From an uncultured Victivallales bacterium (GTDB lineage Bacteria; Verrucomicrobiota; Kiritimatiellia; UBA8416): a DNA stretch of 64,000 bases. The notes beneath the pieces were generated by a model. The model ran no database searches. It saw nothing but the letters and a program-made list of their open reading frames with translations, and had not been told where the DNA came from. The stretch spans positions 19,452 through 83,451 of the forward strand of contig CAYLXP010000001.1 in the NCBI GenBank assembly GCA_964387425.1, in the 5' to 3' direction. Each line of letters opens with the position of its first letter. The first letter of the stretch is position 1. Made by a program: the position numbers and the translations under genes. This document shows positions 1 through 64,000 of this stretch, in pieces.

Positions 1-263
1 GGTGTTTACGGGAGGTTCCGCCTTGCGCTTCCGCTGTCGGTCACTCAAGGCAAGATACAACCTCGACAACGCACCGGCAGCAGAGGGCAACGCGTAGTAG
101 CCCCTGGCTCGCGCGGGAAAGGAGTTTCCCTGCGCTTATCTATGTGCCATTCCGGTTTGCCTCCGGACGAATATGATCCGGCGTGTTCTGATCTCACAGA
201 ATGGCAAGCTCCCATCACCCCGTCGAAATGTGGAATATGTGATCCTCAGCACATTATAGAAAC

Positions 264-788
264 TTGACTAGAGTGATTGACTTACTAGTCTATGTGAGTG
301 GGGTTCATGGGCGGGACTGTTCGTTTGCTGCGAACACGCTTCCGCCTCTTGACATTGTTGGCAGCAGGTTGTGTATGCGCTCTGTACATATCAAAGGGAT
401 TGGGTTGGGGCTGGTTCTGGCAGCCATCCTGATCCACTCCAACGCGCACCTCTTCCTGTTTCAAGTGGCTGCCTGGTCCAGGATGCTGACGATCTATGTT
501 CAGGAAGACGGCTGGGTCACCGGGACCCGTGCAACCTTCGACGGTTCTCGTCCCTGCAAGTACTGCGAAATAGTTCAAAAGGCCGCCGCCCGCCAGGCCC
601 CCGCCAAAGAGCTGGTCGCGCCAACCGTCGGCCTGCCGGAACTGATCCTGGCAGACTCAGGGTGGGTACCTGCCCTACCGGGGGGCCATCGCGGCCGTGA
701 CCTGCCGCTGTTTATGCTCCACCCTCAGTATCACCCTGAGCCGCCATCTCCCCCTCCTCGCGCAATGCCCTCCCAGCCGACTGCCTGA
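264..788 (+). CDS. hypothetical membrane-anchored protein (one TM helix, C-x2-C motif, Pro-rich tail); start uncertain
   Basis: ORF track 174 aa beginning at TTG 264. The first in-frame ATG is at 375 (MRSVHIKGIGLGLVLAAILIH = hydrophobic helix). Motif FDGSRPCKYCEIV and a PEPPSPPP tail are present. No family recognised. Lies directly upstream of the TonB-dependent receptor. Confidence 0.35.
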   Translation: MTRVIDLLVYVSGVHGRDCSFAANTLPPLDIVGSRLCMRSVHIKGIGLGLVLAAILIHSNAHLFLFQVAAWSRMLTIYVQEDGWVTGTRATFDGSRPCKYCEIVQKAAARQAPAKELVAPTVGLPELILADSGWVPALPGGHRGRDLPLFMLHPQYHPEPPSPPPRAMPSQPTA

Positions 789-927
789 GGCAGCCGGACA
801 CAAACTGCTACCCTATGTTTGTCCGAAAGGGAATCTGCGCAGGTCTACCTACAGACCTGCGGGATGTTGGACATTATTCGTTATCGATGAATGGTAACCA
901 CGCGTTGCCGAAAGCGAGTTACACATT

Positions 928-3054
928 ATGAAACACTATACAGTATACCTGTCGGCCGTGGGCCTTCTAGTGCTCCCGCCGGCAGAATCCGTTATTGCCC
1001 GGCAGGCGGACGCCGTGACAGAAACAAACCGAGTCATCCAGCTTGATGACATGATGGTTCATGGGGAAGGGTCCGGACAGCTTGGGCGGATTCCATTTGA
1101 CCTGAGTCGAGCCGTGCCCCGGGAAAACGCAGATCCGGCGCGGGCCCTGACGCAGGTTCCGGGGGTTGCCGTTGTGACCCGCGGCGCGGGACCCGCGGAA
1201 CCCGTCCTGCGCGGCATGGGCTGGGAGCGGGTCACCACTCAACTCGGCTGCCTTGCGTTGCACGGGGCCTGCCCCTCCCGCATGGACCCGCCTCTGACCT
1301 ATACCACGCCGCTTGCCCATGCGATTGATGTTCATTTGGGGCTACCTTCGGTCACGCTCGGTTCCGGCGGTACCGGCGGACGCCTGCATGTCAACCCGGA
1401 CTACGACCGGGGTCCGCAGGCCGGCAACACGCTGGGCGCCAAGTTGGGCAGCACCTACGACAGCAGCCGGGATGGCGTCTATTCCGAGGCCGCTGTTGCG
1501 GGAGGCACGGACCGGCTCGACGCACGCGCCACTGGCGAGTTCTCCGAAAGTGGCGATTACGAATCTGCCTCCGGGGCCACGGTGCCGGCCGGCGGCCGCA
1601 CCCACGGCGGTAGCCTGACCCTGGGGTTCCGCCCCATGGAGCACCAGCGCGCCTGGGGCAGTTTCGCTTATAAGAACGAAGCGGACATCGACTTCCCCGC
1701 CCTGCCCATGGACATCCGTGAATCCGAGTCCTACCTTGCGAATGGCGGGTACCGCCTGCGTGTTCCCGGGGAGTCCCTCGAACGTCTGGAGGTTCAGGCC
1801 GGATACGCGAAGATCGATCACGTGATGGACAACGCTGACAAGCCGAACCGGACAATGATGGAAGCCGCCGCGGTCACTGAAGCAGAGAGTGCATCCGTCA
1901 GTCTTGCTTCCGACTGGCGCACCGGCGTTGAAGGTCGACTTACGCTGGGGATCGATGTCCAGCACACCAGTCGTGACGCGTTGCGAACCCGGTTTATGAG
2001 GATGAAAGCAATGACCGCGGAAGATCCCATCTGGCCCGATGCGCGGCAGAATACGGTCGGACTGTTCGGCGAATACCACACCCCGATGACCGAGGCCTGG
2101 TCCCTGCGTGCCGGGGTGCGTGCAGATCGGGTATCCAGCGACATCGGCAAGGCCGACAGCCGGATCAGCCCTGCCATGGGGGTGTCCGCCAGAACGGTGC
2201 GAGAAGGGTATGCCTATTACTATGGCGATGGCGCGGCTGATGTCGGTCAGTCCGAAGTCCTTGGGGCCGCAAACATCCAGGCCCGATGGCAGTATACAGA
2301 GAACACCGTGGTGCTGGTCGGCGCCGGCCTTTCCACGCGGCCCGCGGGTCTGACCGAACGCTACTTTGCATTCGCCCCGGCCCCGGGCGGCTATTTGGTC
2401 GGCAACCCGGACCTTGATGCAGAGAAGAAGGGGGAGCTTGTCGCCGAACTGCTGAACCGGAACGAATGGATGGCCTTGCGGCTGGCCCTCTTCAGCTCCC
2501 GGGTCAACGACTATATCCTCAACACCCGTATCGACCAGCAGGACGTGAACATGGATGGCAACCCCGACAACATCAAGGGCTTCCAAAATGTCGATGCCCT
2601 ATTCGTTGGAGGCGAATGTTCCCTGGTATTGTTCCCGCTCCACGGTTTCAGTATTCCCATGGAACTGGCCTACGTACGCGGTGAAAACCTGAGCATGAAC
2701 AGGAACCTGCCGGAGATTCCGCCCTTGTCCGGTTCAGCGGCAATCCGCTACGACGCACTCAGCAAGCGACCTTGGTGGCTACAGGCCGGGCTGGAGTTTG
2801 CCGCCGATCAGAACAGCATCGACACCCTCTTCCCGGAGGACACCACCTCGTCCTGGGACGTTTATCATCTAAGGGGCGGCATCAACCTGAACGATACGCT
2901 TGCCTTGGAAGCCGGCATCGAAAACCTGTTCGACGAGGAATACAGCAAGCACCTCACCCGCGAGGCCATGCTGGCTACCGGAGACTTGACTGCCGGTGCC
3001 GAAATCCCAGAACCGAGTCGCTACGGCTACGTATCCCTGAAGGTCAGCCTCTAG
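928..3054 (+). CDS. TonB-dependent outer-membrane receptor
   Basis: 708 aa with an N-terminal signal peptide. TonB-box-like IQLDDMMV and a plug-domain signature (PGVAVVTRGAGPAEPVLRGMGWERV) are followed by a long beta-barrel with alternating-residue strands. Substrate is not inferable. Confidence 0.85.
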   Translation: MKHYTVYLSAVGLLVLPPAESVIARQADAVTETNRVIQLDDMMVHGEGSGQLGRIPFDLSRAVPRENADPARALTQVPGVAVVTRGAGPAEPVLRGMGWERVTTQLGCLALHGACPSRMDPPLTYTTPLAHAIDVHLGLPSVTLGSGGTGGRLHVNPDYDRGPQAGNTLGAKLGSTYDSSRDGVYSEAAVAGGTDRLDARATGEFSESGDYESASGATVPAGGRTHGGSLTLGFRPMEHQRAWGSFAYKNEADIDFPALPMDIRESESYLANGGYRLRVPGESLERLEVQAGYAKIDHVMDNADKPNRTMMEAAAVTEAESASVSLASDWRTGVEGRLTLGIDVQHTSRDALRTRFMRMKAMTAEDPIWPDARQNTVGLFGEYHTPMTEAWSLRAGVRADRVSSDIGKADSRISPAMGVSARTVREGYAYYYGDGAADVGQSEVLGAANIQARWQYTENTVVLVGAGLSTRPAGLTERYFAFAPAPGGYLVGNPDLDAEKKGELVAELLNRNEWMALRLALFSSRVNDYILNTRIDQQDVNMDGNPDNIKGFQNVDALFVGGECSLVLFPLHGFSIPMELAYVRGENLSMNRNLPEIPPLSGSAAIRYDALSKRPWWLQAGLEFAADQNSIDTLFPEDTTSSWDVYHLRGGINLNDTLALEAGIENLFDEEYSKHLTREAMLATGDLTAGAEIPEPSRYGYVSLKVSL

Positions 3055-3252
3055 CCACTGCAATGCCGAACACACTGCCTGTGTGGTACGCGTTCAGACC
3101 GCCGTCGCCCATCTGTGCCAACCAAAGGTGCAGATGCAGGCGACTGCGGCGAACTGGCCCAGCCAGCCGACCCTACAAAGATCTGCACGCGAAGACGAAA
3201 GGGACTTCTGTGCTGCAGACAGGCCCAGCGCCCACGATCGGGACGGTTGGTG

Positions 3253-4719
3253 TTATGCGGTGGTTGGCTGATGGGACAGCTGGCGCTTCTTTATGATCGC
3301 GACGGTGGCAATCAGGAGGAGCAGGCAGGCGGTGATTAAGGCGATGGCAATGACGTTTGGTTTTACCTTTCCGACCTGGAAGCGAAAGGTCTCTTTAACG
3401 GCCTGGCCCCCCTCCCCCAGGGATATTTCGGCGTAGTAGATACCGTCTTCTTCGTAGACCCAACCGACTTTGTGAATGTGACGCGGATTGGCCGTGGCCT
3501 CGAAGGGATGATTGCCTTCGCTCAGATCTTCACCATGCTGGTAGACACGGAAGGTCACGGCGCCATCATAGGGTACGTCGGTGGCGGTGTGTTTAACATA
3601 GAGGGCGAGATCGAGCGCTTTCTGCGCCGGAATCGGCCAGAAGGTGAACTGCAGTGTCCATGGTCCCGAATCGCGGAACTCCTCGAAGAGCGGCGCCTGC
3701 GGATAGTTCTCCTGGTAGCTGTAATGCGGGATGCCACGGATATGGTGGGCATGGGCTGCCGCCACGGTCATTAGCAAGGCAAGCACCACACCAGGCATGG
3801 ACCCGGATCTATGGTTTCGTTTGGACATGTTCAGGGTGAAGTCTATCGCATTATCGTCGCACACCTCAATACACCTCCCACAGTTATCGCACTCACCGCC
3901 AAGCGGCTTATGTGATGGATCCAGGTTATAGGGACAGGCCAAGTCACAGGCTCCGCAAGCCGTGCAAGCGTCGGGATCACGTTGCACGCGCAGTCTTCTG
4001 AACCGACCGAGCCAGGCCAATAGCGCCCCACCGGGGCAGAGGCATCTGCACCACAGGCGTTCGCACAGAATCAACTCACACAGAAGCAGTATACCGACAA
4101 AAGCCAACTCCAGCTTCATGAACTCTCCGGTCCATAGGTCGATCATCGCGTCAGAGATTATGCGTGGCGGATAGAATCCATAGAAGAATGGCACGGAGAA
4201 GAGCAGACAGGCAAGACAACCCAGCACGAGCAGAACATACTTCGGCAGGGCAGAGACGGGGATATCGATGAAGTGTACGCCGACATGCGCAAGCTTGCGT
4301 CGCCCCCCTCTCACAATCTCACCCAGTATTCCCATCGGACAGATCCAGCTACAGAATATGCGGCCACCGAATAGTATGCCGAGCGCCGGGAGCAATATCG
4401 ACAGCATCAGGGCGACAGAGAACCTGCGGGATGTCAGGATGCCGCTGGCCATCGCCAGGGGATCGCTGATACGCACCGGTCCCGCCTTGAATGACCACAG
4501 CCCGCCGGAGACGGTGATGGGTCTCCGATCCAAATGAGGCGACTCGCCGAGCGCGGTATCGATCAGGTGAAGCCCCGGATGCTTCTCGATCTCAAACTGT
4601 CCACCGTACTGCGATTTGTAGCGACGGTGCAGGTTGAACCCTGCGATCAGAAAGAGGGCAAGCAGGACCGCGATGCGGAGCAGGTGTCGCCATGGCGCAA
4701 TGTGTCGCCGGGATTTCAT
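3253..4719 (-). CDS. NapH/MauN/CcoG-family membrane polyferredoxin with extra C-terminal TM-flanked periplasmic domain
   Basis: 488 aa with multiple TM helices and the conserved CSWICPMG and CRCLCPGG motifs. Two ferredoxin motifs are present (CTACGACDLACP and CDNCGRCIEVC). The C-terminal ~180 aa start with the His-rich AAHAHHIRGIPHY and end in a TM helix. The start overlaps the upstream gene by 4 nt (ATGA). Confidence 0.75.
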   Translation of the reverse strand: MKSRRHIAPWRHLLRIAVLLALFLIAGFNLHRRYKSQYGGQFEIEKHPGLHLIDTALGESPHLDRRPITVSGGLWSFKAGPVRISDPLAMASGILTSRRFSVALMLSILLPALGILFGGRIFCSWICPMGILGEIVRGGRRKLAHVGVHFIDIPVSALPKYVLLVLGCLACLLFSVPFFYGFYPPRIISDAMIDLWTGEFMKLELAFVGILLLCELILCERLWCRCLCPGGALLAWLGRFRRLRVQRDPDACTACGACDLACPYNLDPSHKPLGGECDNCGRCIEVCDDNAIDFTLNMSKRNHRSGSMPGVVLALLMTVAAAHAHHIRGIPHYSYQENYPQAPLFEEFRDSGPWTLQFTFWPIPAQKALDLALYVKHTATDVPYDGAVTFRVYQHGEDLSEGNHPFEATANPRHIHKVGWVYEEDGIYYAEISLGEGGQAVKETFRFQVGKVKPNVIAIALITACLLLLIATVAIIKKRQLSHQPTTA

Positions 4720-5321
4720 GATAGCGCTGACTTTGGTTTCACGCGGATGGCCTGTGGATAGACGATGCAGGCCTTCTCACACAATCCGCACCCCACACAG
4801 GTGTCGGGGTCAACAACCGGGCGCTCCCACGTTAGCGCCTTAAGCGCTTTGCCCTTGAAGGGGCAAGCCTGTACGCAGGCCCCGCAGGCAAACCCGTTAT
4901 AGGAATTGCAGATGTTCTTATCGACGATGGCGAGGCCCATTTTGACGTTTGCCTGGATGTCGTCGCCACTATCGGACGGCACGGCCTTCAACGCACCCGT
5001 AGGGCAGGCTTGCGTACAGCGCATACAGAGAATGCAGGCCTTTTCGCGCAAGCGGAGGTAAGGGGCGCCGATGCCGTTCGTCGTGCGGTCGAATTTGATG
5101 CAGCCGTTCGGGCAGACATCGCCGCACTGCCCGCACCCGATGCAGCGCGAGAGGAATTCGTCCTCCGGCAGCGCCGCCGGGGGACGAATGACTGCATCCC
5201 GCCATTTGCGGGCGCGGGCCAAGACATTCCTGCGACTGCGGACCAACCATGCGGTAATGGCCGCGGCCGCGGCCGCCGAGAGTAGGCCCTCGAGAAGGCG
5301 TCGCCGGGTTATCCGATTCAT
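4716..5321 (-). CDS. napG: NapG-like periplasmic 4Fe-4S ferredoxin (Tat signal)
   Basis: 201 aa with a twin-arginine leader (MNRITRRRLLEGLLSAAAAAA). Four Cys clusters of the CxxCxxCxxxCP type are present (CIGCGQCGDVCP, CILCMRCTQACP, CGACVQACP, CVGCGLCEKAC). Lies 20 nt downstream of the NapA-like gene. Confidence 0.75.
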   Translation of the reverse strand: MNRITRRRLLEGLLSAAAAAAITAWLVRSRRNVLARARKWRDAVIRPPAALPEDEFLSRCIGCGQCGDVCPNGCIKFDRTTNGIGAPYLRLREKACILCMRCTQACPTGALKAVPSDSGDDIQANVKMGLAIVDKNICNSYNGFACGACVQACPFKGKALKALTWERPVVDPDTCVGCGLCEKACIVYPQAIRVKPKSALS

Positions 5322-5341
5322 GCTGTCAGCTTACCGTATCC

Positions 5342-8062
5342 TCAAATGCGTTCAATCCTCGCGGCAAGCTTCTTGAAATCAACCTGGCCGGAGACGGGAT
5401 CGTAAGCCCGGTGGCTCGTGGCATTCACAAGCCACTTGTTCTTCTTGGGGTCGGCGGAGTCCGCCACCGAGAGGTTCCAGGGGCTGAAGATATAGCCACG
5501 GGGGACCTCGTTTCGCGCGGGGCGCACCTTGGAGTTGATGCCACCCACGGAGACCCTGCCTTCATAGCTGCCGCGCCGAGTCACGATGCGAACCATGTCG
5601 CCATCCGCAACGCCCAGTTCTGCAGCATCCTCGGCATGGATCTCGACGAACTGCTCCGGGACAAGACGACGCGTGGTCGCTCCCCGAATCGTCTTGGACG
5701 CATGGAAGTGTTCGTAGACGATGCCGAGACCGAGCCAGAAGGGGTACTTGTCTTCCGGAACCGCATCCCACTTGCGGCCGAGGAAATCCTCGTCCGGCCA
5801 TTCCGGGGTGAGCGCCATGTCGCGCGCCTTGATCAGGACATCCTTGTGGTCGGAAGCGAAGTAGTTGGGATCGGTTCCCATCTTCTGCATGTCCGCGATG
5901 ACTTCATCCTTCTCGGTGTAGTCCTGGCGGCAGCACTTCATGTGCAGTTTGCCGTCCGGCTTGCGGAAGTTCCCGTAAGGCTTTTCGCCCCACTGCTCCT
6001 GGTCCATGTAGCGACGAGGGGTACCGCCATTCTTGGCATGGGTATAGGTGGGCGCCGGCCATTGGATCCCGCGGTGGCGGCGGATCTGCTCGTAGAGACC
6101 AATACCATCGCGCTCACGTACCTCAAGCAGACCGGTCATATCACAGTCCATACCTTTGCTGGCACGCACGATCTCTTCATAGACCTCTTCAGAGTCGTAG
6201 AGCTCGGGACCATCGGGGTGGAATTTCTTCTTCTTGTAGGGCCACATCTTCTTGACCTCTTCATCAGACATGCCCATGGCCTTGGCGATGGTCTTGCCCT
6301 TGTCGATGGCCAGGTCCAGGTCGGGGAGACACTTTTCAAAGCCGGGCGCGCCCTTGCCGACACCGTCGACAATGTTGAATCGACGCTCGGATGAGATGTA
6401 CGTTCCGCCCTGCCACTCGCCCCACGTCAGGGCCGGGAAGATGACATCGCCGTAGAGCAGGTTGGGGGCGTGCCGATAGATATCCTGCACCACCACAAAC
6501 ATCTTCTCGAGCGCGGGCCGGATGAGCGTGTTCAGGTCGGGCTGGTGGATGTGTGTTGTGTAGCAGTAGAACATGGCCTTCATGGGATCGAGCCCGTTGC
6601 GGTCCAGGGTCTCCTGGTCCATCAGGGCCCGTTCAAACTGCCCGACCATCATGCCGGGGTTCTTGCGTCCGGCAACGTCGATCAGGCGCTGCTCGGGGCA
6701 GTTCCAGGCCTTCGCGATCTGTGCGATCCCCTTCATATTGAGCTCCCCGCCGCCTGCGAGTCCCTGGTTGAACGGAAGACGCCCGGTGAGGCCACCGGTC
6801 AGTCGTTCGCCCATGGCATTGGGCTGGCCGGTCATGGAGAAGGGCCCACAGCCGGGACGACCGAGATCGCCTGTCAGGGCATGCAGATTGATGATCGAGA
6901 TCACGTTATGCTGCCCATGGATGTGCTGGTTGTAGCCGATGCCCCACATCGTGATGACGCCACCGGTTCCGCGGCGCTTGCCCTTACGGCTGGCATCGGC
7001 CCACTCGGAGGCGACTTTGCGAATTAGGGCTGGCTCGACCTGCGTGCGATCCGCGACCTGCTCGGGGGAATACTCTTCCTTGACCATTTTGATGTAGTCC
7101 TGCCAGCCGTTCACATTGGCTTTGAGGAAATCGTAGTCGATCACGTCCTCATGCTCGGTAACCAGGCAGTGCCCAATGGCGTTGAGACAGGAGATATCCC
7201 CATTAATGGTGGGGAAGTGATAGGAGTTCTCCGGATTGATGGACTCCAGGGCCTGTACGGAGCCCGTTCGCCGTGGGTCCGAAATGAGAGTTGGAATGCC
7301 ATTCTTGAGCTTGTGGTCTGCAGCACGCCAGAACACGATCGTGTGTGCGGCGCGCGGATTATGGCCCCAGAAGCTAATCATGTCTGCCTTCTCAATGTCA
7401 TCGTAGCAGAGCGGCGGGGTATCTGACCCGAAGGTGGCAAAATAGGCCGTCACCGCCGAGGTCATGCAGGTACGGGCGTTCGCTTCAATGGAGTTGGAGC
7501 CCAGGAGACCTTTGAGCATCTTGTTTTCGATCCACTGGGTCTCCACGGTAAGCTGCCCGGAACCGTACAAGCCGATGGAGTTTCCGCCCCATTTCTTGTG
7601 GATGGCTGCGATCTTCTCGGCGACAATGTGTTCGGCCTCTTCGTAGGTAACTTCCTCAAAGTCACTCTCCTTGAAGCTTCCCTTGGTCTTGGAAACGTGC
7701 CCGGAGATGGGGTCACTCATATCCTTACGGATGAGCACCTTTGTGAGACGGTCAATGTAGACGGGCTCGTCGGCATTCAAACCCTTGATGCACTGGATGC
7801 CCTTGTTGGTCGGATGCTGCTTATCCGGTACGACCCCAAGGATGCGACCAGAGTCGGCTTCGTACTTGATGACGGACCCACAGCCAACGCCGCAGTAAGG
7901 GCATTGCGCAAGACAGGTCTTGATGCGGGAACCGCTCCTGCCGGCCTCCGCCTTCAACGTTTCCGGCGCGAAGACCATACCGCCTAACCCGAGAGCGGCG
8001 GACCCTGCAACGGAGCCTTCCAGGAAGGCGCGACGCGACATATTGAAGCCTTTTGATTTCAT
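5342..8062 (-). CDS. napA: periplasmic molybdopterin (bis-MGD) oxidoreductase, NapA/Nas-type nitrate-reductase-like catalytic subunit
   Basis: 906 aa with a Tat leader (SRRAFLEGSVAGSAALGLGG). The N-terminal 4Fe-4S motif is CPYCGVGCG ... CIKG. A Mo-ligand Cys sits in the NapA/Nas-like context ANARTCMTSAV, and a GIQWP motif is present. An AGGAGAG Shine-Dalgarno lies upstream of ATG 8062. Confidence 0.8.
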   Translation of the reverse strand: MKSKGFNMSRRAFLEGSVAGSAALGLGGMVFAPETLKAEAGRSGSRIKTCLAQCPYCGVGCGSVIKYEADSGRILGVVPDKQHPTNKGIQCIKGLNADEPVYIDRLTKVLIRKDMSDPISGHVSKTKGSFKESDFEEVTYEEAEHIVAEKIAAIHKKWGGNSIGLYGSGQLTVETQWIENKMLKGLLGSNSIEANARTCMTSAVTAYFATFGSDTPPLCYDDIEKADMISFWGHNPRAAHTIVFWRAADHKLKNGIPTLISDPRRTGSVQALESINPENSYHFPTINGDISCLNAIGHCLVTEHEDVIDYDFLKANVNGWQDYIKMVKEEYSPEQVADRTQVEPALIRKVASEWADASRKGKRRGTGGVITMWGIGYNQHIHGQHNVISIINLHALTGDLGRPGCGPFSMTGQPNAMGERLTGGLTGRLPFNQGLAGGGELNMKGIAQIAKAWNCPEQRLIDVAGRKNPGMMVGQFERALMDQETLDRNGLDPMKAMFYCYTTHIHQPDLNTLIRPALEKMFVVVQDIYRHAPNLLYGDVIFPALTWGEWQGGTYISSERRFNIVDGVGKGAPGFEKCLPDLDLAIDKGKTIAKAMGMSDEEVKKMWPYKKKKFHPDGPELYDSEEVYEEIVRASKGMDCDMTGLLEVRERDGIGLYEQIRRHRGIQWPAPTYTHAKNGGTPRRYMDQEQWGEKPYGNFRKPDGKLHMKCCRQDYTEKDEVIADMQKMGTDPNYFASDHKDVLIKARDMALTPEWPDEDFLGRKWDAVPEDKYPFWLGLGIVYEHFHASKTIRGATTRRLVPEQFVEIHAEDAAELGVADGDMVRIVTRRGSYEGRVSVGGINSKVRPARNEVPRGYIFSPWNLSVADSADPKKNKWLVNATSHRAYDPVSGQVDFKKLAARIERI

Positions 8063-8108
8063 TGTATCTCTCCTATGTGAATTGGGATTCTGTTTTGCAA
8101 TTCTGTCA

Positions 8109-10679
8109 TTATAGATTCAGTTGACCTTCCTCGCGCAGATACTGAATCACGTCATTGATATCCTTCCCGGTCATTTCCACGACCCCGGCTCCCCCGCGGA
8201 TCATCGAACGCATCGTGGAGCCGTGCCCCAACGACATGGTGGCCTGCAGGTAGGAGTCGGTGGCGGCATCGAGGAACCTGGGGTTGAGCAGGCGTGGCGC
8301 AAACCCTTCCTCATTCTTGGCACCGTGGCACTGGGCGCACTGCTGATCATAGAGCAGAGCGCCGCGGGCAGCGGTGCCGAGGGCAAGTTTCGGGGTCTGC
8401 TTCGCGGTGTCTTCCTCGGAACGCAGGTAGCTGACAATGGAGCGGATTTCGTGTTCGGAAAGCTCGGTGAGAGATCCCAATCCATGTGCGAAGGAGCGCA
8501 TCTCGGTGCCAGAGCGACCATTGGCGATGGTGCCCTCAATGAAGCCGTCGCTAACGGTCGAGAGGAACCCGGGCCGTCCCACAGCAGGGCCCGAGCCCCC
8601 TCCCCCGAATTCACCATGGCACTGCGCACAGTTCCTGGCAAAGACCTCGCGTCCCAGAGCCACGTCGCCCTGTGTCACCGCCTTCCCGATGGTGTCGAAC
8701 GGCACACTCTGGAGGGTACGCATGTAGGCGACGATCTCGTCAATTTCGTGTTCGGTGAACGAGGCAAAGCTGCCGGTTCCCTTGAGATTGGAGCGCATCG
8801 CTGTGCCCATGCGCCCGTAGCTGATGGACTCGCGCAGGAACTGATCGTCAACGGCATTGAGGAAATCATGTCCGCCGATGGCAGGCCCGATCAGTCCCCG
8901 TCCCCCTTCCCCATGGCAGGGTGCGCAGGTACGCTCGAAGTTGATCTTGCCCTTGCTTTCGCTGGCCACGGCAACGCCCTTCCGTGAGCGCACTTCGCCG
9001 GCGGGGAAGCTGCGCAGGTAGGCGAGGATACCGCCCAGTTCGCGGGCGGAAAGCTGCGACCATCCGCCCATGGCGGTTCCGTCACGGCCCGCGGTGATGG
9101 TCTCGTGCATAAAGGCGTCAGAGGCAAGGGCGCGGAATTCCGCCGTGTTCAGAGAGGGGCCGATGCCGCCTTCAGCATGCATGCCATGGCACGACCCACA
9201 ACGACTGCGGAAGATGGGGTGCCCGCGCTTTGCCGCATTCGGCTGCTTGGCTTCCGCCTGGACCGCGGCAAGATCGGGCGGCTGGTTACGGTTACGCCCC
9301 AGGTAGGCAACGATGTCCTTACGCTCGTTGTCTCGAAGGTAGTGCCACTTCGGCATGGCAGTACCTTCCCGGCCATCGACAATGGTCTTGGTCAGAAAAG
9401 CGTCCGTGGCGAAGGTCAGGAACTCGGGGCTCGAGAGCGTGGGACCGATCATGTCCATTTCATAGTCGCCCCCAATACCATGGCAGCCTGCGCAGCGACT
9501 CTCGTAACGAACCTTGCCATAGTCGGCACGGCCGACGTAGTCCGGATCGGGTTCCGGGGTCGGCGCGTGCAGGGAGAGAATGTGGCGGCTGACAGCATCG
9601 ATCTGTTCGGCGGAGAGCCCGCCGGACTTGCCCCAGTTGGGCATGATCGAACTGTCGGACTGCGTCACGATGTGCTTCACGAAATCGAGCGTAACAATGG
9701 ACTGAAAACCATTCCCCGAGAGTGAAGGACCTTGCTTTTCGTGTTCACGCAAGGGAGCACCTTCACCGTTCTTGCCGTGGCAGGCGGCACAGAACTCGCG
9801 GTAAATGTGATCGCCGGTAGGCTGAGGCAGATGCTTCTCGAAATCCTGCAGTGCATCTGGAACCTTGCGGGTCTGGAAGCTCTTCATGTAGACCGCGAGC
9901 GCATGCGCCTCGGTGTCACTGAACTGGTTATCCGGCATCACACTCTCGCCGGGCTCGAGGCTTGGGGTCTTCACGGCTTCAAACAGGTAGGCCAGGTTTA
10001 CGTTGTGATCAAACTGCCCGAGCAGGTCTTTGCTGTTCTTGCCGTGGGGCGACTTGAGGTGGAACGAAGCGTCGCCAATGGTGGTTAGATCAGGCCCCAG
10101 GAATCCACCTACACGGTCGATCTTATGGCAGCCAAGACAGCCATTATCGACAAAGAGAGAGCGCCCGAGCTGCAGGGTCGCAAGCTGCGGCAGGCTCTCG
10201 GCGTGGTGGCAGCGCAGACAGTTAGCCTGTGTCAGGTCGCCGTGCAGACGCAAGGCTTCCCAAAACTTGACTTCGTTGGCGTGTGCATCCTTACGGTTGG
10301 TGGCAAGCCCCTGCCCGTCATGACAGATGGTACACCCCACCTCACGGATATCGTGGGTATCCAGGAGTCCGTGGGGATGATAGCGGAGAGGCTGCGGTGC
10401 GTCTGCCATGCGGGGATCTTCCATTCCCACGTGGCACGAAACGCAACGGTCAGTGCGGCCCAGTTCCGGCAGAACGAACTGACGCATCTGGATGGGGTAG
10501 CTTTCCGCCGCGGCCTTCTCGGCCGGGGTTTCTGCCAACTCGATGAGCTTTTCGCGGTAGCGTTTCTGGTGGCGGCGGTACTCCATCATGCGGGTTTCGC
10601 GCATGGCCGCAAACACCAGCAAGACAATGGCCAACGTGCTGGCTCCGAGGATCAATCTCTTGAAGTATCCATTATTCAT
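8109..10679 (-). CDS. membrane-anchored decahaem cytochrome c (N-terminal tetrahaem module + six class-I cytochrome c domains)
   Basis: Ten CxxCH motifs were counted by eye: CVSCH, CTICH, CLRCH, CLGCH, CAACH, CAGCH, CGSCH, CAPCH, CAQCH, CAQCH. The preferred start is ATG 10679 (MNNGYFKRLILGASTLAIVLLVFAAM, a TM anchor), 19 nt after the cyt b stop. The track ORF extends to 10751. Confidence 0.85.
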   Translation of the reverse strand: MNNGYFKRLILGASTLAIVLLVFAAMRETRMMEYRRHQKRYREKLIELAETPAEKAAAESYPIQMRQFVLPELGRTDRCVSCHVGMEDPRMADAPQPLRYHPHGLLDTHDIREVGCTICHDGQGLATNRKDAHANEVKFWEALRLHGDLTQANCLRCHHAESLPQLATLQLGRSLFVDNGCLGCHKIDRVGGFLGPDLTTIGDASFHLKSPHGKNSKDLLGQFDHNVNLAYLFEAVKTPSLEPGESVMPDNQFSDTEAHALAVYMKSFQTRKVPDALQDFEKHLPQPTGDHIYREFCAACHGKNGEGAPLREHEKQGPSLSGNGFQSIVTLDFVKHIVTQSDSSIMPNWGKSGGLSAEQIDAVSRHILSLHAPTPEPDPDYVGRADYGKVRYESRCAGCHGIGGDYEMDMIGPTLSSPEFLTFATDAFLTKTIVDGREGTAMPKWHYLRDNERKDIVAYLGRNRNQPPDLAAVQAEAKQPNAAKRGHPIFRSRCGSCHGMHAEGGIGPSLNTAEFRALASDAFMHETITAGRDGTAMGGWSQLSARELGGILAYLRSFPAGEVRSRKGVAVASESKGKINFERTCAPCHGEGGRGLIGPAIGGHDFLNAVDDQFLRESISYGRMGTAMRSNLKGTGSFASFTEHEIDEIVAYMRTLQSVPFDTIGKAVTQGDVALGREVFARNCAQCHGEFGGGGSGPAVGRPGFLSTVSDGFIEGTIANGRSGTEMRSFAHGLGSLTELSEHEIRSIVSYLRSEEDTAKQTPKLALGTAARGALLYDQQCAQCHGAKNEEGFAPRLLNPRFLDAATDSYLQATMSLGHGSTMRSMIRGGAGVVEMTGKDINDVIQYLREEGQLNL

Positions 10680-10698
10680 GTTGTGCTTCCTAACGGCG

Positions 10699-12258
10699 CT
10701 AGTGTGTCGGCCAGAGTGAGGGCCACCAGAAGAAGTCCCAGTTCGGCCCACGGTGGACCAGGGCGAAATAGGTAAGAATCACGAAACTCACGAGGAAGCA
10801 GGTGAAGAACACGAGGACCGCTCTGCGCGTTGATCGCGTTACCCCCAGGGTTCCGAGGGTGAGGAGTGTCAGGAATGTGGCCAGGACCGTGCCGGGGTTG
10901 ACCGCCGTGATCAAGAGCTGCGGGCAATCCGGCATCCAGTCCCGAATCCATCCGGCATTGATCGTAAACGCCAGTAGGCCGACAACGGCGGCGGCCATAA
11001 TAACGGTCATGATTGTCGCGAGGCGACGCTCTCCGGGTGTTCCGAACCAGCGACCAGTACCGCCTTCACGCCGATCGAGATAAGGCACCAGCATCAGCAT
11101 CAGAACCGTGATGCCGGGCAGCACCATGCCGCCCGTGAATGCGGAGTAGGAGATAATCTCCTGCATCGCCAGGAAGTACCATGGTGCCTTGGCGGGATTC
11201 TCCGGTACCGCCGGATTTGCCAACTCCTTGAGCGGGGCATCGGCAACCAAGGCCAAGGCGAGCATCGCTACCAATAGGATAGCGGCGATGGCTATCTCGG
11301 CGCGCAAGACATGCGGCCAGCTCAGCACGGTGCGCTCGGGGCCGCGGTTGACGGCGGCCGTACGGTCTTTGACCAGGCACATCAGACCGTAAGTCTTGGC
11401 CTCGACGGGCAGGAAAGCCTCCTCGGCCAAGGCATCCGTTGGGGTGCCGGCAAGCTCTTCGTCCCGGATATCCTCCGGGCGCGAAAGGCCGCCATCCTTG
11501 CGGATGCGCCAGAAGTGGGCGGCGAGGAACAACACCATCGTAATGGGCAGGACAATGCAGTGGCCCCAGTAGAAGCGCAGCAATGCAGACTCGCCAACGC
11601 TATTGGAGCCCAGCATGATCAGCTTCTGGAACCCACCGAGATCGGCGTACTTCGTAATACCCATGGCGTCGGTTACCTCGGACGGGCTTCCGGCGATATT
11701 GGCGCCAATCGTGATCGCCCAGTAGGCAAGCTGGTCCCACGGCAGACAGTAGCCGGTAAAGGCCAGGGCGAGAGTCAGGACAAAGAGAATAACGCCAATG
11801 ACCCAGTTGAACTCGCGTGGCTTCTTATAAGAATTCGTATAGAAGACGCGGATCATGTGCAGGAATACGGCCACGACCATGGCGTAGGCGGCCCAGCGAT
11901 GCAGGTTGCGAATAATCCGGCCGCCCGGCACCACGAAGTGGATGTTCTTAACCGACTCATAGGCCCCATCGACTGAAGGTACATAGTGAACCATCAGGAC
12001 GGCGCCTGAGACACATAGCATCAGAAAGAGGATCCCGGCGGCGACGCCCAATCCCATGGTGAAACTGGGACGCAGGCTCCAGCGATGGGTACGCACGCTG
12101 TGAATATGGAGAAAGACGTTACCGAAGACAGACTGCGAGCGGCCACGTGTGGTCTCGATCGGGCTGCGACGGCTTACGCTGCCTGCCACGTTCTTCGGGA
12201 GCTCACGCAGGTTCTTCAGCAGTGCGGCGAACCCGGTTGCCTGGGAGATCTCACTCAT
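10699..12258 (-). CDS. cytochrome b subunit of a Rieske/cytochrome b complex (b6-like N-terminal part fused to subunit-IV-like part)
   Basis: 519 aa polytopic membrane protein. Haem-ligand His pairs lie in helices (NVFLHIHSVRTH, NLHRWAAYAMVVAVFLHMIRVFY, HFWRIRKDGG). The start overlaps the Rieske stop by 4 nt. Confidence 0.85.
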   Translation of the reverse strand: MSEISQATGFAALLKNLRELPKNVAGSVSRRSPIETTRGRSQSVFGNVFLHIHSVRTHRWSLRPSFTMGLGVAAGILFLMLCVSGAVLMVHYVPSVDGAYESVKNIHFVVPGGRIIRNLHRWAAYAMVVAVFLHMIRVFYTNSYKKPREFNWVIGVILFVLTLALAFTGYCLPWDQLAYWAITIGANIAGSPSEVTDAMGITKYADLGGFQKLIMLGSNSVGESALLRFYWGHCIVLPITMVLFLAAHFWRIRKDGGLSRPEDIRDEELAGTPTDALAEEAFLPVEAKTYGLMCLVKDRTAAVNRGPERTVLSWPHVLRAEIAIAAILLVAMLALALVADAPLKELANPAVPENPAKAPWYFLAMQEIISYSAFTGGMVLPGITVLMLMLVPYLDRREGGTGRWFGTPGERRLATIMTVIMAAAVVGLLAFTINAGWIRDWMPDCPQLLITAVNPGTVLATFLTLLTLGTLGVTRSTRRAVLVFFTCFLVSFVILTYFALVHRGPNWDFFWWPSLWPTH

Positions 12259-12734
12259 ACAGCCACCTTTGTCCCCATGGGAACCGTAACGCCCCGATCC
12301 ACCATCAGTTGTCCGCTCGGCAACGTCGAGACCTGGTACCAGTCCAGTGAACGGGGTGCCGGTGCCTTGGTGACTTTGCCCTCGAGCGTGAACTTCGATC
12401 CATGACAGGGGCAGTCGAACCGCTGCTCACCATCGTTATAGGTCACGATGCACCCCAGGTGGGTGCAGACCAGCGAGATGGCATACATGCCTTCACCATC
12501 ACGGAACACCGCCACCTGCTCGTCGTCAAAGACCCTCACAGAGCCCAGCGGGAAATCCTGGGGAGGACCAATCTTGAACTGCGCCGAAGGATCGGGCAGG
12601 ACGCGCGGTTTGAGGCCCACAAAGGACCCGGCGCCGGCAAGCCCGACGGCCCCCAGAAATGCAGGAAGCCAGCCTTTCGCTGTGAGGAACTCGCGCCGAT
12701 TCAAGTTCTCTCTCTTCTTTTCTTCAACTGCCAT
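12255..12734 (-). CDS. Rieske 2Fe-2S subunit (Tat-like leader)
   Basis: Rieske boxes CTHLGCIV and CPCHGSKF are present, with the leader NRREFLTAKGWLPAFLGAVGLAGAGS. The preferred start is ATG 12734 (MAVEEKK) behind a GGAGGGAG Shine-Dalgarno. The track ORF extends to 12833, inside the upstream gene. Confidence 0.85.
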   Translation of the reverse strand: MAVEEKKRENLNRREFLTAKGWLPAFLGAVGLAGAGSFVGLKPRVLPDPSAQFKIGPPQDFPLGSVRVFDDEQVAVFRDGEGMYAISLVCTHLGCIVTYNDGEQRFDCPCHGSKFTLEGKVTKAPAPRSLDWYQVSTLPSGQLMVDRGVTVPMGTKVAV

Positions 12735-12738
12735 GGTT

Positions 12739-14688
12739 TCAACTCCCTCCTCTTCGTGAATGCTCCGGTCGAGGTTGCTCCTTGAAGCAGAACCGTTCCA
12801 TTGTGATTGCGTCTGCCGGGCAGCGTTCGGCACAGAGGCCGCATCGAATACACCGGGATTCGTCTTTGATGATCATGGCGGCGCCATCCTGATCCATGTC
12901 GCCAAGTACATTGGTGATCAACGTCTGGAGCGTTTCGTCCTGTTGGTCCACCTTGTCCAGGGAAACAAGCTTGAGGCAGAGTTCCGGGCAGACGTCAGCG
13001 CATCCGCCACACAGGACACATCGGTCCCCGTTGAAGATCGTGTTGACGCCGCAATCCAGGCAGCGGGACGCTTCACGCAAGGCGTCGTGCGCGTCATAGC
13101 CCTGCTCGACCACCCTTGTCATGTCTTTACGCTGTTCCGGATCAAGCGTGGGCACCTCATGGCGTGAAATCGACTCGTAGCCTTTCTCGCGCTTGTAGTC
13201 TTCGATGTCGAAATGCAGTTCGGTTGTACGGAAGTCGGCTGTCCGCCCGGTGACGTAAGAGAGAACGCCTCGCGCCGCTTTCTTTCCTGACTGCACCGCA
13301 TCAATAATCAGGCGCGGCCCCGTCTGCAGGTCGCCGGCCACAAAAACGCCGTCCGCAGTCGTCATCAGCGATTCCGGATCGTATTTCGGATAGTGACGCG
13401 CATCCAGCGCTACGCCATGGCGCTCCTCCAGGAAGCCAAGATCACAGACCTGCCCAATGGCAATCAGGACCGTGTCACATTCAATAACCTGGGCATCGGT
13501 CTCATCGAAGACAGGACTGAACCTGCCATCTGCATCAAAGAGGCTAGTCACCGCGGCAAAGCGTACGCCGGTGACCCTGCCGTCAGCATCGCGCAGGATC
13601 TCCTGCGGGCCAACGCTGTTGTGTCGGATAATCCCCTCCTCTTCGCCCTCACGGATATCCATAGGGTCGGCCAGCATCTGTTCACGACTCTCCAGGCAGC
13701 AGAGGTGAACTTCGCCGTCAAGGGATTGGCGCGCGGCCACACTGCTCACATCTTCATAGGCCATGTGGACGGCCGTCTGCTCTGGCGCCACCATCTCGAT
13801 GTCCATTGGGCCGGCCGTACGCCAGGCGCTACGGGCGACATCATAGGAAACGCTGCCGCCGCCAATGACCACGATCTTCTTTCCCAGGGTAACGCTACGC
13901 CCCAGCGCCACGTCCCGAAGGAAATCGATTCCCGGCAGGACTCCCGGACCTTCTACGCCCGGAATCGGGAGTCCACGGCTCTTCTTGGCGCCCACCGAGA
14001 GTACAACCGCCGCGTGCTGCTCGCGCAATTCATCCAGCGTAATGTCTTCACCAACGGTTGTGTTGCACCTGATCTCGACACCCATGGCCTCGATGGAGGC
14101 CACCTCGGCTTGAATCAGGTTGCGTGGCAGCCGATATTCAGGAACGCCAACATAGAGCATACCGGCCGCACGGTCCTCCAATTCGTAGATAACGGACTCG
14201 AACCCGAACAGGGCCAGGTCATGGGCACACGCCAAGCCGGCCGGACCGGCACCGACGATGGCGATCGTTGATGTTCGCGCATCCGAATCGGGACCTTTGC
14301 TGTCGACATTCAATACGCTGCGCAGCTCTTCTCTGCCTTCGCACTGGCGCTCTGCCAGGCGGTTCGTCAGATACCTGTGCAACTCCTCAGGTGGCGCGGC
14401 TTCGGCACCGTAACTGGTGGTCACAAAGCGTTTGAGAGCACGAATGGAAATGGGCTCGTCGATCGTGCCCCGGCGGCACGCCATCTCGCAAGGGGCGGCG
14501 CAGACGCGACCACAGATGGAGGCCAGGGGATTGGGGCCGCGCGCGATGAGATAAGCTTCTTCGAAATCCCCGGCCGCAATGGCGCGGACGTATCCCCGGG
14601 CATCGGTGTTAACGGGGCAAGCTGACTGGCAGGGAATATTCTCCTGCCAGTAAGCCAGGTCTGGTATCCGTAGTTTTAGATGCTCCAC
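12739..14688 (-). CDS. GltD/NfnB/SudA-like NAD(P)H-dependent flavo-iron-sulfur oxidoreductase with C-terminal 2x[4Fe-4S] ferredoxin domain
   Basis: 649 aa. The N-terminal Cys clusters are typical of the glutamate-synthase small-subunit family ([27 protein letters not shown]). A dinucleotide fold is present ([18 protein letters not shown]). The C-terminal motifs are [12 protein letters not shown] and [12 protein letters not shown]. There is no signal peptide. Starts at GTG. Confidence 0.8.
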
Positions 14689-16232
14689 GTCTGTCCTTCG
14701 ACGCCTTCTGGACCAAGGGTCTCCCAGTGCCTGCCGTCAACGGCCAGCAAGGTAGCGGCTTCCTTTGGTCCCGCTTCTCCGGGCTTGTAGCTGTAGATGG
14801 GAATCTTGTGATTGTGCTCGAGCTCTTCGAGAATTGGCGTCACGAATTCCCACGCGTGTTCCACTTCATCGCTTCTCGCGTAGAGGGTGGGATCACCCCG
14901 CATGCAGTCGATTAACAAGCGCTCGTACGCATCGGCAGGCTCCTGGTTAAAGGCATTCGCGTACCCGAAGTCCATGAAGACATTGCTGAGACCGATGCCA
15001 TCTCCCGGAGTCTTGCAGGCGAACTTCAGACAGATTCCCTCATTCGGCTGAATGCGCAGAGTCAGGACATTCGGATTGAGCTGTGAACAGGCGCTTCGCT
15101 GGCCCAGCAAGCAGAGAGGCACCGGCCGGAAATGGATGGCGATTTCAGTCACGCGGGACGGAAGGTGTTTACCGGCCCTGACGTAGAACGGCACACCTTG
15201 CCAGCGCCAGTTATCAATCATGATGCGCATGGCAACATAGGTCGGGGTGCGGGAATCCGGGTCGACGCCCTCTTCCTCCCGGAAGCCTTCATACTGGGAG
15301 ATGATCACGTTCTTACGAACATCCTCTCCCGTAACGGCACGCAAAGATCTCATGACCTTCACCTTCTCGTCACGAATGGGTTCCGCACGGAACGACACCG
15401 GCTGTTCCATCGCACAAAGCGCCAGGACTTCCAACAGGTGATTCTGGATGAAGTCCCGAATGATGCCCGCTTCATCATAGAAACTCCCGCGGCCTTCGAT
15501 ACCGATCGACTCTGCCGCCGTGATCTGCACATGGTCTACGTAATCACGGTTCCAGAGTGGCTCGAAGATGGCGTTTGCAAAACGGAACACGAGGATGTTC
15601 TGGACCGTCTCTTTTCCAAGATAGTGATCGATACGATAGGTTTGACTCTCATCCAGGTACTTTGAGATGTGCTTATTCAGGGCATGCGCAGAGGCTGAAT
15701 CACGGCCGAATGGCTTTTCCACGATGACCCTGGACCAGGCATCATCGTCGGGGTCGAACACCAGCCCTGCCTCGCCAATGCCGGTAATGATGTGCTCGTA
15801 GACGCTGGGTGGTGTCGATAGATAGAACAGACGGTTGCGCACGCCGCCCATATCGGCACAGGTTTCTTCCAACATCTCCGCGAGGCGCTGGTAGGCCTCG
15901 GGGTCGTCGTAGTTCCCCTGGCAGTAGTCAATGCGAGGTGCCAGGTCCATCCAGATCAGGTCATCGACCTGCTCCTTCTGCGAGAACTCCTTGATGCTGG
16001 ACAGAAGCAGGTCCCGAAACTCCTGCCCATCCTTCTTGCTGCGGGCGAATCCGAGGATTCGGAATTTCTCGGGGAGAAGCTGATCCTTGGCGAGGTCATA
16101 CAGCGCCGGCACGAGCTTACGTCGGGTCAGATCTCCCGAGGCACCAAACACGACCATTGTGCAGGGATCGGCTCTCTGTACGTCTGCGGTACCGTGGTCT
16201 TTGCAGACCGTCGTCGGTTCAATATGGATCAT
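14676..16232 (-). CDS. zwf: glucose-6-phosphate 1-dehydrogenase
   Basis: 518 aa with the NADP-binding motif [11 protein letters not shown] and the active-site signature RIDHYLGKE. An AAGGAG Shine-Dalgarno lies upstream. The 3' end overlaps the GltD-like gene by 13 nt. Confidence 0.95.
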
Positions 16233-16301
16233 CCCAACGCTCCTTGTTCGGCTGCCCCTGGATACCTTGCAGCCATCCCCGCTTCACGCCTTCACGTATG
16301 C

Positions 16302-16316
16302 TACCACTGAGTGGTA
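16302..16316. promoter_or_regulatory. perfect 7-1-7 palindrome TACCACTgAGTGGTA, candidate operator upstream of the zwf operon
   Basis: Read directly from the sequence, 70 nt upstream of the zwf ATG. It is too short-looped to form an RNA hairpin terminator. The cognate regulator is unknown. Confidence 0.4.
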
Positions 16317-16430
16317 CCCCTCGGGCCAAAAAAAATCTCTCTCCCGTGTTCCATTCGCTTGTAATCCTCACCCACGCGGTGAGCCAATGGCCGAACGGGC
16401 TCGAGATGATTTGCCTTTCCGGTGAATAGA

Positions 16431-16443
16431 GACTAAATTAGTC
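16431..16443. promoter_or_regulatory. perfect palindrome GACTAAaTTAGTC, candidate Rrf2-family operator overlapping a -10-like TAAATT
   Basis: Lies 31 nt upstream of the rrf2 ATG. It fits the GACT-N5-AGTC core of the IscR type-1 site as I remember it. A possible -35 TTGCCT (16411-16416) lies 17 nt upstream of TAAATT. Confidence 0.45.
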
Positions 16444-16473
16444 CCTGTTGGAAAGCAAGGAGGAAAGTTGGGT

Positions 16474-16878
16474 ATGGATATTATCCGTAGAGAGGCAGAT
16501 TACGCATTCCGCTGCCTGGTCAGGCTATCGGAGCTTGATGAGGGCGCCGTGGAGAGTGTAAGGCAGATTGCTACCGCAGAATCGCTCCCGGAACCCATGC
16601 TTCGCAAGATCTTCCAGCGGCTGGGCAGGAGCGGGATAGTGGCTTCCACCAAGGGGAGTCGTGGGGGCGTTCGGCTCGCTCGCGACCCCCACCAAATCAC
16701 GTTGCTTGATGTTCTCGATTCGATCCAGGGCCAGGTCACGTTGAATCGCTGTGTACGTCCCGGCGGATGCTGCGAGAACATGGGGCACTGTCGTTTGCAT
16801 AAACGTATAAAGCAGGCTCAAGACAAGATCGATAACATCTTGAATGAAACCACCCTACAGGATTTCCTGACCGCGTAA
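16474..16878 (+). CDS. Rrf2-family transcriptional regulator with putative Fe-S-ligand cysteines (IscR/NsrR-like)
   Basis: The N-terminal wHTH region (ADYAFRCLVRLSE ... MLRKIFQRLGRSGIVASTKGSRGGVRLA) is typical of Rrf2. A Cys cluster CVRPGGCCENMGHCRLH is present. ATG 16474 lies behind an AAGGAGGA Shine-Dalgarno; the track ORF starts at TTG 16468. Confidence 0.85.
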   Translation: MDIIRREADYAFRCLVRLSELDEGAVESVRQIATAESLPEPMLRKIFQRLGRSGIVASTKGSRGGVRLARDPHQITLLDVLDSIQGQVTLNRCVRPGGCCENMGHCRLHKRIKQAQDKIDNILNETTLQDFLTA

Positions 16879-17925
16879 GCCTGCCACGTCCGAGGGGCTA
16901 TTGAGGTTGCACCAAGCCTCCGCGAGTTCGGGCGGGACCGTAGGCGTGATGACTTCTGCGCGGCTCTTAAGATGATGTGGGGCTGCGGCCCTCTCGAGCA
17001 GGGCGTGGGCCCGACAGTCGTAGTGAGCAAGCAAGGGTTCAACGCCGGCATCAGCGGCCAGCTTGGGAAGGGTCGCCCAAACACCGGGCGCGCGCGCGTG
17101 CAGAAGCCAGTCGATTGCCTCACCGGTAACGAGCGGCATGTCGCAGGCAGCGAAGAGCCAGGAAACCGTGGGTGCCCATCGCATGGCGGCAAGCATGCCG
17201 GCGCGAGGCCCCTTCATGCCCGGCACATCCGGCAGGCGCAAACGTGACTCGTGGCCCGTCGGTAGTGTTGCACGCCCGAGCACGACGATCTCATCAACGC
17301 GTCCTTCGAGCGCCACAACCACGTGCTCGAACCATGTTTTGCCATCATGAGTCATGCCGTGCTTGGGGACTCCCATGCGTGATGAATCGCCCCCCACAAG
17401 GATTCCGCCATAGACGGGCGTTTGAAGGCTCACCCCCCGAAGGCGTTCTTGTATATGGAGTAGCACAGGCCCGACTCGATCCTCATCGCGCCCAAGATCG
17501 AGTCGAACACCGGTCGCATCCTCGGGAGCCGTGTCGGCCTCGTTCCGCCGTAACCAGATCTTCTCCAAGTACGGTGTCCACTTGCGTCCTTCGACAAGAA
17601 CAAGGTCATAGTGACGGCAGAGAATCGACAGCAGCTGGCTGAGCTCAGTCTCCGAGTCGCCGTGGACACGCACAAAGCTCTGTTCGGGGCCCTGGAGCAC
17701 GACATCGGCCCCGGCCTGGTAGAGGCGGTCTGAGTCCTTGCCGGGGGTGTCCAACATCAAACCGTGCACGTCATGCTTCAGCACGGCAACCTTGAGTCCC
17801 AGGACCATCAGTTGCGGTACCAGCGTCTCGATCAATGTTGTCTTGCCGGAGTTGCTGTAGCCGCAGATCGCGATGGCGGGCAGGTTCGCTAACGGTGTCG
17901 GTTTAACGTCCACAGTCGGAAGCAT
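16855..17925 (-). CDS. mobA: bifunctional MobB-MobA (molybdopterin-guanine dinucleotide biosynthesis)
   Basis: 356 aa. The N-terminal MobB P-loop is AICGYSNSGKTTLIE. The C-terminal half is MobA-like (GGILVGGDSSRMG). The 3' end overlaps the convergent rrf2 by 24 nt. Confidence 0.8.
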   Translation of the reverse strand: MLPTVDVKPTPLANLPAIAICGYSNSGKTTLIETLVPQLMVLGLKVAVLKHDVHGLMLDTPGKDSDRLYQAGADVVLQGPEQSFVRVHGDSETELSQLLSILCRHYDLVLVEGRKWTPYLEKIWLRRNEADTAPEDATGVRLDLGRDEDRVGPVLLHIQERLRGVSLQTPVYGGILVGGDSSRMGVPKHGMTHDGKTWFEHVVVALEGRVDEIVVLGRATLPTGHESRLRLPDVPGMKGPRAGMLAAMRWAPTVSWLFAACDMPLVTGEAIDWLLHARAPGVWATLPKLAADAGVEPLLAHYDCRAHALLERAAAPHHLKSRAEVITPTVPPELAEAWCNLNSPSDVAGLRGQEIL

Positions 17926-18862
17926 CTCCCTTCATCTTCGCAAGCCCGTGCCCAAGGGCCGGCAGGATGGCGGCAATGCTCTCGCGTGAGGCACGCTCCG
18001 ACCCAGGTGTTGATACGATCAGCGTCTGCTTGCGAATGCCCGACACGCTGCGTGAGAGCATTGCGTGGGGCGTCTTGGCCATCGAGGAGGCGCGCATCGC
18101 TTCGTCCAGGCCGGGTGTGGGTCGCTCAATGACGTCGCAAACCGCTTCCGGGGTCACGTCGCGCGGGGAGAAGCCTGTGCCGCCGACGGCGACCACAAGA
18201 TCAATTGAGTGACCATCGGCATAGTGTCGCAAGCGCTCGGCAATCTGCTCCCGTTCGTCGGGGATGATCTCCAGGCGATAGATACTGCTTGGAAGTTGAG
18301 TGCACAGCAGCTCTGCAACTCCCGGTCCGGCGGTGTCTTCGGCTTCACCTCTTGAACAGCGATCACTAATGGTTAACACGACAATCTGCAGAACTGCGCG
18401 CGGGACACACTCCACAATCTCGACGCTATCACCTTTGCAGATACTTCCGCCCTTCTCCACCCTCGCAAAGATGCCGAGTCGCGGCATGATGCAGTCACCT
18501 GTCTGGTGATAAATGGCGCAATGAGAGTGGCATGTCTTGCCGAGCTGGGAGACTGTCAACTCAACATCAGCTCCCAGCCGTAGCCGGCTGCCCAGCCCCA
18601 GCCGCGACAAATCCAGCCCCGACACAACGAGGTTCTCGGCAAAATCCCCCGCCTTGAGATCCGGAAGCCCCTTGGCCTTCATTGTGGCAATATCCTCGGC
18701 AGCCAGTAGGCTGACCTGTCGGTGCCAGTCGCCGGCATGGGCATCGCCCTCGAAACCTCGCTGTGTCACCAGGCGCGCCTCCTCAACGGTCGTCTTACGC
18801 TCGCCCTTCTTCTTGCTGAGGCAGATGGCATCGATCCGGCCCTGTGGTTGGGTCGTCATCAA
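17903..18862 (-). CDS. mogA: MOSC domain fused to MogA/MoaB-type molybdopterin adenylyltransferase domain
   Basis: 319 aa. The N-terminal ~150 aa are MOSC-like (GFEGDAHAG ... CIMPRLGIFARV). The C-terminal part is MogA/MoaB-like (VLTISDRCS ... VVAVGGTGFSPRDVTPEA ... STPGS). Confidence 0.75.
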   Translation of the reverse strand: MMTTQPQGRIDAICLSKKKGERKTTVEEARLVTQRGFEGDAHAGDWHRQVSLLAAEDIATMKAKGLPDLKAGDFAENLVVSGLDLSRLGLGSRLRLGADVELTVSQLGKTCHSHCAIYHQTGDCIMPRLGIFARVEKGGSICKGDSVEIVECVPRAVLQIVVLTISDRCSRGEAEDTAGPGVAELLCTQLPSSIYRLEIIPDEREQIAERLRHYADGHSIDLVVAVGGTGFSPRDVTPEAVCDVIERPTPGLDEAMRASSMAKTPHAMLSRSVSGIRKQTLIVSTPGSERASRESIAAILPALGHGLAKMKGDASDCGR

Positions 18863-19353
18863 ACGTCTCCTTCAGCATCCGCCTGCCAGTCACCAGATTT
18901 GCCGCCGGTCTTCTCGAGCAACCGGATGGTTCCAATCTGAATACCTTTGCCGGCTGACTTGCACATGTCATAAACGGTGAGGGCTGCGACGGAAACAGCC
19001 GTGAGGGCTTCCATCTCAACGCCGGTAGGACCCGTGCAACGGACGGCGCTCTCCAGCCGCAACGCATCTCCGACCCACTCCGCCTCGATGTCGACGTGAT
19101 CCAGCATGAGAGGATGACACATGGGGATGAGTTGCGCGGTCTGTTTCGCCGCCATGATGCCGGCAATGCGGGCAGTTTCGATCACGTTGCCTTTAGCGAC
19201 CTTGCCGGTCTCACGTAGTTGCGTCGCAATCCTGGCCCCCAACGCGATATGGGCCTCGGCGCGCGCCGTGCGCTGCGTGGCCTGTTTGTGACCGACATCG
19301 ACCATGCGCGCTTCTCCTGTCGGTGAGAGATGCGCAAAGGTATTCTCAGTCAT
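18859..19353 (-). CDS. moaC: cyclic pyranopterin monophosphate synthase MoaC
   Basis: 164 aa with MVDVGHKQAT ... IPMCHPL motifs. Overlaps the downstream gene by 4 nt. Confidence 0.9.
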   Translation of the reverse strand: MTENTFAHLSPTGEARMVDVGHKQATQRTARAEAHIALGARIATQLRETGKVAKGNVIETARIAGIMAAKQTAQLIPMCHPLMLDHVDIEAEWVGDALRLESAVRCTGPTGVEMEALTAVSVAALTVYDMCKSAGKGIQIGTIRLLEKTGGKSGDWQADAEGDV

Positions 19354-19410
19354 AACCTGTTATTCCTGGTTGGTTACCTTGCCGGACTGGCCCGGCTGTT
19401 CTCAAGTCGT

Positions 19411-20385
19411 TCATCCACCAATGCTCGCCATAGAAGGTCGCGGTTCAAAGTGGCTACTGGTGCGCTTGTGGCCCATAGCCCGTTCTACAGCACCTGCCAA
19501 TCCTCGGCGCGCGGTTTCGGATTCCGCTCCCAAATGAGGACGGACAAAGACCCGGTCCTGCCGGGCCAGGCAACCGATGAGGTGGCCATCGGACGTCAGG
19601 CGCAGCCGATGGCAGCCCGTACAGAAGGGCTGACTGGTCGGCGTGATGATCCCGAAGCGCCCTCGCCCGGCCGAGGAGGATTCGACTTCGTGGATCCTGC
19701 TGGTTTCGCCGGGGCGATGGGGATGAGGCTGGATGGAGAACTCCGGGCTGAGCGCGTTGCAGATCTCGACACACGAGACATAGCGATTCTCGAAGTCCTC
19801 CCGGAACATTCCGGTCGGCATAAGCTCCAGGAAGCGCAACTCGCAGCCCTCGTTGAGTGCGAAGGCGAGCATGTCCTGCAATTCGTGGTCGTTGATGCCT
19901 CGCATGACGACCATGTTGAGTTTCACGGGTGTCAGCCCAACCCGAACTGCCGCACGGATGCCTCTGAGGGTTCGCTCGATATCTCCCCCACGGGTCAGGC
20001 GGCTGAACGTATCGGGGGCCAAGGTGTCGAGGCTGATGTTGACACGGTGAAGCCCGCTGTCGCGAAGCAACTCGGCTTTGCATGCAAGAGCCTGACCATT
20101 CGTGGTGAGCGCAAGATCGGGGATCTCCATCTGACTCAGCATCCGGACCAACACTTCGATGTCGGCCCTTACGAGAGGGTCTCCTCCCGTTATGCGGACC
20201 TTGTCCAACCCGAATCCCTCTGTAAGGAAGGAGACCAGGGAGAGGATCTCCTCGTAGCTGAGGATATCCGAGTGCGCGCAGGGCTTCACCCCATCCTCCG
20301 GCATACAGTACTGGCAGCGCAACTGGCAGCGGTCGGTAACGGAGACCCGCAATGTTAGACCATGGCCTGTAAAGGGAGTGATCAT
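19411..20385 (-). CDS. moaA: GTP 3',8-cyclase MoaA (radical SAM)
   Basis: 324 aa with the radical-SAM motif CQLRCQYC in LRVSVTDRCQLRCQYCMPEDG and a C-terminal Cys cluster CTGCHRLRLT. Confidence 0.92.
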   Translation of the reverse strand: MITPFTGHGLTLRVSVTDRCQLRCQYCMPEDGVKPCAHSDILSYEEILSLVSFLTEGFGLDKVRITGGDPLVRADIEVLVRMLSQMEIPDLALTTNGQALACKAELLRDSGLHRVNISLDTLAPDTFSRLTRGGDIERTLRGIRAAVRVGLTPVKLNMVVMRGINDHELQDMLAFALNEGCELRFLELMPTGMFREDFENRYVSCVEICNALSPEFSIQPHPHRPGETSRIHEVESSSAGRGRFGIITPTSQPFCTGCHRLRLTSDGHLIGCLARQDRVFVRPHLGAESETARRGLAGAVERAMGHKRTSSHFEPRPSMASIGG

Positions 20386-21596
20386 ACGAACGGCCTCCAG
20401 GGACAGAACTCTACCATGGTTCCCGCCACCGCATGTGCCACGTCCGCGGCAATGATCACGGCTCCGTCAGCCTTGGCACCCGCCACCAGGTCCGCCGAAC
20501 CACTGGACTCAACGGGCATGGCTACCAAGCCGTTCTCATCATGCGTCAGGACGACCATGGTGTGCCGGACGCGGCCGGCCTTGCTGACGATATCCTCGCC
20601 CAACCTGACATGAAACCGAGTGTGGCAACGTTCCGGGGGAAGGCCCGACAGGCGCTTCAATGCCGGCAGGATGAACTCCTGTAACCCGATCATGGAGCTG
20701 AGCGGGTTTCCCGGAAGGCCATACAGCACCTTTCCCTCCCCAGTAGTGGCGAAAAGCTGTGGCTTTCCCGGTTTAATGCCAATCTTGTGGAAGTGGATGG
20801 TACCTCCGGCGCGCTTGATGGCTTCGGGCACTACGTCGTATTTCCCAACGGAAACGCCACCGGTCAGAATCAGGAAGTCGCACTCCGACAGTAGTTCGCC
20901 GATGGCTTTGATAACCCTTGTTTCATCGTCATCGACTGCGGAGCAATGGACGATATTGAATCCCGATGCGTTTAGCCCGGCCACAAGCATGGGACCGTTT
21001 GAATTGCGCAGCTGGTGGGATGCCACATCGTCGGCGACATCCAACAGCTCAGAGCCGGTGGAGAGAATGGCGACGCGAGGCTTTGCATAGACGGATGGTC
21101 TGTCTACTCCCACGGCCGCACAGACGCCTACCTCTGCAGCCTGCAGAACGACGCCCGCCTCAAGCAGCACCTCCCCGCGGCGGGCATTCTCGCCTTTGAT
21201 GAAGATGTGCTGACCACGCCTCGGTGGTTTCATGAACCGGACCTGGTTCTCCGAAACGGATTCGGTATCCTCCACCATGACGACCGTGTCGGTGTCCGGA
21301 GGGACGTTGGCGCCGGTGTAGATGGCAACGCACTCTCCAGGCGCGACTGCGGGTACCACATCTGATCCCGCCGGGACTTCCCCGATCTTCTTCAAGGTCA
21401 CAGGACAGTGGCGGAGATCATCGGCATGGACAGCATAGCCATCCATGGCTGAGCGATTTGCGGCGGGCACGTCGCGATCGGCCACGACCGGGACGGACAA
21501 CACGTAGTTCGTTGCCGATGCAAGATCCAGCCGCATCGAAGGCAAGGGTTGCGTATGCGCAATAACCTGTTGCCACGCATCGCGTGGAGTCATCAT
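20382..21596 (-). CDS. moeA: molybdopterin molybdotransferase MoeA
   Basis: 404 aa with RSAMDGYAV, ILSTGSELL, ILTGGVSVGKYD and LPGNPLSS motifs. Overlaps moaA by 4 nt. Confidence 0.9.
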   Translation of the reverse strand: MMTPRDAWQQVIAHTQPLPSMRLDLASATNYVLSVPVVADRDVPAANRSAMDGYAVHADDLRHCPVTLKKIGEVPAGSDVVPAVAPGECVAIYTGANVPPDTDTVVMVEDTESVSENQVRFMKPPRRGQHIFIKGENARRGEVLLEAGVVLQAAEVGVCAAVGVDRPSVYAKPRVAILSTGSELLDVADDVASHQLRNSNGPMLVAGLNASGFNIVHCSAVDDDETRVIKAIGELLSECDFLILTGGVSVGKYDVVPEAIKRAGGTIHFHKIGIKPGKPQLFATTGEGKVLYGLPGNPLSSMIGLQEFILPALKRLSGLPPERCHTRFHVRLGEDIVSKAGRVRHTMVVLTHDENGLVAMPVESSGSADLVAGAKADGAVIIAADVAHAVAGTMVEFCPWRPFV

Positions 21597-21600
21597 GTGG

Positions 21601-21735
21601 GTCTCCTTTCCAATGGTGATATGGCATACCTACTGCATGCCATCCCCGGGAGGCGTGCCTGTTTCCAGTCATGCCCTTACCGGCCAGGGAACCCTAGTTG
21701 TACACCTTAGGTTCAAAGGCTCGGAGACGCTGTTA
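21601..21735 (-). promoter_or_regulatory. candidate molybdenum-cofactor (Moco) riboswitch in the moeA operon leader
   Basis: The minus-strand leader reads GTCTCCGAGCCTTTGAACC...GGTTCCCTGGC...GCCTCCC...GGCAT(N9)ATGCC...GGAAAGGAGAC, followed by 4 nt (CCAC) and then ATG. GUCUCC (5') can pair with GGAGAC (3'), which contains the Shine-Dalgarno. CUCCGAGCC, GCCUCC and GGAAAGG match my memory of the conserved Moco-motif blocks. No covariance model was run. Confidence 0.55.
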
Positions 21736-21863
21736 ACCTCAGTCAACGTTGGCATGCATAGCACGCAAGTGGGTACCGGCGCAAGCAATCACAACGACCA
21801 CCGGCAGCGGAAGATTGCCGCAGGCATGACTGACCAGAGGAAGGAAGGTCGTAGCGCGACTTC

Positions 21864-23558
21864 CTATTTCTCGAGGATGCGGATGTTGCGCCAGCGGGTT
21901 GGCTTGCCCTCGCTCTGGAATGCGATGTAGCCCTTGGTGAGCTCACAGTTCCTGACGGTAGCCACCTGGGTACCGTTGACGAAGATGTCCATATCTCCCC
22001 CGCGGACATCGACTTTCAGGGTGTTGTACTGCCCGACTGGCTTTTTGACCTTGGCGAGGGCGTTCGCGTCAAACGTCCGCTTGCACACGACGTTACGCGG
22101 GATCGGAAGAATGATGCCCATATCCTTGTACTTCCCCTGGACCTCGATGCTGCGCGGCCAGACGCCGATGCCTTTGCCCGGAACGCAGTGCGCCAGGATG
22201 CCGCTGTTGCCCCTGAAGTCGGCGTCGCTCTTCAGGTCGCCAGGGCGATCGAATGCAAGGTCTGCCACAATCGTATAATTGCTGTAGTCATCCCGCTTGG
22301 TGCGCATGACGCCACCCGGTCTGCCCGTACAGTGGATCACCCCGTCCTTGACAGACCAGGTGCCCTCGTTGCCACCCTTCTCTTTGCCCATCTCGAAGCC
22401 GAAGTTGCTGAGATCTTTGCCGTTGAAGAGATCGACCCAGCCACCACTGCAAGTTCCGCAGCACTTCTTTGCGGCCGGTTTGCTGCTGCACTTGCAGCCT
22501 TTCGAACTCTTGGCTTCGCACTTACAGCTAGGTTTGCAGTTGCCTGAACACACCTTCGCGTTCTTGGCGGCCTCCGCTTTCTTGCAGGTTCCACAGCATT
22601 TCTTTGCCGCGGCCTTCGTGCTGCATTTGCAGCCTTTGGCGCCCTTGGCCGCGCACTTACAGTCCGCCTTGCAGTTGCCCGAACACTTCTTCGTAGCCTT
22701 GCTGCTGCATTTACATGCCTTCGTGCCGTCGTCCGCGCACATTGTTTCATCCACGGCAATGCTCGCCTGCTTACAGGTCCCACAGCACTTCTTCTTGGGC
22801 AGTTCCTTGATCTTGATGTTGCGGAACTGGATCAGCGCCGAGGCGGGGCTCCACTTCTTACTCTTCTCGTTGAAGCCGCCATGGTGCTGGAGGGCGATCG
22901 GACCCTTCGTGGGGGCGCCTTCCAGGTTGGTATCGATCACCTTCTTACCATTCAGCACGATGTCAACCTTCGTGCCACGCATCGTGATTTCCATCTTGTT
23001 CCACTCACCAACCGGGCGGTCGGCTTTGCAGATCGGCAGCGCGCCCTTGCGCAACGCGGGGTCCTTGCTGGTGTGATAGCCCCAGAGTTGTCCGGAACCG
23101 CAGGGCCAGCACCAGAGGTTGGCCTGTGTCTTGCCGGTGCCGCGCAGGAAGATACCGGAGTCGGCGTTGTCTATGGCCTGGGTGACCTTCTTGCCGTTCT
23201 TATCGACCTTCTGCGTGCCGTCGGGATTGAAGACCTTGGCGTTGTACTTGCCCGTCGTGCGTTTAAAACGCCACTCGAGCTTCAGGAGGTAGTCCTCGTA
23301 CTCCTTCTCCGTGACGAGATTGCCGCCCTTGGCTTCGTAATCGATGACACCATCGATCACCTTCCAGTTGTGCTCTTTCTTGGGGAGCACCCAACCGGTG
23401 AAGTCCTTGCCGTTGAAGAGGCTGACCCAACCTCCGTCGTCGGCTTTCTTGTGGGTGTGAGGGCCACAACCTCCGCAACCCGCCAAGGCGACCGGAGTCC
23501 CAAATCCAGCCAGAACAGCCACAACCACCATCCACAATGCCACGCGTTTCATTGCCAT
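21864..23558 (-). CDS. lipoprotein with two DUF1080 (3-keto-disaccharide-hydrolase-like) domains joined by a Cys/Lys-rich repeat linker
   Basis: The preferred start is ATG 23558 (MAMKRVALWMVVVAVLAGFGTPVALAGC; lipobox LAGC) behind a GGGAGAG Shine-Dalgarno. DUF1080 hallmarks occur twice (GWVSLFNGKDFTGW ... FRNIKIKEL and GWVDLFNGKDLSNF ... WRNIRILEK). Between them are 24 Cys in about 113 aa. Confidence 0.8.
   Translation of the reverse strand: MAMKRVALWMVVVAVLAGFGTPVALAGCGGCGPHTHKKADDGGWVSLFNGKDFTGWVLPKKEHNWKVIDGVIDYEAKGGNLVTEKEYEDYLLKLEWRFKRTTGKYNAKVFNPDGTQKVDKNGKKVTQAIDNADSGIFLRGTGKTQANLWCWPCGSGQLWGYHTSKDPALRKGALPICKADRPVGEWNKMEITMRGTKVDIVLNGKKVIDTNLEGAPTKGPIALQHHGGFNEKSKKWSPASALIQFRNIKIKELPKKKCCGTCKQASIAVDETMCADDGTKACKCSSKATKKCSGNCKADCKCAAKGAKGCKCSTKAAAKKCCGTCKKAEAAKNAKVCSGNCKPSCKCEAKSSKGCKCSSKPAAKKCCGTCSGGWVDLFNGKDLSNFGFEMGKEKGGNEGTWSVKDGVIHCTGRPGGVMRTKRDDYSNYTIVADLAFDRPGDLKSDADFRGNSGILAHCVPGKGIGVWPRSIEVQGKYKDMGIILPIPRNVVCKRTFDANALAKVKKPVGQYNTLKVDVRGGDMDIFVNGTQVATVRNCELTKGYIAFQSEGKPTRWRNIRILEK
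22449..22787 (-). repeat. in-frame tandem repeat encoding the Cys/Lys-rich linker (KKCCGTC ... CSGNCKxxCKCxAKxxKGCKCSxKxAAKKCCGTC)
   Basis: Two ~135-nt units are clearly similar at the DNA level (22449-22550 versus 22551-22685), and a third KKCCGTCK lies at ~22770-22787. Confidence 0.75.
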
Positions 23559-23771
23559 CACTTCTCTCCCTTCCTTCTGCCTCGTCAACTCACCATACGA
23601 ACAGCCTAACCGCGATTCCCCTACTGTACCGACCGAAACGCAATCAAAAAAGGGATAACTCGATGAATTTCACCGGGGAGTACGGCGGAGTTTCCGGCGA
23701 GGGCACAGACTTGCGAAAGCACAGACACGATGGTACGGTGTGCGTCCAACTTAAGTATCAAAGGTCGGACT

Positions 23772-26700
23772 ATGCCCGGTGTTGATGACATACAGGAACC
23801 AGGTAGCAATGAGCTTGGTCCCTTTTTCAGTAAAGTGGACTGGTCTGCATTCTGGACAGCCCTGGTCGTCTGTTTCATTGTCTACTTCTATACACTGGCA
23901 CCCACGGTCACCCTCGAAGACTCCGGCGAACTGGCCGTCGCCGGCGATTGGCTAGGCGTCCCCCACCCTCCCGGTTACCCGATCTGGACCATGATGGCCT
24001 GGGCCTTCACCAAGGTCTTCGCTTTCGTCAAGTTCCGCGGCCAACCTAATCCCGCTTGGAGTATCGGGCTACTCTCAGCCGTCCTCGGAGCGCTTTCGGC
24101 CGGGCTGACCGCTCTTTTAATCTGTCGCTCAGGACGGGATGTTCTGCGCCATTCCAAGCAGATCTCGCACGATATCGGCGTCCAGACGGAAAACGCAATC
24201 TGCTGGGTTGGTGGTGTTGTGAGCAGCTTGCTGTTTGTCTTCACACCCATCATGTGGTCCCAGGCCGTCATCGTGGAGGTATACACGCTGAATGCGTTCT
24301 TCCTCATTCTGGTGATGCTGCTTGTCTACGTCTGGAACCGGCGTCCCTCTGACCATCTCCTGTTCGTAACCGCGTTCGTGTTCGGGCTCGGACTCACGAA
24401 CTACCAGGTACTGCTGCTGGCGGCACTGGCATTGGCCATCGCGATTCTGCTCAAAGACCTGGAGCTCTTCCGTGACTTCATGGTCATCGGGGCACCGTTC
24501 TTCATCGTGCTTGTCCTGATGAAGCGTTTCGACGGGTTGGAAGGCACAAAACCCGCCGTGGACTCGATCGGCAATATCCTCGGGGTGCTCTTCACAAAGG
24601 GCGCCCTACCGCCGATTATCCACCCTACGCACATTACTTGTTACTTCTACCTCTTCCTCAATGGATTGCTCCTGACACTGGCATATTTCTTCCTGCCACG
24701 CGGAAAGACGGTCGCCATTACAGTCCTTCTGGCCGAGCTTGGCGTCTCGGTATACGTCTACATGCCGATCGTCTCCGACCTCCGCAACCCGCCCATGAAC
24801 TGGGGCTACCCCCGCACGTGGGAAGGGTTCAAGCACGCCATCAGCCGTGGGCAGTACGAGAAGATCAAACCCTCGGACATCTTCTCGTTGCGGTTCATTC
24901 ACCAGATTGGAACGTACCTGGCCGACCTGCGTCTTAACTTCACGCTGTTCGGCACACTCGTTGCGTTCCTGCCGTTCACCGCATGGCATGCCAAGAGCAA
25001 AGGCAAGGCCTTCCGCGCGCTCTCCTGGAGCGCACTGCTGATTGCCGTCGCGCTGCTCCTGCTGCCGCTGGGCAAGGTGGCCCCGCTCTACAAGATCCCA
25101 TCCCTCTTGATTATCCTGATGCTGGCCGTCGGAGCGGTTGCGATGCCGGTGCAACGTTTCCGGAAACTCGTCATTGACCACATGATCGCCCCCGAGGCAA
25201 AGCTATGGGAGCGCATCACCACCGCGCTCGCCCTCGCGGGCGGTGCCGCCTGCTATCTCGCGCTACTGGCCAAGAAGGGCCTCGACCTGACGAAACCACT
25301 ACGCGGCGATGCAACGCTGCCGCCGGAACAGGTCCAGAGCATCGTGCTCCAGTGCCTGATGATTCCGATACTGATCGCCATCCCCATTATCGTCATCTGG
25401 GCCGCAAACCGTATCCTGAGAGACCAGGACACGTTCGAACTCACTGTTGACGACGACTCCCAGAAGTGGATGGTATCCACGCTGATCGCTTTCGCCACGC
25501 TGAGTATTGGTCTCATCGCGCTAGCCAACCTGAAGATGGATATCCAGGACACGTTCATCCAGCGCGTGAAGTTCATCTCATCACACGTACTCTTCTCCTT
25601 CTGGATCGGCTACGGCGTCATCTACCTTCTCGCACTCATCGATGGCTTGGCACGCGGAAACCAGACCGTGAAGTGGGTCAGCCTCGCGGTGGCCACGATG
25701 CTGCCGGCCGTACCCCTCCTGGCCAATCTCTACAACGAACAGCTTCTCTACGTCTATGGCGGCGCCGAGCAGAACGGGCACGACTTCGGATGGCAGTTCG
25801 GTAACTACCAGCTGCGCGGCGCCGAAGCGATTCTCGAGGAGCTAAGCCCGGATGAAGAGCCCCTGCCCAACCCGACGTTCCCGCCGGAGATGGGTCAGGA
25901 TGCCATCTTCTACGGCGGCACCGACCCGGGACGATTCGTGCCGACCTACATGATCTACTCGGCACGCGTGCGTGAAGACGTCTACCTGATCACCCAGAAC
26001 GCACTCGCCGACAACACCTACATGAGCGTGATGCGGGATCTCTACGGTAACGACATCTGGATCCCGAGTGTGGCCGACAGCGCCCAGGCGTTTTCGACCT
26101 ACGTGCATGACATCGAAACCGGCAAGCGGCCGGTGACCGCCGGCATCACCAAGCAGAACGGCCGCGTCCAGGTCAGCGGTGTCCTGGGCGTCATGGAGAT
26201 CAACGGCATCCTGGCGAAGGACATCTTCGAGTACAACAAGTACAAGCACGAGTTCTATGTTGAAGAGAGCTACGTGATTCGCTGGATGTATCCCTACCTC
26301 GAGCCGCACGGTCTGATCATGAAGATCAACAGCAACCCCATGCCGCGGCTTACGACCACGATGGTCGATAACGATACGGACTTCTGGGACTGGTACACGC
26401 GGCGTCTTGTCACGAGCCGCAAGTTCGTCCGCGACGTCGTGGCACGCAAGTCATTCTCCAAGCTACGTAGCGCCATCGCCGGCCTCTACACGAACCGTGG
26501 TCTCAAGAAGCAGGCGGAAGCCGCGTTTGGCGAAGCGCGGATGCTATACCCCCTGAGTCCCGAAGCGAACTTCCGCCTGGCGGAAGTACACATGCGCGCA
26601 GGTGAGTTTGGCAAGGCCAAGGATCTCATCACCGAGTTCGGCGAGATGGACCCGGCCAATGCCAAGGTGAAAGACTTCCTCAAACAGATCGACCGGATCG

Positions 26701-27266
26701 AAAGCCTTAACAAGCAGATCTCCGAATTCGAGCAGGAGAACAAGGGCGGCAAACTCACCGCCGACAAGGCGCTCAAGCTGGCCGAGCTCTATCGTAGCGC
26801 CGGTCAGATCGGTAAGTTCAACAGCCTGATGAGCGGCATGCTGAGCAACAAGGGCCTCCCGCCGGTGATCTACTACCAGATCGCGCAAAGCTATGAACGT
26901 GCGAAGCGTTTCGACGATATGAGCAAGGCGCTCGACCTGTGCCTCGAACGCCTACCCGAGAATTCACCGGCACGGGCTTTCCTCGACGTTGCGAAGCTCT
27001 ACAGCAAGGCCAAGAACACGGCGGGCATGCGCAAGGCGATGCAGGCCTACCTCAAGAAGAGCCCCAATGACTGGAAGGCATGGCTGGATCTCGCCCAGCT
27101 GCATCTGCAGTTCGGCGACAAAGCGCAAGCCACCACGGCCCTCGGAGCGGCGGTCCGCTATGGTGGCGCCCAGGCCCAGCAACTGATCCAGCAGAACCCT
27201 AACTTGAGACAGGTGCACCAGACGCGTGCATCGCGGACCAAGGACCTTATGGGCCTGGGGCTGTAG
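23772..27266 (+). CDS. DUF2723-family polytopic membrane protein (glycosyltransferase-C-like) with C-terminal TPR repeats
   Basis: About 1165 aa from ATG 23772. The N-terminus (YFYTLAPTVTLEDSGELAVAGDWLGVPHPPGYPIWT) matches my memory of the DUF2723 signature. There are many TM helices and a TPR-like C-terminus (AEAAFGEARMLYPLSPEANFRLAEVHMRAGEFGKAKD...). Confidence 0.7.
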   Translation: MPGVDDIQEPGSNELGPFFSKVDWSAFWTALVVCFIVYFYTLAPTVTLEDSGELAVAGDWLGVPHPPGYPIWTMMAWAFTKVFAFVKFRGQPNPAWSIGLLSAVLGALSAGLTALLICRSGRDVLRHSKQISHDIGVQTENAICWVGGVVSSLLFVFTPIMWSQAVIVEVYTLNAFFLILVMLLVYVWNRRPSDHLLFVTAFVFGLGLTNYQVLLLAALALAIAILLKDLELFRDFMVIGAPFFIVLVLMKRFDGLEGTKPAVDSIGNILGVLFTKGALPPIIHPTHITCYFYLFLNGLLLTLAYFFLPRGKTVAITVLLAELGVSVYVYMPIVSDLRNPPMNWGYPRTWEGFKHAISRGQYEKIKPSDIFSLRFIHQIGTYLADLRLNFTLFGTLVAFLPFTAWHAKSKGKAFRALSWSALLIAVALLLLPLGKVAPLYKIPSLLIILMLAVGAVAMPVQRFRKLVIDHMIAPEAKLWERITTALALAGGAACYLALLAKKGLDLTKPLRGDATLPPEQVQSIVLQCLMIPILIAIPIIVIWAANRILRDQDTFELTVDDDSQKWMVSTLIAFATLSIGLIALANLKMDIQDTFIQRVKFISSHVLFSFWIGYGVIYLLALIDGLARGNQTVKWVSLAVATMLPAVPLLANLYNEQLLYVYGGAEQNGHDFGWQFGNYQLRGAEAILEELSPDEEPLPNPTFPPEMGQDAIFYGGTDPGRFVPTYMIYSARVREDVYLITQNALADNTYMSVMRDLYGNDIWIPSVADSAQAFSTYVHDIETGKRPVTAGITKQNGRVQVSGVLGVMEINGILAKDIFEYNKYKHEFYVEESYVIRWMYPYLEPHGLIMKINSNPMPRLTTTMVDNDTDFWDWYTRRLVTSRKFVRDVVARKSFSKLRSAIAGLYTNRGLKKQAEAAFGEARMLYPLSPEANFRLAEVHMRAGEFGKAKDLITEFGEMDPANAKVKDFLKQIDRIESLNKQISEFEQENKGGKLTADKALKLAELYRSAGQIGKFNSLMSGMLSNKGLPPVIYYQIAQSYERAKRFDDMSKALDLCLERLPENSPARAFLDVAKLYSKAKNTAGMRKAMQAYLKKSPNDWKAWLDLAQLHLQFGDKAQATTALGAAVRYGGAQAQQLIQQNPNLRQVHQTRASRTKDLMGLGL

Positions 27267-27294
27267 TTAGACGGTGGGCGCTCTGTCCCCTGAC

Positions 27295-28035
27295 TTACCG
27301 CCACAGGAATTCATGCGCAAGCACGCTGGCGGCATAGAGTGCGGCCGTTTCCACACGCAGCGTCAAATCCCCGAAACTGACAGGCCGCGCGCCGGCTTCC
27401 ATGGCAGCGGCCGTTTCGGCCGGAGTCAGGTCGCCTTCGGGACCGATAATGACGGCGATAGAGGCGGGAGCTTGCTCGCGTAGCGAGTCGATGACCATCC
27501 GTAGTGGTTGCGTCCCCTCCACGAGGGATCCCAACAGGACGGCATCAAACTCGCCCAGCCGATCGATGGCCCGGCCGTAAGGCTGTGCGGGATCGATCAC
27601 GGGAAGCCACGGTGTGCCGCACTGTTTCGACGCACTCCGGGCAATCCGTTTCCAACGCTCGGCGCGTTTGCGCGCCTGCTTTGCATCGAGACGAACAACA
27701 CCGCGATCGGTGATGACGGGAATGATCCGGGCAACACCGAGCTCCGTGGCTTTCTCGATCACCAGGTCCATGCGCGCGCCCTTGGGGATCGCCTGAATGA
27801 GAGCAATGTCGCAGGCACGCTGTGCGGCGGAACCAATCTCGGAGACTTCAAGGGTCAACATGCCGTCCGCAGCCAGCCGAACCGTCGCCCGCGCCTCGCG
27901 TCCTGCCCCATCGAAAACCGCAACCGTATCGCCATCTTCCGCACGCAACACGTCGCGCAGGTGGTGGGCCTCGGCATCAGACGGGAGGATACCGCCATCC
28001 GCCCATCGACCAGGTTCTATGAAACAACGATGCAT
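27295..28035 (-). CDS. rsmE: 16S rRNA (uracil1498-N3)-methyltransferase RsmE
   Basis: 246 aa with the N-terminal PUA-like region HRCFIEP ... HHLRDVLRAEDGDTVAVFDG and the C-terminal SPOUT signature IIGPEGDLTPAE ... LRVETAAL. Confidence 0.88.
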   Translation of the reverse strand: MHRCFIEPGRWADGGILPSDAEAHHLRDVLRAEDGDTVAVFDGAGREARATVRLAADGMLTLEVSEIGSAAQRACDIALIQAIPKGARMDLVIEKATELGVARIIPVITDRGVVRLDAKQARKRAERWKRIARSASKQCGTPWLPVIDPAQPYGRAIDRLGEFDAVLLGSLVEGTQPLRMVIDSLREQAPASIAVIIGPEGDLTPAETAAAMEAGARPVSFGDLTLRVETAALYAASVLAHEFLWR

Positions 28036-28047
28036 TGGGAGAGACTA

Positions 28048-28082
28048 CAAGTGGCAAGCAGCAAGAGGCAAGTGGCAAGTGG
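28048..28082. repeat. tandem heptamer array (CAAGNGG x5)
   Basis: CAAGTGG CAAGCAG CAAGAGG CAAGTGG CAAGTGG, 13 nt upstream of the rsmE start codon (minus strand) and downstream of the DNRLRE-type gene. Confidence 0.85.
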
Positions 28083-28103
28083 CTATCGGCCTGACGGCGG
28101 CCT

Positions 28104-29723
28104 CTACTCCAGCGTGATTCTGTAGTACGACGATCTGGCGGTAGAGACGGGGACGGTCACCGTGTTCATGGGGGGCGTAGCGGAAATGTTGTCGAGCAGG
28201 GTCGTCCAGCTCCCAGTCAGGATGTTGGTGCGGGTCTGCACCGCGTAGTACTGCCCGGAAACGCTGTACCATCGGAATTCACGATCGGCTAACCCGGAAG
28301 TCGAAGCAATGGCAAGTCGGGATGTTGCGCTACCGGGATTAGTGCGGGCGACAAACTCATCGTAGTTCGACACTCCGTCGCCGTCGGAATCACCGTTGGC
28401 GTCGTTGACATCGGGGTCCAGATTGTTTGCTTCTTCCCAATCGTTAGGCATACCGTCGCCATCGGTATCCACAGCCAGAATCTGCTCTCCTACGACGCGT
28501 ACATCGTCCAGATTCCACCCGGAATAGGCATACTGCGTTCTGTAAGTCCCCCCCTTCGCCTTCCATCTGACATAGACGGTCGACTGCCCATCGGCCACCG
28601 ATGAGATATCAAACGACCAGAGCGGCCATGATCCGCCACAGTGTGAGTATTGGTTTTCCCAGACAGTTGTCCAATTGCTTCCGTTGGATGAGGCCTCGAG
28701 GGCCGCGCTGTCATTGTAACCGGGGAACCAGGCCCCGAGCCAGCAGCGGAACGAGAGCGTGACGTTCACATAGCCAGAACAGTCGATGGCGGGGGTACGT
28801 GTGTACTTTGGGGTCGAGGTCCCGACATAGTAGGGCGAGTCGAGTTCGTAGCCAAAGACCTTTGACCCCGTGTATCCGGACGATGGCTCCCCGTACCCGT
28901 CTATGGTATACCCATCGACCCCGGACGGTGTGCCGTATTCCCACTGACCCTCTGTTTGCCACCCCGGATCGCTGCTCATGTCAGCCGAGTAAAGAACGGT
29001 ACCTGCCGTGATGGTGAGTGTTTCGGACGTGCCCGTGCCTCCGTCATCGTCGAACGCCTTCACGTACACGCTCTGATCACCCTTCCCCGTACTCGCCCAC
29101 ATGCAGGTATATGGGGCCGTGGTGTCAGTCCCAACGAGCTGGCTATTGACATAGAACTCTACGCGCTCAACGGTGCCGTCCGGGTCGGAGGCATCTGCAG
29201 TCAGTCTTGTGTGGTGACCTGGCGTGACTACGGTCTGGGGGTCAATGGTAAGGTTGGCCAGGGGACTTAGGTTGCCCAAAGGTGTGAAGGTAACTTCAAG
29301 CTTGGGACGGAGCGTGACGGTTCCATACTCAGACGTAGCTATGCGCAGGAAGTCCTCTTTCCTCGAATATTGCGTGTGGGTTTCGCTGGTTGATTTGACG
29401 ACCAGTCCGTGGTTATGAGAAGGGGCGTTGATCCAAACCTGAACGGTCGCCACCGGCACGTCAAAGACCATCCAGCCCGTCCCGGCAGGAAAGGCCACCG
29501 TGTCGAGCGTACTCCCAATTGTGCCGCCGCCCGTCCACGTCTGGTTTGCCCCGAGATTGCGATAGCCCCAAGTGACGCCGTCCTCTACCCACGAACTGGT
29601 CAGCGCATGCAGATCAAGGTTGAGACCGCGATTGCTGGTTTCGCGCGTAATTACATAGAGATGGAGTCTCGCGGAGGAAACCGTGCTTCCCGGGGGAATC
29701 GAACTCAGGTTGAATTGACTCAC
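28104..29723 (-). CDS. secreted multidomain protein, C-terminal 539 aa (DNRLRE/CBM96-like remainder, Ig-like, MAM/LamG-like, thrombospondin-type-3 Ca-binding repeats)
   Basis: FNLSSIPPGSTVSSARLHLYV ... LTSSWVEDGVTW resembles a DNRLRE-type domain. Further on are DASDPDGTVERVEFYVN (Ig-like) and DTDGDGMPNDWEE / DSDGDGVSNYDE (TSP3-like). The track start is a GTG with no signal peptide. The frame is continuous with 29751..29990 apart from one TGA. Confidence 0.7.
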   Translation of the reverse strand: MSQFNLSSIPPGSTVSSARLHLYVITRETSNRGLNLDLHALTSSWVEDGVTWGYRNLGANQTWTGGGTIGSTLDTVAFPAGTGWMVFDVPVATVQVWINAPSHNHGLVVKSTSETHTQYSRKEDFLRIATSEYGTVTLRPKLEVTFTPLGNLSPLANLTIDPQTVVTPGHHTRLTADASDPDGTVERVEFYVNSQLVGTDTTAPYTCMWASTGKGDQSVYVKAFDDDGGTGTSETLTITAGTVLYSADMSSDPGWQTEGQWEYGTPSGVDGYTIDGYGEPSSGYTGSKVFGYELDSPYYVGTSTPKYTRTPAIDCSGYVNVTLSFRCWLGAWFPGYNDSAALEASSNGSNWTTVWENQYSHCGGSWPLWSFDISSVADGQSTVYVRWKAKGGTYRTQYAYSGWNLDDVRVVGEQILAVDTDGDGMPNDWEEANNLDPDVNDANGDSDGDGVSNYDEFVARTNPGSATSRLAIASTSGLADREFRWYSVSGQYYAVQTRTNILTGSWTTLLDNISATPPMNTVTVPVSTARSSYYRITLE

Positions 29724-29750
29724 ACACCGTGTGAACCGCCAGCAACTGGG

Positions 29751-29990
29751 TCAACCGGATTGGTAGTGCTCGAACCCGAGCAGCATCGTTCCCGCAGTTC
29801 CGAAGTTCTGTTTCTTCAGCGCGTAGTACCCACCCGAGCCGATATAGCTGTCAGCAACACCGGAGTATCCCGCGGTGCCCTCCTGGAACACGAGCGTCTC
29901 GGCAGTTCCAGAGATGGCTATCATTGCGAGCGCAAGCAGAACCATTGCCGCCCGTTGAATCTTAGCTGGATATGTCACTTCGATGCTCAT
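29751..29990 (-). CDS. N-terminal fragment (signal peptide + start of DNRLRE-type domain) of the same secreted protein, ended by an in-frame TGA
   Basis: 79 aa: MVLLALAMIAISGTAETLVFQEGTAGYSGVADSYIGSGG ... NFGTAGTMLLG. It is in the same reading frame as 28104..29723, separated only by TGA (29751-29753) and nine sense codons. Confidence 0.6.
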   Translation of the reverse strand: MSIEVTYPAKIQRAAMVLLALAMIAISGTAETLVFQEGTAGYSGVADSYIGSGGYYALKKQNFGTAGTMLLGFEHYQSG

Positions 29991-30116
29991 TGCTTCCTGT
30001 GCCTGACACCCCTCCGCGTTAGCTATCTATTCCAGTATAGTCCGGCGGAATTGTCAATGCGGTTCTCAGCTGACCCGTTTGATCGCGAGGTGCAGAAAGA
30101 GCCAGGGTAACCCGTC

Positions 30117-31289
30117 CTACTCCATCGCCTTCTTGCGTTCCAGGAACGCCTCAGCTTGCTCGCGGAATCGCTTTGAGGCAGGGTAGTTGTTATCCGCCAC
30201 GTGGTTCTTGAATTCGGTGAGTGCCTTCTTCTGCTTGCCGTTGAGCTTCACGGGAACCTCCGTCATGATCTGCACATGCAAGTCACCCCGGCCGTACCCT
30301 TCCACGTTCGGCATGCCCTTGTTGCGCAGGCGAAAGACCTTGCCCGTCTCGGTGCCCGAAGCGATCTTGAGTTTCGCGAAACCATCGATCGTGGGCACCT
30401 GGATCTCTCCGCCCAGGGCGAGCACCTCAAAAGCCACGGGGATCTCGCAGAAAAGATCATCTTCACGCCGGCGAAATACCGCGTGCGGTCGAACGCGAAT
30501 CACCACGTAGAGATCACCCGCAGGACCACCGCGAACGCCTCCCTCGCCTTTGCCGGTTAAGCGCAACCTCGAGCCGGTCTCAACACCACGGGGGATCTTC
30601 AGCGTAATCCGCTTGCGCGACTTCACGCGTCCTGAACCGCTGCACTTGTTACACGGGTTGGTCACCAGCGTCCCCTGGCCACCGCAGACCGGACAGGTCT
30701 GCCGGACCTGGAAGAAGCCTCCGCCGGAGATCACGCTGCCCTGTCCTCCACACTGGCGGCACGTCTCGCGCTTGCTGCCGGGGGCTACCCCCGAGCCGGT
30801 GCACGCCTCGCACTGGACCGAAACGGGAAGCGTGATTTCACGTTCAGAGCCAAACGCCGCCTCTTCAAAGTCGATCTCGATATCGAATCGCAAGTCAGCG
30901 CCCGGTTGCGGGCCATCGGGTCGCGCCCGGCGCCGGCTACCGCCGAAGAAATCATCGAAGATGCCGCCACCGCCACCGAAGATACTCCCCAGGATATCCT
31001 GGAGGTCGGCACCGTGGGTGAAGTCACGACCAAAGTCGAACCCGCCGGGACCAAAGGCGGAGCGCAGGCCATCGTGGCCGAACTGGTCGTACTGCTGACG
31101 CTTCCTGGAATCGCTCAGGACTTCGTAGGCCTCCGACACCTCCTTGAACCTGGCCTCGGCCTCCTTGTCACCCTGGTTGCGATCAGGATGATACTTCATG
31201 GCCAGCTTGCGGTAGGCCTTCTTCAGCTCATCCTCGGATGCAGAGCGGCTTACGCCCAGAAGTTCGTAGTAATCCTGTTTTGCTGCCAC
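30117..31289 (-). CDS. dnaJ: molecular chaperone DnaJ
   Basis: 390 aa with the J-domain YYELLGV ... KYHPDRN, a G/F-rich region and four CxxCxGxG zinc motifs. Confidence 0.95.
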
Positions 31290-31304
31290 ACTAAAGCTCC
31301 ATCT

Positions 31305-31910
31305 CTATTCGTCCGCCGGTGCGTCGGCGGACGGCCCGCTCGACACCACCACCTGCGACGCCCGCAGGAGCCGGTCGCCAAGCTTATAGCCACCACGTGC
31401 CTGGGACACGACGAAGTTCTCTGCCACGTCCGGCGCAGGCATATGCAGAATGGCTTCGTGCAGATTCGGGTCAAACTCCTGGCCATCGGTTTCGATCGGG
31501 GAGAGCCCGAACTTGGACAGGACTCCCATCAGCTGATCCGCCACGAGACGAAAGCCCTCGACGACGGGGTCGTGCTGGTGGGACTCGCCGGCAGAGGCGA
31601 AAGCCAGTTCGATGTGGTCAATGACCGGCAGCAGCTCCTCCATGATGTCCTGGTTGGCCCGGCGGTAAATCTCGTCCTTCTCGCGCAACACGCGCTTACG
31701 GTAATTGTCAAAATCCGCCTGCAGGCGCAAGTAGCTGTCATCCGCGGGAGGGGCAGCTTCTTCCTTGGGTGCCTTCTCTGTCGCAGTCTTCTTCTTATGT
31801 GGTTTCGACGCCTTCTTCTTAGGCGACTTACCCTTGCTCTGCTTGGCAGTCTTCTTTGCGTCTTCGTTCTTCTTCGGCGCAGTCATCTCCGTCTCTCTCC
31901 TGAAACACAC
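31305..31910 (-). CDS. grpE: nucleotide exchange factor GrpE
   Basis: 201 aa with a Lys-rich N-terminus, then LRLQADFDNYRKR and the C-terminal beta-domain GYKLGDRLLRASQVVV. Lies 15 nt upstream of dnaJ. Confidence 0.9.
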   Translation of the reverse strand: MCFRRETEMTAPKKNEDAKKTAKQSKGKSPKKKASKPHKKKTATEKAPKEEAAPPADDSYLRLQADFDNYRKRVLREKDEIYRRANQDIMEELLPVIDHIELAFASAGESHQHDPVVEGFRLVADQLMGVLSKFGLSPIETDGQEFDPNLHEAILHMPAPDVAENFVVSQARGGYKLGDRLLRASQVVVSSGPSADAPADE

Positions 31911-32035
31911 TCACGACCACGGTGATTCCCAACCGGGATACTCCACCTGGCCCTTAAAAAGCGACCCGTGTCATATCATCATCGGGCAGGGGTTCGCCAA
32001 CAAAAAAGGAAGAGGAATGGAAGGGAGGGAAATCT

Positions 32036-32121
32036 AAACATCGAACATCGAACACTCAACATCGAACGTCGAACGAAGAGACTCTCCACTTCGATGTTCG
32101 GCGTTCAGTGTTCGATGTTGG
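32036..32121. repeat. imperfect long palindrome built from tandem heptamers (ACATCGA-like x6 and its inverse)
   Basis: The left arm is aaACATCGAACATCGAACACTCAACATCGAACGTCGAACGAAG. The right arm is CTTCGATGTTCGGCGTTCAGTGTTCGATGTTGG. Lies between the STAS gene stop and the grpE start. Confidence 0.8.
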
Positions 32122-32176
32122 CTTGTCCTCCGTAGCTCGAAGAGCGAAGGAGGGACGTTCGAAACGAAGTCTCGTC

Positions 32177-32719
32177 CTAGCCGTCGAGCTCTGCCAGATC
32201 CTGGTCGAGATAGGTAAGCACATCGCGGAAACGGGCCTGGTTCTCGGGGGCCACTTCCACCAGGGTCTGGTGTGCCGTGAGCATCGTCTCAAGTGACAAG
32301 CGCTTGTCGGCTCCTTCGAGAGAGAGGTCTTTGAGGTCCAGCACCTCGGCCAGGTTCGCCTTGAGTTCATCCGGAAGCTCATCGGCCTGGTAGCACTCAA
32401 CCAGGCGGTCCAACCCGAGCGTCTGAAGCAGCGCAGCCGTCTTGGGCGTGAGGTTCATTGCAACCAAACGCCCCTCCGTTTCGCGCTGAATGCGAAGGGC
32501 CAATCCGGCAAGGACTCCCATGAAGGTACTGTCCATACCAAGGCAGCCTTCCATATCGAGAAAGATCTGGGTGCAGCCCTTGTCGATTGCGGAAGCACCG
32601 AATCGCTTCAGCGACGGCCCGGCCTTGAAGGTGCCGCGTCCGTTGACCTTAACCATGGCGCAGCTCTTGCAGACTGCTACCAGCAACTCATCCTGACACT
32701 TGGTAAGCGGTTCCATCAA
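32177..32719 (-). CDS. STAS-domain protein (anti-sigma-factor-antagonist fold) with ~70-aa helical C-terminal extension
   Basis: 180 aa. The pattern VKVNGRGTFKAGPSLKRF ... IFLDMEGCLGMDSTFMGVLAGL ... LVAMNLTPKTAALLQTLGLDRL is STAS-like. Confidence 0.55.
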   Translation of the reverse strand: MMEPLTKCQDELLVAVCKSCAMVKVNGRGTFKAGPSLKRFGASAIDKGCTQIFLDMEGCLGMDSTFMGVLAGLALRIQRETEGRLVAMNLTPKTAALLQTLGLDRLVECYQADELPDELKANLAEVLDLKDLSLEGADKRLSLETMLTAHQTLVEVAPENQARFRDVLTYLDQDLAELDG

Positions 32720-32930
32720 CTCGTCACACTCCGGACGCTAGACACTTCTGAACTACCCGCAACCTATCACCCCCAACACAGGAGTCAAGACCAGGGAATT
32801 CAATATTCCCACAGTTTGTTCTCCGGCTCTCTGAACGGAGAAATGACGGCAGATACACACACGCAATGTGCACGCAAAAGAGTCTCGTTTTACCTTTCCC
32901 TTTATCGCGGGTGTGGCTACCGTAAGCATA

Positions 32931-34046
32931 ATGAAGGTCTGCATTGATATTCAATCTGCGGTAACCCAGCGCGCGGGTGTCGGACGCTACACGAGGGAGC
33001 TCGTGCAGCACCTCGGCAGGGCCGCGCCCGATGACCGGTTCCTGCTGACCTACTTCGATTTCAAGGGACGTGCAGCACCAATCGAGGTCCCCAACGCGAG
33101 CCAACACGCCATTCGGTATTGTCCCGGACGCCTGGCCCAGTTTGCCTGGAAAACGCTAGGCTGGCCCCCCTACGATATGTTCGCAGGAGATGCCGACCTT
33201 TACCACTTCCCGAACTTCATCATTCCCCCACTGCGCAATAAGAAGTCGGTTGTCACGATCCACGACGTATCGTTCGTCCCTTACCCGCACTTTGCCGAGG
33301 AACGTAACGTGCGCTACCTTCGCACGCACATCAAGGAGACGGTTAAGCGTGCGGACGCCATCATCACGGTATCGGAATTCAGCGCCCGCGAGATCTGCAG
33401 CTACCTGGGGGCCGACGAGGAGCGCGTGTTCGCCGTACACCACGGCATTAGCGACACGTTCGCCCGGCCCGGTGCCGAGGAAACCGCCCGCGTCCTGGCG
33501 GACTGCAAACTGGATCGCCCATACCTCCTGACGGTCGGCACAGTCGAGCCCCGCAAGAACCTGACGTTAATGGTAGAGGCGTTCGAACACCTCAAAGACT
33601 TCGACGGCGACCTGGTGATCGCCGGCGGACTGGGATGGAAATATGAACCGATCCTGGAGCGGATTCGCAAATCGCCTCGCGCGAAGTCAATCCGCTGCCT
33701 GGGATACACGGATGACTCCCGTTTGCCGGCGCTCTACGCCGGGGCCTCGGCCTTCCTGTTAACATCCTACTATGAGGGATTCGGGTTCCCCCCCGTCGAG
33801 GCAATGGCGTGCGGCACACCGGTCGTTTCAAGCACCGGCGGCTCACTTGCCGAAGTCCTGGGCGACGGCGCGGTGCTGCTGGAAAGCTACTCGGGAGAGG
33901 AGTGGGCAGAGCAAATCGGACGAGTGCTTACCGACAGCCGTTTCCGCGAGGAACTGATCGATCGCGGACGCATCAAGGCCGCAAGCTACTCATGGGCAGA
34001 AGCGGCATCGAAGACGATGGCAGTCTATCGACAGGTTGCGGAATGA
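32931..34046 (+). CDS. glycosyltransferase family 4
   Basis: The preferred start is ATG 32931 (MKVCIDIQSAVTQRAGVGRYTREL). The GT-B E-x7-E region is YEGFGFPPVEAMACGTPVV. Confidence 0.85.
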   Translation: MKVCIDIQSAVTQRAGVGRYTRELVQHLGRAAPDDRFLLTYFDFKGRAAPIEVPNASQHAIRYCPGRLAQFAWKTLGWPPYDMFAGDADLYHFPNFIIPPLRNKKSVVTIHDVSFVPYPHFAEERNVRYLRTHIKETVKRADAIITVSEFSAREICSYLGADEERVFAVHHGISDTFARPGAEETARVLADCKLDRPYLLTVGTVEPRKNLTLMVEAFEHLKDFDGDLVIAGGLGWKYEPILERIRKSPRAKSIRCLGYTDDSRLPALYAGASAFLLTSYYEGFGFPPVEAMACGTPVVSSTGGSLAEVLGDGAVLLESYSGEEWAEQIGRVLTDSRFREELIDRGRIKAASYSWAEAASKTMAVYRQVAE

Positions 34047-35194
34047 GGATTGCCATCGACGCCAGGTGGATCTTTCCCGAGATCTCCGGAATTGGTAATT
34101 ACACACGCCAGCTGCTTTGGCAGTTTGCCCGTCTTGACCTTCCCGGATCGCTGCTTGTGCTGTTCGACAACGCAACCGTGATGAAGCGAACGCTCGACGA
34201 GACCGGGTTGGCGGAGAATGGCAACGTTGCGGTCTCCTGCCTGCCGTGGAGCGTATTCTCACTGCAGAGCCAACTGCGTCTCCCCGCCTATCTGAAACGT
34301 GAGCAGGTCGATGTCTTCCATTCGCCCAACTACATGATCCCGCTCGCCGCCTTCCCGCGCGGCCGCACCGGGCGTGTCAAATGTGTAACCACCATCCACG
34401 ATGTGATCCCGATGGTCTTTCCGGACCATGCACCCAAGTCCCGCAAGACGCGCCTCTTCCCCATCTTCCGCGCCCTGATGCAAGAAGTGGGTAAGCGCGC
34501 CGACGCCATCATTACCGTAAGCGATGCTTCCCGCCGGGACATTCTCGAGCAGCTTCGGATTCCCTCCGATGCGGCCGACAAGGTCCACACAGTCTACAAT
34601 GGTGTCTCGGAGCACTACACCCCGGCAACGCCCGAAGCCGCCGCACCTACGGCCCCCTACACGCTGCTCTATGTCGGACGCGCCGATCCCTACAAGAACG
34701 TGGATACCCTCATCCAGGCACTCGCCCGTGTCCGCACGGAATCCTCCCTACCGGTGCATCTCGTAATCGCCGGGTCACCCGACCCCCGTTACCCACAGGC
34801 CATGGAGCTGGCAAAGGAACTCCACTTGACCGACGCCATCACCTGGACCGGCTATCTCACGGATGAAGCACTCGTCGACGCCTACCGTTCCGCCGACCTG
34901 CTGGTGCATCCGTCGCGCTACGAAGGGTTCGGGCTGCAGATCGTCGAGGCCATGGCCTGCGGCACGCCCGTGGTCTGCAGTAACGGTGGCTCGCTTCCCG
35001 AGGTGGCCGGTGATGCAGGGATCCAGGTTGATCCCGACGACACGAAGGGCTTCGCCAAGGCAATCACACGCGTCTTGACCGAACCGGGACTTGCCGCCAC
35101 GATGCGGGAAAAGGGATTCCAGCAAGCTGCAGCCTTTACATGGGAAGCGGCAGCACGTAAAACGCTGGCCGTCTATGAAACCATCTGTAGGTAA
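34043..35194 (+). CDS. glycosyltransferase family 4
   Basis: Starts at ATG 34043 (MRIAIDARWIFPEISGIGNYTRQL), overlapping the previous stop as ATGA. Contains YEGFGLQIVEAMACGTPVV. Confidence 0.85.
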   Translation: MRIAIDARWIFPEISGIGNYTRQLLWQFARLDLPGSLLVLFDNATVMKRTLDETGLAENGNVAVSCLPWSVFSLQSQLRLPAYLKREQVDVFHSPNYMIPLAAFPRGRTGRVKCVTTIHDVIPMVFPDHAPKSRKTRLFPIFRALMQEVGKRADAIITVSDASRRDILEQLRIPSDAADKVHTVYNGVSEHYTPATPEAAAPTAPYTLLYVGRADPYKNVDTLIQALARVRTESSLPVHLVIAGSPDPRYPQAMELAKELHLTDAITWTGYLTDEALVDAYRSADLLVHPSRYEGFGLQIVEAMACGTPVVCSNGGSLPEVAGDAGIQVDPDDTKGFAKAITRVLTEPGLAATMREKGFQQAAAFTWEAAARKTLAVYETICR

Positions 35195-35203
35195 CAGCTG
35201 ACC

Positions 35204-36316
35204 ATGACCACCTTTCCTGACAACTGGCCCAAGGTCCGAGCGGCGCTCTGCCACGACTGGCTCACCGGCATGCGTGGCGGCGAGCGCGTACTCGAGATTC
35301 TCTGCGACGGTTTCCCGGACGCCACGATCTACACGCTGCTGGCCAACACCGGCGCCATCTCAGATACCATCCGTAGCCACCCGATTGAAACATCCTGGCT
35401 GCAGCGGATACCCCGCATCGCCGACCACTACCGTTCCTGCTTGCCACTGTTTCCGAATGCCGTAGACGGTCTGCACCCCGGTGAGGTCGATCTCATGGTC
35501 AGCACCAGTCACTGTGTTGCCAAGAGTATCCGCACCCGACCGGACACACGCCATCTCTGTTACTGCTTCACCCCCATGCGCTATGCCTGGACGTTCTACG
35601 AGGAGTACTTTGGCAACAACCCCGCCAAGGCCGCGCTGGCCAAGCCGCTGCTGGCGGCCCTGCGGCGCTGGGACCGAAACACCGCATCACGTGTCGACCG
35701 CTTCGTCGGCATCAGCAAGCACGTCCAGACGCGCATCAAGGATTTCTACGGCCGTGAGTCCGACGTGGTCTACCCGCCGGTCGACACCAAGCGCTGCACC
35801 CCCGGTGAGAATCCCGGCTCGGGCGGGTTCGACCTGATCGTCTCTGCCATGGTGCCATACAAGCGCGTCGACCTTGCGGTCGAGGCCTATACGAAATTGG
35901 GGTACCCCCTCAAGGTTATCGGCGTCGGAGGGAAACTGGCCGAGCTGCAGGCGATGGCGGGTGACAACGTTGAATTCCTGGGATGGCAGTCCGATGACGA
36001 CGTGCTCGACCTCTACCGGACCTGCCGCATGCTGATCTTTCCCGGTGAAGAGGATTTCGGGATTGTTCCGCTTGAGGCCCAGGCCTGCGGCCGCCCTGTC
36101 GTCGCCTACGCCCGCGGGGGCGCCCTCGAAACGGTCAGTGACGGCGTCTCCGGGGTCTTCTTCTCCGAGCAGAACGTTGACTGTCTCATCGACGGCATCG
36201 AGCGATGCGCGACGAACTCATGGGACCCCGCAGCCATCCGGCAAAACGCCGAACGGTTCGATACCGCCAATTTCATCGCGGGCCTCGCCACCAGCATGCA
36301 ACGCTGCCTTGCGTGA
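35204..36316 (+). CDS. glycosyltransferase family 4
   Basis: 370 aa with ALCHDWLTGMRGGERVLE and EEDFGIVPLEAQACGRPVV. Confidence 0.8.
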   Translation: MTTFPDNWPKVRAALCHDWLTGMRGGERVLEILCDGFPDATIYTLLANTGAISDTIRSHPIETSWLQRIPRIADHYRSCLPLFPNAVDGLHPGEVDLMVSTSHCVAKSIRTRPDTRHLCYCFTPMRYAWTFYEEYFGNNPAKAALAKPLLAALRRWDRNTASRVDRFVGISKHVQTRIKDFYGRESDVVYPPVDTKRCTPGENPGSGGFDLIVSAMVPYKRVDLAVEAYTKLGYPLKVIGVGGKLAELQAMAGDNVEFLGWQSDDDVLDLYRTCRMLIFPGEEDFGIVPLEAQACGRPVVAYARGGALETVSDGVSGVFFSEQNVDCLIDGIERCATNSWDPAAIRQNAERFDTANFIAGLATSMQRCLA

Positions 36317-36340
36317 AACCTCAAGTCCCACAAGACCGGC

Positions 36341-36424
36341 ACAGGCTCCCTCGGGGACTCGGGAAGCCTGTCCTACAAGCCAAATCCCGTGTAGGACGCG
36401 CTTCTCCTTCTCAGGAGAGCGTGT
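36341..36424 (+). terminator. three consecutive GC-rich hairpins downstream of the glycosyltransferase operon (putative terminator region)
   Basis: The three stems are ACAGGCT...AGCCTGT, TCCTACA(N12)TGTAGGA and ACGCGCTTCTCC(N6)GGAGAGCGTGT. T-rich stretches (CACTTTTCTCCTACTTTT) follow. Confidence 0.4.
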
Positions 36425-36556
36425 GAACCGCCACTTTTCTCCTACTTTTCCACCAACACTGGCTTGACACCGGGGCCGAACTTCCGTACGTTTTCACGGT
36501 TTTTCGCCCAGAACCTTGGAAGCAGGACGGGGAAACCGTCCATAAGGAAGTTAGCT

Positions 36557-36871
36557 ATGGAAGCATATGCAGTAGTGGAAACCGGTGGCAAGCAGTACCG
36601 GGTCCAGGCTGGTGATACACTCAAAGTTGAGAAGCTCGACGCCGAAGTCGGCAGCGCAGTTGAGCTCGATCAGGTTCTGGCCCTGTCGGACGGAAAAGAG
36701 CTGTCAGTCGGGACTCCGAAGCTGGAAAAGGCGAAGGTCAAGTCCACCGTCCTAGACCAGATCCGGGGACCGAAAGTGGTCAATTTCAAGAAGAAGCGGC
36801 GCAAAGGCTACACGCGCAAAGTCGGGCACCGTCAGTCACTGACCGTGCTCAAGGTAGAGAGTATTGGGTAG
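36557..36871 (+). CDS. rplU: 50S ribosomal protein L21
   Basis: Starts at ATG 36557 (MEAYAVVETGGKQYRVQAGD) behind an AAGGAAG Shine-Dalgarno. The track ORF starts upstream at 36464. Confidence 0.93.
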   Translation: MEAYAVVETGGKQYRVQAGDTLKVEKLDAEVGSAVELDQVLALSDGKELSVGTPKLEKAKVKSTVLDQIRGPKVVNFKKKRRKGYTRKVGHRQSLTVLKVESIG

Positions 36872-36898
36872 TTAGCCCCGGAAACGGGAGAGGATACC

Positions 36899-37159
36899 AT
36901 GGCACATAAGAAAAGTGGCGGCTCCGCTAAGAACGGTCGCGATAGTCAATCCAAACGCCTCGGCGTCAAGCGTTACGACGGTCAGGTTGTGACCGGTGGT
37001 TCCATCCTGGTTCGCCAGCGCGGAACCAAGATCCACCCCGGCCTCAATGTTGGGCGTGGCAAGGACGACACCCTGTTCGCTCTGAAAGATGGCTTGGTCA
37101 AGTTCCAGAAGAACGGCAAGATTGTCAGCGTTCTGGAGCCCGAAGCCGCAGTGGCCTAG
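36899..37159 (+). CDS. rpmA: 50S ribosomal protein L27
   Basis: 86 aa: [29 protein letters not shown]. Confidence 0.95.
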
Positions 37160-37180
37160 CCCTGTTGAATTAACACCGGA

Positions 37181-37218
37181 AGAGCAGAAGATCCCTAGAT
37201 CTTCTGCTCTTTTTCTTT
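37181..37218 (+). terminator. intrinsic terminator after rpmA
   Basis: A perfect 13-bp stem AGAGCAGAAGATC / GATCTTCTGCTCT with loop CCTA, followed by TTTTCTTT. Confidence 0.85.
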
Positions 37219-37243
37219 CCCGCCCCCTGTCTTCTTCCCCCCT

Positions 37244-37271
37244 GAAACCTGAAACCCGAAACCTGAAACCT
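37244..37271. repeat. tandem heptamer array (GAAACCY x4) abutting the obg start codon
   Basis: GAAACCT GAAACCC GAAACCT GAAACCT, then CCTGA and ATG (37277). Confidence 0.85.
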
Positions 37272-37276
37272 CCTGA

Positions 37277-38284
37277 ATGAAATCACGCAAGTTCATCGAC
37301 AAGGTTGTTGTCTATGCCACATCCGGCCGGGGTGGCAACGGCTCAGCCAGTTTCCGGCGCGAGAAATTCGTTGCCCACGGTGGCCCCGACGGCGGCGATG
37401 GCGGCAAGGGCGGCAGCGTCATTTTGCGCGGCAACCGAGACGAGGACTCCCTGGTCAGGCTCTACTTCGCCCCTCACCAGAAAGCCAAACGCGGGGGTGA
37501 CGGTCGTGGGCGTCAGATGCACGGAGCCAATGGCGAGGACTGTATCCTCGGCATTCCTCTCGGAACCGAAGTATGGGACCGCGAAGCCGATATCATGCTT
37601 GGTGATATCGTTGAACACGGACAGGAGCTTGTGGTTGCGAAGGGCGGCAAGGGCGGCATCGGCAACGTCCATTTCAAGAGTTCCACCCACCAGGCCCCGA
37701 CCGAGTTTACGCCCGGCGAGGAGGGCGAAGAAATAGCCCTCCGCCTCGAGCTCAAGATCATGGCTGACATCGGTCTGGTAGGTCTGCCGAACGCCGGCAA
37801 GTCATCGCTGCTCTCGCGTGTCAGCGATGCCCACCCCAAGGTGGCCGCCTACCCCTTCACCACGCTGAATCCGGTTCTGGGGACGGTGGTCTTCGAAGAC
37901 TACAGCCGACTGCGGATCGCGGACATCCCCGGACTGATCGAGGGTGCACACGACGGCGTTGGCCTGGGGCACGCGTTCCTGCGTCATGTCGAACGCTCGA
38001 ACTACCTGATCTACGTCCTTGATATGGCCGGCGTGGATGGCCGGAAGGCGGAAGATGATTACCGCTGCCTCCAGGAGGAGCTGCGGCTGCATGATGCCAC
38101 CCTTATGGAGCGGCCCTCGCTGGTGGTCGCCAACAAGATGGACCTTCCCGAGGCCGCAGAGAACCTCGAGCGATTCTGCAAAGAGACCGGCTGCGACCCG
38201 ATTACGATCTCGGCCGAGACCGGTGATGGCATCGACGCTCTCAAAGCCAAACTCCACGATCTCTGCGAAAAGGTCCGGCTATAG
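37277..38284 (+). CDS. obg: GTPase Obg/CgtA
   Basis: 335 aa with the Obg fold N-terminus (FIDKVVVYATSGRGGNGSASFRREKF) and G1 motif GLVGLPNAGKSSLL. Confidence 0.95.
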   Translation: MKSRKFIDKVVVYATSGRGGNGSASFRREKFVAHGGPDGGDGGKGGSVILRGNRDEDSLVRLYFAPHQKAKRGGDGRGRQMHGANGEDCILGIPLGTEVWDREADIMLGDIVEHGQELVVAKGGKGGIGNVHFKSSTHQAPTEFTPGEEGEEIALRLELKIMADIGLVGLPNAGKSSLLSRVSDAHPKVAAYPFTTLNPVLGTVVFEDYSRLRIADIPGLIEGAHDGVGLGHAFLRHVERSNYLIYVLDMAGVDGRKAEDDYRCLQEELRLHDATLMERPSLVVANKMDLPEAAENLERFCKETGCDPITISAETGDGIDALKAKLHDLCEKVRL

Positions 38285-38293
38285 AAGAAAAAG

Positions 38294-38406
38294 TTGAAAC
38301 ACTGAAAGCCTGAAACGCTGAAAGAGTAAAGGAGGCACGCGCCCCTTCTTCAGCCTTTCAGTATTTCAGCCTTTCAGCCTTTCAGCCTTTCAGCCTTTCA
38401 GCCTTT
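38294..38406. terminator. bidirectional terminator-like long imperfect palindrome; right arm is a 7-unit tandem octamer array (CAGCCTTT)
   Basis: The left arm is TTGAAACACTGAAAGCCTGAAACGCTGAAAGAG. The right arm (38351-38406) is CAGCCTTT CAGTATTT followed by five CAGCCTTT units. T-runs follow on both strands. Lies between the convergent obg and outer-membrane protein genes. Confidence 0.7.
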
Positions 38407-38408
38407 TC

Positions 38409-39305
38409 TTAGAATGGTCCGCCTATCCCCACCCGCACAAACGTGGCACTGTGGAGATCGATCTCTTTCTCCATGCCGGGGGCGCGGCGCTCAAACTCGA
38501 TGTTTCGTTCCGACAAGGCACCTATCTCGCCGATCACGCGTAAGTCGTGCGAGAGGGCGTAGCTCGCACCGACGGTTGTGCGGTAAGCTTCCATCGACAT
38601 CTTCTTGCGATCAAAATCGCCCTTCTCGCGGATCCTATAGGTCGTGCTCTCCCATGCCCATCCGATGTAGGTGCTCCAGACATCATTCCAGTGACAGATC
38701 GCCTTGGCTTCAGGAAGCGTAGCTTCGACACGAAGCCAATCCGTGGGGCCCCAGACCAGGCCAATGATCGGCAGGAAGATCCGCTCGAAACCGGGACGAA
38801 GCTGCAATCCGACCGTGGCCGAGATCTGCGGGTTAAACGTCATCACCCCCGCGGCCGACAGCGGTAGAGCAAGAGAGCGGAAATTCAGCTCCTCGATGTC
38901 AGAGTAGATACCGGGCGCTGCCCGAACTTGCAGAGCCGAACCGTTTACGTAGCGCCAGGTCCATCCAACATCTGCAGCCAGAACCACGAGCTGATCCGGC
39001 AACTGGATCCGGCCTGAGCTGAAGAAGATCTTGCCATCCAACAGCAGGTTGACGTCTATGTCACCAAGCAGCACGTCCCGGAAATAGCCCATCTCACATG
39101 CCCCGTCGAATTCAGCGATACGTGTCTCGCCATGACCACTGAGCCTGCTCTCGGGAACGAAGGACAATCCCAACGAATAGGCCGAGTCCGACGTGTGATC
39201 CAGAATCTGACAGGTGGATGAACCCGCGCCCCATGTTGAATCCTGCGCGTGTACCGACGCGATCGCCAAATTGAGCAAAACGAGGCAAACCAGCACTTTA
39301 TTCAC
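38409..39305 (-). CDS. hypothetical outer-membrane beta-barrel protein
   Basis: 298 aa with signal peptide MNKVLVCLVLLNLAIASVHAQ, alternating hydrophobic strands and a C-terminal aromatic residue (...GIGGPF). Confidence 0.6.
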   Translation of the reverse strand: MNKVLVCLVLLNLAIASVHAQDSTWGAGSSTCQILDHTSDSAYSLGLSFVPESRLSGHGETRIAEFDGACEMGYFRDVLLGDIDVNLLLDGKIFFSSGRIQLPDQLVVLAADVGWTWRYVNGSALQVRAAPGIYSDIEELNFRSLALPLSAAGVMTFNPQISATVGLQLRPGFERIFLPIIGLVWGPTDWLRVEATLPEAKAICHWNDVWSTYIGWAWESTTYRIREKGDFDRKKMSMEAYRTTVGASYALSHDLRVIGEIGALSERNIEFERRAPGMEKEIDLHSATFVRVGIGGPF

Positions 39306-39518
39306 TTCACGTCTCCCGGGTTGAAACTCAGCCCCCTTAATGGGGCTTTAACATCTGCACAGAGCATAGAGAGCGAACACGTGTGGACGCAAGAGCGATT
39401 CCTGTCGGGGGTGAGAAATAGGGAGGTCGCGCTCGTGAAGCCATCGAACAGTGCTCTTGCCGCAAAGTGCTTGAAAGCCAACGGCCAATAGTGCTAGCTT
39501 CTCATTCCTTTCTGATGG

Positions 39519-39594
39519 GGGGGTATAGCTCAGTTGGTAGAGCGTCGCGTTCGCAATGCGAAGGCCAGGGGTTCGAATCCCCTTACCTCCACCA
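39519..39594 (+). tRNA. tRNA-Ala (anticodon CGC), CCA encoded
   Basis: Cloverleaf folded by hand: acceptor GGGGGTA/TACCTCC with the G3:U70 Ala identity pair, anticodon loop TTCGCAA, T-arm AGGGG TTCGAAT CCCCT, then ACCA. Confidence 0.9.
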
Positions 39595-39760
39595 GACTTC
39601 GCCTTCGCTTCGCTCCTGGCTCCGTCTGGCTTCGCCGGATCAACATTAAGTGGTCACTCCCACATTCCCTGAGCCGGATTCTTCTTGTAAGGAAACGCAG
39701 GGTGATGCGATTTACTTAAAGCACAGGAGCGACATACTAGATCAGGAAAGGAGCGGCACG

Positions 39761-40378
39761 ATGAAGACGCTTGTTGTTAGCTATCTCCCTCGCGGGGAAC
39801 GATCCCACACACGCAAACTGCTTGATGCATTCCGCGAAGTCGCCGACGGGGCTGAGATCGAGTATCTCGACCTCCTTGAGGATACTCCTGAGCTGCTGGA
39901 TGCGCAGCGCGTCCAGGCCTATATCCGCCGCAACTACCTTGGGGAAGAGCTCGGTGACGAGGATACGGATCTCCTGGCGACGATGGATCGTATGACACAG
40001 CAGTTCGCCCTCGCGGATGCCGTTGTGCTGGCGTTTCCCATGCACAACTTCTCTTTCCCGGCCACGGTGAAAGCGTACTTTGATGGCATCATGCAGAAGG
40101 GCAAGACATGGGATGCCGGGCCGGATGGGTACTTTGGCCTGCTGAAGGGCAAGAAGGCGCTGGTGCTGATGGCTTCAGGCGGTATCTACGAAGGAGATTT
40201 CGCTCCCTACGAGCACGCGCTCAGCCTTGCGCGGGTAGAATTCGGCTTCATGGGCTTCGAGGACGTGCGGACAGTTACCGCGGCCGGCATGAATTTCCTG
40301 CCGCCGGAGCAGGCAGAGCAGGCCGTCGCTAATGCACAGATAGAGGCGAGAGCGGTTGCGGAAGACTGGTACAGGTAG
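39761..40378 (+). CDS. azoR: FMN-dependent NADH-azoreductase / flavodoxin-like quinone reductase
   Basis: Starts at ATG 39761 (MKTLVVSYLPRGERSHTRKLLDAF) behind an AGGAAAGGAG Shine-Dalgarno. Contains FPMHNFSFPATVKAYFDGI. Confidence 0.8.
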   Translation: MKTLVVSYLPRGERSHTRKLLDAFREVADGAEIEYLDLLEDTPELLDAQRVQAYIRRNYLGEELGDEDTDLLATMDRMTQQFALADAVVLAFPMHNFSFPATVKAYFDGIMQKGKTWDAGPDGYFGLLKGKKALVLMASGGIYEGDFAPYEHALSLARVEFGFMGFEDVRTVTAAGMNFLPPEQAEQAVANAQIEARAVAEDWYR

Positions 40379-40402
40379 TCTGAAACCCCAAAGGCGAACG
40401 TC

Positions 40403-40430
40403 CAACAACATTGAACACTGAACATCGAAG
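40403..40430. repeat. tandem heptamer array related to the 32036..32121 element
   Basis: CAACAAC ATTGAAC ACTGAAC ATCGAAG. The core ATTGAACACTGAAC matches 13 of 14 positions of ATCGAACACTGAAC, the reverse complement of 32104-32117. Confidence 0.7.
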
Positions 40431-40509
40431 TGTGGAGCTTCCGCCTACACTACGCTCCGGCGTGACATGTCACACCGTAGATCTCGCCAAGGTAAATGCG
40501 GTCCTTTTC

Positions 40510-40544
40510 CAATGACTATTGACCAATGACCGCTGACCAATCAC
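40510..40544. repeat. tandem heptamer array (CAATGAC-like x5)
   Basis: CAATGAC TATTGAC CAATGAC CGCTGAC CAATCAC, 13 nt downstream of the lipoprotein gene stop. Confidence 0.8.
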
Positions 40545-40556
40545 CGGCCGAAGGCC

Positions 40557-40925
40557 CTACTGCCCCTGGACAATCACGGTGCTGGCAATCCAGCCCTGGC
40601 TATCCTGGACACGAACGGTATTGACGCCGACCTGGTTGGCCGCCGGGGTGTACGTGACAATGCGGCTTTCCGCATCATTTCCGGAGAGCGCACCTAGAGC
40701 GGCGGCACTCATGGTCCAGGCAAACGGACTGATGCCACCCACAATATTCAGTGTAACCTGGGTGTTGGTTCCCATGTTAAAGGCGCTTGGATCGATACGG
40801 AACTCCACCCCGTTGTCCGCCGCACCTTCGACTTCAGAGTTATTCTTCTCGCAGCCAACGCTCAGCCAGAGCACGACCATGGCCACACCTGCCGCACACA
40901 AGAGATAGCGGTTCAGAAGTTGCAT
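40557..40925 (-). CDS. small lipoprotein with Ig-like beta domain
   Basis: 122 aa with lipobox LSVGC after a hydrophobic leader, followed by a beta-rich ~95 aa region. Confidence 0.55.
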   Translation of the reverse strand: MQLLNRYLLCAAGVAMVVLWLSVGCEKNNSEVEGAADNGVEFRIDPSAFNMGTNTQVTLNIVGGISPFAWTMSAAALGALSGNDAESRIVTYTPAANQVGVNTVRVQDSQGWIASTVIVQGQ

Positions 40926-41641
40926 CGGACACCAGCCCCCACGGTTCGATCGTTGTCACCATAGAACGTTCCCGAGATCCCGAAAATCCAGGAATCGAAG
41001 AACATCCAATCTGCACCGACCACGAATCCGAAATCGCGATTGCCCTCAAACTCGGCATCGCCAAAATCACCCTCGACGTCGGAGTAACAGACACCACTGA
41101 AGAACGAGGTGTAGGCCGGACCGTAAGGCAGGCGGCTATTGCCGCGGATGTGGCTGGCCGTATAACGCACGGTCGGGGTGACACGTGTCTCCTCCCACGA
41201 GAAGTCCGCGTCGCGGAGATTGGACTCGGTTGACTCGCGGGCAGCCCTAACATTCAATCCCAACGTATGGGTCTTGCCGAGAACCGGCGACTGTCGGAGA
41301 ATGTGTTGCCAAACGGCAACATCGACCCCGTAAGTCCATGAGAAGCCGCCCTCCCCTTCACTCTGCGGGAGCTCGGCCTTGCTCCAGCCGGCCTCCACGA
41401 AGAAATGGATGGGAGAAATCAAGGTGAGACCAAACTGGGCCGTCGTGCGCAACAGGTCCACGTCGAGGATATCTCCGTCAGACACGAATTCGCGGCGAGC
41501 CAGGTCCGCCCGGACACCCGCGGTCCACCCCTGCCCTACCGTCGACTCAATTAACGCCCCATCCGTAACCAGAATGCCTTCTGCAGAAAGCTGAGCTGCC
41601 AAAGCCAGCCAAACCGCCAGTACCGTCCACGATCGTAGCAT
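40913..41641 (-). CDS. hypothetical outer-membrane beta-barrel protein
   Basis: 242 aa with signal peptide MLRSWTVLAVWLALAAQLSAEG, an alternating strand pattern and a C-terminal ...RCNF. Overlaps the downstream lipoprotein gene by 13 nt. Confidence 0.6.
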   Translation of the reverse strand: MLRSWTVLAVWLALAAQLSAEGILVTDGALIESTVGQGWTAGVRADLARREFVSDGDILDVDLLRTTAQFGLTLISPIHFFVEAGWSKAELPQSEGEGGFSWTYGVDVAVWQHILRQSPVLGKTHTLGLNVRAARESTESNLRDADFSWEETRVTPTVRYTASHIRGNSRLPYGPAYTSFFSGVCYSDVEGDFGDAEFEGNRDFGFVVGADWMFFDSWIFGISGTFYGDNDRTVGAGVRCNF

Positions 41642-41658
41642 CTGTCTCCCCGTCCCTC

Positions 41659-42204
41659 TTACAGCAATTCGGCAAGACGACTTCGCGCCTCTTCGGCCTG
41701 TTCGCTCGCCGCCTGCTGCTGTTTCTCATCCGCCCCATTAGATTCGCTAAAGGCTTCTTCGGCCGATTCGAAACTCCCAACGGCCTGGGTCAAGGCCAGC
41801 CTGGCCGACTCCCTGGCCGACGTCGATAGGGTCTCGGCGTTCTCCTGCTGGTCGGTATCCTTCAGCGTGCCGTAGACATCCGCCGCATGCGACCAGTTGT
41901 CGGCGGCCTTTTCGTAGTGAATCGCGGCAGCCATCTCGAGCTTCCCCGCGCGCAGCTCTGCCTTGCCGGCGCGCTTCATGTTGGCGCGGCGCTCGGCCTC
42001 ATAGAGATACTCGCGGTCACGATAGCCGGCTGCGGAATCGAGCAACGCCATGGCCTCTTCCTCAAGCGCAATCGCGTTGTCGTTGCGGCTGATGGCAGAC
42101 CGCTCCCATCCCTCGGCATCATCAACACTGAGGGCTCGACTCGGAATGACCAGGGCCTGCAGCGCCAGTAATGCCCCGATGAATACAGCGGTATTGGTAC
42201 GCAT
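41659..42204 (-). CDS. secreted all-helical hypothetical protein
   Basis: 181 aa with signal peptide MRTNTAVFIGALLALQALVIPSRALS and an Ala/Glu-rich helical remainder. Confidence 0.5.
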   Translation of the reverse strand: MRTNTAVFIGALLALQALVIPSRALSVDDAEGWERSAISRNDNAIALEEEAMALLDSAAGYRDREYLYEAERRANMKRAGKAELRAGKLEMAAAIHYEKAADNWSHAADVYGTLKDTDQQENAETLSTSARESARLALTQAVGSFESAEEAFSESNGADEKQQQAASEQAEEARSRLAELL

Positions 42205-42353
42205 TTCGTCCTCAATTCAGACTGTCGCGCCAAGAACCAATAGGTGAATTTCAGTACGATCATAGTATAGACGCCCCGAACCATGCCTTTCAATAGTGAG
42301 ATCACTCCTATTTTTCGTGGTCTTTTGGGACGCTCTGGCCCGTTCTTCAGGGG

Positions 42354-42435
42354 ATTAGGCCTTAGGTGTTAGGCGCTAGTGGCTAGAATCGGACAGGAGC
42401 AACCTAACGACTAACGCCTAGCTCCTAACCACTGG
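42354..42435. repeat. imperfect palindrome built from TTAGG-type heptamers, inside a divergent promoter region
   Basis: The left arm is ATTAGGCCTTAGGTGTTAGGCGCTAGTGGCTAG. The right arm is CCTAACGACTAACGCCTAGCTCCTAACCACTGG. About 20 of 27 positions are complementary by hand alignment. Confidence 0.75.
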
Positions 42436-42528
42436 CTTTTGCGCTGGCAACAGCGGAAAAGCCTACGGTCAGCTCTTGTGTTTCGCGTGTCAATCAGCCT
42501 AAAGTACGCCAAGAGAGGGAGGTAACAA

Positions 42529-44478
42529 TTGATCCGACGACTATCCACTCCTATTGCGGGAGCCCTGCTGGCGCTTGTCCTGGCCGGGTGCGTGACGGGA
42601 AAAACACCGGCCCCGGATCCCGTGAGCACCACCCCGGCATCGACGCCCGAGATCGCTCCCGCCCTGCTCCAGGCCCAGCAACTGTTTGAGGAAAAGCGAT
42701 TTGCCGCCGCATTGACCTCCTATATTGAGGTACGCCGACGCCTGCCCGAGACCCCCGGCCTGGAAGCGATGCGGCAGAAGATTCTGACCGCCATCGAGGA
42801 GGAACGGGTTCAGCAGACTCTCCGGCGCAACGAGCTCTCCCAGCAGCAGATGGCTACGGAGGCCATGGAGAAGAGCGAAGTCCCCGAGACGTACGGTGCC
42901 CAGCGCTTCGTGCGCCGCGTTCTCAAGACACACCGGCGTCCGCCCGGGGCCATGGAGCAGGTGCTGGCAACGCCGGTCACGATCCACCTCCAGCAAGCCT
43001 CGCTATCAGCGTTCATCACGGCCGTCTCACAGGACAGCAAGATCAACATCATTGCTGACGCCGGCCTGGGCGCAGGCAAAGCCCTGGATATCCAGGTAGA
43101 CGAAGTCCCCCTCAGCGATGTCCTCGACTATGTCTCCCGCAACCTGGGTGTGCGGTTCTACGTGGGCGACAAGCTGATCTGGGCTACCGATGCCAAGACC
43201 GCCAAGAACGCACCGCTGGAAACCCGTGTCTATCGGCTCCACAAGGGCGTTCAGCTTCACGATTCGGACTGGGATGAGGCTAAGGTGGCCAGCAAGAGTC
43301 CCAACAGTGACCGAATCGCCATCTCGGCAAGCGCTACCGAGCTTTCCAACAAGACAACCTACCTGGAAGAGATCATTACCCAGTTTGTGCCCGTGGTGGA
43401 GGGCGCCCAGCACCACTTTGATCAGAACACGCATGCGCTCTTCGCCCGCAACACCCCTGACAACCTTGAGCTGATCGAGGAGATTATCACGACGCTGGAC
43501 GTCACACCCCCGCAGGTCCTGATCGAGGCCCGTTTCGTCGAGGTCACCGTGGCAGACCTACGCGAGCTCGGCATCGACTGGATTCTTGGCTCGCCGCTGG
43601 GCGTTACGAAGGAATCGGTGCTCATCAACGGTCAATGGCAGCGCGTGAACAAGACGGAAATCGATAGCGGCAACATCATCAACTACTCGCCCTACACCTC
43701 CGACGCTGACGGACCGTCTCCGCTCGGACCGCAGGGCGCGTTCGGACTCGTGCGTGATGGAAACCCATCCACGTCCGATCGTGGCCTGAACATGACCTAC
43801 CGCGGCATTCTTACTCAGCCCATGTTCCAAGCCGTCCTGCATGCGCTCGATGTCTCAGGCAAAGGGCACACGCTGTCGGTTCCCCGCGTGACAACCTTGA
43901 ACAACAATCCAGCCAAGCTACGACATGGCGAAGACCTCCGCTTCTTCGAGGAATTCCAGGCGCAGGCCTTCACACTGCTCGATGACAACAACAAGCGCTA
44001 CACGGTAACGGCGCTCATCCCCAAGGGGAAACCGTCACTCGAAGAGATGGGCATCACGCTGGTCGCGGTCCCGAGTGTCGGAGCGGACCTGCAGTCGATC
44101 AGCCTGCTGCTCAGCCCCGCGATAACCTCGCTGGAGGGCTTCGTCTCCTACCAGGAGCGCTCGGGAGACAGTTCTTCAGAAGAGCGATTCGTCGATATCG
44201 AGCAAGTCGTGGTGAAGCTGCCGATTATCTCGCGGCGCGAAATTCAGACCAAGGTGGTCGTGGAAAGTGGTGAGACCGTGGTCATGGGCGGCCTCGTCGA
44301 CACGGTCAAGCAGGAGACCAAGCAGAGCGTCCCGTTCCTGGGGTCGATTCCCCTCCTGGGCAAGCTGTTCCAGCGAATGGACATTACCGAACAGAAACGT
44401 AATCTCCTGGTGTTCGTGACCGCTACGGTTGTGTCTGAGCGTGGCGAGAACGTCGTCGCAACCACTACAAGCGAGTAA
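42529..44478 (+). CDS. secretin (PilQ/GspD family), lipoprotein-type N-terminus
   Basis: 649 aa starting at TTG behind a GGGAGG Shine-Dalgarno. Has lipobox LVLAGC and an STN-like domain (LSAFITAVSQDSKINIIAD). The C-terminal secretin signature is VVMGGLVDTVKQETKQSVPFLGSIPLLGKLF. Confidence 0.85.
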   Translation: MIRRLSTPIAGALLALVLAGCVTGKTPAPDPVSTTPASTPEIAPALLQAQQLFEEKRFAAALTSYIEVRRRLPETPGLEAMRQKILTAIEEERVQQTLRRNELSQQQMATEAMEKSEVPETYGAQRFVRRVLKTHRRPPGAMEQVLATPVTIHLQQASLSAFITAVSQDSKINIIADAGLGAGKALDIQVDEVPLSDVLDYVSRNLGVRFYVGDKLIWATDAKTAKNAPLETRVYRLHKGVQLHDSDWDEAKVASKSPNSDRIAISASATELSNKTTYLEEIITQFVPVVEGAQHHFDQNTHALFARNTPDNLELIEEIITTLDVTPPQVLIEARFVEVTVADLRELGIDWILGSPLGVTKESVLINGQWQRVNKTEIDSGNIINYSPYTSDADGPSPLGPQGAFGLVRDGNPSTSDRGLNMTYRGILTQPMFQAVLHALDVSGKGHTLSVPRVTTLNNNPAKLRHGEDLRFFEEFQAQAFTLLDDNNKRYTVTALIPKGKPSLEEMGITLVAVPSVGADLQSISLLLSPAITSLEGFVSYQERSGDSSSEERFVDIEQVVVKLPIISRREIQTKVVVESGETVVMGGLVDTVKQETKQSVPFLGSIPLLGKLFQRMDITEQKRNLLVFVTATVVSERGENVVATTTSE

Positions 44479-44483
44479 GGGCC

Positions 44484-46028
44484 ATGCTGCACTACACGGA
44501 GGCCATCGGCCTCGACATTGGCAGTCACGCAGCGAAAGCCGTTCATATTCGGCGACGGTGGGGCCGCGTTAACATCGAGATGGCGGTACGGGTCCGCCTC
44601 CCCCAGGATGTTGCGGAGCGACAACGCGTCCTCGAGTCGTTTGTCACCAAGAACGGCTGGCGCGGGCTTCCCTGCGTTCTGGCGCCACCTGTTGATGGCG
44701 TCATGCTGCAGTCGATTGACGTCGATCCGCAAGACCCCCGCCCCATCGCCAGCATTGTCGATCTCGAGATGTCTCAGCTCAGCGGGCTTTCCGAATCCAC
44801 GACTATTCGTGACTACATTGTCACGCGCGACATTGCAATCCGCCATGTCCTGCTGGCCGTAGGACGCGTCGATAGCGTCCAGGCCGCGGTGGACCTCGCG
44901 ACGGCAGCGGGTCTGCGCCCCGTCCAGGTGACGCCGCAATCCACCGCTCTCTACAACGTGGTGGCTCGCCAGTGGCGTGGCCCACGCAAATCCAGCTTCA
45001 TTATCGTAGACGTCGGTCACAGCCGGACAACCGTTGTCGTGGGAACCCGAACCCGCCTGCTGGATGCACGGCACATTCCGCTCGGTGGCGCTGCATTCAA
45101 ACGCGGCCTGCGCGAGCTGGGCACGGAGTCCGGCAGCACAGCCTCCGCCGAACTGGACCGTTGGATCGATGCGCTCGCCGCGTGCTTGTCTGTCTGCGCG
45201 GGTATGGACGGCGACGACAACATCTCGCCACCAGAAGCGATTATTCTTACCGGCGGCGGGGCTCGGATTGAAGGTCTGCGAGAGCGACTTACCACAAGGT
45301 TCGATCAGCCGGTTTCGTTGCTGGGACGTTTTGCAGGCAGGTCGCAACTCGAGCATAGCGAACGCATGGCACTTGCCACCGGGCTGGCAATGGCCGGCAT
45401 GGGAATGGGACGTATCCGTTTGACCCTGCTGCCGGCATCAACGCGCGAGGCCATCACGCTGCACTCCCAGGCCGCTTACTGGATTGCCAGCGGCATTGGC
45501 CTGATCGTGGCAATCCTGACCCTCCTGGCAGGCACGGCTCTCGACCTGCATCGCACACGAACCAGTCTCACGAACGCCGAGGAGAGGTTGCGCACGCTGA
45601 CAGATGCCGAGGAGTCACTGGAGTCGCTTCGGCAGCGCAACATCGAACTCGAAGACCAGATCAGGCCGTTCACATCGCTCGTGCATAACGGGGATATTCT
45701 GCGCACGGCAATCGGCGCTGTTACGCGCGCGCGCCATCCGGACGATTGGATAACGCGCATCGCAGATGCAACCTGCTACTTCAACGACCAGGGTGAGCCA
45801 CCCGAAGGCATAACTGCCTTTGACCAGATCGTCGTTGAGGGGCACACCCCGGCCACGGACCTGGCCACGATCCGCGCGATGATTGACACCCTACGTAACA
45901 GCCCCGGCATTCTGGATGCAGATCTCCTTGGGGATGATGCCCTGGAGAGCACAGACGATAGTGCCATCCCCCCGGAACGGGACGATTCCGCAGCTTTTGC
46001 TATTGAACTAACCCTGCCAACACCATGA
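44484..46028 (+). CDS. PilM-like actin-fold ATPase fused to a PilN-like TM/coiled-coil domain
   Basis: 514 aa with IGLDIGSHAAKAV and IILTGGGARIEGL (PilM/FtsA-like), then the TM helix AAYWIASGIGLIVAILTLLAG, a coiled coil and an alpha/beta tail. Confidence 0.7.
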   Translation: MLHYTEAIGLDIGSHAAKAVHIRRRWGRVNIEMAVRVRLPQDVAERQRVLESFVTKNGWRGLPCVLAPPVDGVMLQSIDVDPQDPRPIASIVDLEMSQLSGLSESTTIRDYIVTRDIAIRHVLLAVGRVDSVQAAVDLATAAGLRPVQVTPQSTALYNVVARQWRGPRKSSFIIVDVGHSRTTVVVGTRTRLLDARHIPLGGAAFKRGLRELGTESGSTASAELDRWIDALAACLSVCAGMDGDDNISPPEAIILTGGGARIEGLRERLTTRFDQPVSLLGRFAGRSQLEHSERMALATGLAMAGMGMGRIRLTLLPASTREAITLHSQAAYWIASGIGLIVAILTLLAGTALDLHRTRTSLTNAEERLRTLTDAEESLESLRQRNIELEDQIRPFTSLVHNGDILRTAIGAVTRARHPDDWITRIADATCYFNDQGEPPEGITAFDQIVVEGHTPATDLATIRAMIDTLRNSPGILDADLLGDDALESTDDSAIPPERDDSAAFAIELTLPTP

Positions 46029-46864
46029 GCGTTAACGATCCAATCAACGTCGCATCAGCCCGTCACCGCGTTGTGACCATTCTCAGGATCACTGCCGGGT
46101 GCATCCTGATTGCGAGTGTAACGCTCTATCACCACGTCCGCGAAACACGGCGCGTGAATGACGACCTGGTCGCCGCGCGTATGGCAATCCGGGCACGCAA
46201 GCAACAGTACGTGCAACGGTCGCTCGCAAACCAGATCGCCGAAGCCGAACAGCGGAACCAGCAACTCGAGCAGGCCTGGGAACAGCACCGCCTCCAGGTG
46301 GACACCTTCCACGGTATGCTTCCGGAGCGGGTCCGTGTCGCGGCCGGAGAGGACGCCCGGATCGACTTCAAGGTAGCGCTCTTCAACGCTCGCGAGACGC
46401 TGCAGGCCTTGGCCCAGGAGAGCGGCGTGAAGCTGACCGATGACCTGGGTATTGCAGAGACCATTGCCACCGAGGATGACACGGAAACACGACTTTGGGA
46501 GCTTGGGGCCGTCATTCGCCTCGTGGAACTTCTGATCTCCAGCGGCGTGGCCACCATCGATACCATTGAAGCCCTGCCTCCGTTCGTTTACGCCGAAGTG
46601 CCGGATGAGAACGAGCACACGCTGGCCTTTCCGGTCCGGGTCAGCCTGCAGTGCTCATATGCGCAGCTCTATCCGCTCCTGTCCGTTCTCTCCCGGGAGG
46701 AGTGCTTCTATGCAATCTCTCAGTGTGACATCTCAAGACCCACCACGGACAGCAACCACCTGCGTGTACAGCTTGTTTGCAGCGCTTTGCGATTCCTTGT
46801 CGGCAGCGCCGATACCCCGGAAACCGAGGGACGATCCTCTCGCAGACAAGGAGGTCGAGGATGA
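46025..46864 (+). CDS. PilO/GspM-like bitopic assembly protein
   Basis: 279 aa with one TM (VVTILRITAGCILIASVTLY), a coiled coil and then a globular domain. Has ATGA overlaps on both sides. Confidence 0.5.
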   Translation: MSVNDPINVASARHRVVTILRITAGCILIASVTLYHHVRETRRVNDDLVAARMAIRARKQQYVQRSLANQIAEAEQRNQQLEQAWEQHRLQVDTFHGMLPERVRVAAGEDARIDFKVALFNARETLQALAQESGVKLTDDLGIAETIATEDDTETRLWELGAVIRLVELLISSGVATIDTIEALPPFVYAEVPDENEHTLAFPVRVSLQCSYAQLYPLLSVLSREECFYAISQCDISRPTTDSNHLRVQLVCSALRFLVGSADTPETEGRSSRRQGGRG

Positions 46865-47553
46865 GAATAGGCTCTCTGCGTTCGATCTATCGCGTAAATG
46901 TCCGCTTTGTGACAGCACTCTGTCTCATCTGCGCCCTACTGGCAGCCGGCTGGGTGGCATCGCGTGTGGCCTCCTGGGAACCCCACCTGCCGGTCAACCC
47001 GCCGGCTTCTCTCATCCCGCCCCCACCCGCGGGCGAGTGGCACCGAAGCGACACGCCGGAGCCCGCGTGGGAGGAAGCGGACCCATTCACGTCACCCTAT
47101 CTTGAGGCCCGCCTCGCGGCGGAAGAAGCCGCGCGGGAAGCAGAGAGGGCGCGTCTCGCGGCGGAAGCGAAAGCACGGGCGGAAGCAAAGGCGCAAGCAG
47201 ATGCGGCCGCCAAACTGCTTGAACAGCAGGCCCAGGCAGTGGCAACCGCTGCAAAGAAGAAACCACCCGCCAAACCAGCACCGCCTCCTGCGGTGAACCC
47301 AAGGGCACCACGCACCGTCACTTTCGTTTACCGCGGTATACTCACCCGTACGGATGGAACAAGCGTAGCCATCATCGAACAGGCCGAGAACGGCAAGACA
47401 GTCCTGCTGAAGGCAGGAGACAGCGTCGAGGGATTCCGCGTAGCCAGCCTCGATCGTGCCACGACCGTGCTGACCACAGCAGACGGCAAGACCGAGCACT
47501 CCCTACCGGTCGGGAAGCCGGTGAAACTGACCCCGGAGAACCAGAAGCCATAG
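46861..47553 (+). CDS. PilP/GspC-like protein with Ala/Glu/Lys-rich helix
   Basis: Starts at ATG 46861 (MRIGSLRSIYRVNVRFVTALCLICALLAAG). Has the low-complexity stretch AEEAAREAERARLAAEAKARAEAKAQADAAAK and a C-terminal beta domain (VTFVYRGILTRTDGTSVAIIE...). Confidence 0.45.
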   Translation: MRIGSLRSIYRVNVRFVTALCLICALLAAGWVASRVASWEPHLPVNPPASLIPPPPAGEWHRSDTPEPAWEEADPFTSPYLEARLAAEEAAREAERARLAAEAKARAEAKAQADAAAKLLEQQAQAVATAAKKKPPAKPAPPPAVNPRAPRTVTFVYRGILTRTDGTSVAIIEQAENGKTVLLKAGDSVEGFRVASLDRATTVLTTADGKTEHSLPVGKPVKLTPENQKP

Positions 47554-47556
47554 ACC

Positions 47557-49296
47557 ATGACATCAGACACACAGAGTGATAGCCTTCCACTTGCCCAAGC
47601 CATCGCCAGCCCCGTGCGTTCCGTGGCCGAGGTGATGCACAAGGTCGCCGAAATCCTTGTGGCCGGAGAGAAGCTTACCGCCGACCGCATGGAGGAACTC
47701 GAACACCGGGCCGAGTGGCTGGACGAACCGCTCGACCGCATCATCCGGCGGGAACGTGCCGTTCCGCAGACAGACCTGCTGGACGCCGTGAGTGCCGTCA
47801 CCGGCATTCCCGTCTGCAGGCTTGGGCGCCTCAACATCGATGCCGATACGCTGACCACCGTGCCAGCCAAGCTGGCTGACCACTACCGAATCATGCCACT
47901 CTCCCTCGACTCCGGCACACTGACCGTCGCCTCCTATCGGGTGTATGACGTCGCCGAAGAAGACCAACTCCGCGTTGTGATCGGACACCCGCTCCGCTGG
48001 ATCCTGGCCCCGTCGCGGGATATCTCCGAGAGCATCAAACATTTCTACGGCGTCGGAATCAGCACGCTTCTGACGCAGGAAGATGACGGGAGCGGTGACG
48101 GCGAGGATGACAAACAGGATGCAGGCACGATTGTCCGGTTTGTCGAAGATATCCTTACGGACGCCATTCGCTCTGACGCGACAGATCTTCACTTCGAGCC
48201 CTACAAGCATGAACTCCAGCTCCGGTACCGTATTGACGGAGTCCTCTCCCGCATTGCGTTGCCGCGCGGCGTCGAACGGCATCGCCGGGCGATTATCTCG
48301 AGCATCAAGGTGCTGGCGCAACTCGACATTGCAGAGAAGCGCCTGCCGAAGGACGGTCGATTCTCGTTTGAAGTCGACGACATCCCCTACGATGTTCGCG
48401 TCTCCGTGCTGCCAACCCGCCATGGCGAAGCAGTCAACCTGCGCCTCCTGAACAGCCGCAGCACGTTAATGACGCTGGATGAACTTGGGCTGCGGAAGAC
48501 CCAACTGGACTGCATTGAGGATCTCACATCGCAACCGCATGGCATGGTGCTTTTCGCAGGCCCCACCGGCAGCGGCAAGACCACCAGTCTCTATGCCACG
48601 CTGGCTCGCCTGAACGAAGAAGCCCGCAAGATCATCACGATCGAAGATCCCGTTGAGTACCAGATTCGCGGGATCACACAGCTCCAGGTCCATCCGGAGA
48701 TCGGCTTCACCTTCGCGTCCGGTTTGCGCTCCGTGCTACGGCACGATCCCGACGTGGTGCTGGTCGGCGAGATCCGCGACGATGAGACCGCTCGAATTGC
48801 CATCGGGGCAGCCATGACGGGACACCTCGTGCTCAGCACGCTGCACACCAACGACTCCGTAAGTGCAATCCCGCGCCTGATGGACATGGGCGTCGAGCCC
48901 TATCTCGTCGCCACGGGAGTCACCGGCGTCGTATCCCAACGCCTCGTACGGCGCATCTGCAAATCCTGCAAGGCCCCCGTCGAGATCGACGACACCGTGC
49001 GCCAGCGAGTCCTGGACGAATGCAACGATCACGTTTTGCCTGCCAGCTTCGTGGAAGGGCGTGGCTGTCCCGACTGCCGGTTCACCGGTTATCGCGGCCG
49101 ACGGGCGATTGTTGAAACGCTTGTTGTGGATGACGGTCTCCGTTCCCTGGCCGCCGAGCGCGCCCCGGGATCCGTTCTGCTGGAGTATGCACTCGAGCAC
49201 GGCTTGGCCCCTCTGCGTCATGAAGGCTGGACAGCCGCCATTGAAGGGGACACAACCGTAACCGAGGTAATGCGCGTTACGCGGCGTCTAGACTAA
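47557..49296 (+). CDS. type II secretion / type IV pilus assembly ATPase (GspE/PilB family)
   Basis: 579 aa with a T2SSE_N-like N-terminus, Walker [12 protein letters not shown], Walker [10 protein letters not shown], His box [11 protein letters not shown] and tetra-Cys CKSC...CPDC. Confidence 0.9.
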
Positions 49297-50945
49297 ACGC
49301 CTGCTGCAGCATAGGCATCGGCCACGATCTGCTTCGCTTCGGACTGAAGCTGCCGCAGATGATCCTCACCCTTGAAGCTCTCCGCATAGATCTTGCAGAT
49401 ATCTTCCGTACCCGAGGGGCGCGCGGCAAACCATCCGTTGGCCGTGAGCACTTTCAGTCCACCAATCGGCGCATCATTGGCCGGCGCTGCCGTCAGCGTG
49501 GCTTCAATGGGATCGCCCGCCAGGGTATCGGCCGTTACCTGCTCAGGAGAGAGCTGAGAGAGAATCTGCTTCTGATCCTTGCTGGCCGGCGCGTCAACGC
49601 GGGCATAGGCGGGAGCACCAAACGTGGTCTCCAGTTCCCGGTAGTGCTCTCCCGGATCCTTGCCGGTAACCGCCGTGATTTCTGCCGCCAGTAGATCGAG
49701 AATGATCCCATCCTTGTCGGTCGTCCACACGGTTCCATCTTTGCGCAGGAATGAAGCCCCGGCGCTCTCTTCGCCGCCGAACCCGTATGAACCGTCGACC
49801 AGCCCCTCGACGAACCACTTGAAACCAACCGGCACTTCAGCCAACTGACGCCCGAGGGCATTTGCTACGCGGTCAATCATGGCGCTGGATACCAGTGTCT
49901 TGCCGATGGCGGCGTCTTCACGCCACCCCGGCCGGTGCTGAAAGAGGTAGTTGATCGCAACCGCCATGTAGTGGTTGGGGTTGAGCAGACCCGAGCTGGG
50001 AGTGACAATCCCGTGGCGGTCGTAGTCGGCGTCGTTTCCGAACGCGATATCGAACCGGTCCTTCAGCGCAATTAGGCCGGCCATGGCGTACGGGGATGAG
50101 CAGTCCATGCGGATCTTCCCATCGTGGTCGACGCACATGAACATGAAGGTGGGATCGGCATCGGGATTCACGATCTCAATATCGAGTCCGTACGTCTCTG
50201 CAATCGGCTTCCAGAAGCCAAGCCCGGCGCCACCCATGGGATCCACGCCAATTTTCAAGCCGGCGGAACGAATCGCCTCCATGTCGATGACGTTCTCGAG
50301 GTCATCCACGTAGGGCTGAACAAAGTCAATCTCCTGCGTCGTGGAGGCGGCCAGCGCCTCCTTGAACGCGATGCGTTTCACCGCCTTCAGACCATCGGCG
50401 AGTATTGCATTGGCGCGCTCCTGCACCTGTTTGGTGATATCCGTACCGGCCGGTCCTCCCGAGGGAGGGTTGTACTTGAACCCACCATCACCGGGGGGAT
50501 TGTGCGAGGGCGTAATCACCACGCCATCGGCCAGCGGGGCGGAGGCGTCGCGATTGTGCTGCAGGATAGCATGCGAGATGACGGGGGTCGGGGTGTAACC
50601 TCGACCTTCCTGGAGTCTCACCTCCACGCCGTTGGCACCGAACACCTCGACCGCGCTGACGAGGGCCGGCTCCGAGAGGGCGTGCGTGTCCATGCCAATG
50701 AACATGGGGCCGGCAATGCCGTTGGCATCACGATACTCAACGATAGCCTGCGAGACCGCCAGGATATGCGCTTCGTTGAAGCTTAGCTCTGTAGACGTGC
50801 CACGATGCCCGGAGGTGCCGAAAGAAACGGCCTGCGCGGGGATGGCTGGGTCCGGGGTGCCGGTGTAGTAGGCCGATACAAGTCTTGGAATATTGGTGCG
50901 CAGTGCCGCGGGTGCGGGCTTACCGGCAAGTTCATGTACGCTCAT
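49293..50945 (-). CDS. pgm: phosphoglucomutase (alpha-D-glucose phosphate-specific)
   Basis: 550 aa with the phosphoserine loop [15 protein letters not shown] and an E. coli Pgm-like N-terminus (AGKPAP...LVSAYY). Confidence 0.92.
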
Positions 50946-51117
50946 GCTGAAATCCTCGTTGTTGCATCATCGTCGTCTGGCGTTCTTGGGTGCGCCTCTT
51001 CAAACAGACAAGGCGTATGCTTAAGGACTCCGAGCGAACAGGTCAACTATGATCTTGCAAAGGCCCCGTCTCTAGTGCCACCTTCCTCCGATATCGAACA
51101 GCGGAAAGCAGGACGAA

Positions 51118-52011
51118 ATGGCAGAACAGGAACGAAAACCTGAGTGGCTGCGTGTTAAACTGACGCATACCGAGGCCTACTCGGAGGTGAGCAAACTGGT
51201 TCACGGGCAGAAGCTGCATACCGTGTGCGAAGAGGCCATGTGCCCCAACATCCACGAATGCTGGGGACGGCACAAGACAGCCACGTTCATGATTCTTGGA
51301 GAGACCTGCACGCGGGCCTGCCGGTTCTGCGCCGTCAAAACGGGCAAGCCCCTCCCCCCTGACAACGACGAGCCGCGCCGGATCGCGGAGTCCGTGCGGG
51401 CGATGCAACTCAAACATGTCGTCGTCACCATGGTTACGCGTGACGATCTCCCTGATGGCGGCGCGGACATTGTCGCCAAGACCGTGTACGCCATCCGCGA
51501 GGAGGCCCCCGAGTGTACCGTCGAGGTCCTGGTCTCCGACATGGGCGCCAACCCCGACTCCGTTAGGGTCATCGCAGAGAGTGCGCCGACCATCAACAGT
51601 CACAACCTGGAAACGGTCCGCCGACTGACGGCCACGATCCGGTCACGCTCCGACTACGACCGCTCCCTGCGCTATCTCGAGATGGTAAAGGAGATCGCAC
51701 CCAACGCTATCACCAAGTCGAGCCTCATGCTGGGACTGGGAGAGACGCGCGACGAGATCCTGGAGTCGCTGGATGATTTGCGACGTGTCGACGTCGACAT
51801 CGTCAACCTGGGGCAATACCTGCAGCCCACGAAACGGCACGCCCCGGTCGAACACTACTGGCCACCCGAGGAATTCGCCGAATTCAAGGAGGCCGCGATG
51901 CAAAAGGGCTTCGCTTACTGCGAATCCGGCCCTCTCGTCCGCTCCTCCTACCACGCCGGCGCCCAGTACGATGCGTTTCTGCGAAATCTACAGGAGTCCC
52001 GCCAGGCTTGA
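51118..52011 (+). CDS. lipA: lipoyl synthase
   Basis: 297 aa with CEEAMCPNIHECW and the radical-SAM motif CTRACRFCAV. Confidence 0.95.
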   Translation: MAEQERKPEWLRVKLTHTEAYSEVSKLVHGQKLHTVCEEAMCPNIHECWGRHKTATFMILGETCTRACRFCAVKTGKPLPPDNDEPRRIAESVRAMQLKHVVVTMVTRDDLPDGGADIVAKTVYAIREEAPECTVEVLVSDMGANPDSVRVIAESAPTINSHNLETVRRLTATIRSRSDYDRSLRYLEMVKEIAPNAITKSSLMLGLGETRDEILESLDDLRRVDVDIVNLGQYLQPTKRHAPVEHYWPPEEFAEFKEAAMQKGFAYCESGPLVRSSYHAGAQYDAFLRNLQESRQA

Positions 52012-52066
52012 TATTGGGATTGACAAAACGGCGCGCCTTGGTATCTTGCGCCCTTCACGAGACCAT

Positions 52067-52141
52067 TCCTGCGTAGCTCAATGGTAGAGTAGGTGGCTGT
52101 TAACCACTTGGTTGTTGGTTCGAGTCCAACCGCAGGAGCCA
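52067..52141 (+). tRNA. tRNA-Asn (anticodon GTT), CCA encoded
   Basis: Folded by hand: acceptor TCCTGCG/CGCAGGA, anticodon loop CTGTTAA, T-arm GTTGG TTCGAGT CCAAC, discriminator G, then CCA. Confidence 0.9.
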
Positions 52142-52152
52142 GATTTTGAGAA

Positions 52153-52185
52153 AGACCCGAGAGTCAGCTCTCGGGTCTTTTTTTG
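52153..52185 (+). terminator. intrinsic terminator after tRNA-Asn
   Basis: An 11-bp stem AGACCCGAGAG / CTCTCGGGTCT with loop TCAG, followed by TTTTTTT. Confidence 0.85.
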
Positions 52186-52299
52186 CCTGTCACGACAGGA
52201 CGAGAACCACGGGGTCGACGAAGGCGGCATTTGGATCAATGCCGCAGTTGGCGTTTCGTCAGGCTTTCTACATCTCTGCGACAGTGCTAGTCTTAGCGC

Positions 52300-54276
52300 A
52301 TGAAAAAGACTCCTACCATTCTATCATTGCTGGTTCTGGTTGCAGCGACCGCGGCGGGGCAGCAACCAAACATCATCCTCTTTCTTGTCGATGACATGGG
52401 GTGGACTGACTGCGGGGTTTATGGCTCGCAGTACTATGAAACCCCGAACGTCGACCGGCTCGCGGCGGGATCCGTGCGCTTCACGCAAGCCTATGCGCAT
52501 CCGCTCTGCTCGCCCAGCCGGGCCTCAATTATGACCGGCCAGGAGGAAGCCCGTCACGGGATCATGTCGGCTCACGGTCATTTGGAGCCGGAACCATGGG
52601 GGCCGCAGGTCTACCAGGAGAACCCCTCCCCTGATCAGCCCTTCCTCTTGCCCAAGAGCCGCCGTTACCTCGATCCCGAGGCGACCACGTTGGCCGAGGC
52701 GTTGAAGGCCGCCGGATACCGCACGGCGCATCTGGGCAAATGGCACCTCGGGCTTACCGAGCCCCATTGGCCGGAAGCACATGGTTTTGAGACGACCTTC
52801 CACTGCGCTCCTGATCCAGGACCGCCGGGCAGCACCTACTTTTCACCCCACGGCGTGCATCCGGACGGCCATCCGTCAGGGAAACACCGGGTCGGAAACA
52901 TCGCCGACGGCCCCGAAGGAGAGCATATCGCGGATCGTCTCGCGCAGGAGGCAATCAAGTTCATCACCGCGCACAAGGACGAGCCCTTCTTCCTGAACCT
53001 GTGCCAGTACTCGGTGCACGGGCCGTGGGAAGCAAGGGCCGACTACATCGAGTACTTCACGAAGAAGGAGGACCCGACCGGCCGGCACACCAACCCGGTT
53101 ATGGCGGCAATGCTGAAGTCGATGGACGACAGCCTGGGGCAGGTCCTGAAGGCGCTCGACGAACTGCGGCTCGCCGAGAACACCATCGTGGTCTTCTTTT
53201 CCGACAACGGCGGGAACGTCAAGAGCTGGTCAACCGAGGGCGAGCAGAACCGCTACCTGAAGCATCCGAAGCACCACCTCTATCACATGGTGAAGACCTA
53301 CCGCGAGCATGCCGGCCTCCAGCCCCCGACCAGCAATGCCCCGCTCAGAATGGGCAAGGCCTTTCTCTACGAAGGGGGCGAACGCGTGCCGCTGATGGTT
53401 CGCTGGCCGGACAAGATCAAGGGTGGCGGAACCAGCGAGGCAATCATCAACAACATCGACCTCTATCCGACCCTGCTGGAGCTGGCGGGCATCCCGCCGC
53501 CAAAGAATCACGTCATCGATGGGTTGTCCTTTGCGCCGGTCCTCATGAAAGGCGAGGCCTTTCCGCGCGACACCAGCTTCACCTGGTTCCCTTACCACGA
53601 CGCGGGGATCTCGGTGCGCCAGGGCAAGTGGAAGCTGATTCGCCGGTTCAAGGAGAACCCGGACTACTACGAAGGTCTTGTCGAACTCTACGACCTGAAG
53701 GAAGACTTGGGCGAAACCACGAATCTCGCGAAGAAGATGCCCGAGAAGGTCGCCGAGCTCGGAAGACTGATCGATGCGCATTTTGCCAGCACCGGCGGGC
53801 TCTATCCAAAACCCAATCCGGATTACCGGAAGTCTGCTCCGAAGAGCGCGACCCACGGGCTGGTGCCCAAGCAATGCCGGATCGACCCGATCGAGAAAGG
53901 CATCCGCGTGGTTCCCCAGGGAGGGCAGCCATTCCTCGGAACCGCCCAAGTCCAACTCACCGGGCCGATCACTCTGCGCCTGCGTGCCCGTGGAGCCGGG
54001 GGCGTGGGAGGAAGGGGACGTATCCAGTGGCGGACCAAGGCGCAGGAGGAGTTTCCCAAGTCTGACCAGAACATCACCTTCGACCTGCCCGCCGGGACGG
54101 ACTGGCAGGAGGTCACAGTGCGGGTGCCGGTTAAGGGCCGTAGCCACCTCGTGCGCCTCCACCTGCCCGGCGCCAAGGCGCTTGAGATCCAATCGATCCG
54201 CTGGGAAGCGAGAAACGAGAAGGCGATCGCGTGGGACTTCACGAACCAAACAAGGCAAGGAGCAAAAAACGAATGA
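52300..54276 (+). CDS. Cys-type sulfatase (arylsulfatase A family) with extra C-terminal beta-sandwich-like domain
   Basis: 658 aa with a signal peptide. Contains NIILFLVDDMGW and the FGly motif CSPSRASIMTG. About 140 additional C-terminal residues are present. Confidence 0.88.
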   Translation: MKKTPTILSLLVLVAATAAGQQPNIILFLVDDMGWTDCGVYGSQYYETPNVDRLAAGSVRFTQAYAHPLCSPSRASIMTGQEEARHGIMSAHGHLEPEPWGPQVYQENPSPDQPFLLPKSRRYLDPEATTLAEALKAAGYRTAHLGKWHLGLTEPHWPEAHGFETTFHCAPDPGPPGSTYFSPHGVHPDGHPSGKHRVGNIADGPEGEHIADRLAQEAIKFITAHKDEPFFLNLCQYSVHGPWEARADYIEYFTKKEDPTGRHTNPVMAAMLKSMDDSLGQVLKALDELRLAENTIVVFFSDNGGNVKSWSTEGEQNRYLKHPKHHLYHMVKTYREHAGLQPPTSNAPLRMGKAFLYEGGERVPLMVRWPDKIKGGGTSEAIINNIDLYPTLLELAGIPPPKNHVIDGLSFAPVLMKGEAFPRDTSFTWFPYHDAGISVRQGKWKLIRRFKENPDYYEGLVELYDLKEDLGETTNLAKKMPEKVAELGRLIDAHFASTGGLYPKPNPDYRKSAPKSATHGLVPKQCRIDPIEKGIRVVPQGGQPFLGTAQVQLTGPITLRLRARGAGGVGGRGRIQWRTKAQEEFPKSDQNITFDLPAGTDWQEVTVRVPVKGRSHLVRLHLPGAKALEIQSIRWEARNEKAIAWDFTNQTRQGAKNE

Positions 54277-56639
54277 GACAAAAAGACGTTCTTCTCTTAT
54301 TGGGCAGCCTGTTCCTGGTCACGGGTGCCTGTGCAGCCTGGGCAGCGCAAGTCGCTGCGAGTGCGCCCAGTGACGATATGAACGGAAAGGTGATTATGTA
54401 CAAAGACCGTGCGCTCTCATTTGCCATTGACGAAACCAAGGGGCATCTTATCTCCTTCAAGAACGGACGTGAGTTCATTGTTGAGGATGAGAAGCAGTCG
54501 CTGTTTTCGCTTCAGTTCCGCAATGCAACCGGGGTGCCCCTGCGGTTCTACTCGAACCAGGCATCCGAGTTTGACGCGAAGCGTGTGGATGAGCCGGGTC
54601 TGACCCGTTTCACACTTTCGTACAAGAAGATCGCGCCGCATCCGCAGGGCTATTTTGAGCGGGATATCAATGCCACGGTATCGATCGAGTGTCCCCACGA
54701 TACCGGGATGACGTATTGGCGGATCGACGTGGACTTCAAGAGCTTGCCTTTGTACATGCTGGAGTTCATTGAGTTTCCCCGCGTGACGCTGCCGAATGAA
54801 TTTGCAGCGGAAGGGGGAGACCTGAATCTGTTCTGGCCCTTCAGCGAAGGCTGCCTGGTTACCGATCCCGGCTCCCGCTGGCACCCGTACAGACCGGTCG
54901 AATATCCCTCCGGCGGCTGGTACGGCATGTATCCCGGTCCGTTGCAGATGCAATACATGTCCGTGCAGTCTCCCGCTGGCGGGCTTTACATGGCATCGCA
55001 CGATGCGGCACATGCACCAAAGGAGATTGAGTACCTCAGAACTGGAAAAGGCGTTCGGCTGATCTACAAGGTATTCACCGGCGCGGCTAAGAAGAGCTAC
55101 CGCATGCCCTACCCCATGGTGCTGGGCGGGTTCGAGGGCGACTGGCACGACGCGGCTCGCATCTATCGTGACTTCGCCACGTCCGACGGGGTCATCACCA
55201 TGCCCAAGCTGAAGGACAACCCCAAGATGGTGGACTGGATGAAGGAGTCGCCAGTCGTCTGCACCTATGCGACGCGCGGGGAAGGACATCACGCCGGGCC
55301 GACTCAGCCCAACAAGCTCTTTCCGTTCAAGAACGTGCTGCCACACCTCGCCCGTTATCAAAAGGAATTCGGCACGGATATCCTCAACATCCTCATGCAG
55401 TATGAAGGCACCGCGCCCTGGTCACCGCCCTACGTGTGGCCGCCGATGGGAGGCGAGAAGGCCTTCAAAGCGTACGTCGATGCTCTGCATGCACAGGGGA
55501 ATATCGCCGGGCTCTATTGTTCCGGTACGGCATGGACCCAGTGCTCTTCGACCGGCGACGGAGACTACGACCGCCGCGAGGATTTCAAGAAGTTGAATCT
55601 CAAAGAGGATATCTGTACCGGTCCGCGCCAGGAGGCGTGGTCGAGGGTCTGCAACGGGGACGCCCTACGCTGGGGCTATGACCTTTGTGCAGCACGGAAG
55701 AAATCGGTGGAGCTGCTCGCGGCGGAAACCAAAAAGATGGTCGACGCCGGAGTCGACTACGTTCAGCTCTTTGACCAGAACCTCGGTTGTGCTCCTTACG
55801 TCTGCTACAGCGACTCACACGGTCATCCTGCCGGACCGGGCACCTGGATGATTCCCGCGATGCAGAAGCTGATCAAAGAGATCTATGAACAGAGCGGGGC
55901 GGAGAAAGAGAACGTGATCTTCGGCTGTGAAGCTGCCGCAGCCGAGCCGTTTATGGAGGACCTCCCACTGAATGACCTGCGTTTTACCCAAGTCCTCAAC
56001 TTTGGTGAATGGGTTCCGGCATACGCCTTCGTCTTCCATGAATACGTCAACAACTTCCAGGGGAACCAGGTTCAAACCACGGGGATGGTGGAGGTGGACA
56101 AGGGAGCCAATCATCTACTTCAGCGCACTGCCTATTCCTTCACCATCGGTGATCTGATGACTATTGTCCTGACCGAGGAGGGAGAGATCCACTGGGGCTG
56201 GTGCACACGCTTCTCGGTTCCGATTCCCGACCAGGAGAGCATCATTGCGCTCATCCGCAACCTGACGGCCTGGCGCAAGCAGGCGGCCCGTCCCTTCCTT
56301 GTGTATGGGCGGATGGAGAAGCCCTTCCGGCTTGTTGACGTGGAAACAGCCGATGTCTACCGCACGGATCGTCCACGCGGGGGTGTTCGCCCCCCGAAGA
56401 CCTCTGTCATCAAGTTCGACAAAGTCCTGACGAGTCGCTTCCAGCATGAAGGCAGGGATGTCCAGCTCCTCGTCAACTGGCAGGAAGAGCCGCAAGAGGT
56501 CACCGTCGCTCTGCCTGAACGTATCACGAAGGTCTCTGTGATCACGGACGCTTCCGGGAAGAAGAACGAGGTAGTGGTCAGGGAGCAGCGCATCAGCGTG
56601 GAGGTTCCGGCGTTGAACGCCCTGTTGCTGGAATTCTAG
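54273..56639 (+). CDS. secreted hypothetical protein, possible glycoside hydrolase-like enzyme
   Basis: Starts at ATG 54273 (MRQKDVLLLLGSLFLVTGACAAWA), overlapping the sulfatase stop as ATGA. No family is confidently recognised. The central region (YVQLFDQNLG ... VIFGCEAAAAEPF) is reminiscent of TIM-barrel hydrolases. Confidence 0.4.
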   Translation: MRQKDVLLLLGSLFLVTGACAAWAAQVAASAPSDDMNGKVIMYKDRALSFAIDETKGHLISFKNGREFIVEDEKQSLFSLQFRNATGVPLRFYSNQASEFDAKRVDEPGLTRFTLSYKKIAPHPQGYFERDINATVSIECPHDTGMTYWRIDVDFKSLPLYMLEFIEFPRVTLPNEFAAEGGDLNLFWPFSEGCLVTDPGSRWHPYRPVEYPSGGWYGMYPGPLQMQYMSVQSPAGGLYMASHDAAHAPKEIEYLRTGKGVRLIYKVFTGAAKKSYRMPYPMVLGGFEGDWHDAARIYRDFATSDGVITMPKLKDNPKMVDWMKESPVVCTYATRGEGHHAGPTQPNKLFPFKNVLPHLARYQKEFGTDILNILMQYEGTAPWSPPYVWPPMGGEKAFKAYVDALHAQGNIAGLYCSGTAWTQCSSTGDGDYDRREDFKKLNLKEDICTGPRQEAWSRVCNGDALRWGYDLCAARKKSVELLAAETKKMVDAGVDYVQLFDQNLGCAPYVCYSDSHGHPAGPGTWMIPAMQKLIKEIYEQSGAEKENVIFGCEAAAAEPFMEDLPLNDLRFTQVLNFGEWVPAYAFVFHEYVNNFQGNQVQTTGMVEVDKGANHLLQRTAYSFTIGDLMTIVLTEEGEIHWGWCTRFSVPIPDQESIIALIRNLTAWRKQAARPFLVYGRMEKPFRLVDVETADVYRTDRPRGGVRPPKTSVIKFDKVLTSRFQHEGRDVQLLVNWQEEPQEVTVALPERITKVSVITDASGKKNEVVVREQRISVEVPALNALLLEF

Positions 56640-56646
56640 AGAGGAA

Positions 56647-58161
56647 ATGAGGAGTTCATTGATAATGAATGACATCAACAGAAAGGTCCCCATGAGTATT
56701 CGCTGGCTGTTAGTTGCTTTTCTCGCGAGTTCATTGGTAACCGGATTGCACGCCCGGGAAACGAAGAGGCCGAACGTGCTCTTCATTGCCATCGATGACT
56801 TGAATGACTGGATCGGGTGTCTGGGTGGGCATCCGCAGGTAAAGACACCGAATCTCGACAAGCTTGCCGCACGGGGGACCTTGTTTCTCAACGCGCATTG
56901 TCAATCTCCGCTCTGCAACCCCTCCCGCACATCGGTGATGTTGGGGCTTCGGCCATCCACCACGGGAGTCTATAGCCTTCAGCCCTGGTTTCGGACGATT
57001 CCGAAATACAAGAATTACGTATCGATGCCGAAGGCGTTCCAGGCGAATGGCTACGCGACCTCGAATTGCGGGAAGATCTACCACGGAAATCCGCAAGGGG
57101 AGTTTGAAACGCGGGGCAGGCTACCGCGGCTCCCGAACCGCTTCCCGAAGACGAAATTCGTAGAGACGCCGCAGAATCATCGAATGGTGGATTGGGGCAT
57201 CTGGCCTCCCAAGGACTCGGACCAGATCGACTATCACACGGCAGAGTGGGCCGTCAAAGAACTCCAGAAGAAGCCCCAGTCCCCCTTCTTCATGACGGTT
57301 GGGTTCTTCAGACCACACGTTCCATTGTATGCTTCCCAGAAGTGGTTCGATTTGTATCCCGAGGAGTCGTTGATTCTCCCTCCAATAAGAAGGGACGATC
57401 GACAGGATACGCCCCGGTTCTCCTGGCACATCCATTGGAGCCTCCCGGAACCGCGGTTGAAATTCATCGAAGAGCAGGGCCAGCTGAAGAACAAGGTCCG
57501 CTCCTATCTTGCCTCAGTCAGCTTTGTAGATGCCCAAGTGGGACGTGTTCTCGACGCACTTGAAGCAAGCGGTCTTCAGGACAACACCATTGTCGTCTGT
57601 TGGTCTGATCACGGGTATCACCTCGGCGAAAAGGAAATCACAGGAAAGAACACGCTGTGGGATCCTTCGACCCGTGTTGCGTTGATGTTTGCCGGGCCAG
57701 GGATTTCAGAGGGTGCACGATGCAAAAGACCGGCAGAGCTTTTGGATATCTATCCGACCCTTGCCGCGCTCTGCAGGCTGAAGGCTGTCCCCAGAGAGCT
57801 TGAAGGACAGAGTCTCGTCCCTCTGCTAAAGGATGCCAATGCGCCTCGAGCCCAACCCGCGATCACATCACACGGCCCGGGCAATGATGCAGTCCGTACG
57901 GAGACTCATCGGTATATCCGCTATGCGGATGGTTCCGAGGAACTCTACAACATGAAGAAGGATCCCAACGAGTATACGAACCTTGCGTCAAACCCGGAGA
58001 CCAGGGCGCTAAGGAAGAAACTCGCCGCGTTCCTTCCAAAGAATCCGGCGAAACCAGCCGCGGGAAGCAAGGCGCGCCTGGTCGAACTCAAGGAAGATGG
58101 GTTTGTCTATTGGGAGAACAAACGGATTGAAAAGGGGGCAAAGATCCCGGAGTACGAGTAG
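56647..58161 (+). CDS. Cys-type sulfatase (iduronate-2-sulfatase-like)
   Basis: 504 aa with a signal peptide. Contains NVLFIAIDDLNDW and the FGly motif CNPSRTSVMLG. Confidence 0.88.
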   Translation: MRSSLIMNDINRKVPMSIRWLLVAFLASSLVTGLHARETKRPNVLFIAIDDLNDWIGCLGGHPQVKTPNLDKLAARGTLFLNAHCQSPLCNPSRTSVMLGLRPSTTGVYSLQPWFRTIPKYKNYVSMPKAFQANGYATSNCGKIYHGNPQGEFETRGRLPRLPNRFPKTKFVETPQNHRMVDWGIWPPKDSDQIDYHTAEWAVKELQKKPQSPFFMTVGFFRPHVPLYASQKWFDLYPEESLILPPIRRDDRQDTPRFSWHIHWSLPEPRLKFIEEQGQLKNKVRSYLASVSFVDAQVGRVLDALEASGLQDNTIVVCWSDHGYHLGEKEITGKNTLWDPSTRVALMFAGPGISEGARCKRPAELLDIYPTLAALCRLKAVPRELEGQSLVPLLKDANAPRAQPAITSHGPGNDAVRTETHRYIRYADGSEELYNMKKDPNEYTNLASNPETRALRKKLAAFLPKNPAKPAAGSKARLVELKEDGFVYWENKRIEKGAKIPEYE

Positions 58162-58236
58162 GCGAGAACACTCCATGGGGTGCTTGAGTCGCCCGAGGTG
58201 CACAGCTAAACTCTCTCCTTAGAAGGGAGGTCTACC

Positions 58237-58713
58237 ATGGCCAAGTGTAACACTGATGAGTGCTGTCCCGAGTTCGATCCCGAACCATGGGAAGAGAAGG
58301 AGCTGGCCTGGGAGGGCAAGCAGTTCGTCAAGGACCGGGTGACGAGCTTCTTCCACATCCCTCTGAACTTCGGCGGCGTGATGAAACGTAACGTCAACCG
58401 CCTCAACGAGGCGGATGCCTTTCCCGAGACACCCCTCGTCCTCTCGGATGAGAACTCACTCTGGGGTGCGGATGTCTACATCGAGGTCATCAAGGAGGTC
58501 CCGGACACCAATATGGCGACCATTTCCGGAACGTTTCTCACCAAGGTGTTTGAAGGTCCTTACCGAAACATGCGGACTTGGATCGAAGAGATGAAGACGT
58601 TTGTCGAAAGCAAGGGCAAAGCGCTCAAGAAGATGTACTTTTTCTACACGACGTGCCCCAAGTGCGCGAAGAAGTACGGAAAGAACTACGTCGTGATCCT
58701 GGCGGAGGTTTAG
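58237..58713 (+). CDS. conserved hypothetical cytoplasmic protein with N- and C-terminal Cys pairs (possible GyrI-like fold)
   Basis: 158 aa behind a GGGAGG Shine-Dalgarno. Contains CNTDECCPEFDPEPWEEKE and TTCPKCAKKYG. The function assignment is only a guess. Confidence 0.4.
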   Translation: MAKCNTDECCPEFDPEPWEEKELAWEGKQFVKDRVTSFFHIPLNFGGVMKRNVNRLNEADAFPETPLVLSDENSLWGADVYIEVIKEVPDTNMATISGTFLTKVFEGPYRNMRTWIEEMKTFVESKGKALKKMYFFYTTCPKCAKKYGKNYVVILAEV

Positions 58714-58769
58714 GAGGCGTTCCGGCTGGATCCTCTCGTTGACCCAGTCATGCGGATTCCCATAGCCAT

Positions 58770-58850
58770 GTCATCCCGAGCTTGCCGAGGGATCTCCCGT
58801 AGGCCAACCACCTTCAACTGCACGAGATGCTTCGACAAGCTCAGCATGAC
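58770..58850. repeat. 27-nt imperfect inverted repeat element (GTCATCCCGAGCTTGCCGAGGGATCTC / GAGATGCTTCGACAAGCTCAGCATGAC)
   Basis: The arms match at 21 of 27 positions by hand alignment. The minus strand translates to MLSLSKHL...REIPRQARDD, a phrase I recall from spurious ORFs on widespread palindromic intergenic repeats. Confidence 0.6.
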
Positions 58851-58886
58851 ACCCTCTTCGTGCAAGAGGACTCCAGGGACGGGACA

Positions 58887-59462
58887 CTACAGTTCCGTAA
58901 TGTAGATGTTGCGGAAGCGGAACTGTCCACCCCTGGGCACTTCAGCCTGGAGTGATATGTATCCCTTTGCCGGGCCCTTCAGTCCATCGTTCTTCCATAC
59001 CTGCTTGCCGTTGATCTCGAGTGCCATCGTACTGCCCTTCACGGTCAGCTTATAGGCATTCCATTTGCCGACGTTGACGGGTTCTTTGTTGATGCAGGTT
59101 TTGCCGACGTTGCCTTCCATGCCCTTGCGAAGGTTGACCTGGTATTGCCTCGGCCACGGCTTACCCTCAGGAACGGCGTCGTAGCGGAAGTAGACGCCGC
59201 TATCCCAGAACTCCTTCTGGAGCGCCTTCCATTCATATTCGAGCACAAAGTCACCGTACATACGCTTCGTCTGCACTAGTCCATTTCCACTCACAAGAAG
59301 GATGTCGCCGGCATCGACTACCGCTTCGCATTTCATCACATCCCAGCCGGCGAGGTCTTTGCCGTTGAACAGCGGCACGCGATCACCGGCAAACGCTCCA
59401 TGCGCTGTGAACAGAAGTGTCGTGATGGCCACGGCGAATAGATGGATACGAGTGTGTTTCAT
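58887..59462 (-). CDS. secreted DUF1080 (3-keto-disaccharide-hydrolase-like) protein
   Basis: 191 aa with a signal peptide. Contains VPLFNGKDLAGW ... FRFRNIYITEL. Confidence 0.8.
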   Translation of the reverse strand: MKHTRIHLFAVAITTLLFTAHGAFAGDRVPLFNGKDLAGWDVMKCEAVVDAGDILLVSGNGLVQTKRMYGDFVLEYEWKALQKEFWDSGVYFRYDAVPEGKPWPRQYQVNLRKGMEGNVGKTCINKEPVNVGKWNAYKLTVKGSTMALEINGKQVWKNDGLKGPAKGYISLQAEVPRGGQFRFRNIYITEL

Positions 59463-59498
59463 CGTTGTTGTCCTTTTGTTTTCCGTTGAGCGGTTCGG

Positions 59499-60512
59499 TC
59501 AGGCGGTATACCCGTTGGGATTCTGGGACTGCCAGCGCCAAGCGTCGACACACATTTCCTGGATACCACGCTCGGCTTTCCAGCCCAGGGTCTCAAGCGC
59601 GTAGGCAGGATCCGCGTAGCATTCGGCGATATCGCCGGGGCGACGGGCTACGACCTCGTATGGAACCGGTTTGCCACTGGCATCCTCGAAAGCCTTCATC
59701 ACTTCCAGAACGCTGTATCCCCTGCCCGTGCCCAGGTTGCAGGTGAGGACACCCGGTTCTGCCTCTAGTTTCTCCAGGGCCTTCAGGTGTCCAATCGCAA
59801 GATCGACCACGTGAATGTAGTCGCGCACGCCGGTCCCGTCCGGTGTCGGGTAGTCATCGCCAAATACGCTGACCTTCTCGCGACGCCCAACCGCCACCTG
59901 TGCCACGAAAGGCAACAGGTTGTTGGGAATGCCTGCCGGATCTTCACCGATGCGCCCGCTTTCGTGCGCGCCAATCGGGTTGAAGTAGCGCAGCAGCGCC
60001 ACGCTAAAGGTAGGGTCGGCAACGCTAAGGTCTGTCAGGATGTACTCCATCATGAGCTTGGTTCGACCGTAGGGATTGGTTGCCTGGAGCGGGAAGTCTT
60101 CCGTGATCGGAACCGTATGCGGATCGCCGTAGACAGTAGCGGATGAGCTGAAGACGATGTTCTTCACGCCCTGCTCCTGCATCACCTCACACAACACCAG
60201 CGTGCCGGTGATGTTGTTCTGATAGTACCGCAGCGGCTGGGATACGGATTCACCAACTGCCTTCAGGGCCGCAAAGTGGATGACACTATCGAAGCCGGCG
60301 CCCTTGACCACCTCGGTCAAGCTAGCCTTGTCGAGAATATCGACCTTGCGGAAATCAACCGCCTTACCCGTCAGTTCGGTGACGCGCCGGAGCGATTCTT
60401 CACTCGCGTTCGACAGGTTATCCACGACACAGACATCGTGACCTGCATTCAACAGTTCAAGAACAGTGTGACTGCCAATATAGCCGGCGCCGCCGGTAAC
60501 CAGAACGTTCAT
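59499..60512 (-). CDS. galE: UDP-glucose 4-epimerase
   Basis: Starts at ATG 60512 ([15 protein letters not shown]). The catalytic YxxxK is in NPYGRTKLM. Confidence 0.93.
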
Positions 60513-60587
60513 GGTGACTCCCGTACATAGAGCGGCGATGCCCACAGCGCAGGCATCGCCGCCTTTGTTGTATTTCGGGTGTGTACT

Positions 60588-61952
60588 CTACTCTGGTTTC
60601 GGCAATCCTTCAAGAGCCGCCAGAGAACGTGCCATGTGCTCTTCCGGCAAAGCATAGTCGGAGAGCTTGCCATCGAAGAAGGCTTCGTAGCCGGTCAAGT
60701 CCATGAGTCCATGGCCGGACCAGTTCATTACGATAACCTTCTCCTTGCCCTCTTCCTTCGCCTGTTTCGCTTCGCGGATTGCCTGCGCAATCGCGTGCGA
60801 AGTCTCAGGGGCAGGAATGAAACCTTCTGTACGGGCCCAGAGCACGGCGCCTTCGTAGCACTCAAGTTGGTGCAGCGATTCGGCTTCGATCAGTCCCTCG
60901 CGCAGTGCATGACTGACCATCGGCGCCATACCGTGATAGCGCAATCCACCGGCGTGGATTGGTGCCGGCACAAACGTGTGGCCCAGGCTATGCATCGGCA
61001 GCAGCGGCGTCATCATGGCCACGTCACCTGAGTCATAGGCGTACGGTGCACGCGTCAGCGTCGGGCACGCCGCCGGCTCGGTCGCAATCACGCGGACATC
61101 CTTGCCCGCAATCTTGTCTGCGATGAATGGGAAGGCTAATCCAGCGAAGTTCGAGCCACCACCGGCACAACCGATCACGACATCCGGCGTCTCACCAATC
61201 TTCTCGAACTGCTTCTTGGCTTCGAGTCCGATGATGGTCTGGTGCAGCATCACATGATTCAGAACGCTACCCAGCGAGTAGCGAGTATCTTCCCGCTGCA
61301 CGGCCTGCTCAAGGGCCTCGCTAATCGCGATACCAAGACTGCCCGGGGTGTCCGGCATCTCTTCCAGAATCTTCTTGCCGACTTCGGTCTCCGTGCTTGG
61401 GCTTGCAACGCAGTTGCCGCCCCAGACACGCATCATGGCTTTGCGGAAGGGCTTCTGGTCGAAGCTGATGCGCACCATGAACACTTTGCATTCCAGGCCA
61501 ATCAGCTGACACGCAAACGAAAGCGCACTACCCCACTGGCCGGCACCCGTCTCCGTCGTCAAGCGTTTGATCCCGAATTCCTTGTTGTACCAAGCTTGCG
61601 CAACCGCCGTGTTGGGCTTGTGGCTTCCTGGAGGCGAAACGCCCTCGTTCTTGTAGTAAATCTTCGCCGGCGTACCCAGGGCTTCCTCGAGGCGGCGGGC
61701 CCGATACATCGGCGTGGGACGCCAAATCTTGTAGATACCCAGGATATCCTCAGGAATGTCAACCCAGCGGTCCGGGCACATTTCCTGTTCGATCAGGTTC
61801 ATGGGGAAGACAGGAGCCAGCGCATCCGGCCCAATCGGGTTGCCGCCGGCATCGACGGGGGGCGGCATCGGCTTGGAAAAATCGGCGTTGAGATTGTACC
61901 ACTGACGCGGCAGTTCGTCCTCGGTTAAGACAACCTTGATCTCTTCACTCAT
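60588..61952 (-). CDS. trpB: TrpB-like PLP-dependent enzyme (tryptophan synthase beta chain 2 type)
   Basis: 454 aa with a long N-terminal extension ([12 protein letters not shown]), the PLP lysine context [11 protein letters not shown] and the motif [11 protein letters not shown]. Confidence 0.85.
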
Positions 61953-62094
61953 GCGGACCTCCTTAGGTACAGGGTTCGTTTACAGCGATTAAAGCCTGTT
62001 GAGGTTAGCGCATCCAGCCGCTTGCGTCAACGCGGTTGCGGGATGGAGTCAGACTGGACTGGTGAACAATGAGCTGGGCGGAGACTCCTGTCCG

Positions 62095-63864
62095 TCAGGA
62101 TTCGAACTGCATGTCGTGGAGGCGCTTGTAGGTGCCGCCGAGGGCGAGGAGTTCGTCGTGGGTACCGAGCTCGACGAGAATGCCCTTGTCCAGCACCACG
62201 ATACGGTCGCAATTCTTTATGGTAGAGAGCCGGTGGGCAATAGCGAAGACCGTGCGACCTTCAACCAGTTCATCCAGGGCTTCCTGCACGAGCCGTTCAG
62301 ACTCGGTATCGAGGGCACTGGTGGCTTCATCAAGAATCAGGACGGAGGGATTGTTGAGAATCGCACGCGCGATGGCCAGTCGCTGCCGCTGACCGCCGGA
62401 AAGACGGACACCCAACTCGCCAACGTTGGTGTCGTAGCCATCGGGCATTTCAAGAATGAAGTCATGCGCGTGGGCACGTCTGGCCGCCTGCTCAACGTCC
62501 TCCCGTGATGCATCCGGCCGGCCATAGGCGATATTGTTGGCGACCGTGTCGTTGAACAGGAAGGTCTCCTGGGTCACAAGCCCCATCTGCTGTCTCAGCG
62601 AACGCAGGGTCATGCTGCGGATGTCGGTGCCATTGACGAGGATGCTCCCGGAGGTGACATCAAAGAACCGCGGTAGCAGGTTCACCAGCGTTGTCTTGCC
62701 GGCTCCGGATCCGCCAACTAGCGCGATACGCTCACCGGCCTTGACGTCGAGACTGACACCGTCCAGTACACGCTCTTCTTCGTAAGCAAATCCGACCTTG
62801 TCGAAGGTGATGCTCTCAACGGAACCTTCGAAGGCGACGGCATCCGGAGAATCATGGACAGCCACCTCGGTATCCATGATCTCGAAGATGCGGTCCGCGG
62901 CAGCCGAGCTCTGCTGAATACTCAGGTGGATCTTGCTGAGCCGCTTGACAGGGTCATACAGCAACATCAGGGCGATAGCGAGAGTGATGAACTCGTTCCA
63001 CTTCATGCCGGTGTGGGCCGCATAGGCCAGCGCGAAGACGAGACCAAATCCCGAGATCACCACGATGATCGGTTCAATCAACGCCTTGGCCTTCACCACG
63101 CGCATGACGCGGCGGAAGAACCCATGGCACTGCCCGGCAAAGCGGCTCTGTTCGCGATCTTCCATGCAGAACGCCTTGACAATTCGGACCCCCAGGATGG
63201 TCTCCTGCATGATGGAAACGATCTCGGCCAAACGCTCCTGCCCTTCGCGCGAGGCGCGGCGAACCCGTTTACCAAAGCCGAGAATCGGCAACAGGCAGAG
63301 CGGAAAAAGCACCAGGCAGGAGAGGGCCAGCTTCCAGTCACGTGTGACCGCATAGGTGATGGCCCCGACCAACACAATGGGCTGACGAGCCAGATCGGTC
63401 AACACGGTGGAGACCGCTCGCTCCAGCAGGGTCGAATCGTTAACGGTCCGCGAGATCATCTCGCCCGTTTCGGTCGCATTGTAGAAGCCGACAGAGAGAT
63501 CCTGCAGGTGGGAAAAGGTCGCCACGCGCATGTCCATAACCACACGATTGCCGACCCACTGCACGAGATAGGCATTGAAATACTGCCCAACGCCGCGCAC
63601 AAACATAAGCAGAATAACGCCACCGCCCAGCATAACGGCGACCCTCATATCGAGGGCTTGCTCCGGATCAAAGAACCGTCCCAGCGCTTCCTGGACCGTG
63701 GGGAGCAATCCCACCGTAGACCCGGCGAACAGGATGCCACACAGGGCGCCCACCACAAGCCGCCAGACATAGGGCCGCGCGAAACGGATCAGGCGCTTGT
63801 ACGTATCCCAATCACTGCGCGTGGTATGTGAAGTTTCCGGCATCCATTTCCCCGTCTTGTGCAA
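62095..63864 (-). CDS. msbA: ABC transporter permease/ATPase, MsbA-like lipid exporter
   Basis: 589 aa with a six-TM domain, then Walker A GGSGAGKTT, signature LSGGQRQR and Walker B VLILDEATSALD. Confidence 0.85.
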   Translation of the reverse strand: MHKTGKWMPETSHTTRSDWDTYKRLIRFARPYVWRLVVGALCGILFAGSTVGLLPTVQEALGRFFDPEQALDMRVAVMLGGGVILLMFVRGVGQYFNAYLVQWVGNRVVMDMRVATFSHLQDLSVGFYNATETGEMISRTVNDSTLLERAVSTVLTDLARQPIVLVGAITYAVTRDWKLALSCLVLFPLCLLPILGFGKRVRRASREGQERLAEIVSIMQETILGVRIVKAFCMEDREQSRFAGQCHGFFRRVMRVVKAKALIEPIIVVISGFGLVFALAYAAHTGMKWNEFITLAIALMLLYDPVKRLSKIHLSIQQSSAAADRIFEIMDTEVAVHDSPDAVAFEGSVESITFDKVGFAYEEERVLDGVSLDVKAGERIALVGGSGAGKTTLVNLLPRFFDVTSGSILVNGTDIRSMTLRSLRQQMGLVTQETFLFNDTVANNIAYGRPDASREDVEQAARRAHAHDFILEMPDGYDTNVGELGVRLSGGQRQRLAIARAILNNPSVLILDEATSALDTESERLVQEALDELVEGRTVFAIAHRLSTIKNCDRIVVLDKGILVELGTHDELLALGGTYKRLHDMQFES

Positions 63865-63882
63865 TCCGCAGGACTGGCGGAC

Positions 63883-64000
63883 TCAGGTGTATTTCACGAC
63901 CTCGTCAACCGTTGTGTATCCGTCCAGCAGACATTGAATACCGTGCTGACGCATGGTGGTCATGCCAAGCTCAATGGCCTTCTCTCGAATGACCAGTGTC
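63883..64000 (-). CDS. C-terminal end of a second GspE/PilB/PilT-family secretion ATPase (partial, runs off the window)
   Basis: Hand translation of the minus strand gives ...TLVIREKAIELGMTTMRQHGIQCLLDGYTTVDEVVKYT, then a stop (TGA at 63883-63885). This is typical of the C-terminus of this ATPase family. Confidence 0.6.
   Translation of the reverse strand, partial: TLVIREKAIELGMTTMRQHGIQCLLDGYTTVDEVVKYT

Follow-up and report, generated by a model that had tools for sequence, protein, structure and literature searches.

Organization of the locus

The window, i.e. the whole stretch of DNA that was analysed, has a length of 64 kb and contains eight minus-strand genes between positions 3253 and 16232 (Table 1). 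The gene coordinates are those of the ORF list of the window, and all eight families were confirmed with Pfam and NCBIfam. The gene zwf overlaps the gene of the GltD-like flavoprotein by 13 nt, which is separated by 4 nt from the Rieske gene. The Rieske gene in turn overlaps the cytochrome b gene by 4 nt. Gaps of 19, 46 and 20 nt lie between the genes for cytochrome b and the decahaem cytochrome c, the decahaem cytochrome c and the molybdoenzyme, and the molybdoenzyme and the NapG-like protein, respectively, and the napG-like and napH-like genes overlap by 4 nt. All overlaps and gaps given in the initial annotation were reproduced in the ORF list. No terminator-like site was found on the minus strand in any intergenic gap of the operon, and three independently assembled metagenome contigs of the same organism have the identical gene order. 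The operon is one co-oriented, tightly packed unit. Upstream of it a molybdenum-cofactor operon and the gene of a divergent Rrf2 regulator are situated, both of which were absent from the initial annotation.

Table 1. Position of genes and sequence features in the 64-kb window
Feature	Position	Strand	Basis
NapH-like membrane polyferredoxin, 488 aa	3253-4719	-	Pfam Fer4_5, NCBIfam NapH/MauN
NapG-like periplasmic four-cluster ferredoxin, Tat signal RRRLLEG	4716-5321	-	NCBIfam NapG
Tat-exported Mo-bisPGD enzyme (molybdoenzyme), 906 aa	5342-8062	-	Pfam Molybdop_Fe4S4, Molybdopterin, Molydop_binding
Membrane-anchored decahaem cytochrome c	8109-10679	-	ten CxxCH motifs, six Pfam Cytochrome_CBB3 stretches
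Fused cytochrome b6 + subunit-IV-like protein, 519 aa	10699-12258	-	Pfam Cytochrome_B, NCBIfam ExtP, ExtQ
Rieske 2Fe-2S protein, 159 aa, Tat motif NRREFL, membrane anchor	12255-12734	-	Pfam Rieske
Cytoplasmic GltD/NfnB-like flavo-FeS NAD(H) oxidoreductase (predicted), 649 aa	12739-14688	-	Pfam, NCBIfam
Glucose-6-phosphate dehydrogenase, zwf	14676-16232	-	NCBIfam TIGR00871, 618.6 bits (cut-off 400.6)
12-1-12 palindrome, GGGACTAATTTAGTCTC core, candidate Rrf2 operator	16425-16449	.	divergent promoter region
Divergent Rrf2-family regulator, Fe-S-type cysteine triad C-x5-CC-x5-C	16468-16878	+	ORF, NCBIfam rrf2_super
bis-MGD molybdenum-cofactor operon: moeA, moaA, moaC, MOSC-Mog fusion, mobB-mobA fusion	16855-21596	-	Pfam

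The molybdoenzyme and its NapGH-like partners

The molybdoenzyme had been described as NapA-type. NapA provides its best solved-structure matches. The motifs EANAR[MT]CMTSAV and TGQPNAMGER do not vary across the family, and neither do the Mo-ligand Cys-Met and the Arg known from nitrate reductases. The SeCys/Cys-His pair of formate dehydrogenases is not present. With the NapA model of NCBIfam it reached 301 bits at a cut-off of 904, and it stayed below the cut-off of every curated nitrate-reductase model of this collection. The sequences form a cluster isolated from the next relatives, which was monophyletic in 100 of 100 bootstraps and has a mean identity of about 72% within the clade and of about 32% to both NapA and NasA. 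The tree gives no firm placing of this clade relative to Nap and Nas. Canonical NapA was rejected on the grounds of the low score and the separate, tight clade. By its sequence the molybdoenzyme is a new, distinct clade within the Nap/Nas radiation, and it is probably a nitrate reductase. Since every curated nitrate-reductase model failed and the placing in the tree is not firm, we can only infer nitrate as the substrate, which we consider somewhat better than an even chance.

The NapG-like and NapH-like pair is a constant companion of this clade, and in almost all loci of the family with a downstream flank in the data napG-like directly follows the molybdoenzyme gene. The NapG-like protein is 36% identical to E. 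coli NapG (131.6 bits with the NCBIfam NapG model, cut-off 269) and the NapH-like protein 27% identical to E. coli NapH (112.7 bits with NapH/MauN, cut-off 213). The latter is predicted to consist of a NapH core, followed by a periplasmic domain of some 150 aa in the C-terminal part and a last transmembrane helix. Its C-terminal 189 aa have no match in Pfam, and the extension is kept in four other loci. The pair could constitute a second, non-electrogenic quinol route, or it could provide the iron-sulfur and membrane-anchor subunits of the molybdoenzyme.

Searching the 64-kb window by tblastn with the E. coli proteins gave no homologue of NapB, NapC and NapD, as had been claimed. NapF had also been noted as missing; the only matches to E. 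coli NapF were in the napG-like gene and, at a weak level, in the part of the GltD-like gene that codes for the ferredoxin domain.

The Rieske/cytochrome b complex and the decahaem cytochrome c

The Rieske protein contains the cluster motifs CTHLGC and CPCHGS, and its best solved structure is 9rk4 (Kuste4569; E 8.8e-26, 43% identity over 108 residues). The best solved structures for the cytochrome b are cytochrome b6, and the protein is matched by NCBIfam ExtP with 231.7 bits and also by ExtQ. Of the nine predicted transmembrane helices five belong to the subunit-IV-like part. The spacing of His120/134 and of His233/248 is that of b6, and the Qo motif APWY and the N-terminal His51 are invariant. 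TMGLG is found in place of CxGG, and the haem cn cysteine is absent.

For the decahaem cytochrome c we used the start giving the 856-aa version, as gene callers do in relatives. An N-terminal helix (one transmembrane) is followed by four closely spaced haems and then by six class I (CBB3-type) domains. These domains are 30-36% identical to the dihaem cytochrome c preceding the molybdoenzyme gene in loci without Rieske/cytochrome b. Tat motifs are present in the molybdoenzyme, the NapG-like and the Rieske protein, and a single anchor helix in the decahaem cytochrome c.

The GltD/NfnB-like flavoprotein

In the flavoprotein a Fer4_20 domain is combined with domains for FAD and NAD and, at the C-terminus, a 2x[4Fe-4S] domain. 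Neither a transmembrane helix nor a signal peptide was predicted. Among solved structures it is best matched by NfnA from the Bfu-type NfnABC (9bov, E 4e-82). The NADPH-binding YRR motif is replaced by LES, and the nucleotide domain carries an insertion. As the YRR motif is lacking, use of NAD(H) rather than NADP(H) is predicted.

Wherever a Rieske/cytochrome b complex neighbours a molybdoenzyme of this clade the flavoprotein gene adjoins it. It was found only where Rieske/cytochrome b genes occur and is missing from the ten molybdoenzyme loci lacking them. The block of GltD-like, Rieske/cytochrome b and multihaem c genes also stands beside genes of type II molybdoenzymes exported by Tat, which are accompanied by beta, EB_dh and NarJ genes; NapGH is not present at these loci. 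The flavoprotein is therefore the partner of the Rieske/cytochrome b complex and not of NapH. Physical docking on cytochrome b, inferred from gene order alone, is likely.

Related loci

The order GltD-like, Rieske, cytochrome b, multihaem c, molybdoenzyme, NapG and NapH is kept in Gemmatimonadales, Phycisphaeraceae, Calditrichaceae, Planctomycetaceae and Kiritimatiellia, so that the seven-gene core is found in Gemmatimonadota, Calditrichota, two classes of Planctomycetota and Kiritimatiellia. As this order is conserved across phyla, the clustering goes beyond chance. The cultured Photobacterium frigidiphilum JCM 12947 also possesses an orthologue of the molybdoenzyme. Relatives without Rieske/cytochrome b carry a NapC/NirT-type quinol dehydrogenase and a dihaem cytochrome c instead, which bears out the notion that the Rieske/cytochrome b complex and the decahaem cytochrome c take the place of the usual Nap partners. 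One locus of the latter kind adjoins narL (292 bits, cut-off 250) and a narX/narQ-like kinase gene; such an adjacency was seen in only 1 of 10 loci. The module of GltD-like, Rieske and cytochrome b genes is accompanied by Fe-S Rrf2 regulators and YtfE/RIC-like hemerythrins, which are typical companions of nitrosative stress.

zwf and the divergent regulator

An alternative start of zwf 25 codons later, at 16157 (493-aa call), is possible. The gene is present at the equivalent position in the contigs of the same organism and absent there in all other loci examined, including relatives with 80-91% identical proteins. From this comparison zwf appears to be a lineage-specific passenger inserted behind the conserved Rrf2 operator. 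It would be a recent insertion behind the operon promoter in one lineage only, co-regulated with the other genes and not part of the machine.

The Rrf2 regulator scored 107.4 bits with rrf2_super (cut-off 73.3) and below the cut-offs of the NCBIfam models for NsrR, IscR and RirA. An Rrf2 gene is adjacent in six other loci. The palindrome in the divergent promoter region is unique in the 64-kb window, with 0.04 matches expected by chance, and its core GGGACTAATTTAGTCTC recurs between the Rrf2 and the flavoprotein gene in one of these loci (L099). The Fe-S Rrf2 regulator may control the operon via this conserved palindrome. The molybdenum-cofactor operon is also found in L099 and in two of the same-organism contigs. 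The window also carries sulfatase genes and a phosphoglucomutase gene.

Comparison with known systems

A close likeness is to the complexes Kuste4569-4574 and Kustd1480-1485 of the anammox bacterium Kuenenia stuttgartiensis (Kartal et al. 2013; Hauser et al. 2025, PMC12954380), which are likewise encoded in one operon. Both have a Rieske protein, a cytochrome b of the b6 type whose subunit-IV part has five helices, and, in place of c1 or f, a multihaem cytochrome c. Common to both are also an FAD/FeS subunit resembling NfnB/GltD and, on the periplasmic side, a terminal enzyme acting on a high-potential nitrogen oxide, here presumably nitrate. The Rieske protein is closer to Kuste4569 than to any other solved structure. 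The structural neighbour of the anammox flavoprotein Kuste4570 is also Bfu-type NfnA (PMC12954380), and NfnA (9bov/9bp5) is common to both. The helix count of nine, with five in the subunit-IV-like part, and the invariant N-terminal His agree with what has been modelled for the anammox complexes (PMC12954380). The initial annotation had regarded a GltD-like subunit attached to Rieske/cytochrome b as a matter mainly of anammox bacteria; the kinship holds, with Kuste4569 and NfnA as best structural matches, but the module is not confined to them, and its wide distribution had already been recorded, with no function assigned (PMC5600118). In Kuenenia the terminal enzyme is an HAO-like octahaem protein, and here a Mo-bisPGD protein with NapGH-like partners takes this role. 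The host is a heterotroph of Kiritimatiellia/Verrucomicrobiota-like type and not an anammox bacterium. The analogy is imperfect, because the cytochrome b, which is fused, no longer has the cysteine for haem cn, which is kept by the split cytochrome b of the anammox type, and the flavoprotein has lost YRR and carries an insertion. The function of the NAD(P)-linked anammox complexes is itself still a hypothesis (PMC12954380).

The initial annotation was not aware of a link of the module to a Nap-type reductase and zwf. For the supply of a periplasmic nitrate reductase by a Rieske/cytochrome b complex, Caldithrix, Campylobacter and haloarchaea already provide precedents. In the nap cluster of Caldithrix abyssi (Cabys_2564-2557; Kublanov et al. 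2017, PMC5317091) NapB and NapC are missing as well, NapG and NapH are present, and a Rieske/cytochrome b pair has been suggested to be the quinol oxidase. An NAD-linked flavoprotein is not reported for it, the carrier is the tetrahaem NapM instead of a decahaem protein (PMC5317091), and its NapA is by published description a Desulfovibrio-type Nap, on that description set apart from the clade found here. In Campylobacter jejuni and Wolinella succinogenes it has been shown experimentally that a Rieske/cytochrome bc complex and not NapC feeds Nap, and that this respiration still requires NapGH (Garg et al. 2018, PMC6195509). Their qcr genes serve several acceptors and are unlinked to nap, in contrast to the linked operon here, and they possess canonical NapA and NapB and neither a cytoplasmic flavoprotein nor a polyhaem wire. 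In haloarchaea the genes of pNar, a molybdenum nitrate reductase on the periplasmic side, are clustered with those of the Rieske protein NarB and the nine-helix dihaem cytochrome b NarC; coupling by a Q cycle has been suggested (PMC7754194). This system, with a type II NarG-like enzyme, archaeal hosts and neither multihaem cytochrome c nor flavoprotein, is nearest to the type II-linked sister arrangement of L090 and L091.

By its invariant APWY motif and its best NCBIfam matches, ExtP and ExtQ, the cytochrome b belongs to the APWY clade (Kao and Hunte 2014, PMC4122944), which is subfamily G/G' of Dibrova et al. (2017, PMC5600118) and includes the Geobacter Cbc/ExtOPQ and Pcm bc-like complexes. 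No complex of the clade has been characterised, and reverse running has been proposed (PMC4122944). Subfamily G/G' co-occurs with NAD(P)-binding FeS oxidoreductases, and "large conserved operons ... of an unknown function" are noted for it (PMC5600118). The published accounts consulted name neither molybdoenzyme partners nor the operon described here.

Proposed electron transfer chain

Our preferred reading, to which we assign a probability of roughly 0.4, is that the locus encodes a dedicated electron-transfer chain by which nitrate, or a comparable oxyanion of high potential, is reduced in the periplasm, with electron bifurcation. The chain probably forms a supercomplex. Quinol would be oxidised at the Qo site of the APWY-type Rieske/cytochrome b complex, and one electron would pass via the high-potential Rieske centre and the membrane-anchored decahaem cytochrome c to the Tat-exported Mo-bisPGD enzyme. 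On the cytoplasmic side the two b haems would be wired to the flavoprotein with its FAD and four FeS clusters, so that the second electron could be driven to NAD+ at the expense of the strongly positive nitrate branch, as proposed for Kuste4569-4574. This bifurcation, the first of the two hypotheses of the initial annotation, is plausible. The direction from quinol to the reductase has good odds, and for the flavoprotein we tentatively put NAD+ reduction before NADH oxidation, itself a fully conceivable course. Quinol-driven NAD+ reduction is physiologically odd, since the hosts look heterotrophic, judging by the sulfatases and phosphoglucomutase mentioned above, and are rarely short of NADH.

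The same wiring evidence would equally serve a chain in which the flavoprotein oxidises NADH, or NADPH from G6PDH, into the b haems and then n-side quinone, with a Q cycle leading to nitrate. The product of the locus would then be an NAD(P)H:nitrate oxidoreductase that is self-contained and translocates protons. Electrons run downhill from NADH to the b haems, and heterotrophic hosts have NADH to spare. The supply by G6PDH, put forward in the initial annotation, could draw on the 13-nt overlap of zwf with the flavoprotein gene, their common promoter and operator, and the phosphoglucomutase elsewhere in the window. It turned out to be weak: zwf is missing from all other loci, even those of the 80-91% identical relatives, so that G6PDH cannot be the designed donor of the module, and LES for YRR predicts NADH, whereas a typical Zwf would be expected to make NADPH. 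Furthermore, complex I or NDH-2 already do such work, and it would be left unexplained why the flavoprotein is tied only to Rieske/cytochrome b with its own high-potential terminal enzyme. We regard this reading as somewhat less likely than the bifurcating one. Irrespective of direction, the enzyme could reduce chlorate, perchlorate, selenate or iodate. Such conservation of a tight separate clade (about 72% within against about 32% to Nap/Nas) beside canonical Nap/Nas, below every curated nitrate-reductase cut-off, could mean a distinct substrate, and NapA itself reduces chlorate and perchlorate (PMC12769810). The intact nitrate-reductase active-site motifs speak against this, and narXL beside one locus, the Rrf2 regulators and the RIC-like hemerythrins point to nitrogen oxides. 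Neither chlorite dismutase nor another substrate-specific accessory gene was found among the annotated flanking genes of the loci, and a different substrate is unlikely.

Reverse operation has been proposed for the APWY clade with reference to the Geobacter p-cresol methylhydroxylase cluster (PMC4122944). The molybdoenzyme would then be a dehydrogenase, whose electrons pass via the c haems, the Rieske protein and a pmf-driven reversed Q cycle to quinone and NAD+. The type II enzymes of the sister arrangement share a family with nitrite oxidoreductase and ethylbenzene dehydrogenase, but the active site here is of the nitrate-reductase type and lacks the formate dehydrogenase pair. Apart from formate we know of no oxidative substrate in the Nap/Nas radiation. 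The NapC/NirT and narXL contexts of relatives are typical of reductases and the hosts appear heterotrophic, which makes this direction very improbable. Still less credit is given to the view that the genes are mere neighbours, the flavoprotein being a soluble enzyme and Rieske/cytochrome b serving general respiration. The association of the subunits is deduced from gene order, and with so few loci sampled the linkage could look stronger than it is. However, the order is kept across five phyla with genes overlapping or nearly abutting, and the flavoprotein gene stays with Rieske/cytochrome b when the terminal enzyme is swapped. Moreover, the homologous anammox proteins are reportedly expressed as complexes in which the oxidoreductase subunit occurs together with cytochrome b (de Almeida et al. 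2016, as cited in PMC5600118).

Organisation of the operon and its upstream region

The eight co-oriented genes of the minus-strand operon had been described in the initial annotation together with the lengths of their overlaps and gaps. The ORF list and the translations gave the same figures for all junctions (7/7), and the family assignments of all eight genes were backed by Pfam and NCBIfam models. The operon is real and conserved. The identical gene order was found on three independent metagenome contigs of the same organism (L087-L089). No terminator-like site was present in the coding-strand intergenic gaps, and the promoter and terminator scans were uninformative, giving fewer sites than shuffled sequence. 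Directly upstream, on the same strand, lies a molybdenum-cofactor operon with the full bis-MGD set, which had previously gone unmentioned.

Features of the respiratory operon and the region upstream of it (window coordinates)
Feature	Position	Strand	Description
NapH-like	3253-4719	minus	488 aa
NapG-like	4716-5321	minus	201 aa
Molybdoenzyme	5342-8062	minus	906 aa
Multihaem cytochrome c	8109-10679	minus	856 aa; start as in relatives' gene calls
Cytochrome b	10699-12258	minus	519 aa
Rieske	12255-12734	minus	159 aa; start as in relatives' gene calls
GltD-like flavoprotein	12739-14688	minus	649 aa
zwf	14676-16232	minus	518 aa
Palindrome GGGACTAATTTAGTCTC, 12-1-12	16425-16449		candidate Rrf2 operator, beside divergent Rrf2 gene
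Rrf2-family regulator	16468-16878	plus (divergent)	between cofactor operon and zwf
Molybdenum-cofactor operon	16855-21596	minus	moeA, moaA, moaC, MOSC-Mog fusion, mobB-mobA fusion

NapB, NapC and NapD had been reported as missing. This was borne out by tblastn of the 64 kb with E. coli queries, in which these three proteins gave no match below E = 0.01; for NapD, a short and divergent protein, absence by this method is less certain. Matches to the E. coli Nap queries were confined to the NapA-, NapG- and NapH-like genes. We considered the mobBA-zwf gap as a place for napD, but its minus-strand ORFs look spurious and the real gene there is the plus-strand Rrf2 regulator.

One comparison locus (L093 8851-20001) seems to hold a degraded or misassembled copy of the operon. 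Its flavoprotein lacks the N-terminal end, part of the split cytochrome b is gone, small ORFs on the opposite strand have been inserted and NapG is down to 74 aa.

The molybdoenzyme belongs to a separate clade of the nitrate-reductase radiation

The molybdoenzyme carries a Tat signal, the N-terminal CxxCxxxC...C motif for a [4Fe-4S] cluster, the Cys-Met pair of the Mo ligand and the active-site Arg, as expected of NapA. SRRAFLEGS, C54/C57/C61/C91, C199-M200 and R420 are invariant across 23 family members and align with the E. coli NapA residues; EANAR[MT]CMTSAV and TGQPNAMGER are likewise invariant in the family. The closest solved structures are NapA proteins (E 3e-68), with which ARTCMTSAV and the active-site Arg align. 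The NapA equivalog models scored far below their cut-offs (NF010055, 301 bits against 904; TIGR01706, 283 bits against 930), and Fdh-alpha and NasA models scored the protein about equally low.

In a rough neighbour-joining tree with FdhF as outgroup, 19 NasA/NarB sequences and few NapA references (E. coli, Cupriavidus and Cereibacter NapA and one Bacteroidota NapA-like protein), the family was monophyletic in 100/100 bootstraps and fell outside both NapA and Nas. Its sister group in this tree was Nap in 29/100 bootstraps and Nas in 1/100, and its mean identity is about 32% to Nap as to Nas. The assignment as a NapA-type enzyme therefore had to be given up, since the protein scores below the NapA cut-offs and lies outside the NapA clade. 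We assign the family to a third clade inside the nitrate-reductase radiation, with nitrate as putative substrate.

The clade is set off from its next relatives by a sharp gap in score. In an exhaustive search of 1.8 billion cluster representatives the scores fell from 979 and 724 bits to 518 and 425 and then, among full-length proteins, to less than 300. Relatives with about 55-94% identity occur in Verrucomicrobia, Omnitrophica, Myxococcota, Hydrogenedentota and many Proteobacteria. The genome-collection scan gave at least 15 true family loci among the matches listed, most matches being NasA and NarB, so that frequencies of the loci are not estimable from it. No family member was found in the protein search of a plasmid collection, where the nearest proteins are assimilatory nitrate reductases at about 29% identity. 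Two cluster representatives, P0243 and P0245 (43% and 40% identity, 835 and 680 aa), fall between the family and most Nap, Nas and Fdh proteins and may form an intermediate clade.

Hints of nitrate come from the gene context, namely narXL beside one locus and Rrf2 and RIC-like genes nearby. The narXL pair was found in L008 (6367-8946), an operon without Rieske/cytochrome b in a gammaproteobacterial MAG; narL, which reaches 292 bits (cut-off 250), and the gene for a narX/narQ-like kinase of full length are divergent from the operon. None of the other family loci has this adjacency (1/10 loci). It is the only direct hint of nitrate regulation that we found. Searching the family flanks for nitrogen-cycle and chlorite dismutase genes additionally gave only genes of the order of a sodium:solute symporter and NapH-like fusions with a YHS domain.

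The NapG- and NapH-like proteins

NapG and NapH were the best models for the two downstream genes, with 131.6 bits against a cut-off of 269 and 112.7 bits against 213, respectively. The architecture of the former fits a Tat-exported four-cluster ferredoxin and that of the latter a four-helix membrane protein with 4Fe-4S clusters on the cytoplasmic side. Residues 300-488 of the NapH-like protein (window 3256-3822) make up a periplasmic domain (about 150 aa) and a closing transmembrane helix; this C-terminal region gave no Pfam match. The extension is conserved in several phyla, and in Haliangium (1070 aa) much longer tails are fused to it.

L013 and L019 have, close by, a separate gene for a NapH-like protein with a YHS domain. 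In L001 (11734-14700) a gene for a 988-aa secreted protein with an HExxH motif is inserted after NapH. This gene, seen in L001-L004, was considered as an extra subunit; the window has no equivalent of it, and it probably has nothing to do with the operon.

Two gene arrangements and the Rieske/cytochrome b complex

The linkage of a GltD-like gene with Rieske/cytochrome b and the molybdoenzyme, for which a search of public genomes had been proposed, recurs across several phyla. The gene order is [Rrf2], GltD-like, Rieske, cytochrome b, multihaem c, molybdoenzyme, NapG, NapH, and it was found in Gemmatimonadales (L006), Phycisphaeraceae (L013), Calditrichaceae (L017) and Planctomycetaceae (L019) as well as in Kiritimatiellia/Verrucomicrobiota relatives (L001-L004, L092, L098, L099). 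The second arrangement consists of a dihaem class I cytochrome c, the molybdoenzyme, NapG, NapH and more NapG-/NapH-like copies, often together with a NapC/NirT-type cytochrome; among the loci listed it contains no Rieske, cytochrome b or GltD-like gene. Its hosts are Haliangium, Gallionellaceae, several Gamma- and Alphaproteobacteria, Sericytochromatia and the cultured Photobacterium frigidiphilum.

The cytochrome c of the Rieske/cytochrome b loci usually has ten haems. That of the window has ten CxxCH motifs and is anchored by a single helix at the N-terminus, and its six class I domains are homologous to the dihaem c partner of the other loci. From this homology and the two arrangements it follows that Rieske/cytochrome b and decahaem c take the functional slot of NapC/NirT and dihaem c. 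Filling this slot is the signature of a reductase that would be fed by quinol.

The closest solved structure for the Rieske protein is 9rk4 (E 8.8e-26, 43% identity over 108 residues), which ranks above all b6f Rieske proteins; 9rk4 is Kuste4569, the Rieske protein of the anammox bacterium Kuenenia stuttgartiensis (PMC12954380). Both cluster motifs, CTHLGC and CPCHGS, are present. Cytochrome b has its haem ligands (His120/134, His233/248) in b6 spacing and cytochrome b6 as closest solved structures, and the Qo motif APWY is invariant in 8 orthologues. Nine helices are predicted, five of them in the subunit-IV-like half, and the anammox proteins have likewise been modelled with five helices in this half (PMC12954380). 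An invariant N-terminal His inside an FLHxHS motif could be the counterpart of the extra b-haem ligand proposed for anammox Kuste4571. Judged by its sequence, the Rieske/cytochrome b part of the operon is of the anammox kind. In contrast to the anammox complex, the cytochrome b of the window is fused and lacks the CxGG motif that typifies split b6-type members, with TMGLG where CxGG would attach haem cn covalently. Fused forms losing CxGG have been described by Dibrova et al. (PMC5600118).

The Kiritimatiellia contig L092 (GCA_030745755.1) has a second, different NAD-linked Rieske/cytochrome b cluster (1-9973) directly upstream of the Nap-like one. Its cytochrome b is split, carries WCMGG and is accompanied by subunit IV; the cluster further encodes a cytochrome c with 8 haems, a flavoprotein of the YRR type and a HEAT-repeat protein. 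It is preceded by a NarJ-like gene, with which a type II molybdoenzyme cluster probably ends.

The flavoprotein and the exchange of terminal enzymes

As in the anammox type, an NfnB/GltD-like FAD/FeS subunit is encoded within the Rieske/cytochrome b operon, together with multihaem c and a terminal enzyme. The closest structure for this flavoprotein is NfnA (9bov) of Bfu-type NfnABC, which is also given as structural neighbour of the anammox flavoprotein Kuste4570 (PMC12954380). In all 8 orthologues linked to fused cytochrome b the NADPH-binding YRR is replaced by LES/LEN with an insertion. YRR is kept in NfnA and in the second flavoprotein of L092, which goes with the split cytochrome b; the comparison set was made up of sequences other than those of anammox bacteria. 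In Rossmann folds, preference for NAD over NADP is classically set by an acidic residue in which strand beta-2 ends. Because such a residue replaces YRR, the flavoprotein is predicted to use NADH rather than NADPH.

Homologues of the flavoprotein at 52-56% identity are very numerous. The block [Rrf2], GltD-like, Rieske, cytochrome b, multihaem c also precedes another terminal enzyme in an Acidobacteriia contig (L090), in 'Abyssobacteria' SURF_5 (L091) and in a third metagenome locus. Here the terminal enzyme is a Tat-exported alpha subunit of the type II DMSO-reductase family (TIGR03479, 1187 bits against a cut-off of 985), whose gene is followed by genes for beta, an EB_dh-type gamma and NarJ. 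Two of the type II-linked loci have a hemerythrin gene, and the L090 copy, which was scanned, is YtfE/RIC-like. In L092 both kinds of cluster stand in tandem. Since the same block occurs with type II terminal enzymes, the flavoprotein gene tracks Rieske/cytochrome b and not NapGH. The common denominator of the flavoprotein loci is a dedicated periplasmic terminal enzyme, and the context points to nitrogen oxides.

zwf and the upstream regulator

The zwf product is a full-length match to its family model (TIGR00871, 618.6 bits against a cut-off of 400.6). At the equivalent position zwf was found in none of the other loci examined. In L001-L004 (91% identity) the flavoprotein gene is preceded by an IS30-like transposase end, in L098 (85%) unrelated opposite-strand genes are found there, and L099 (80%) has the layout of the window minus zwf, that is cofactor genes, divergent Rrf2 and then the flavoprotein gene. 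The cofactor operon of L099 additionally contains a MOT1-family molybdate transporter. The transposase end of L001 (1-141), missing from the window, directly adjoins the flavoprotein gene; L002 and L004, two of these four contigs, start just downstream of it.

The Rrf2-family regulator was also absent from the initial annotation. It matches the superfamily model (107.4 bits against 73.3), with NsrR, IscR, RirA and SUF-regulator models remaining under their cut-offs, and it has a cysteine cluster C-x5-CC-x5-C in the window, L099, L090 and L091. NsrR and IscR bind Fe-S through such clusters. The palindrome GGGACTAATTTAGTCTC is unique in the window, with 0.04 chance matches expected, and is a candidate Rrf2 operator. 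Its core GGACTAATTTAGTC recurs in L099 (9845-9857), a relative at 80% protein identity, between Rrf2 and the flavoprotein gene; none of the distant loci has it, the palindrome being restricted to the window's own strain and L099.

From the absence of zwf elsewhere, the L099 layout and the shared palindrome it follows that zwf was inserted downstream of an existing regulated promoter. The gene is probably co-transcribed and, through the 13-nt overlap, translationally coupled with the flavoprotein gene. The proposed NADPH-fed route from G6PDH is weak, as zwf is missing from every other locus examined; zwf is a passenger outside the conserved machine and idiosyncratic to this lineage. By analogy with E. 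coli, in which SoxRS induces zwf, a co-regulated NADPH supply under nitrosative stress would be a plausible reason for its presence.

Proposed electron flow

The molybdoenzyme, the NapG-like protein and the Rieske protein have Tat signals, the decahaem c is anchored and the flavoprotein is cytoplasmic. With this topology, quinol would be oxidised at the Qo site of Rieske/cytochrome b and one electron would pass from the Rieske centre through the ten haems to the molybdoenzyme and to nitrate. The NapGH-like pair might provide a second quinol route or serve as iron-sulfur and anchor subunits. The b-haem branch would connect to the flavoprotein.

We considered three directions for this branch. 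The favoured one is bifurcation to NAD+, to which we give a probability of about 0.4, because the flavoprotein is found only with Rieske/cytochrome b having its own very high-potential acceptor, which is what obligatorily coupled bifurcation needs. Nitrate reduction (about +420 mV) would then pay for the reduction of NAD+ (-320 mV) directly from quinol without reversed complex I; with ubiquinol, as opposed to menaquinol, bifurcation would be endergonic. Nearly as likely is the entry of electrons from NADH into the b-haem branch; a donor role of NADH better suits heterotrophic hosts, and sulfatases and phosphoglucomutase are encoded in the window. The least likely direction, since the molybdoenzyme is of the nitrate-reductase type, is that the complex runs in reverse. 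Kao and Hunte (PMC4122944) suggested this for the APWY clade, to which the cytochrome b would belong by its Qo motif.

Beyond bifurcation in this operon, we put forward more tentatively, and as rather unlikely, that NAD-linked Rieske/cytochrome b is a general, horizontally mobile module for quinone-based electron bifurcation with interchangeable periplasmic high-potential terminal enzymes, and not a peculiarity of anammox. The enzymes exchanged would be the Nap/Nas-related clade, type II pNar/Nxr-like and HAO-like enzymes. Among the sampled loci the module occurs in Verrucomicrobiota/Kiritimatiellia, Planctomycetota, Gemmatimonadota, Calditrichota, Acidobacteriota and 'Abyssobacteria'.

Precedents and significance

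In C. jejuni and W. succinogenes it has been shown experimentally that Rieske/cytochrome b feeds the periplasmic nitrate reductase, the role of NapGH being unclear in Campylobacter (PMC6195509). Further precedents for Rieske/cytochrome b feeding a periplasmic nitrate reductase are the nap cluster of Caldithrix (PMC5317091) and the haloarchaeal pNar with NarB and NarC (PMC7754194). According to Dibrova et al. [quoted passage not shown] The literature search, which extended to works other than ten Brink et al. 2013, returned no paper in which this operon, the clade of its molybdoenzyme or an exchange of terminal enzymes is described. The operon is of a kind already known, and the molybdoenzyme clade is unnamed.

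The idea of bifurcation originates from the anammox NAD(P)-linked Rieske/cytochrome b, where flavoprotein binding and quinol-driven NAD(P)+ reduction are still a hypothesis. It has been hypothesised for anammox since 2013, and the hosts are slow-growing and genetically intractable. The locus generalises this puzzle: the same kind of complex, with recognisable sequence changes, is conserved in many ordinary phyla, and in every case a periplasmic reductase of very high potential is encoded along with it. The comparative pattern, that is the allowed terminal enzymes, the presence of haem cn and YRR versus LES at the nucleotide site, can be used as evidence, and the choice of organisms and heterologous constructs for testing the bifurcation hypothesis becomes wider.

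The molybdoenzyme clade is large and tight and comprises periplasmic Mo-bisPGD enzymes, for which nitrogen-cycle annotation says only 'molybdopterin oxidoreductase'. If the clade reduces nitrate, marker-gene surveys based on napA and narG miss it. With a member in the cultured Photobacterium frigidiphilum JCM 12947, encoded at about 214.1-216.8 kb of NZ_PYMJ01000007.1, the substrate is directly testable.

Other genes in the window

A gene for a TonB-dependent receptor (928-3054, plus strand) is convergent on the 3' end of the operon, and its position is kept in L001 and L002. A cluster for type II secretion or a type IV pilus lies at 42.5-49.3 kb. It is followed at 49293-58161 by genes for phosphoglucomutase, two sulfatases and a DUF6259 protein, which fit a Kiritimatiellia-like degrader of sulfated polysaccharides.

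Follow-up and report, generated by a model that had tools for sequence, protein, structure and literature searches.

Results and discussion

The 64-kb window (by which we mean the whole stretch of DNA that was analysed) encodes an exported protein of 564 amino acids in which two DUF1080 domains are separated by a 113-residue insert rich in cysteine and lysine, and this insert is under purifying selection focused on Cys and Lys. We put forward, tentatively and with confidence somewhat below even, the reading that the insert is a putative exported metallothionein-like metal-thiolate module.

An exported protein with two DUF1080 domains

The gene and the features flanking the insert are as follows.

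21864..23558, minus strand: coding sequence of the exported tandem-DUF1080 protein, 564 aa, stop codon included (open reading frame list, sequence, two PF06439 matches, exact protein on at least 24 independent contigs)
23475..23558, minus strand: signal peptide (residues 1-27) plus Cys28 of the lipobox L-A-G-C (MAMKR, hydrophobic stretch, LAGC)
23451..23477, minus strand: N-terminal C-G-G-C-G-P-H-T-H motif, residues 28-36, directly before DUF1080 domain 1 (alignment; pLDDT below 50)
22806..23432, minus strand: DUF1080 (PF06439) domain 1, residues 43-251 (Pfam, profile positions 1-187 of 187; AF2 pLDDT 80-95)
21876..22442, minus strand: DUF1080 (PF06439) domain 2, residues 373-561 (Pfam E=2.5e-29, profile positions 1-186 of 187; AF2 pLDDT 85-96)

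A Shine-Dalgarno-like stretch, GGAAGGGAGAG, can be read 5' of the ATG. Inspection of the signal peptide revealed no twin arginine, and export of the protein is therefore of the Sec type. Residues 25-28 (L-A-G-C) match the lipobox pattern [LVI][ASTVI][GAS]C, a signature from which we predict a possibly lipid-anchored lipoprotein. An initial reading of this DNA from its letters alone (the sequence-only reading, below) had called the protein a lipoprotein; the canonical L-A-G-C28 bears this out for the window protein, but the designation does not extend to the closest orthologues, in which the lipobox is not conserved (LAHC in P0001, PGRC in P0002). The CG[GTN]C at the start of the N-terminal motif is kept, among the aligned homologues, only by the window protein, P0001 and P0002.

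Both flanking domains are members of PF06439: the profile is matched over its full length, the AF2 models and Foldseek matches give the concanavalin-like beta-sandwich fold of the family, and the entire protein scores E=2.4e-62 in Pfam. Foldseek matched the DUF1080 part to 4jqt, 3osd, 8tda, 8rr2 and 8v31 (the best being 4jqt, E=8e-22), and domain 1 to 4jqt, 8tda, 8rr2 and 8v31. The same domains and the two-domain architecture are shared with BT3469 (PDB 4jqt), BT2 (8tda), AL2 (8v31) and 8rr2, although the identity of the window protein to the BT2 and AL2 structures is only about 19%. The activity of BT2 and AL2 is known and is of the 3-keto-glycoside lyase/hydratase type (bioRxiv 10.1101/2024.03.25.586180), and the substrates of periplasmic DUF1080 proteins are glycoside-derived (PMC9007349; bioRxiv 10.1101/2024.03.25.586180). 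Judged by these domain matches, the window protein is an exported two-domain putative enzyme of this type. Neither BT3469 nor the other tandem or single DUF1080 proteins have a Cys/Lys-rich insert, whereas the window protein has one.

The closest named homologues of the whole protein are from Verrucomicrobiota and Puniceicoccaceae MAGs. A search of 185,579 genomes with the whole protein returned no relative, and that collection therefore lacks a representative genome of the organism; the JGI metagenomes gave only two relatives, both distant. We found no metal-homeostasis genes near the gene, in the window or at the P0001 locus, and its surroundings include neither a sulfatase nor a polysaccharide-utilisation context. 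A functional tie to the adjacent Moco genes was considered and ruled out (own Moco riboswitch leader; synteny missing at the P0001 locus).

Composition and internal duplication of the insert

The insert and its parts are located as follows.

22449..22787, minus strand: Cys/Lys-rich insert, residues 258-370, 113 aa (translation, composition, Tandem Repeats Finder; AF2 pLDDT about 30)
22686..22787, minus strand: first, non-duplicated part of the insert, residues 258-291, CCGTCKQASIAVDETMCADDGTKACKCSSKATKK (alignments; mostly common to orthologue P0001)
22551..22685, minus strand: repeat copy B1, residues 292-336, CSGNCKADCKCAAKGAKGCKCSTKAAAKKCCGTC plus KKAEAAKNAKV (Tandem Repeats Finder period 135, codon comparison)
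22449..22550, minus strand: repeat copy B2, residues 337-370, CSGNCKPSCKCEAKSSKGCKCSSKPAAKKCCGTC (codon comparison with B1)
22773..22793, minus strand: KKCCGTC motif copy 1, residues 256-262 (sequence)
22584..22604, minus strand: KKCCGTC motif copy 2, residues 319-325 (sequence)
22449..22469, minus strand: KKCCGTC motif copy 3, residues 364-370, directly before domain 2 (...CCGTC-SGG-WVDLFNGKD; sequence)

The 113 residues include 24 Cys (21%), 26 Lys, 19 Ala, 11 Ser and 9 Gly, and Phe, Trp, Tyr, His, Leu and Arg are all absent; this density of Cys is matched by no other real reading frame within the window. Successive cysteines are separated by 0, 2, 11, 7, 1, 7, 3, 3, 1, 7, 1, 8, 0, 2, 11, 3, 3, 1, 7, 1, 8, 0 and 2 residues, giving three CC, three CxxC (within CCGTC), five CxC and four CxxxC motifs, and nearly every Cys is adjoined by Lys. 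Tandem Repeats Finder reported a repeat at 22448-22693 with a period of 135 nt, 1.8 copies and 78% matches without indels. The sequence-only reading had described much of this correctly: its interval translates exactly to the 113-aa string it quoted, DUF1080 domains lie on both flanks as it had said, and its 24 cysteines in CC, CxC and CxxxC motifs and its tandem duplication of about 45 aa (about 135 nt) were recovered.

An assembly or annotation artefact, in which the repeat was mis-assembled or the reading frame is wrong, is extremely improbable. Mis-assembly can befall repeats, and across the region all three frames of the minus strand and one of the plus strand are open; against this, the two copies are only 78% identical, the DUF1080 domains on both sides fix the reading frame, and at least 24 independent assemblies yielded an identical gene. 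In the sequence collection, 37 blocks list the exact 564-aa protein, and every one of the 24 contigs read carries it. These contigs derive from separate JGI and ENA metagenomes, with JGI 3300009314, 3300009405 and 3300009431 and ENA ERZ23498658 among the sources; the DNA of the gene differs between them by 0-1 nt, and no copy-number variation of the repeat was seen across these copies. The concern, raised at the outset, that the region might be an assembly artefact can be set aside because the copies differ at 22% of bases and the independent assemblies agree.

Evolution of the linker and selection upon it

A survey of the linker among DUF1080 homologues, suggested by the sequence-only reading, gave a graded picture. 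The hinge is short and Cys-poor in 16 of the 17 close homologues aligned. The nearest orthologue, P0001, has a 40-residue version of the insert, a linker with 8 Cys and two KKCCGTC motifs (the window protein has three). Other relatives hold only a CCxxC at the junction before domain 2 (CCGAC in P0002; CCSAC or CCSSC in P0009, P0010 and P0013), without lysine runs in the alignment. By blastn, positions 1-863 and 1063-1695 of the window coding sequence align to positions 1-854 and 835-1467 of the P0001 gene, which delimits one further feature.

22497..22695, minus strand: block missing from P0001, about 219 nt (73 codons); its ends fall within the repeated CKCSSK sequence and are uncertain by about 20 nt (blastn, protein alignment)

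Comparison with P0001 over the 45 shared linker codons gives a dN/dS of 0.12, which lies between the values for the domains (0.04-0.07) and for the signal peptide (0.27). Between repeat copies B1 and B2 the ratio is about 0.06, with synonymous sites near saturation. The two copies differ by 8 synonymous and 7 replacement codon changes; all 10 Cys and 7 Lys are kept, all 7 replacements falling outside those 17 positions (P=0.004), and the Cys spacing is strictly conserved. A CCxxC hinge motif appears to have been extended by duplication, with its Cys and Lys then held fixed.

These values bear on two other explanations. A selectively neutral low-complexity expansion, in which replication slippage lengthened a short CCxxC/Lys-rich hinge into a flexible linker that is passive and functionless, is disfavoured and in our view quite unlikely. 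It would fit the indel relative to P0001, whose ends lie in about 20 nt of repeated sequence, as is typically seen after slippage or unequal recombination, as well as the homologues that do without the insert and the lack of detectable homologues of the insert elsewhere. However, the insert is constrained (both dN/dS values are low, the second with synonymous sites nearly saturated) and is therefore not junk; the replacements avoid every Cys and Lys, and the gene is invariant in many metagenomes, without variation in copy number.

It is also unlikely that the insert is principally a polycationic arm, in which the excess of Lys (26, with Asp and Glu together numbering 7; net charge about +19) would let the hinge bind anionic partners such as LPS, the cell surface or anionic or sulfated glycans, the cysteines only stiffening it. 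The conservation of every Lys between the repeat copies agrees with such an arm, as do the glycoside-derived substrates of periplasmic DUF1080 proteins; but it leaves unexplained why Cys is the most constrained residue and why the CCxxC seed of the relatives has no lysine runs, and the gene has no sulfatase or polysaccharide-utilisation neighbours.

Family searches and predicted structure

The insert had been said to correspond to no described domain, and the searches agree. Pfam returned no family at E<=1 for the insert alone (metallothionein families included), NCBIfam had no family for the whole window protein, and a search of PDB sequences gave only artemin at E=0.24, a chance match. A word-indexed HMMER search of 5.8 billion proteins found 456 candidates sharing words with the insert, none of them at E<=10, and phmmer gave no match among 1.84 billion representatives, where the cluster of the window protein itself is represented by a 175-aa C-terminal fragment and a self-match was impossible. 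A profile built from seven KKCCGTC-containing segments likewise matched nothing among the 5.8 billion proteins, a search in which short biased profiles cannot reach significance.

The resemblance to eukaryotic metallothioneins asserted in the sequence-only reading holds for composition and fails for descent. The local alignment score of the insert is 91 against human MT2A and 34 against SmtA, so that in composition only it is indeed nearer a vertebrate metallothionein than SmtA. Shuffled MT2A scores as high as the real sequence (z=0.4), however, and there is therefore no evidence of homology, the likeness being compositional only; the SmtA score lies below the shuffle mean. On this shuffle test homology to either protein was rejected, the alignments being no better than shuffles.

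Structure prediction, another check proposed at the start, yielded no confident AlphaFold model of the insert, either within the full-length protein (pLDDT about 30) or alone (pLDDT 56, pTM 0.25). The segment has neither a hydrophobic core nor a confidently predicted fold, as would be expected of one that folds only around a ligand.

The KKCCGTC motif in small exported proteins

A DNA-pattern scan for KKCCGTC in the 185,579 genomes listed about 120 matches, mostly chance and off-frame; we dismissed most of them on these grounds, including a conserved off-frame Limnohabitans gene and matches in other PVC genomes. Among the matches listed, three from Victivallales are in frame and lie at the C-terminal end of Cys/Lys-rich stretches in proteins with signal peptides: L048 (208 aa), L065 (113 aa, a small lipoprotein with 15 Cys) and L080 (99 aa). 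Cys/Lys-rich stretches of this kind are rare, numbering nine in six frames of 856 kb, and five of the nine fall in the reading frames of these three proteins. In L048 a YHS-like domain (E=0.043, below the Pfam cutoff) comes after the motif, and 3' of its gene are encoded an outer-membrane factor (OEP) and a fusion protein of CusB type that carries a heavy-metal-binding domain (HMBD, E=1.8e-9) and DUF3347. Pfam had no match for L065 or L080, chlamydial Cys-rich families included, and we found no description of the three small proteins in the literature.

A signal peptide, a Cys/Lys-rich stretch and a C-terminal KKCCGTC are thus found together in the window protein, P0001, L048, L065 and L080. 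The three small proteins share with the insert a signal peptide, a low-complexity region rich in Cys, Lys and Ala and the terminal motif, but they stand alone (L048 being fused to its YHS-like domain), and their Cys spacing before the motif is unlike that of the insert. L080 is identical to repeat B1 at 27 of 44 positions (61%, E=3e-6), a score reached in 9 of 2,000 shuffles with the motif held fixed, whereas L048 and L065 have no ordered similarity to the insert beyond motif and composition (shuffle z=-1.0 and 0.2). Common descent with the insert is supported by these alignments only for L080.

Metal thiolates or disulfides as possible roles of the cysteines

In our proposed reading, the insert would be a lineage-specific module that duplication has enlarged where the two DUF1080 domains are hinged. 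Lacking a fold of its own, it would wrap soft metal ions into thiolate clusters through its 24 thiolates (in CC, CxC, CxxC and CxxxC), with the lysines compensating charge; the metal would most likely be Cu(I), otherwise Zn(II) or Cd(II), and would be buffered or sequestered in the periplasm beside the enzyme. Metal binding itself, the choice of metal, the redox state of the thiols in vivo and a benefit to the enzyme are points that we infer. The sequence-only reading had named three candidate functions without choosing among them: a metal buffer, a disulfide spacer and a redox element. Metal binding is modestly favoured by the selection on Cys and Lys and by the recurrence of KKCCGTC in Cys/Lys-rich proteins that are exported, of which one is encoded in a heavy-metal efflux cluster.

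Set against what defines a metallothionein, the insert has a Cys content within the usual range (about 15-35%) with the characteristic CC, CxC and CxxC motifs, and the expected scarcity of aromatic residues and lack of His; it is, however, internal to a 564-aa protein and not a low-molecular-weight stand-alone protein, and it matches no curated metallothionein profile (Pfam Metallothio*, Metallothio_Pro/SmtA or others). Weighing against a metal-binding role are its Cys density of 21%, compared with about 30% in classical metallothioneins, its even Cys count, which permits complete disulfide pairing, its delivery by Sec into the periplasm and the lack of metal-homeostasis genes near the gene; moreover, the link to the efflux cluster of L048 was made through seven residues, the very motif used as the search pattern.

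The main rival, which we hold to be possible though doubtful, is that the 24 cysteines are oxidised after Sec export to form a disulfide-locked spacer or envelope anchor. As a spacer, 12 intramolecular disulfides would make a stiff, protease-resistant and strongly cationic stalk parting the two DUF1080 domains; as an anchor, intermolecular disulfides would tie the enzyme into a cross-linked envelope network like that of OmcA/OmcB in Chlamydia, which lies within the PVC superphylum. Closely spaced cysteines in the periplasm are normally oxidised to disulfides, and Sec export (with the possible lipobox) together with even Cys numbers throughout (24 in the insert, 10 in each repeat unit and 8 in the P0001 linker) therefore keeps this explanation alive. 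The strict Cys spacing between copies would be equally expected of a disulfide framework. Other tandem DUF1080 proteins (4jqt and the aligned homologues) work with a short plain linker; the insert is therefore dispensable for catalysis and could be structural. Yet no chlamydial Cys-rich family or any disulfide-rich domain was matched in Pfam, AF2, which often recognises disulfide-rich folds, gave none, the pairing of Lys with almost all cysteines and the complete lack of hydrophobic or aromatic residues are more typical of metal-thiolate proteins than of knotted disulfide domains, and one protein sharing the motif belongs to a metal-efflux cluster. The chlamydial precedent consists of Cys-rich exported proteins and lipoproteins whose cysteines cross-link the envelope (PMC6752827). 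The 15-Cys lipoprotein L065 is similar in kind to OmcA; OmcA and OmcB, though, are structural envelope proteins whereas the window element is an enzyme insert with no sequence match to them, and none of the insert, L065 and L080 matches their Pfam profiles.

Relation to known systems and significance

Compared with eukaryotic metallothioneins (vertebrate MT1/MT2; plant type-2, with N-terminal CCxxxCxC), the putative metal-thiolate module is likewise high in Cys arranged as CC, CxC and CxxC with Lys beside Cys, has no aromatics or His and is predicted to have no autonomous fold; but those proteins are small and cytosolic with about 30% Cys, whereas the insert lies within an exported enzyme of 60 kDa and has no sequence relationship to them. 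SmtA/BmtA (PF02069), PmtA and MymT are Cys-based metal buffers of bacteria, as is proposed for the insert, yet they are small and cytosolic, and SmtA is zinc-finger-like, with His and aromatics, and dissimilar to it. To our knowledge, such bacterial metallothioneins are few, and all those described so far are cytosolic. The K-P-C-C-A-C Cu(I) site of Cox17, in the mitochondrial intermembrane space, offers two adjacent cysteines and a third, set among lysines, within an oxidising compartment, although its spacing is CCxC and not the CCxxC of the insert, which has no twin-Cx9C scaffold and no homology to it. In the periplasm, the handling of copper and zinc falls to Met/His proteins; the exception that relies on Cys is Csp1, which is exported by Tat. 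Csp1 is, like the insert, Cys-rich and exported to the periplasm, and stores many Cu(I) ions on thiolates (reviewed in PMC7558416), but it is exported pre-folded by Tat as a four-helix bundle with a Cys-lined core, whereas the insert follows a Sec signal, has no confident bundle and has no Pfam match. Metallothionein-like Cu(I) clusters are reported to sit inside larger proteins, as in dMTF-1 (PMC2396432). We found no paper on a periplasmic metallothionein-like lipoprotein in the literature.

It is conceivable, though we consider it doubtful on present sequence comparisons, that KKCCGTC-terminated Cys/Lys-rich stretches form a new class of Sec-exported, metallothionein-like putative metal-binding modules in PVC-group bacteria (Verrucomicrobiota-like, Victivallales), occurring as small stand-alone proteins or lipoproteins of the periplasm, fused N-terminally to YHS-type proteins of metal-efflux operons and, in the window, as a duplicated enzyme insert. 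If this is true, metallothioneins would for the first time be known from the periplasm. With its 113 residues the segment is compact and a candidate metal-binding tag for periplasmic or surface display, and the locus illustrates how such a module may originate, a CCxxC hinge motif having apparently been lengthened by duplication. A Sec-exported, unstructured Cys/Lys module kept by selection would represent a new way to buffer thiophilic metals or, alternatively, a new way of building an extracytoplasmic tether stiffened by disulfides, in a group of bacteria that has been little studied.

Organization of the gene and its neighborhood

The insert sits wholly within one gene of the window. The gene, the features of its product and the surrounding clusters are as follows.

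Features in the window (minus strand throughout)
23558..21864, minus: coding sequence of the 564-residue protein
N-terminus, minus: Sec-type signal peptide without a twin-arginine motif, terminating in L-A-G-C28, in agreement with a lipobox
23451-23477, minus: residues 28-36, C-G-G-C-G-P-H-T-H, directly after the signal peptide and before domain 1
Residues 43-251, minus: PF06439/DUF1080 domain 1 (E=2.4e-62 for the whole protein)
22449-22787 exactly, minus: residues 258-370, the Cys/Lys-rich insert (113 residues)
Residues 373-561, minus: PF06439 domain 2 (E=2.5e-29)
21587-21738, minus: molybdenum cofactor (Moco) riboswitch, RF01055, 60.7 bits, downstream of the gene
16855-21596, minus: run of Moco biosynthesis genes
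20382-21596, minus: moeA
19411-20385, minus: moaA, overlapping moeA by 4 nt
18859-19353, minus: moaC
17903-18862, minus: MOSC plus MoCF_biosynth gene
16855-17925, minus: mobB-mobA fusion
3253-12258, minus: respiratory-looking cluster (Fe-S protein, molybdopterin oxidoreductase, cytochrome c, cytochrome b)

The gene starts at an ATG (giving MAMKR) with a purine-rich GGAAGGGAGAG stretch just 5' of it. Both DUF1080 domains are modeled by AlphaFold2 (AF2) with pLDDT above 85, and the top Protein Data Bank (PDB) match to the model is BT3469 (4jqt), likewise a tandem DUF1080 protein, followed by the single-domain 3-keto-glycoside eliminase/hydratases 8tda, 8rr2 and 8v31; DUF1080 proteins act in the periplasm as enzymes of the 3-keto-glycoside route (bioRxiv 10.1101/2024.03.25.586180; PMC9007349). 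The reading frame of the insert is settled, because DUF1080 domains flank it on both sides. Long open reading frames (ORFs) also cross it in other frames (22297-23076, plus strand, 259 residues; 22337-22783, minus strand, 148 residues); we rejected these as genes and regard them as by-products of its skewed composition. Domain 1 carries a W-C-W-P-C-G-S-G motif (a CxxC at residues 150-153, about 23100-23111, minus strand), in which W-C-W-P and G-S-G are invariant across 18/18 aligned sequences and the second Cys is present in 15/18.

The DUF1080 gene and moeA are 268 nt apart; the riboswitch lies in this gap and is the leader of moeA-moaA-moaC. The respiratory-looking cluster includes a 906-residue molybdopterin oxidoreductase and an 880-residue multi-heme cytochrome c with five cbb3-type c domains and further matches of the c7/MtrC type. 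At the locus of the nearest orthologue, P0001 (L001 6001-8370), the place of the Moco operon directly downstream is taken by a gene for an AP_endonuc_2 (xylose-isomerase-like) protein, a type annotated as sugar phosphate isomerase, as is the 3-keto-glucoside lyase with which DUF1080 enzymes are paired (bioRxiv 10.1101/2024.03.25.586180). Synteny between the two loci thus breaks directly 3' of the DUF1080 gene, and the only shared neighbor is a divergent upstream TMEM260_N/TPR membrane protein. Because the riboswitch intervenes and synteny is confined to the upstream side, we rejected a functional link of the protein to molybdenum.

A cysteine/lysine repeat maintained by selection

The sequence-only reading had described a Cys-rich, tandemly repeated linker between two DUF1080 domains, and this description is confirmed. 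Of the 113 residues, 24 are Cys, 26 Lys, 19 Ala, 11 Ser and 9 Gly; Phe, Trp, Tyr, His, Leu and Arg are absent. The segment carries a net charge of about +19, and its cysteines form three CC, three CxxC, five CxC and four CxxxC motifs. Comparable Cys richness was found nowhere else in the genuine reading frames of the window. By Tandem Repeats Finder the period is 135 nt (1.8 copies, 78% identity, 22448-22693), corresponding to the protein unit CSGNCKxxCKCxAKxxKGCKCSxKxAAKKCCGTC, with 10 Cys; the two copies, B1 and B2, are separated by an 11-residue spacer, KKAEAAKNAKV.

That the repeat might be an assembly artefact, as the sequence-only reading had allowed, is excluded by its recurrence in independent metagenomes together with the 22% divergence between its copies. 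A public collection indexes the exact protein in 37 blocks, and all 24 contigs read carried it, from sources including JGI 3300009314, 3300009405 and 3300009431 and ENA ERZ23498658; the gene differs by 0-1 nt among them, the flanks agree, and no variation in repeat copy number was seen among the contigs compared.

P0001 (found on four contigs) is 89% identical to the window protein, and 81-86% identical in DNA. Between the two, dN/dS is 0.04 and 0.07 in the DUF1080 domains and 0.12 over the 45 shared linker codons; for the signal peptide plus N-terminal region it is 0.27. Between B1 and B2 (34 codons) there are eight synonymous and seven replacement codon differences (dN/dS about 0.06), and the replacements miss all 17 conserved positions, leaving 10/10 Cys and 7/7 Lys unchanged (P=0.004). 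From these codon comparisons we conclude that selection maintains the insert and that the constraint falls on Cys and Lys; they also disfavor neutral slippage, a reading we consider quite improbable. The proportion of synonymous differences between B1 and B2 (0.69, resting on about 20 synonymous sites) is at least that between the orthologues, and the duplication is therefore, on a rough estimate, about as old as the window/P0001 species split, or older, in which case the short P0001 linker may be a secondary deletion. That linker has 40 residues and eight Cys (CCGTCKQASVAVVETMCADAGTPACKSSSKAAAKKCCGTC); 73 window codons are missing from it, and both ends of the indel lie in about 20 nt of repeated CKCSSK sequence.

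In an alignment of the window protein with its 17 closest two-domain homologues, most of the latter have a short, plain hinge, and two groups have CCxxC at the domain junction: the homologue P0002 (72% identical), with KKACCGAC, and three Puniceicoccaceae-type proteins with ECCSAC or ECCSSC. Among the aligned homologues, CG[GTN]C after the signal peptide occurs only in the window protein, P0001 and P0002, so that in this clade a CxxC precedes each DUF1080 domain. Cys28, if lipidated, would not be free to serve in the N-terminal motif. The closest named homologues belong to the PVC superphylum. A gene for a CD-NTase/SMODS-type nucleotidyltransferase lies near the P0002 gene (L130 10915-11341); it is a candidate for CBASS defense and unrelated to the insert.

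Search for a known family or fold

The insert matches no described domain, in line with the sequence-only reading, which had recognized none: there was no Pfam match at E<=1, no NCBIfam match to the whole protein, a single chance match in a PDB sequence search, and no HMMER match among 5.8 billion (word-indexed) or 1.84 billion (exhaustive) proteins. A profile of seven KKCCGTC motif sequences also found nothing in a database search. Composition correction and database size weaken these nulls for the insert, which mean 'not detectably related' rather than 'unique'. Structure prediction with AF2, suggested earlier as a check, yielded no confident fold for the insert (pLDDT about 30 in context, 56 alone), with weak helical propensity near its AKKCCGTCKKAEAAK stretches.

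The earlier interpretation, that the insert resembles eukaryotic metallothioneins (MTs) more than bacterial SmtA, stands in part. In composition it does (local alignment scores of 91 against human MT2A and 34 against SmtA), but homology to MT2A is without support, since shuffled versions of the MT2A sequence score the same as the real one (z=0.4). The insert is real, selected and undescribed; it belongs to no MT family, though it may work most like an MT.

The KKCCGTC motif in other exported proteins

The window protein has three copies of KKCCGTC and P0001 has two; each copy closes a Cys-rich stretch, and the last one adjoins domain 2. A degenerate DNA pattern for it, scanned over one genome per species (185,579 species), listed at least about 120 matches; by our own estimate about 140 are expected by chance at equal base frequencies, so that the total is roughly at chance level, and most matches listed are off-frame or isolated. 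Three in-frame matches stand out among those listed, all in Victivallales metagenome-assembled genomes (PVC superphylum); in each, KKCCGTC forms the C-terminus of a Cys/Lys/Ala-rich stretch of a signal-peptide protein.

Exported proteins carrying KKCCGTC
L065, 1446-1787, minus: lipoprotein of 113 residues with 15 Cys, FIAGC lipobox and C-terminal KKCCGTCKK
L080, 2967-3266, minus: secreted protein of 99 residues with KKCCGTC at or near its end
L048: secreted protein of 208 residues with four ADCPKDKAxCAKADGEKVK-type repeats, then KKCCGTCK, then a YHS-like domain
L048, 2373-6755 of CAZSRU010000012.1: heavy-metal efflux cluster led by the 208-residue protein

Segments with at least five Cys and six Lys per 30 residues number nine in 856 kb (six frames), and five of the nine fall in these three ORFs; given this rarity, the coincidence of motif and context is not chance. 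L080 matches repeat B1 at 27/44 residues (pairwise E=3e-6), a score reached by 9/2000 shuffles with the motif held fixed. No ordered similarity to the insert beyond motif and composition was found for L048 or L065, and common descent is plausible, on this alignment evidence, for L080 only. Neither L065 nor L080 matches a family, apart from a weak C_rich_MXAN6577 match for L080 (E=0.014); both could be free-standing forms of the module in the window.

The YHS-like domain of L048 falls below the Pfam cutoff (E=0.043) but fits the pattern CPV.G…GK.VY.CC..C…P.KY. Downstream of the L048 gene, on the same strand, come an OEP outer-membrane factor and then a CusB-type membrane-fusion protein that carries DUF3347 and a heavy-metal-binding domain (HMBD, E=1.8e-9). 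A frameshift seems to split the fusion protein, an ORF upstream has FCS/YHS-like and CPMHP motifs, and downstream no intact RND pump ORF was found.

Possible function of the insert

We cautiously favor an MT-like metal-binding module. In its favor are the MT-type composition, the lack of an autonomous fold, the constraint that selection places on Cys and Lys, the location of one protein with the motif (L048) in a metal-efflux cluster, and precedents: Csp1 is an exported Cys-based copper store (PMC7558416), and dMTF-1 is reported to have an MT-like cluster within a larger protein (PMC2396432). An exported, unstructured polythiolate hinge would fold around soft metal ions, lysines would compensate for the negatively charged thiolate clusters, and KKCCGTC would be a recurring three-thiolate site. 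A polycationic binding arm is an improbable alternative.

Against metal binding stand Sec export into a compartment that usually oxidizes cysteines, the even Cys counts (24 in the insert, 10 per unit, 8 in P0001), the lack of metal genes near the window gene or in the P0001 locus, and the thinness of the link to the efflux-associated protein (seven residues). The main rival, which we judge possible but somewhat less likely, is a disulfide-locked stalk or envelope-cross-linking anchor, as in the disulfide cross-linking of the chlamydial envelope by OmcA/OmcB (PMC6752827). The disulfide and MT-like readings are compatible, since metal binding could be under the control of a thiol-disulfide switch.
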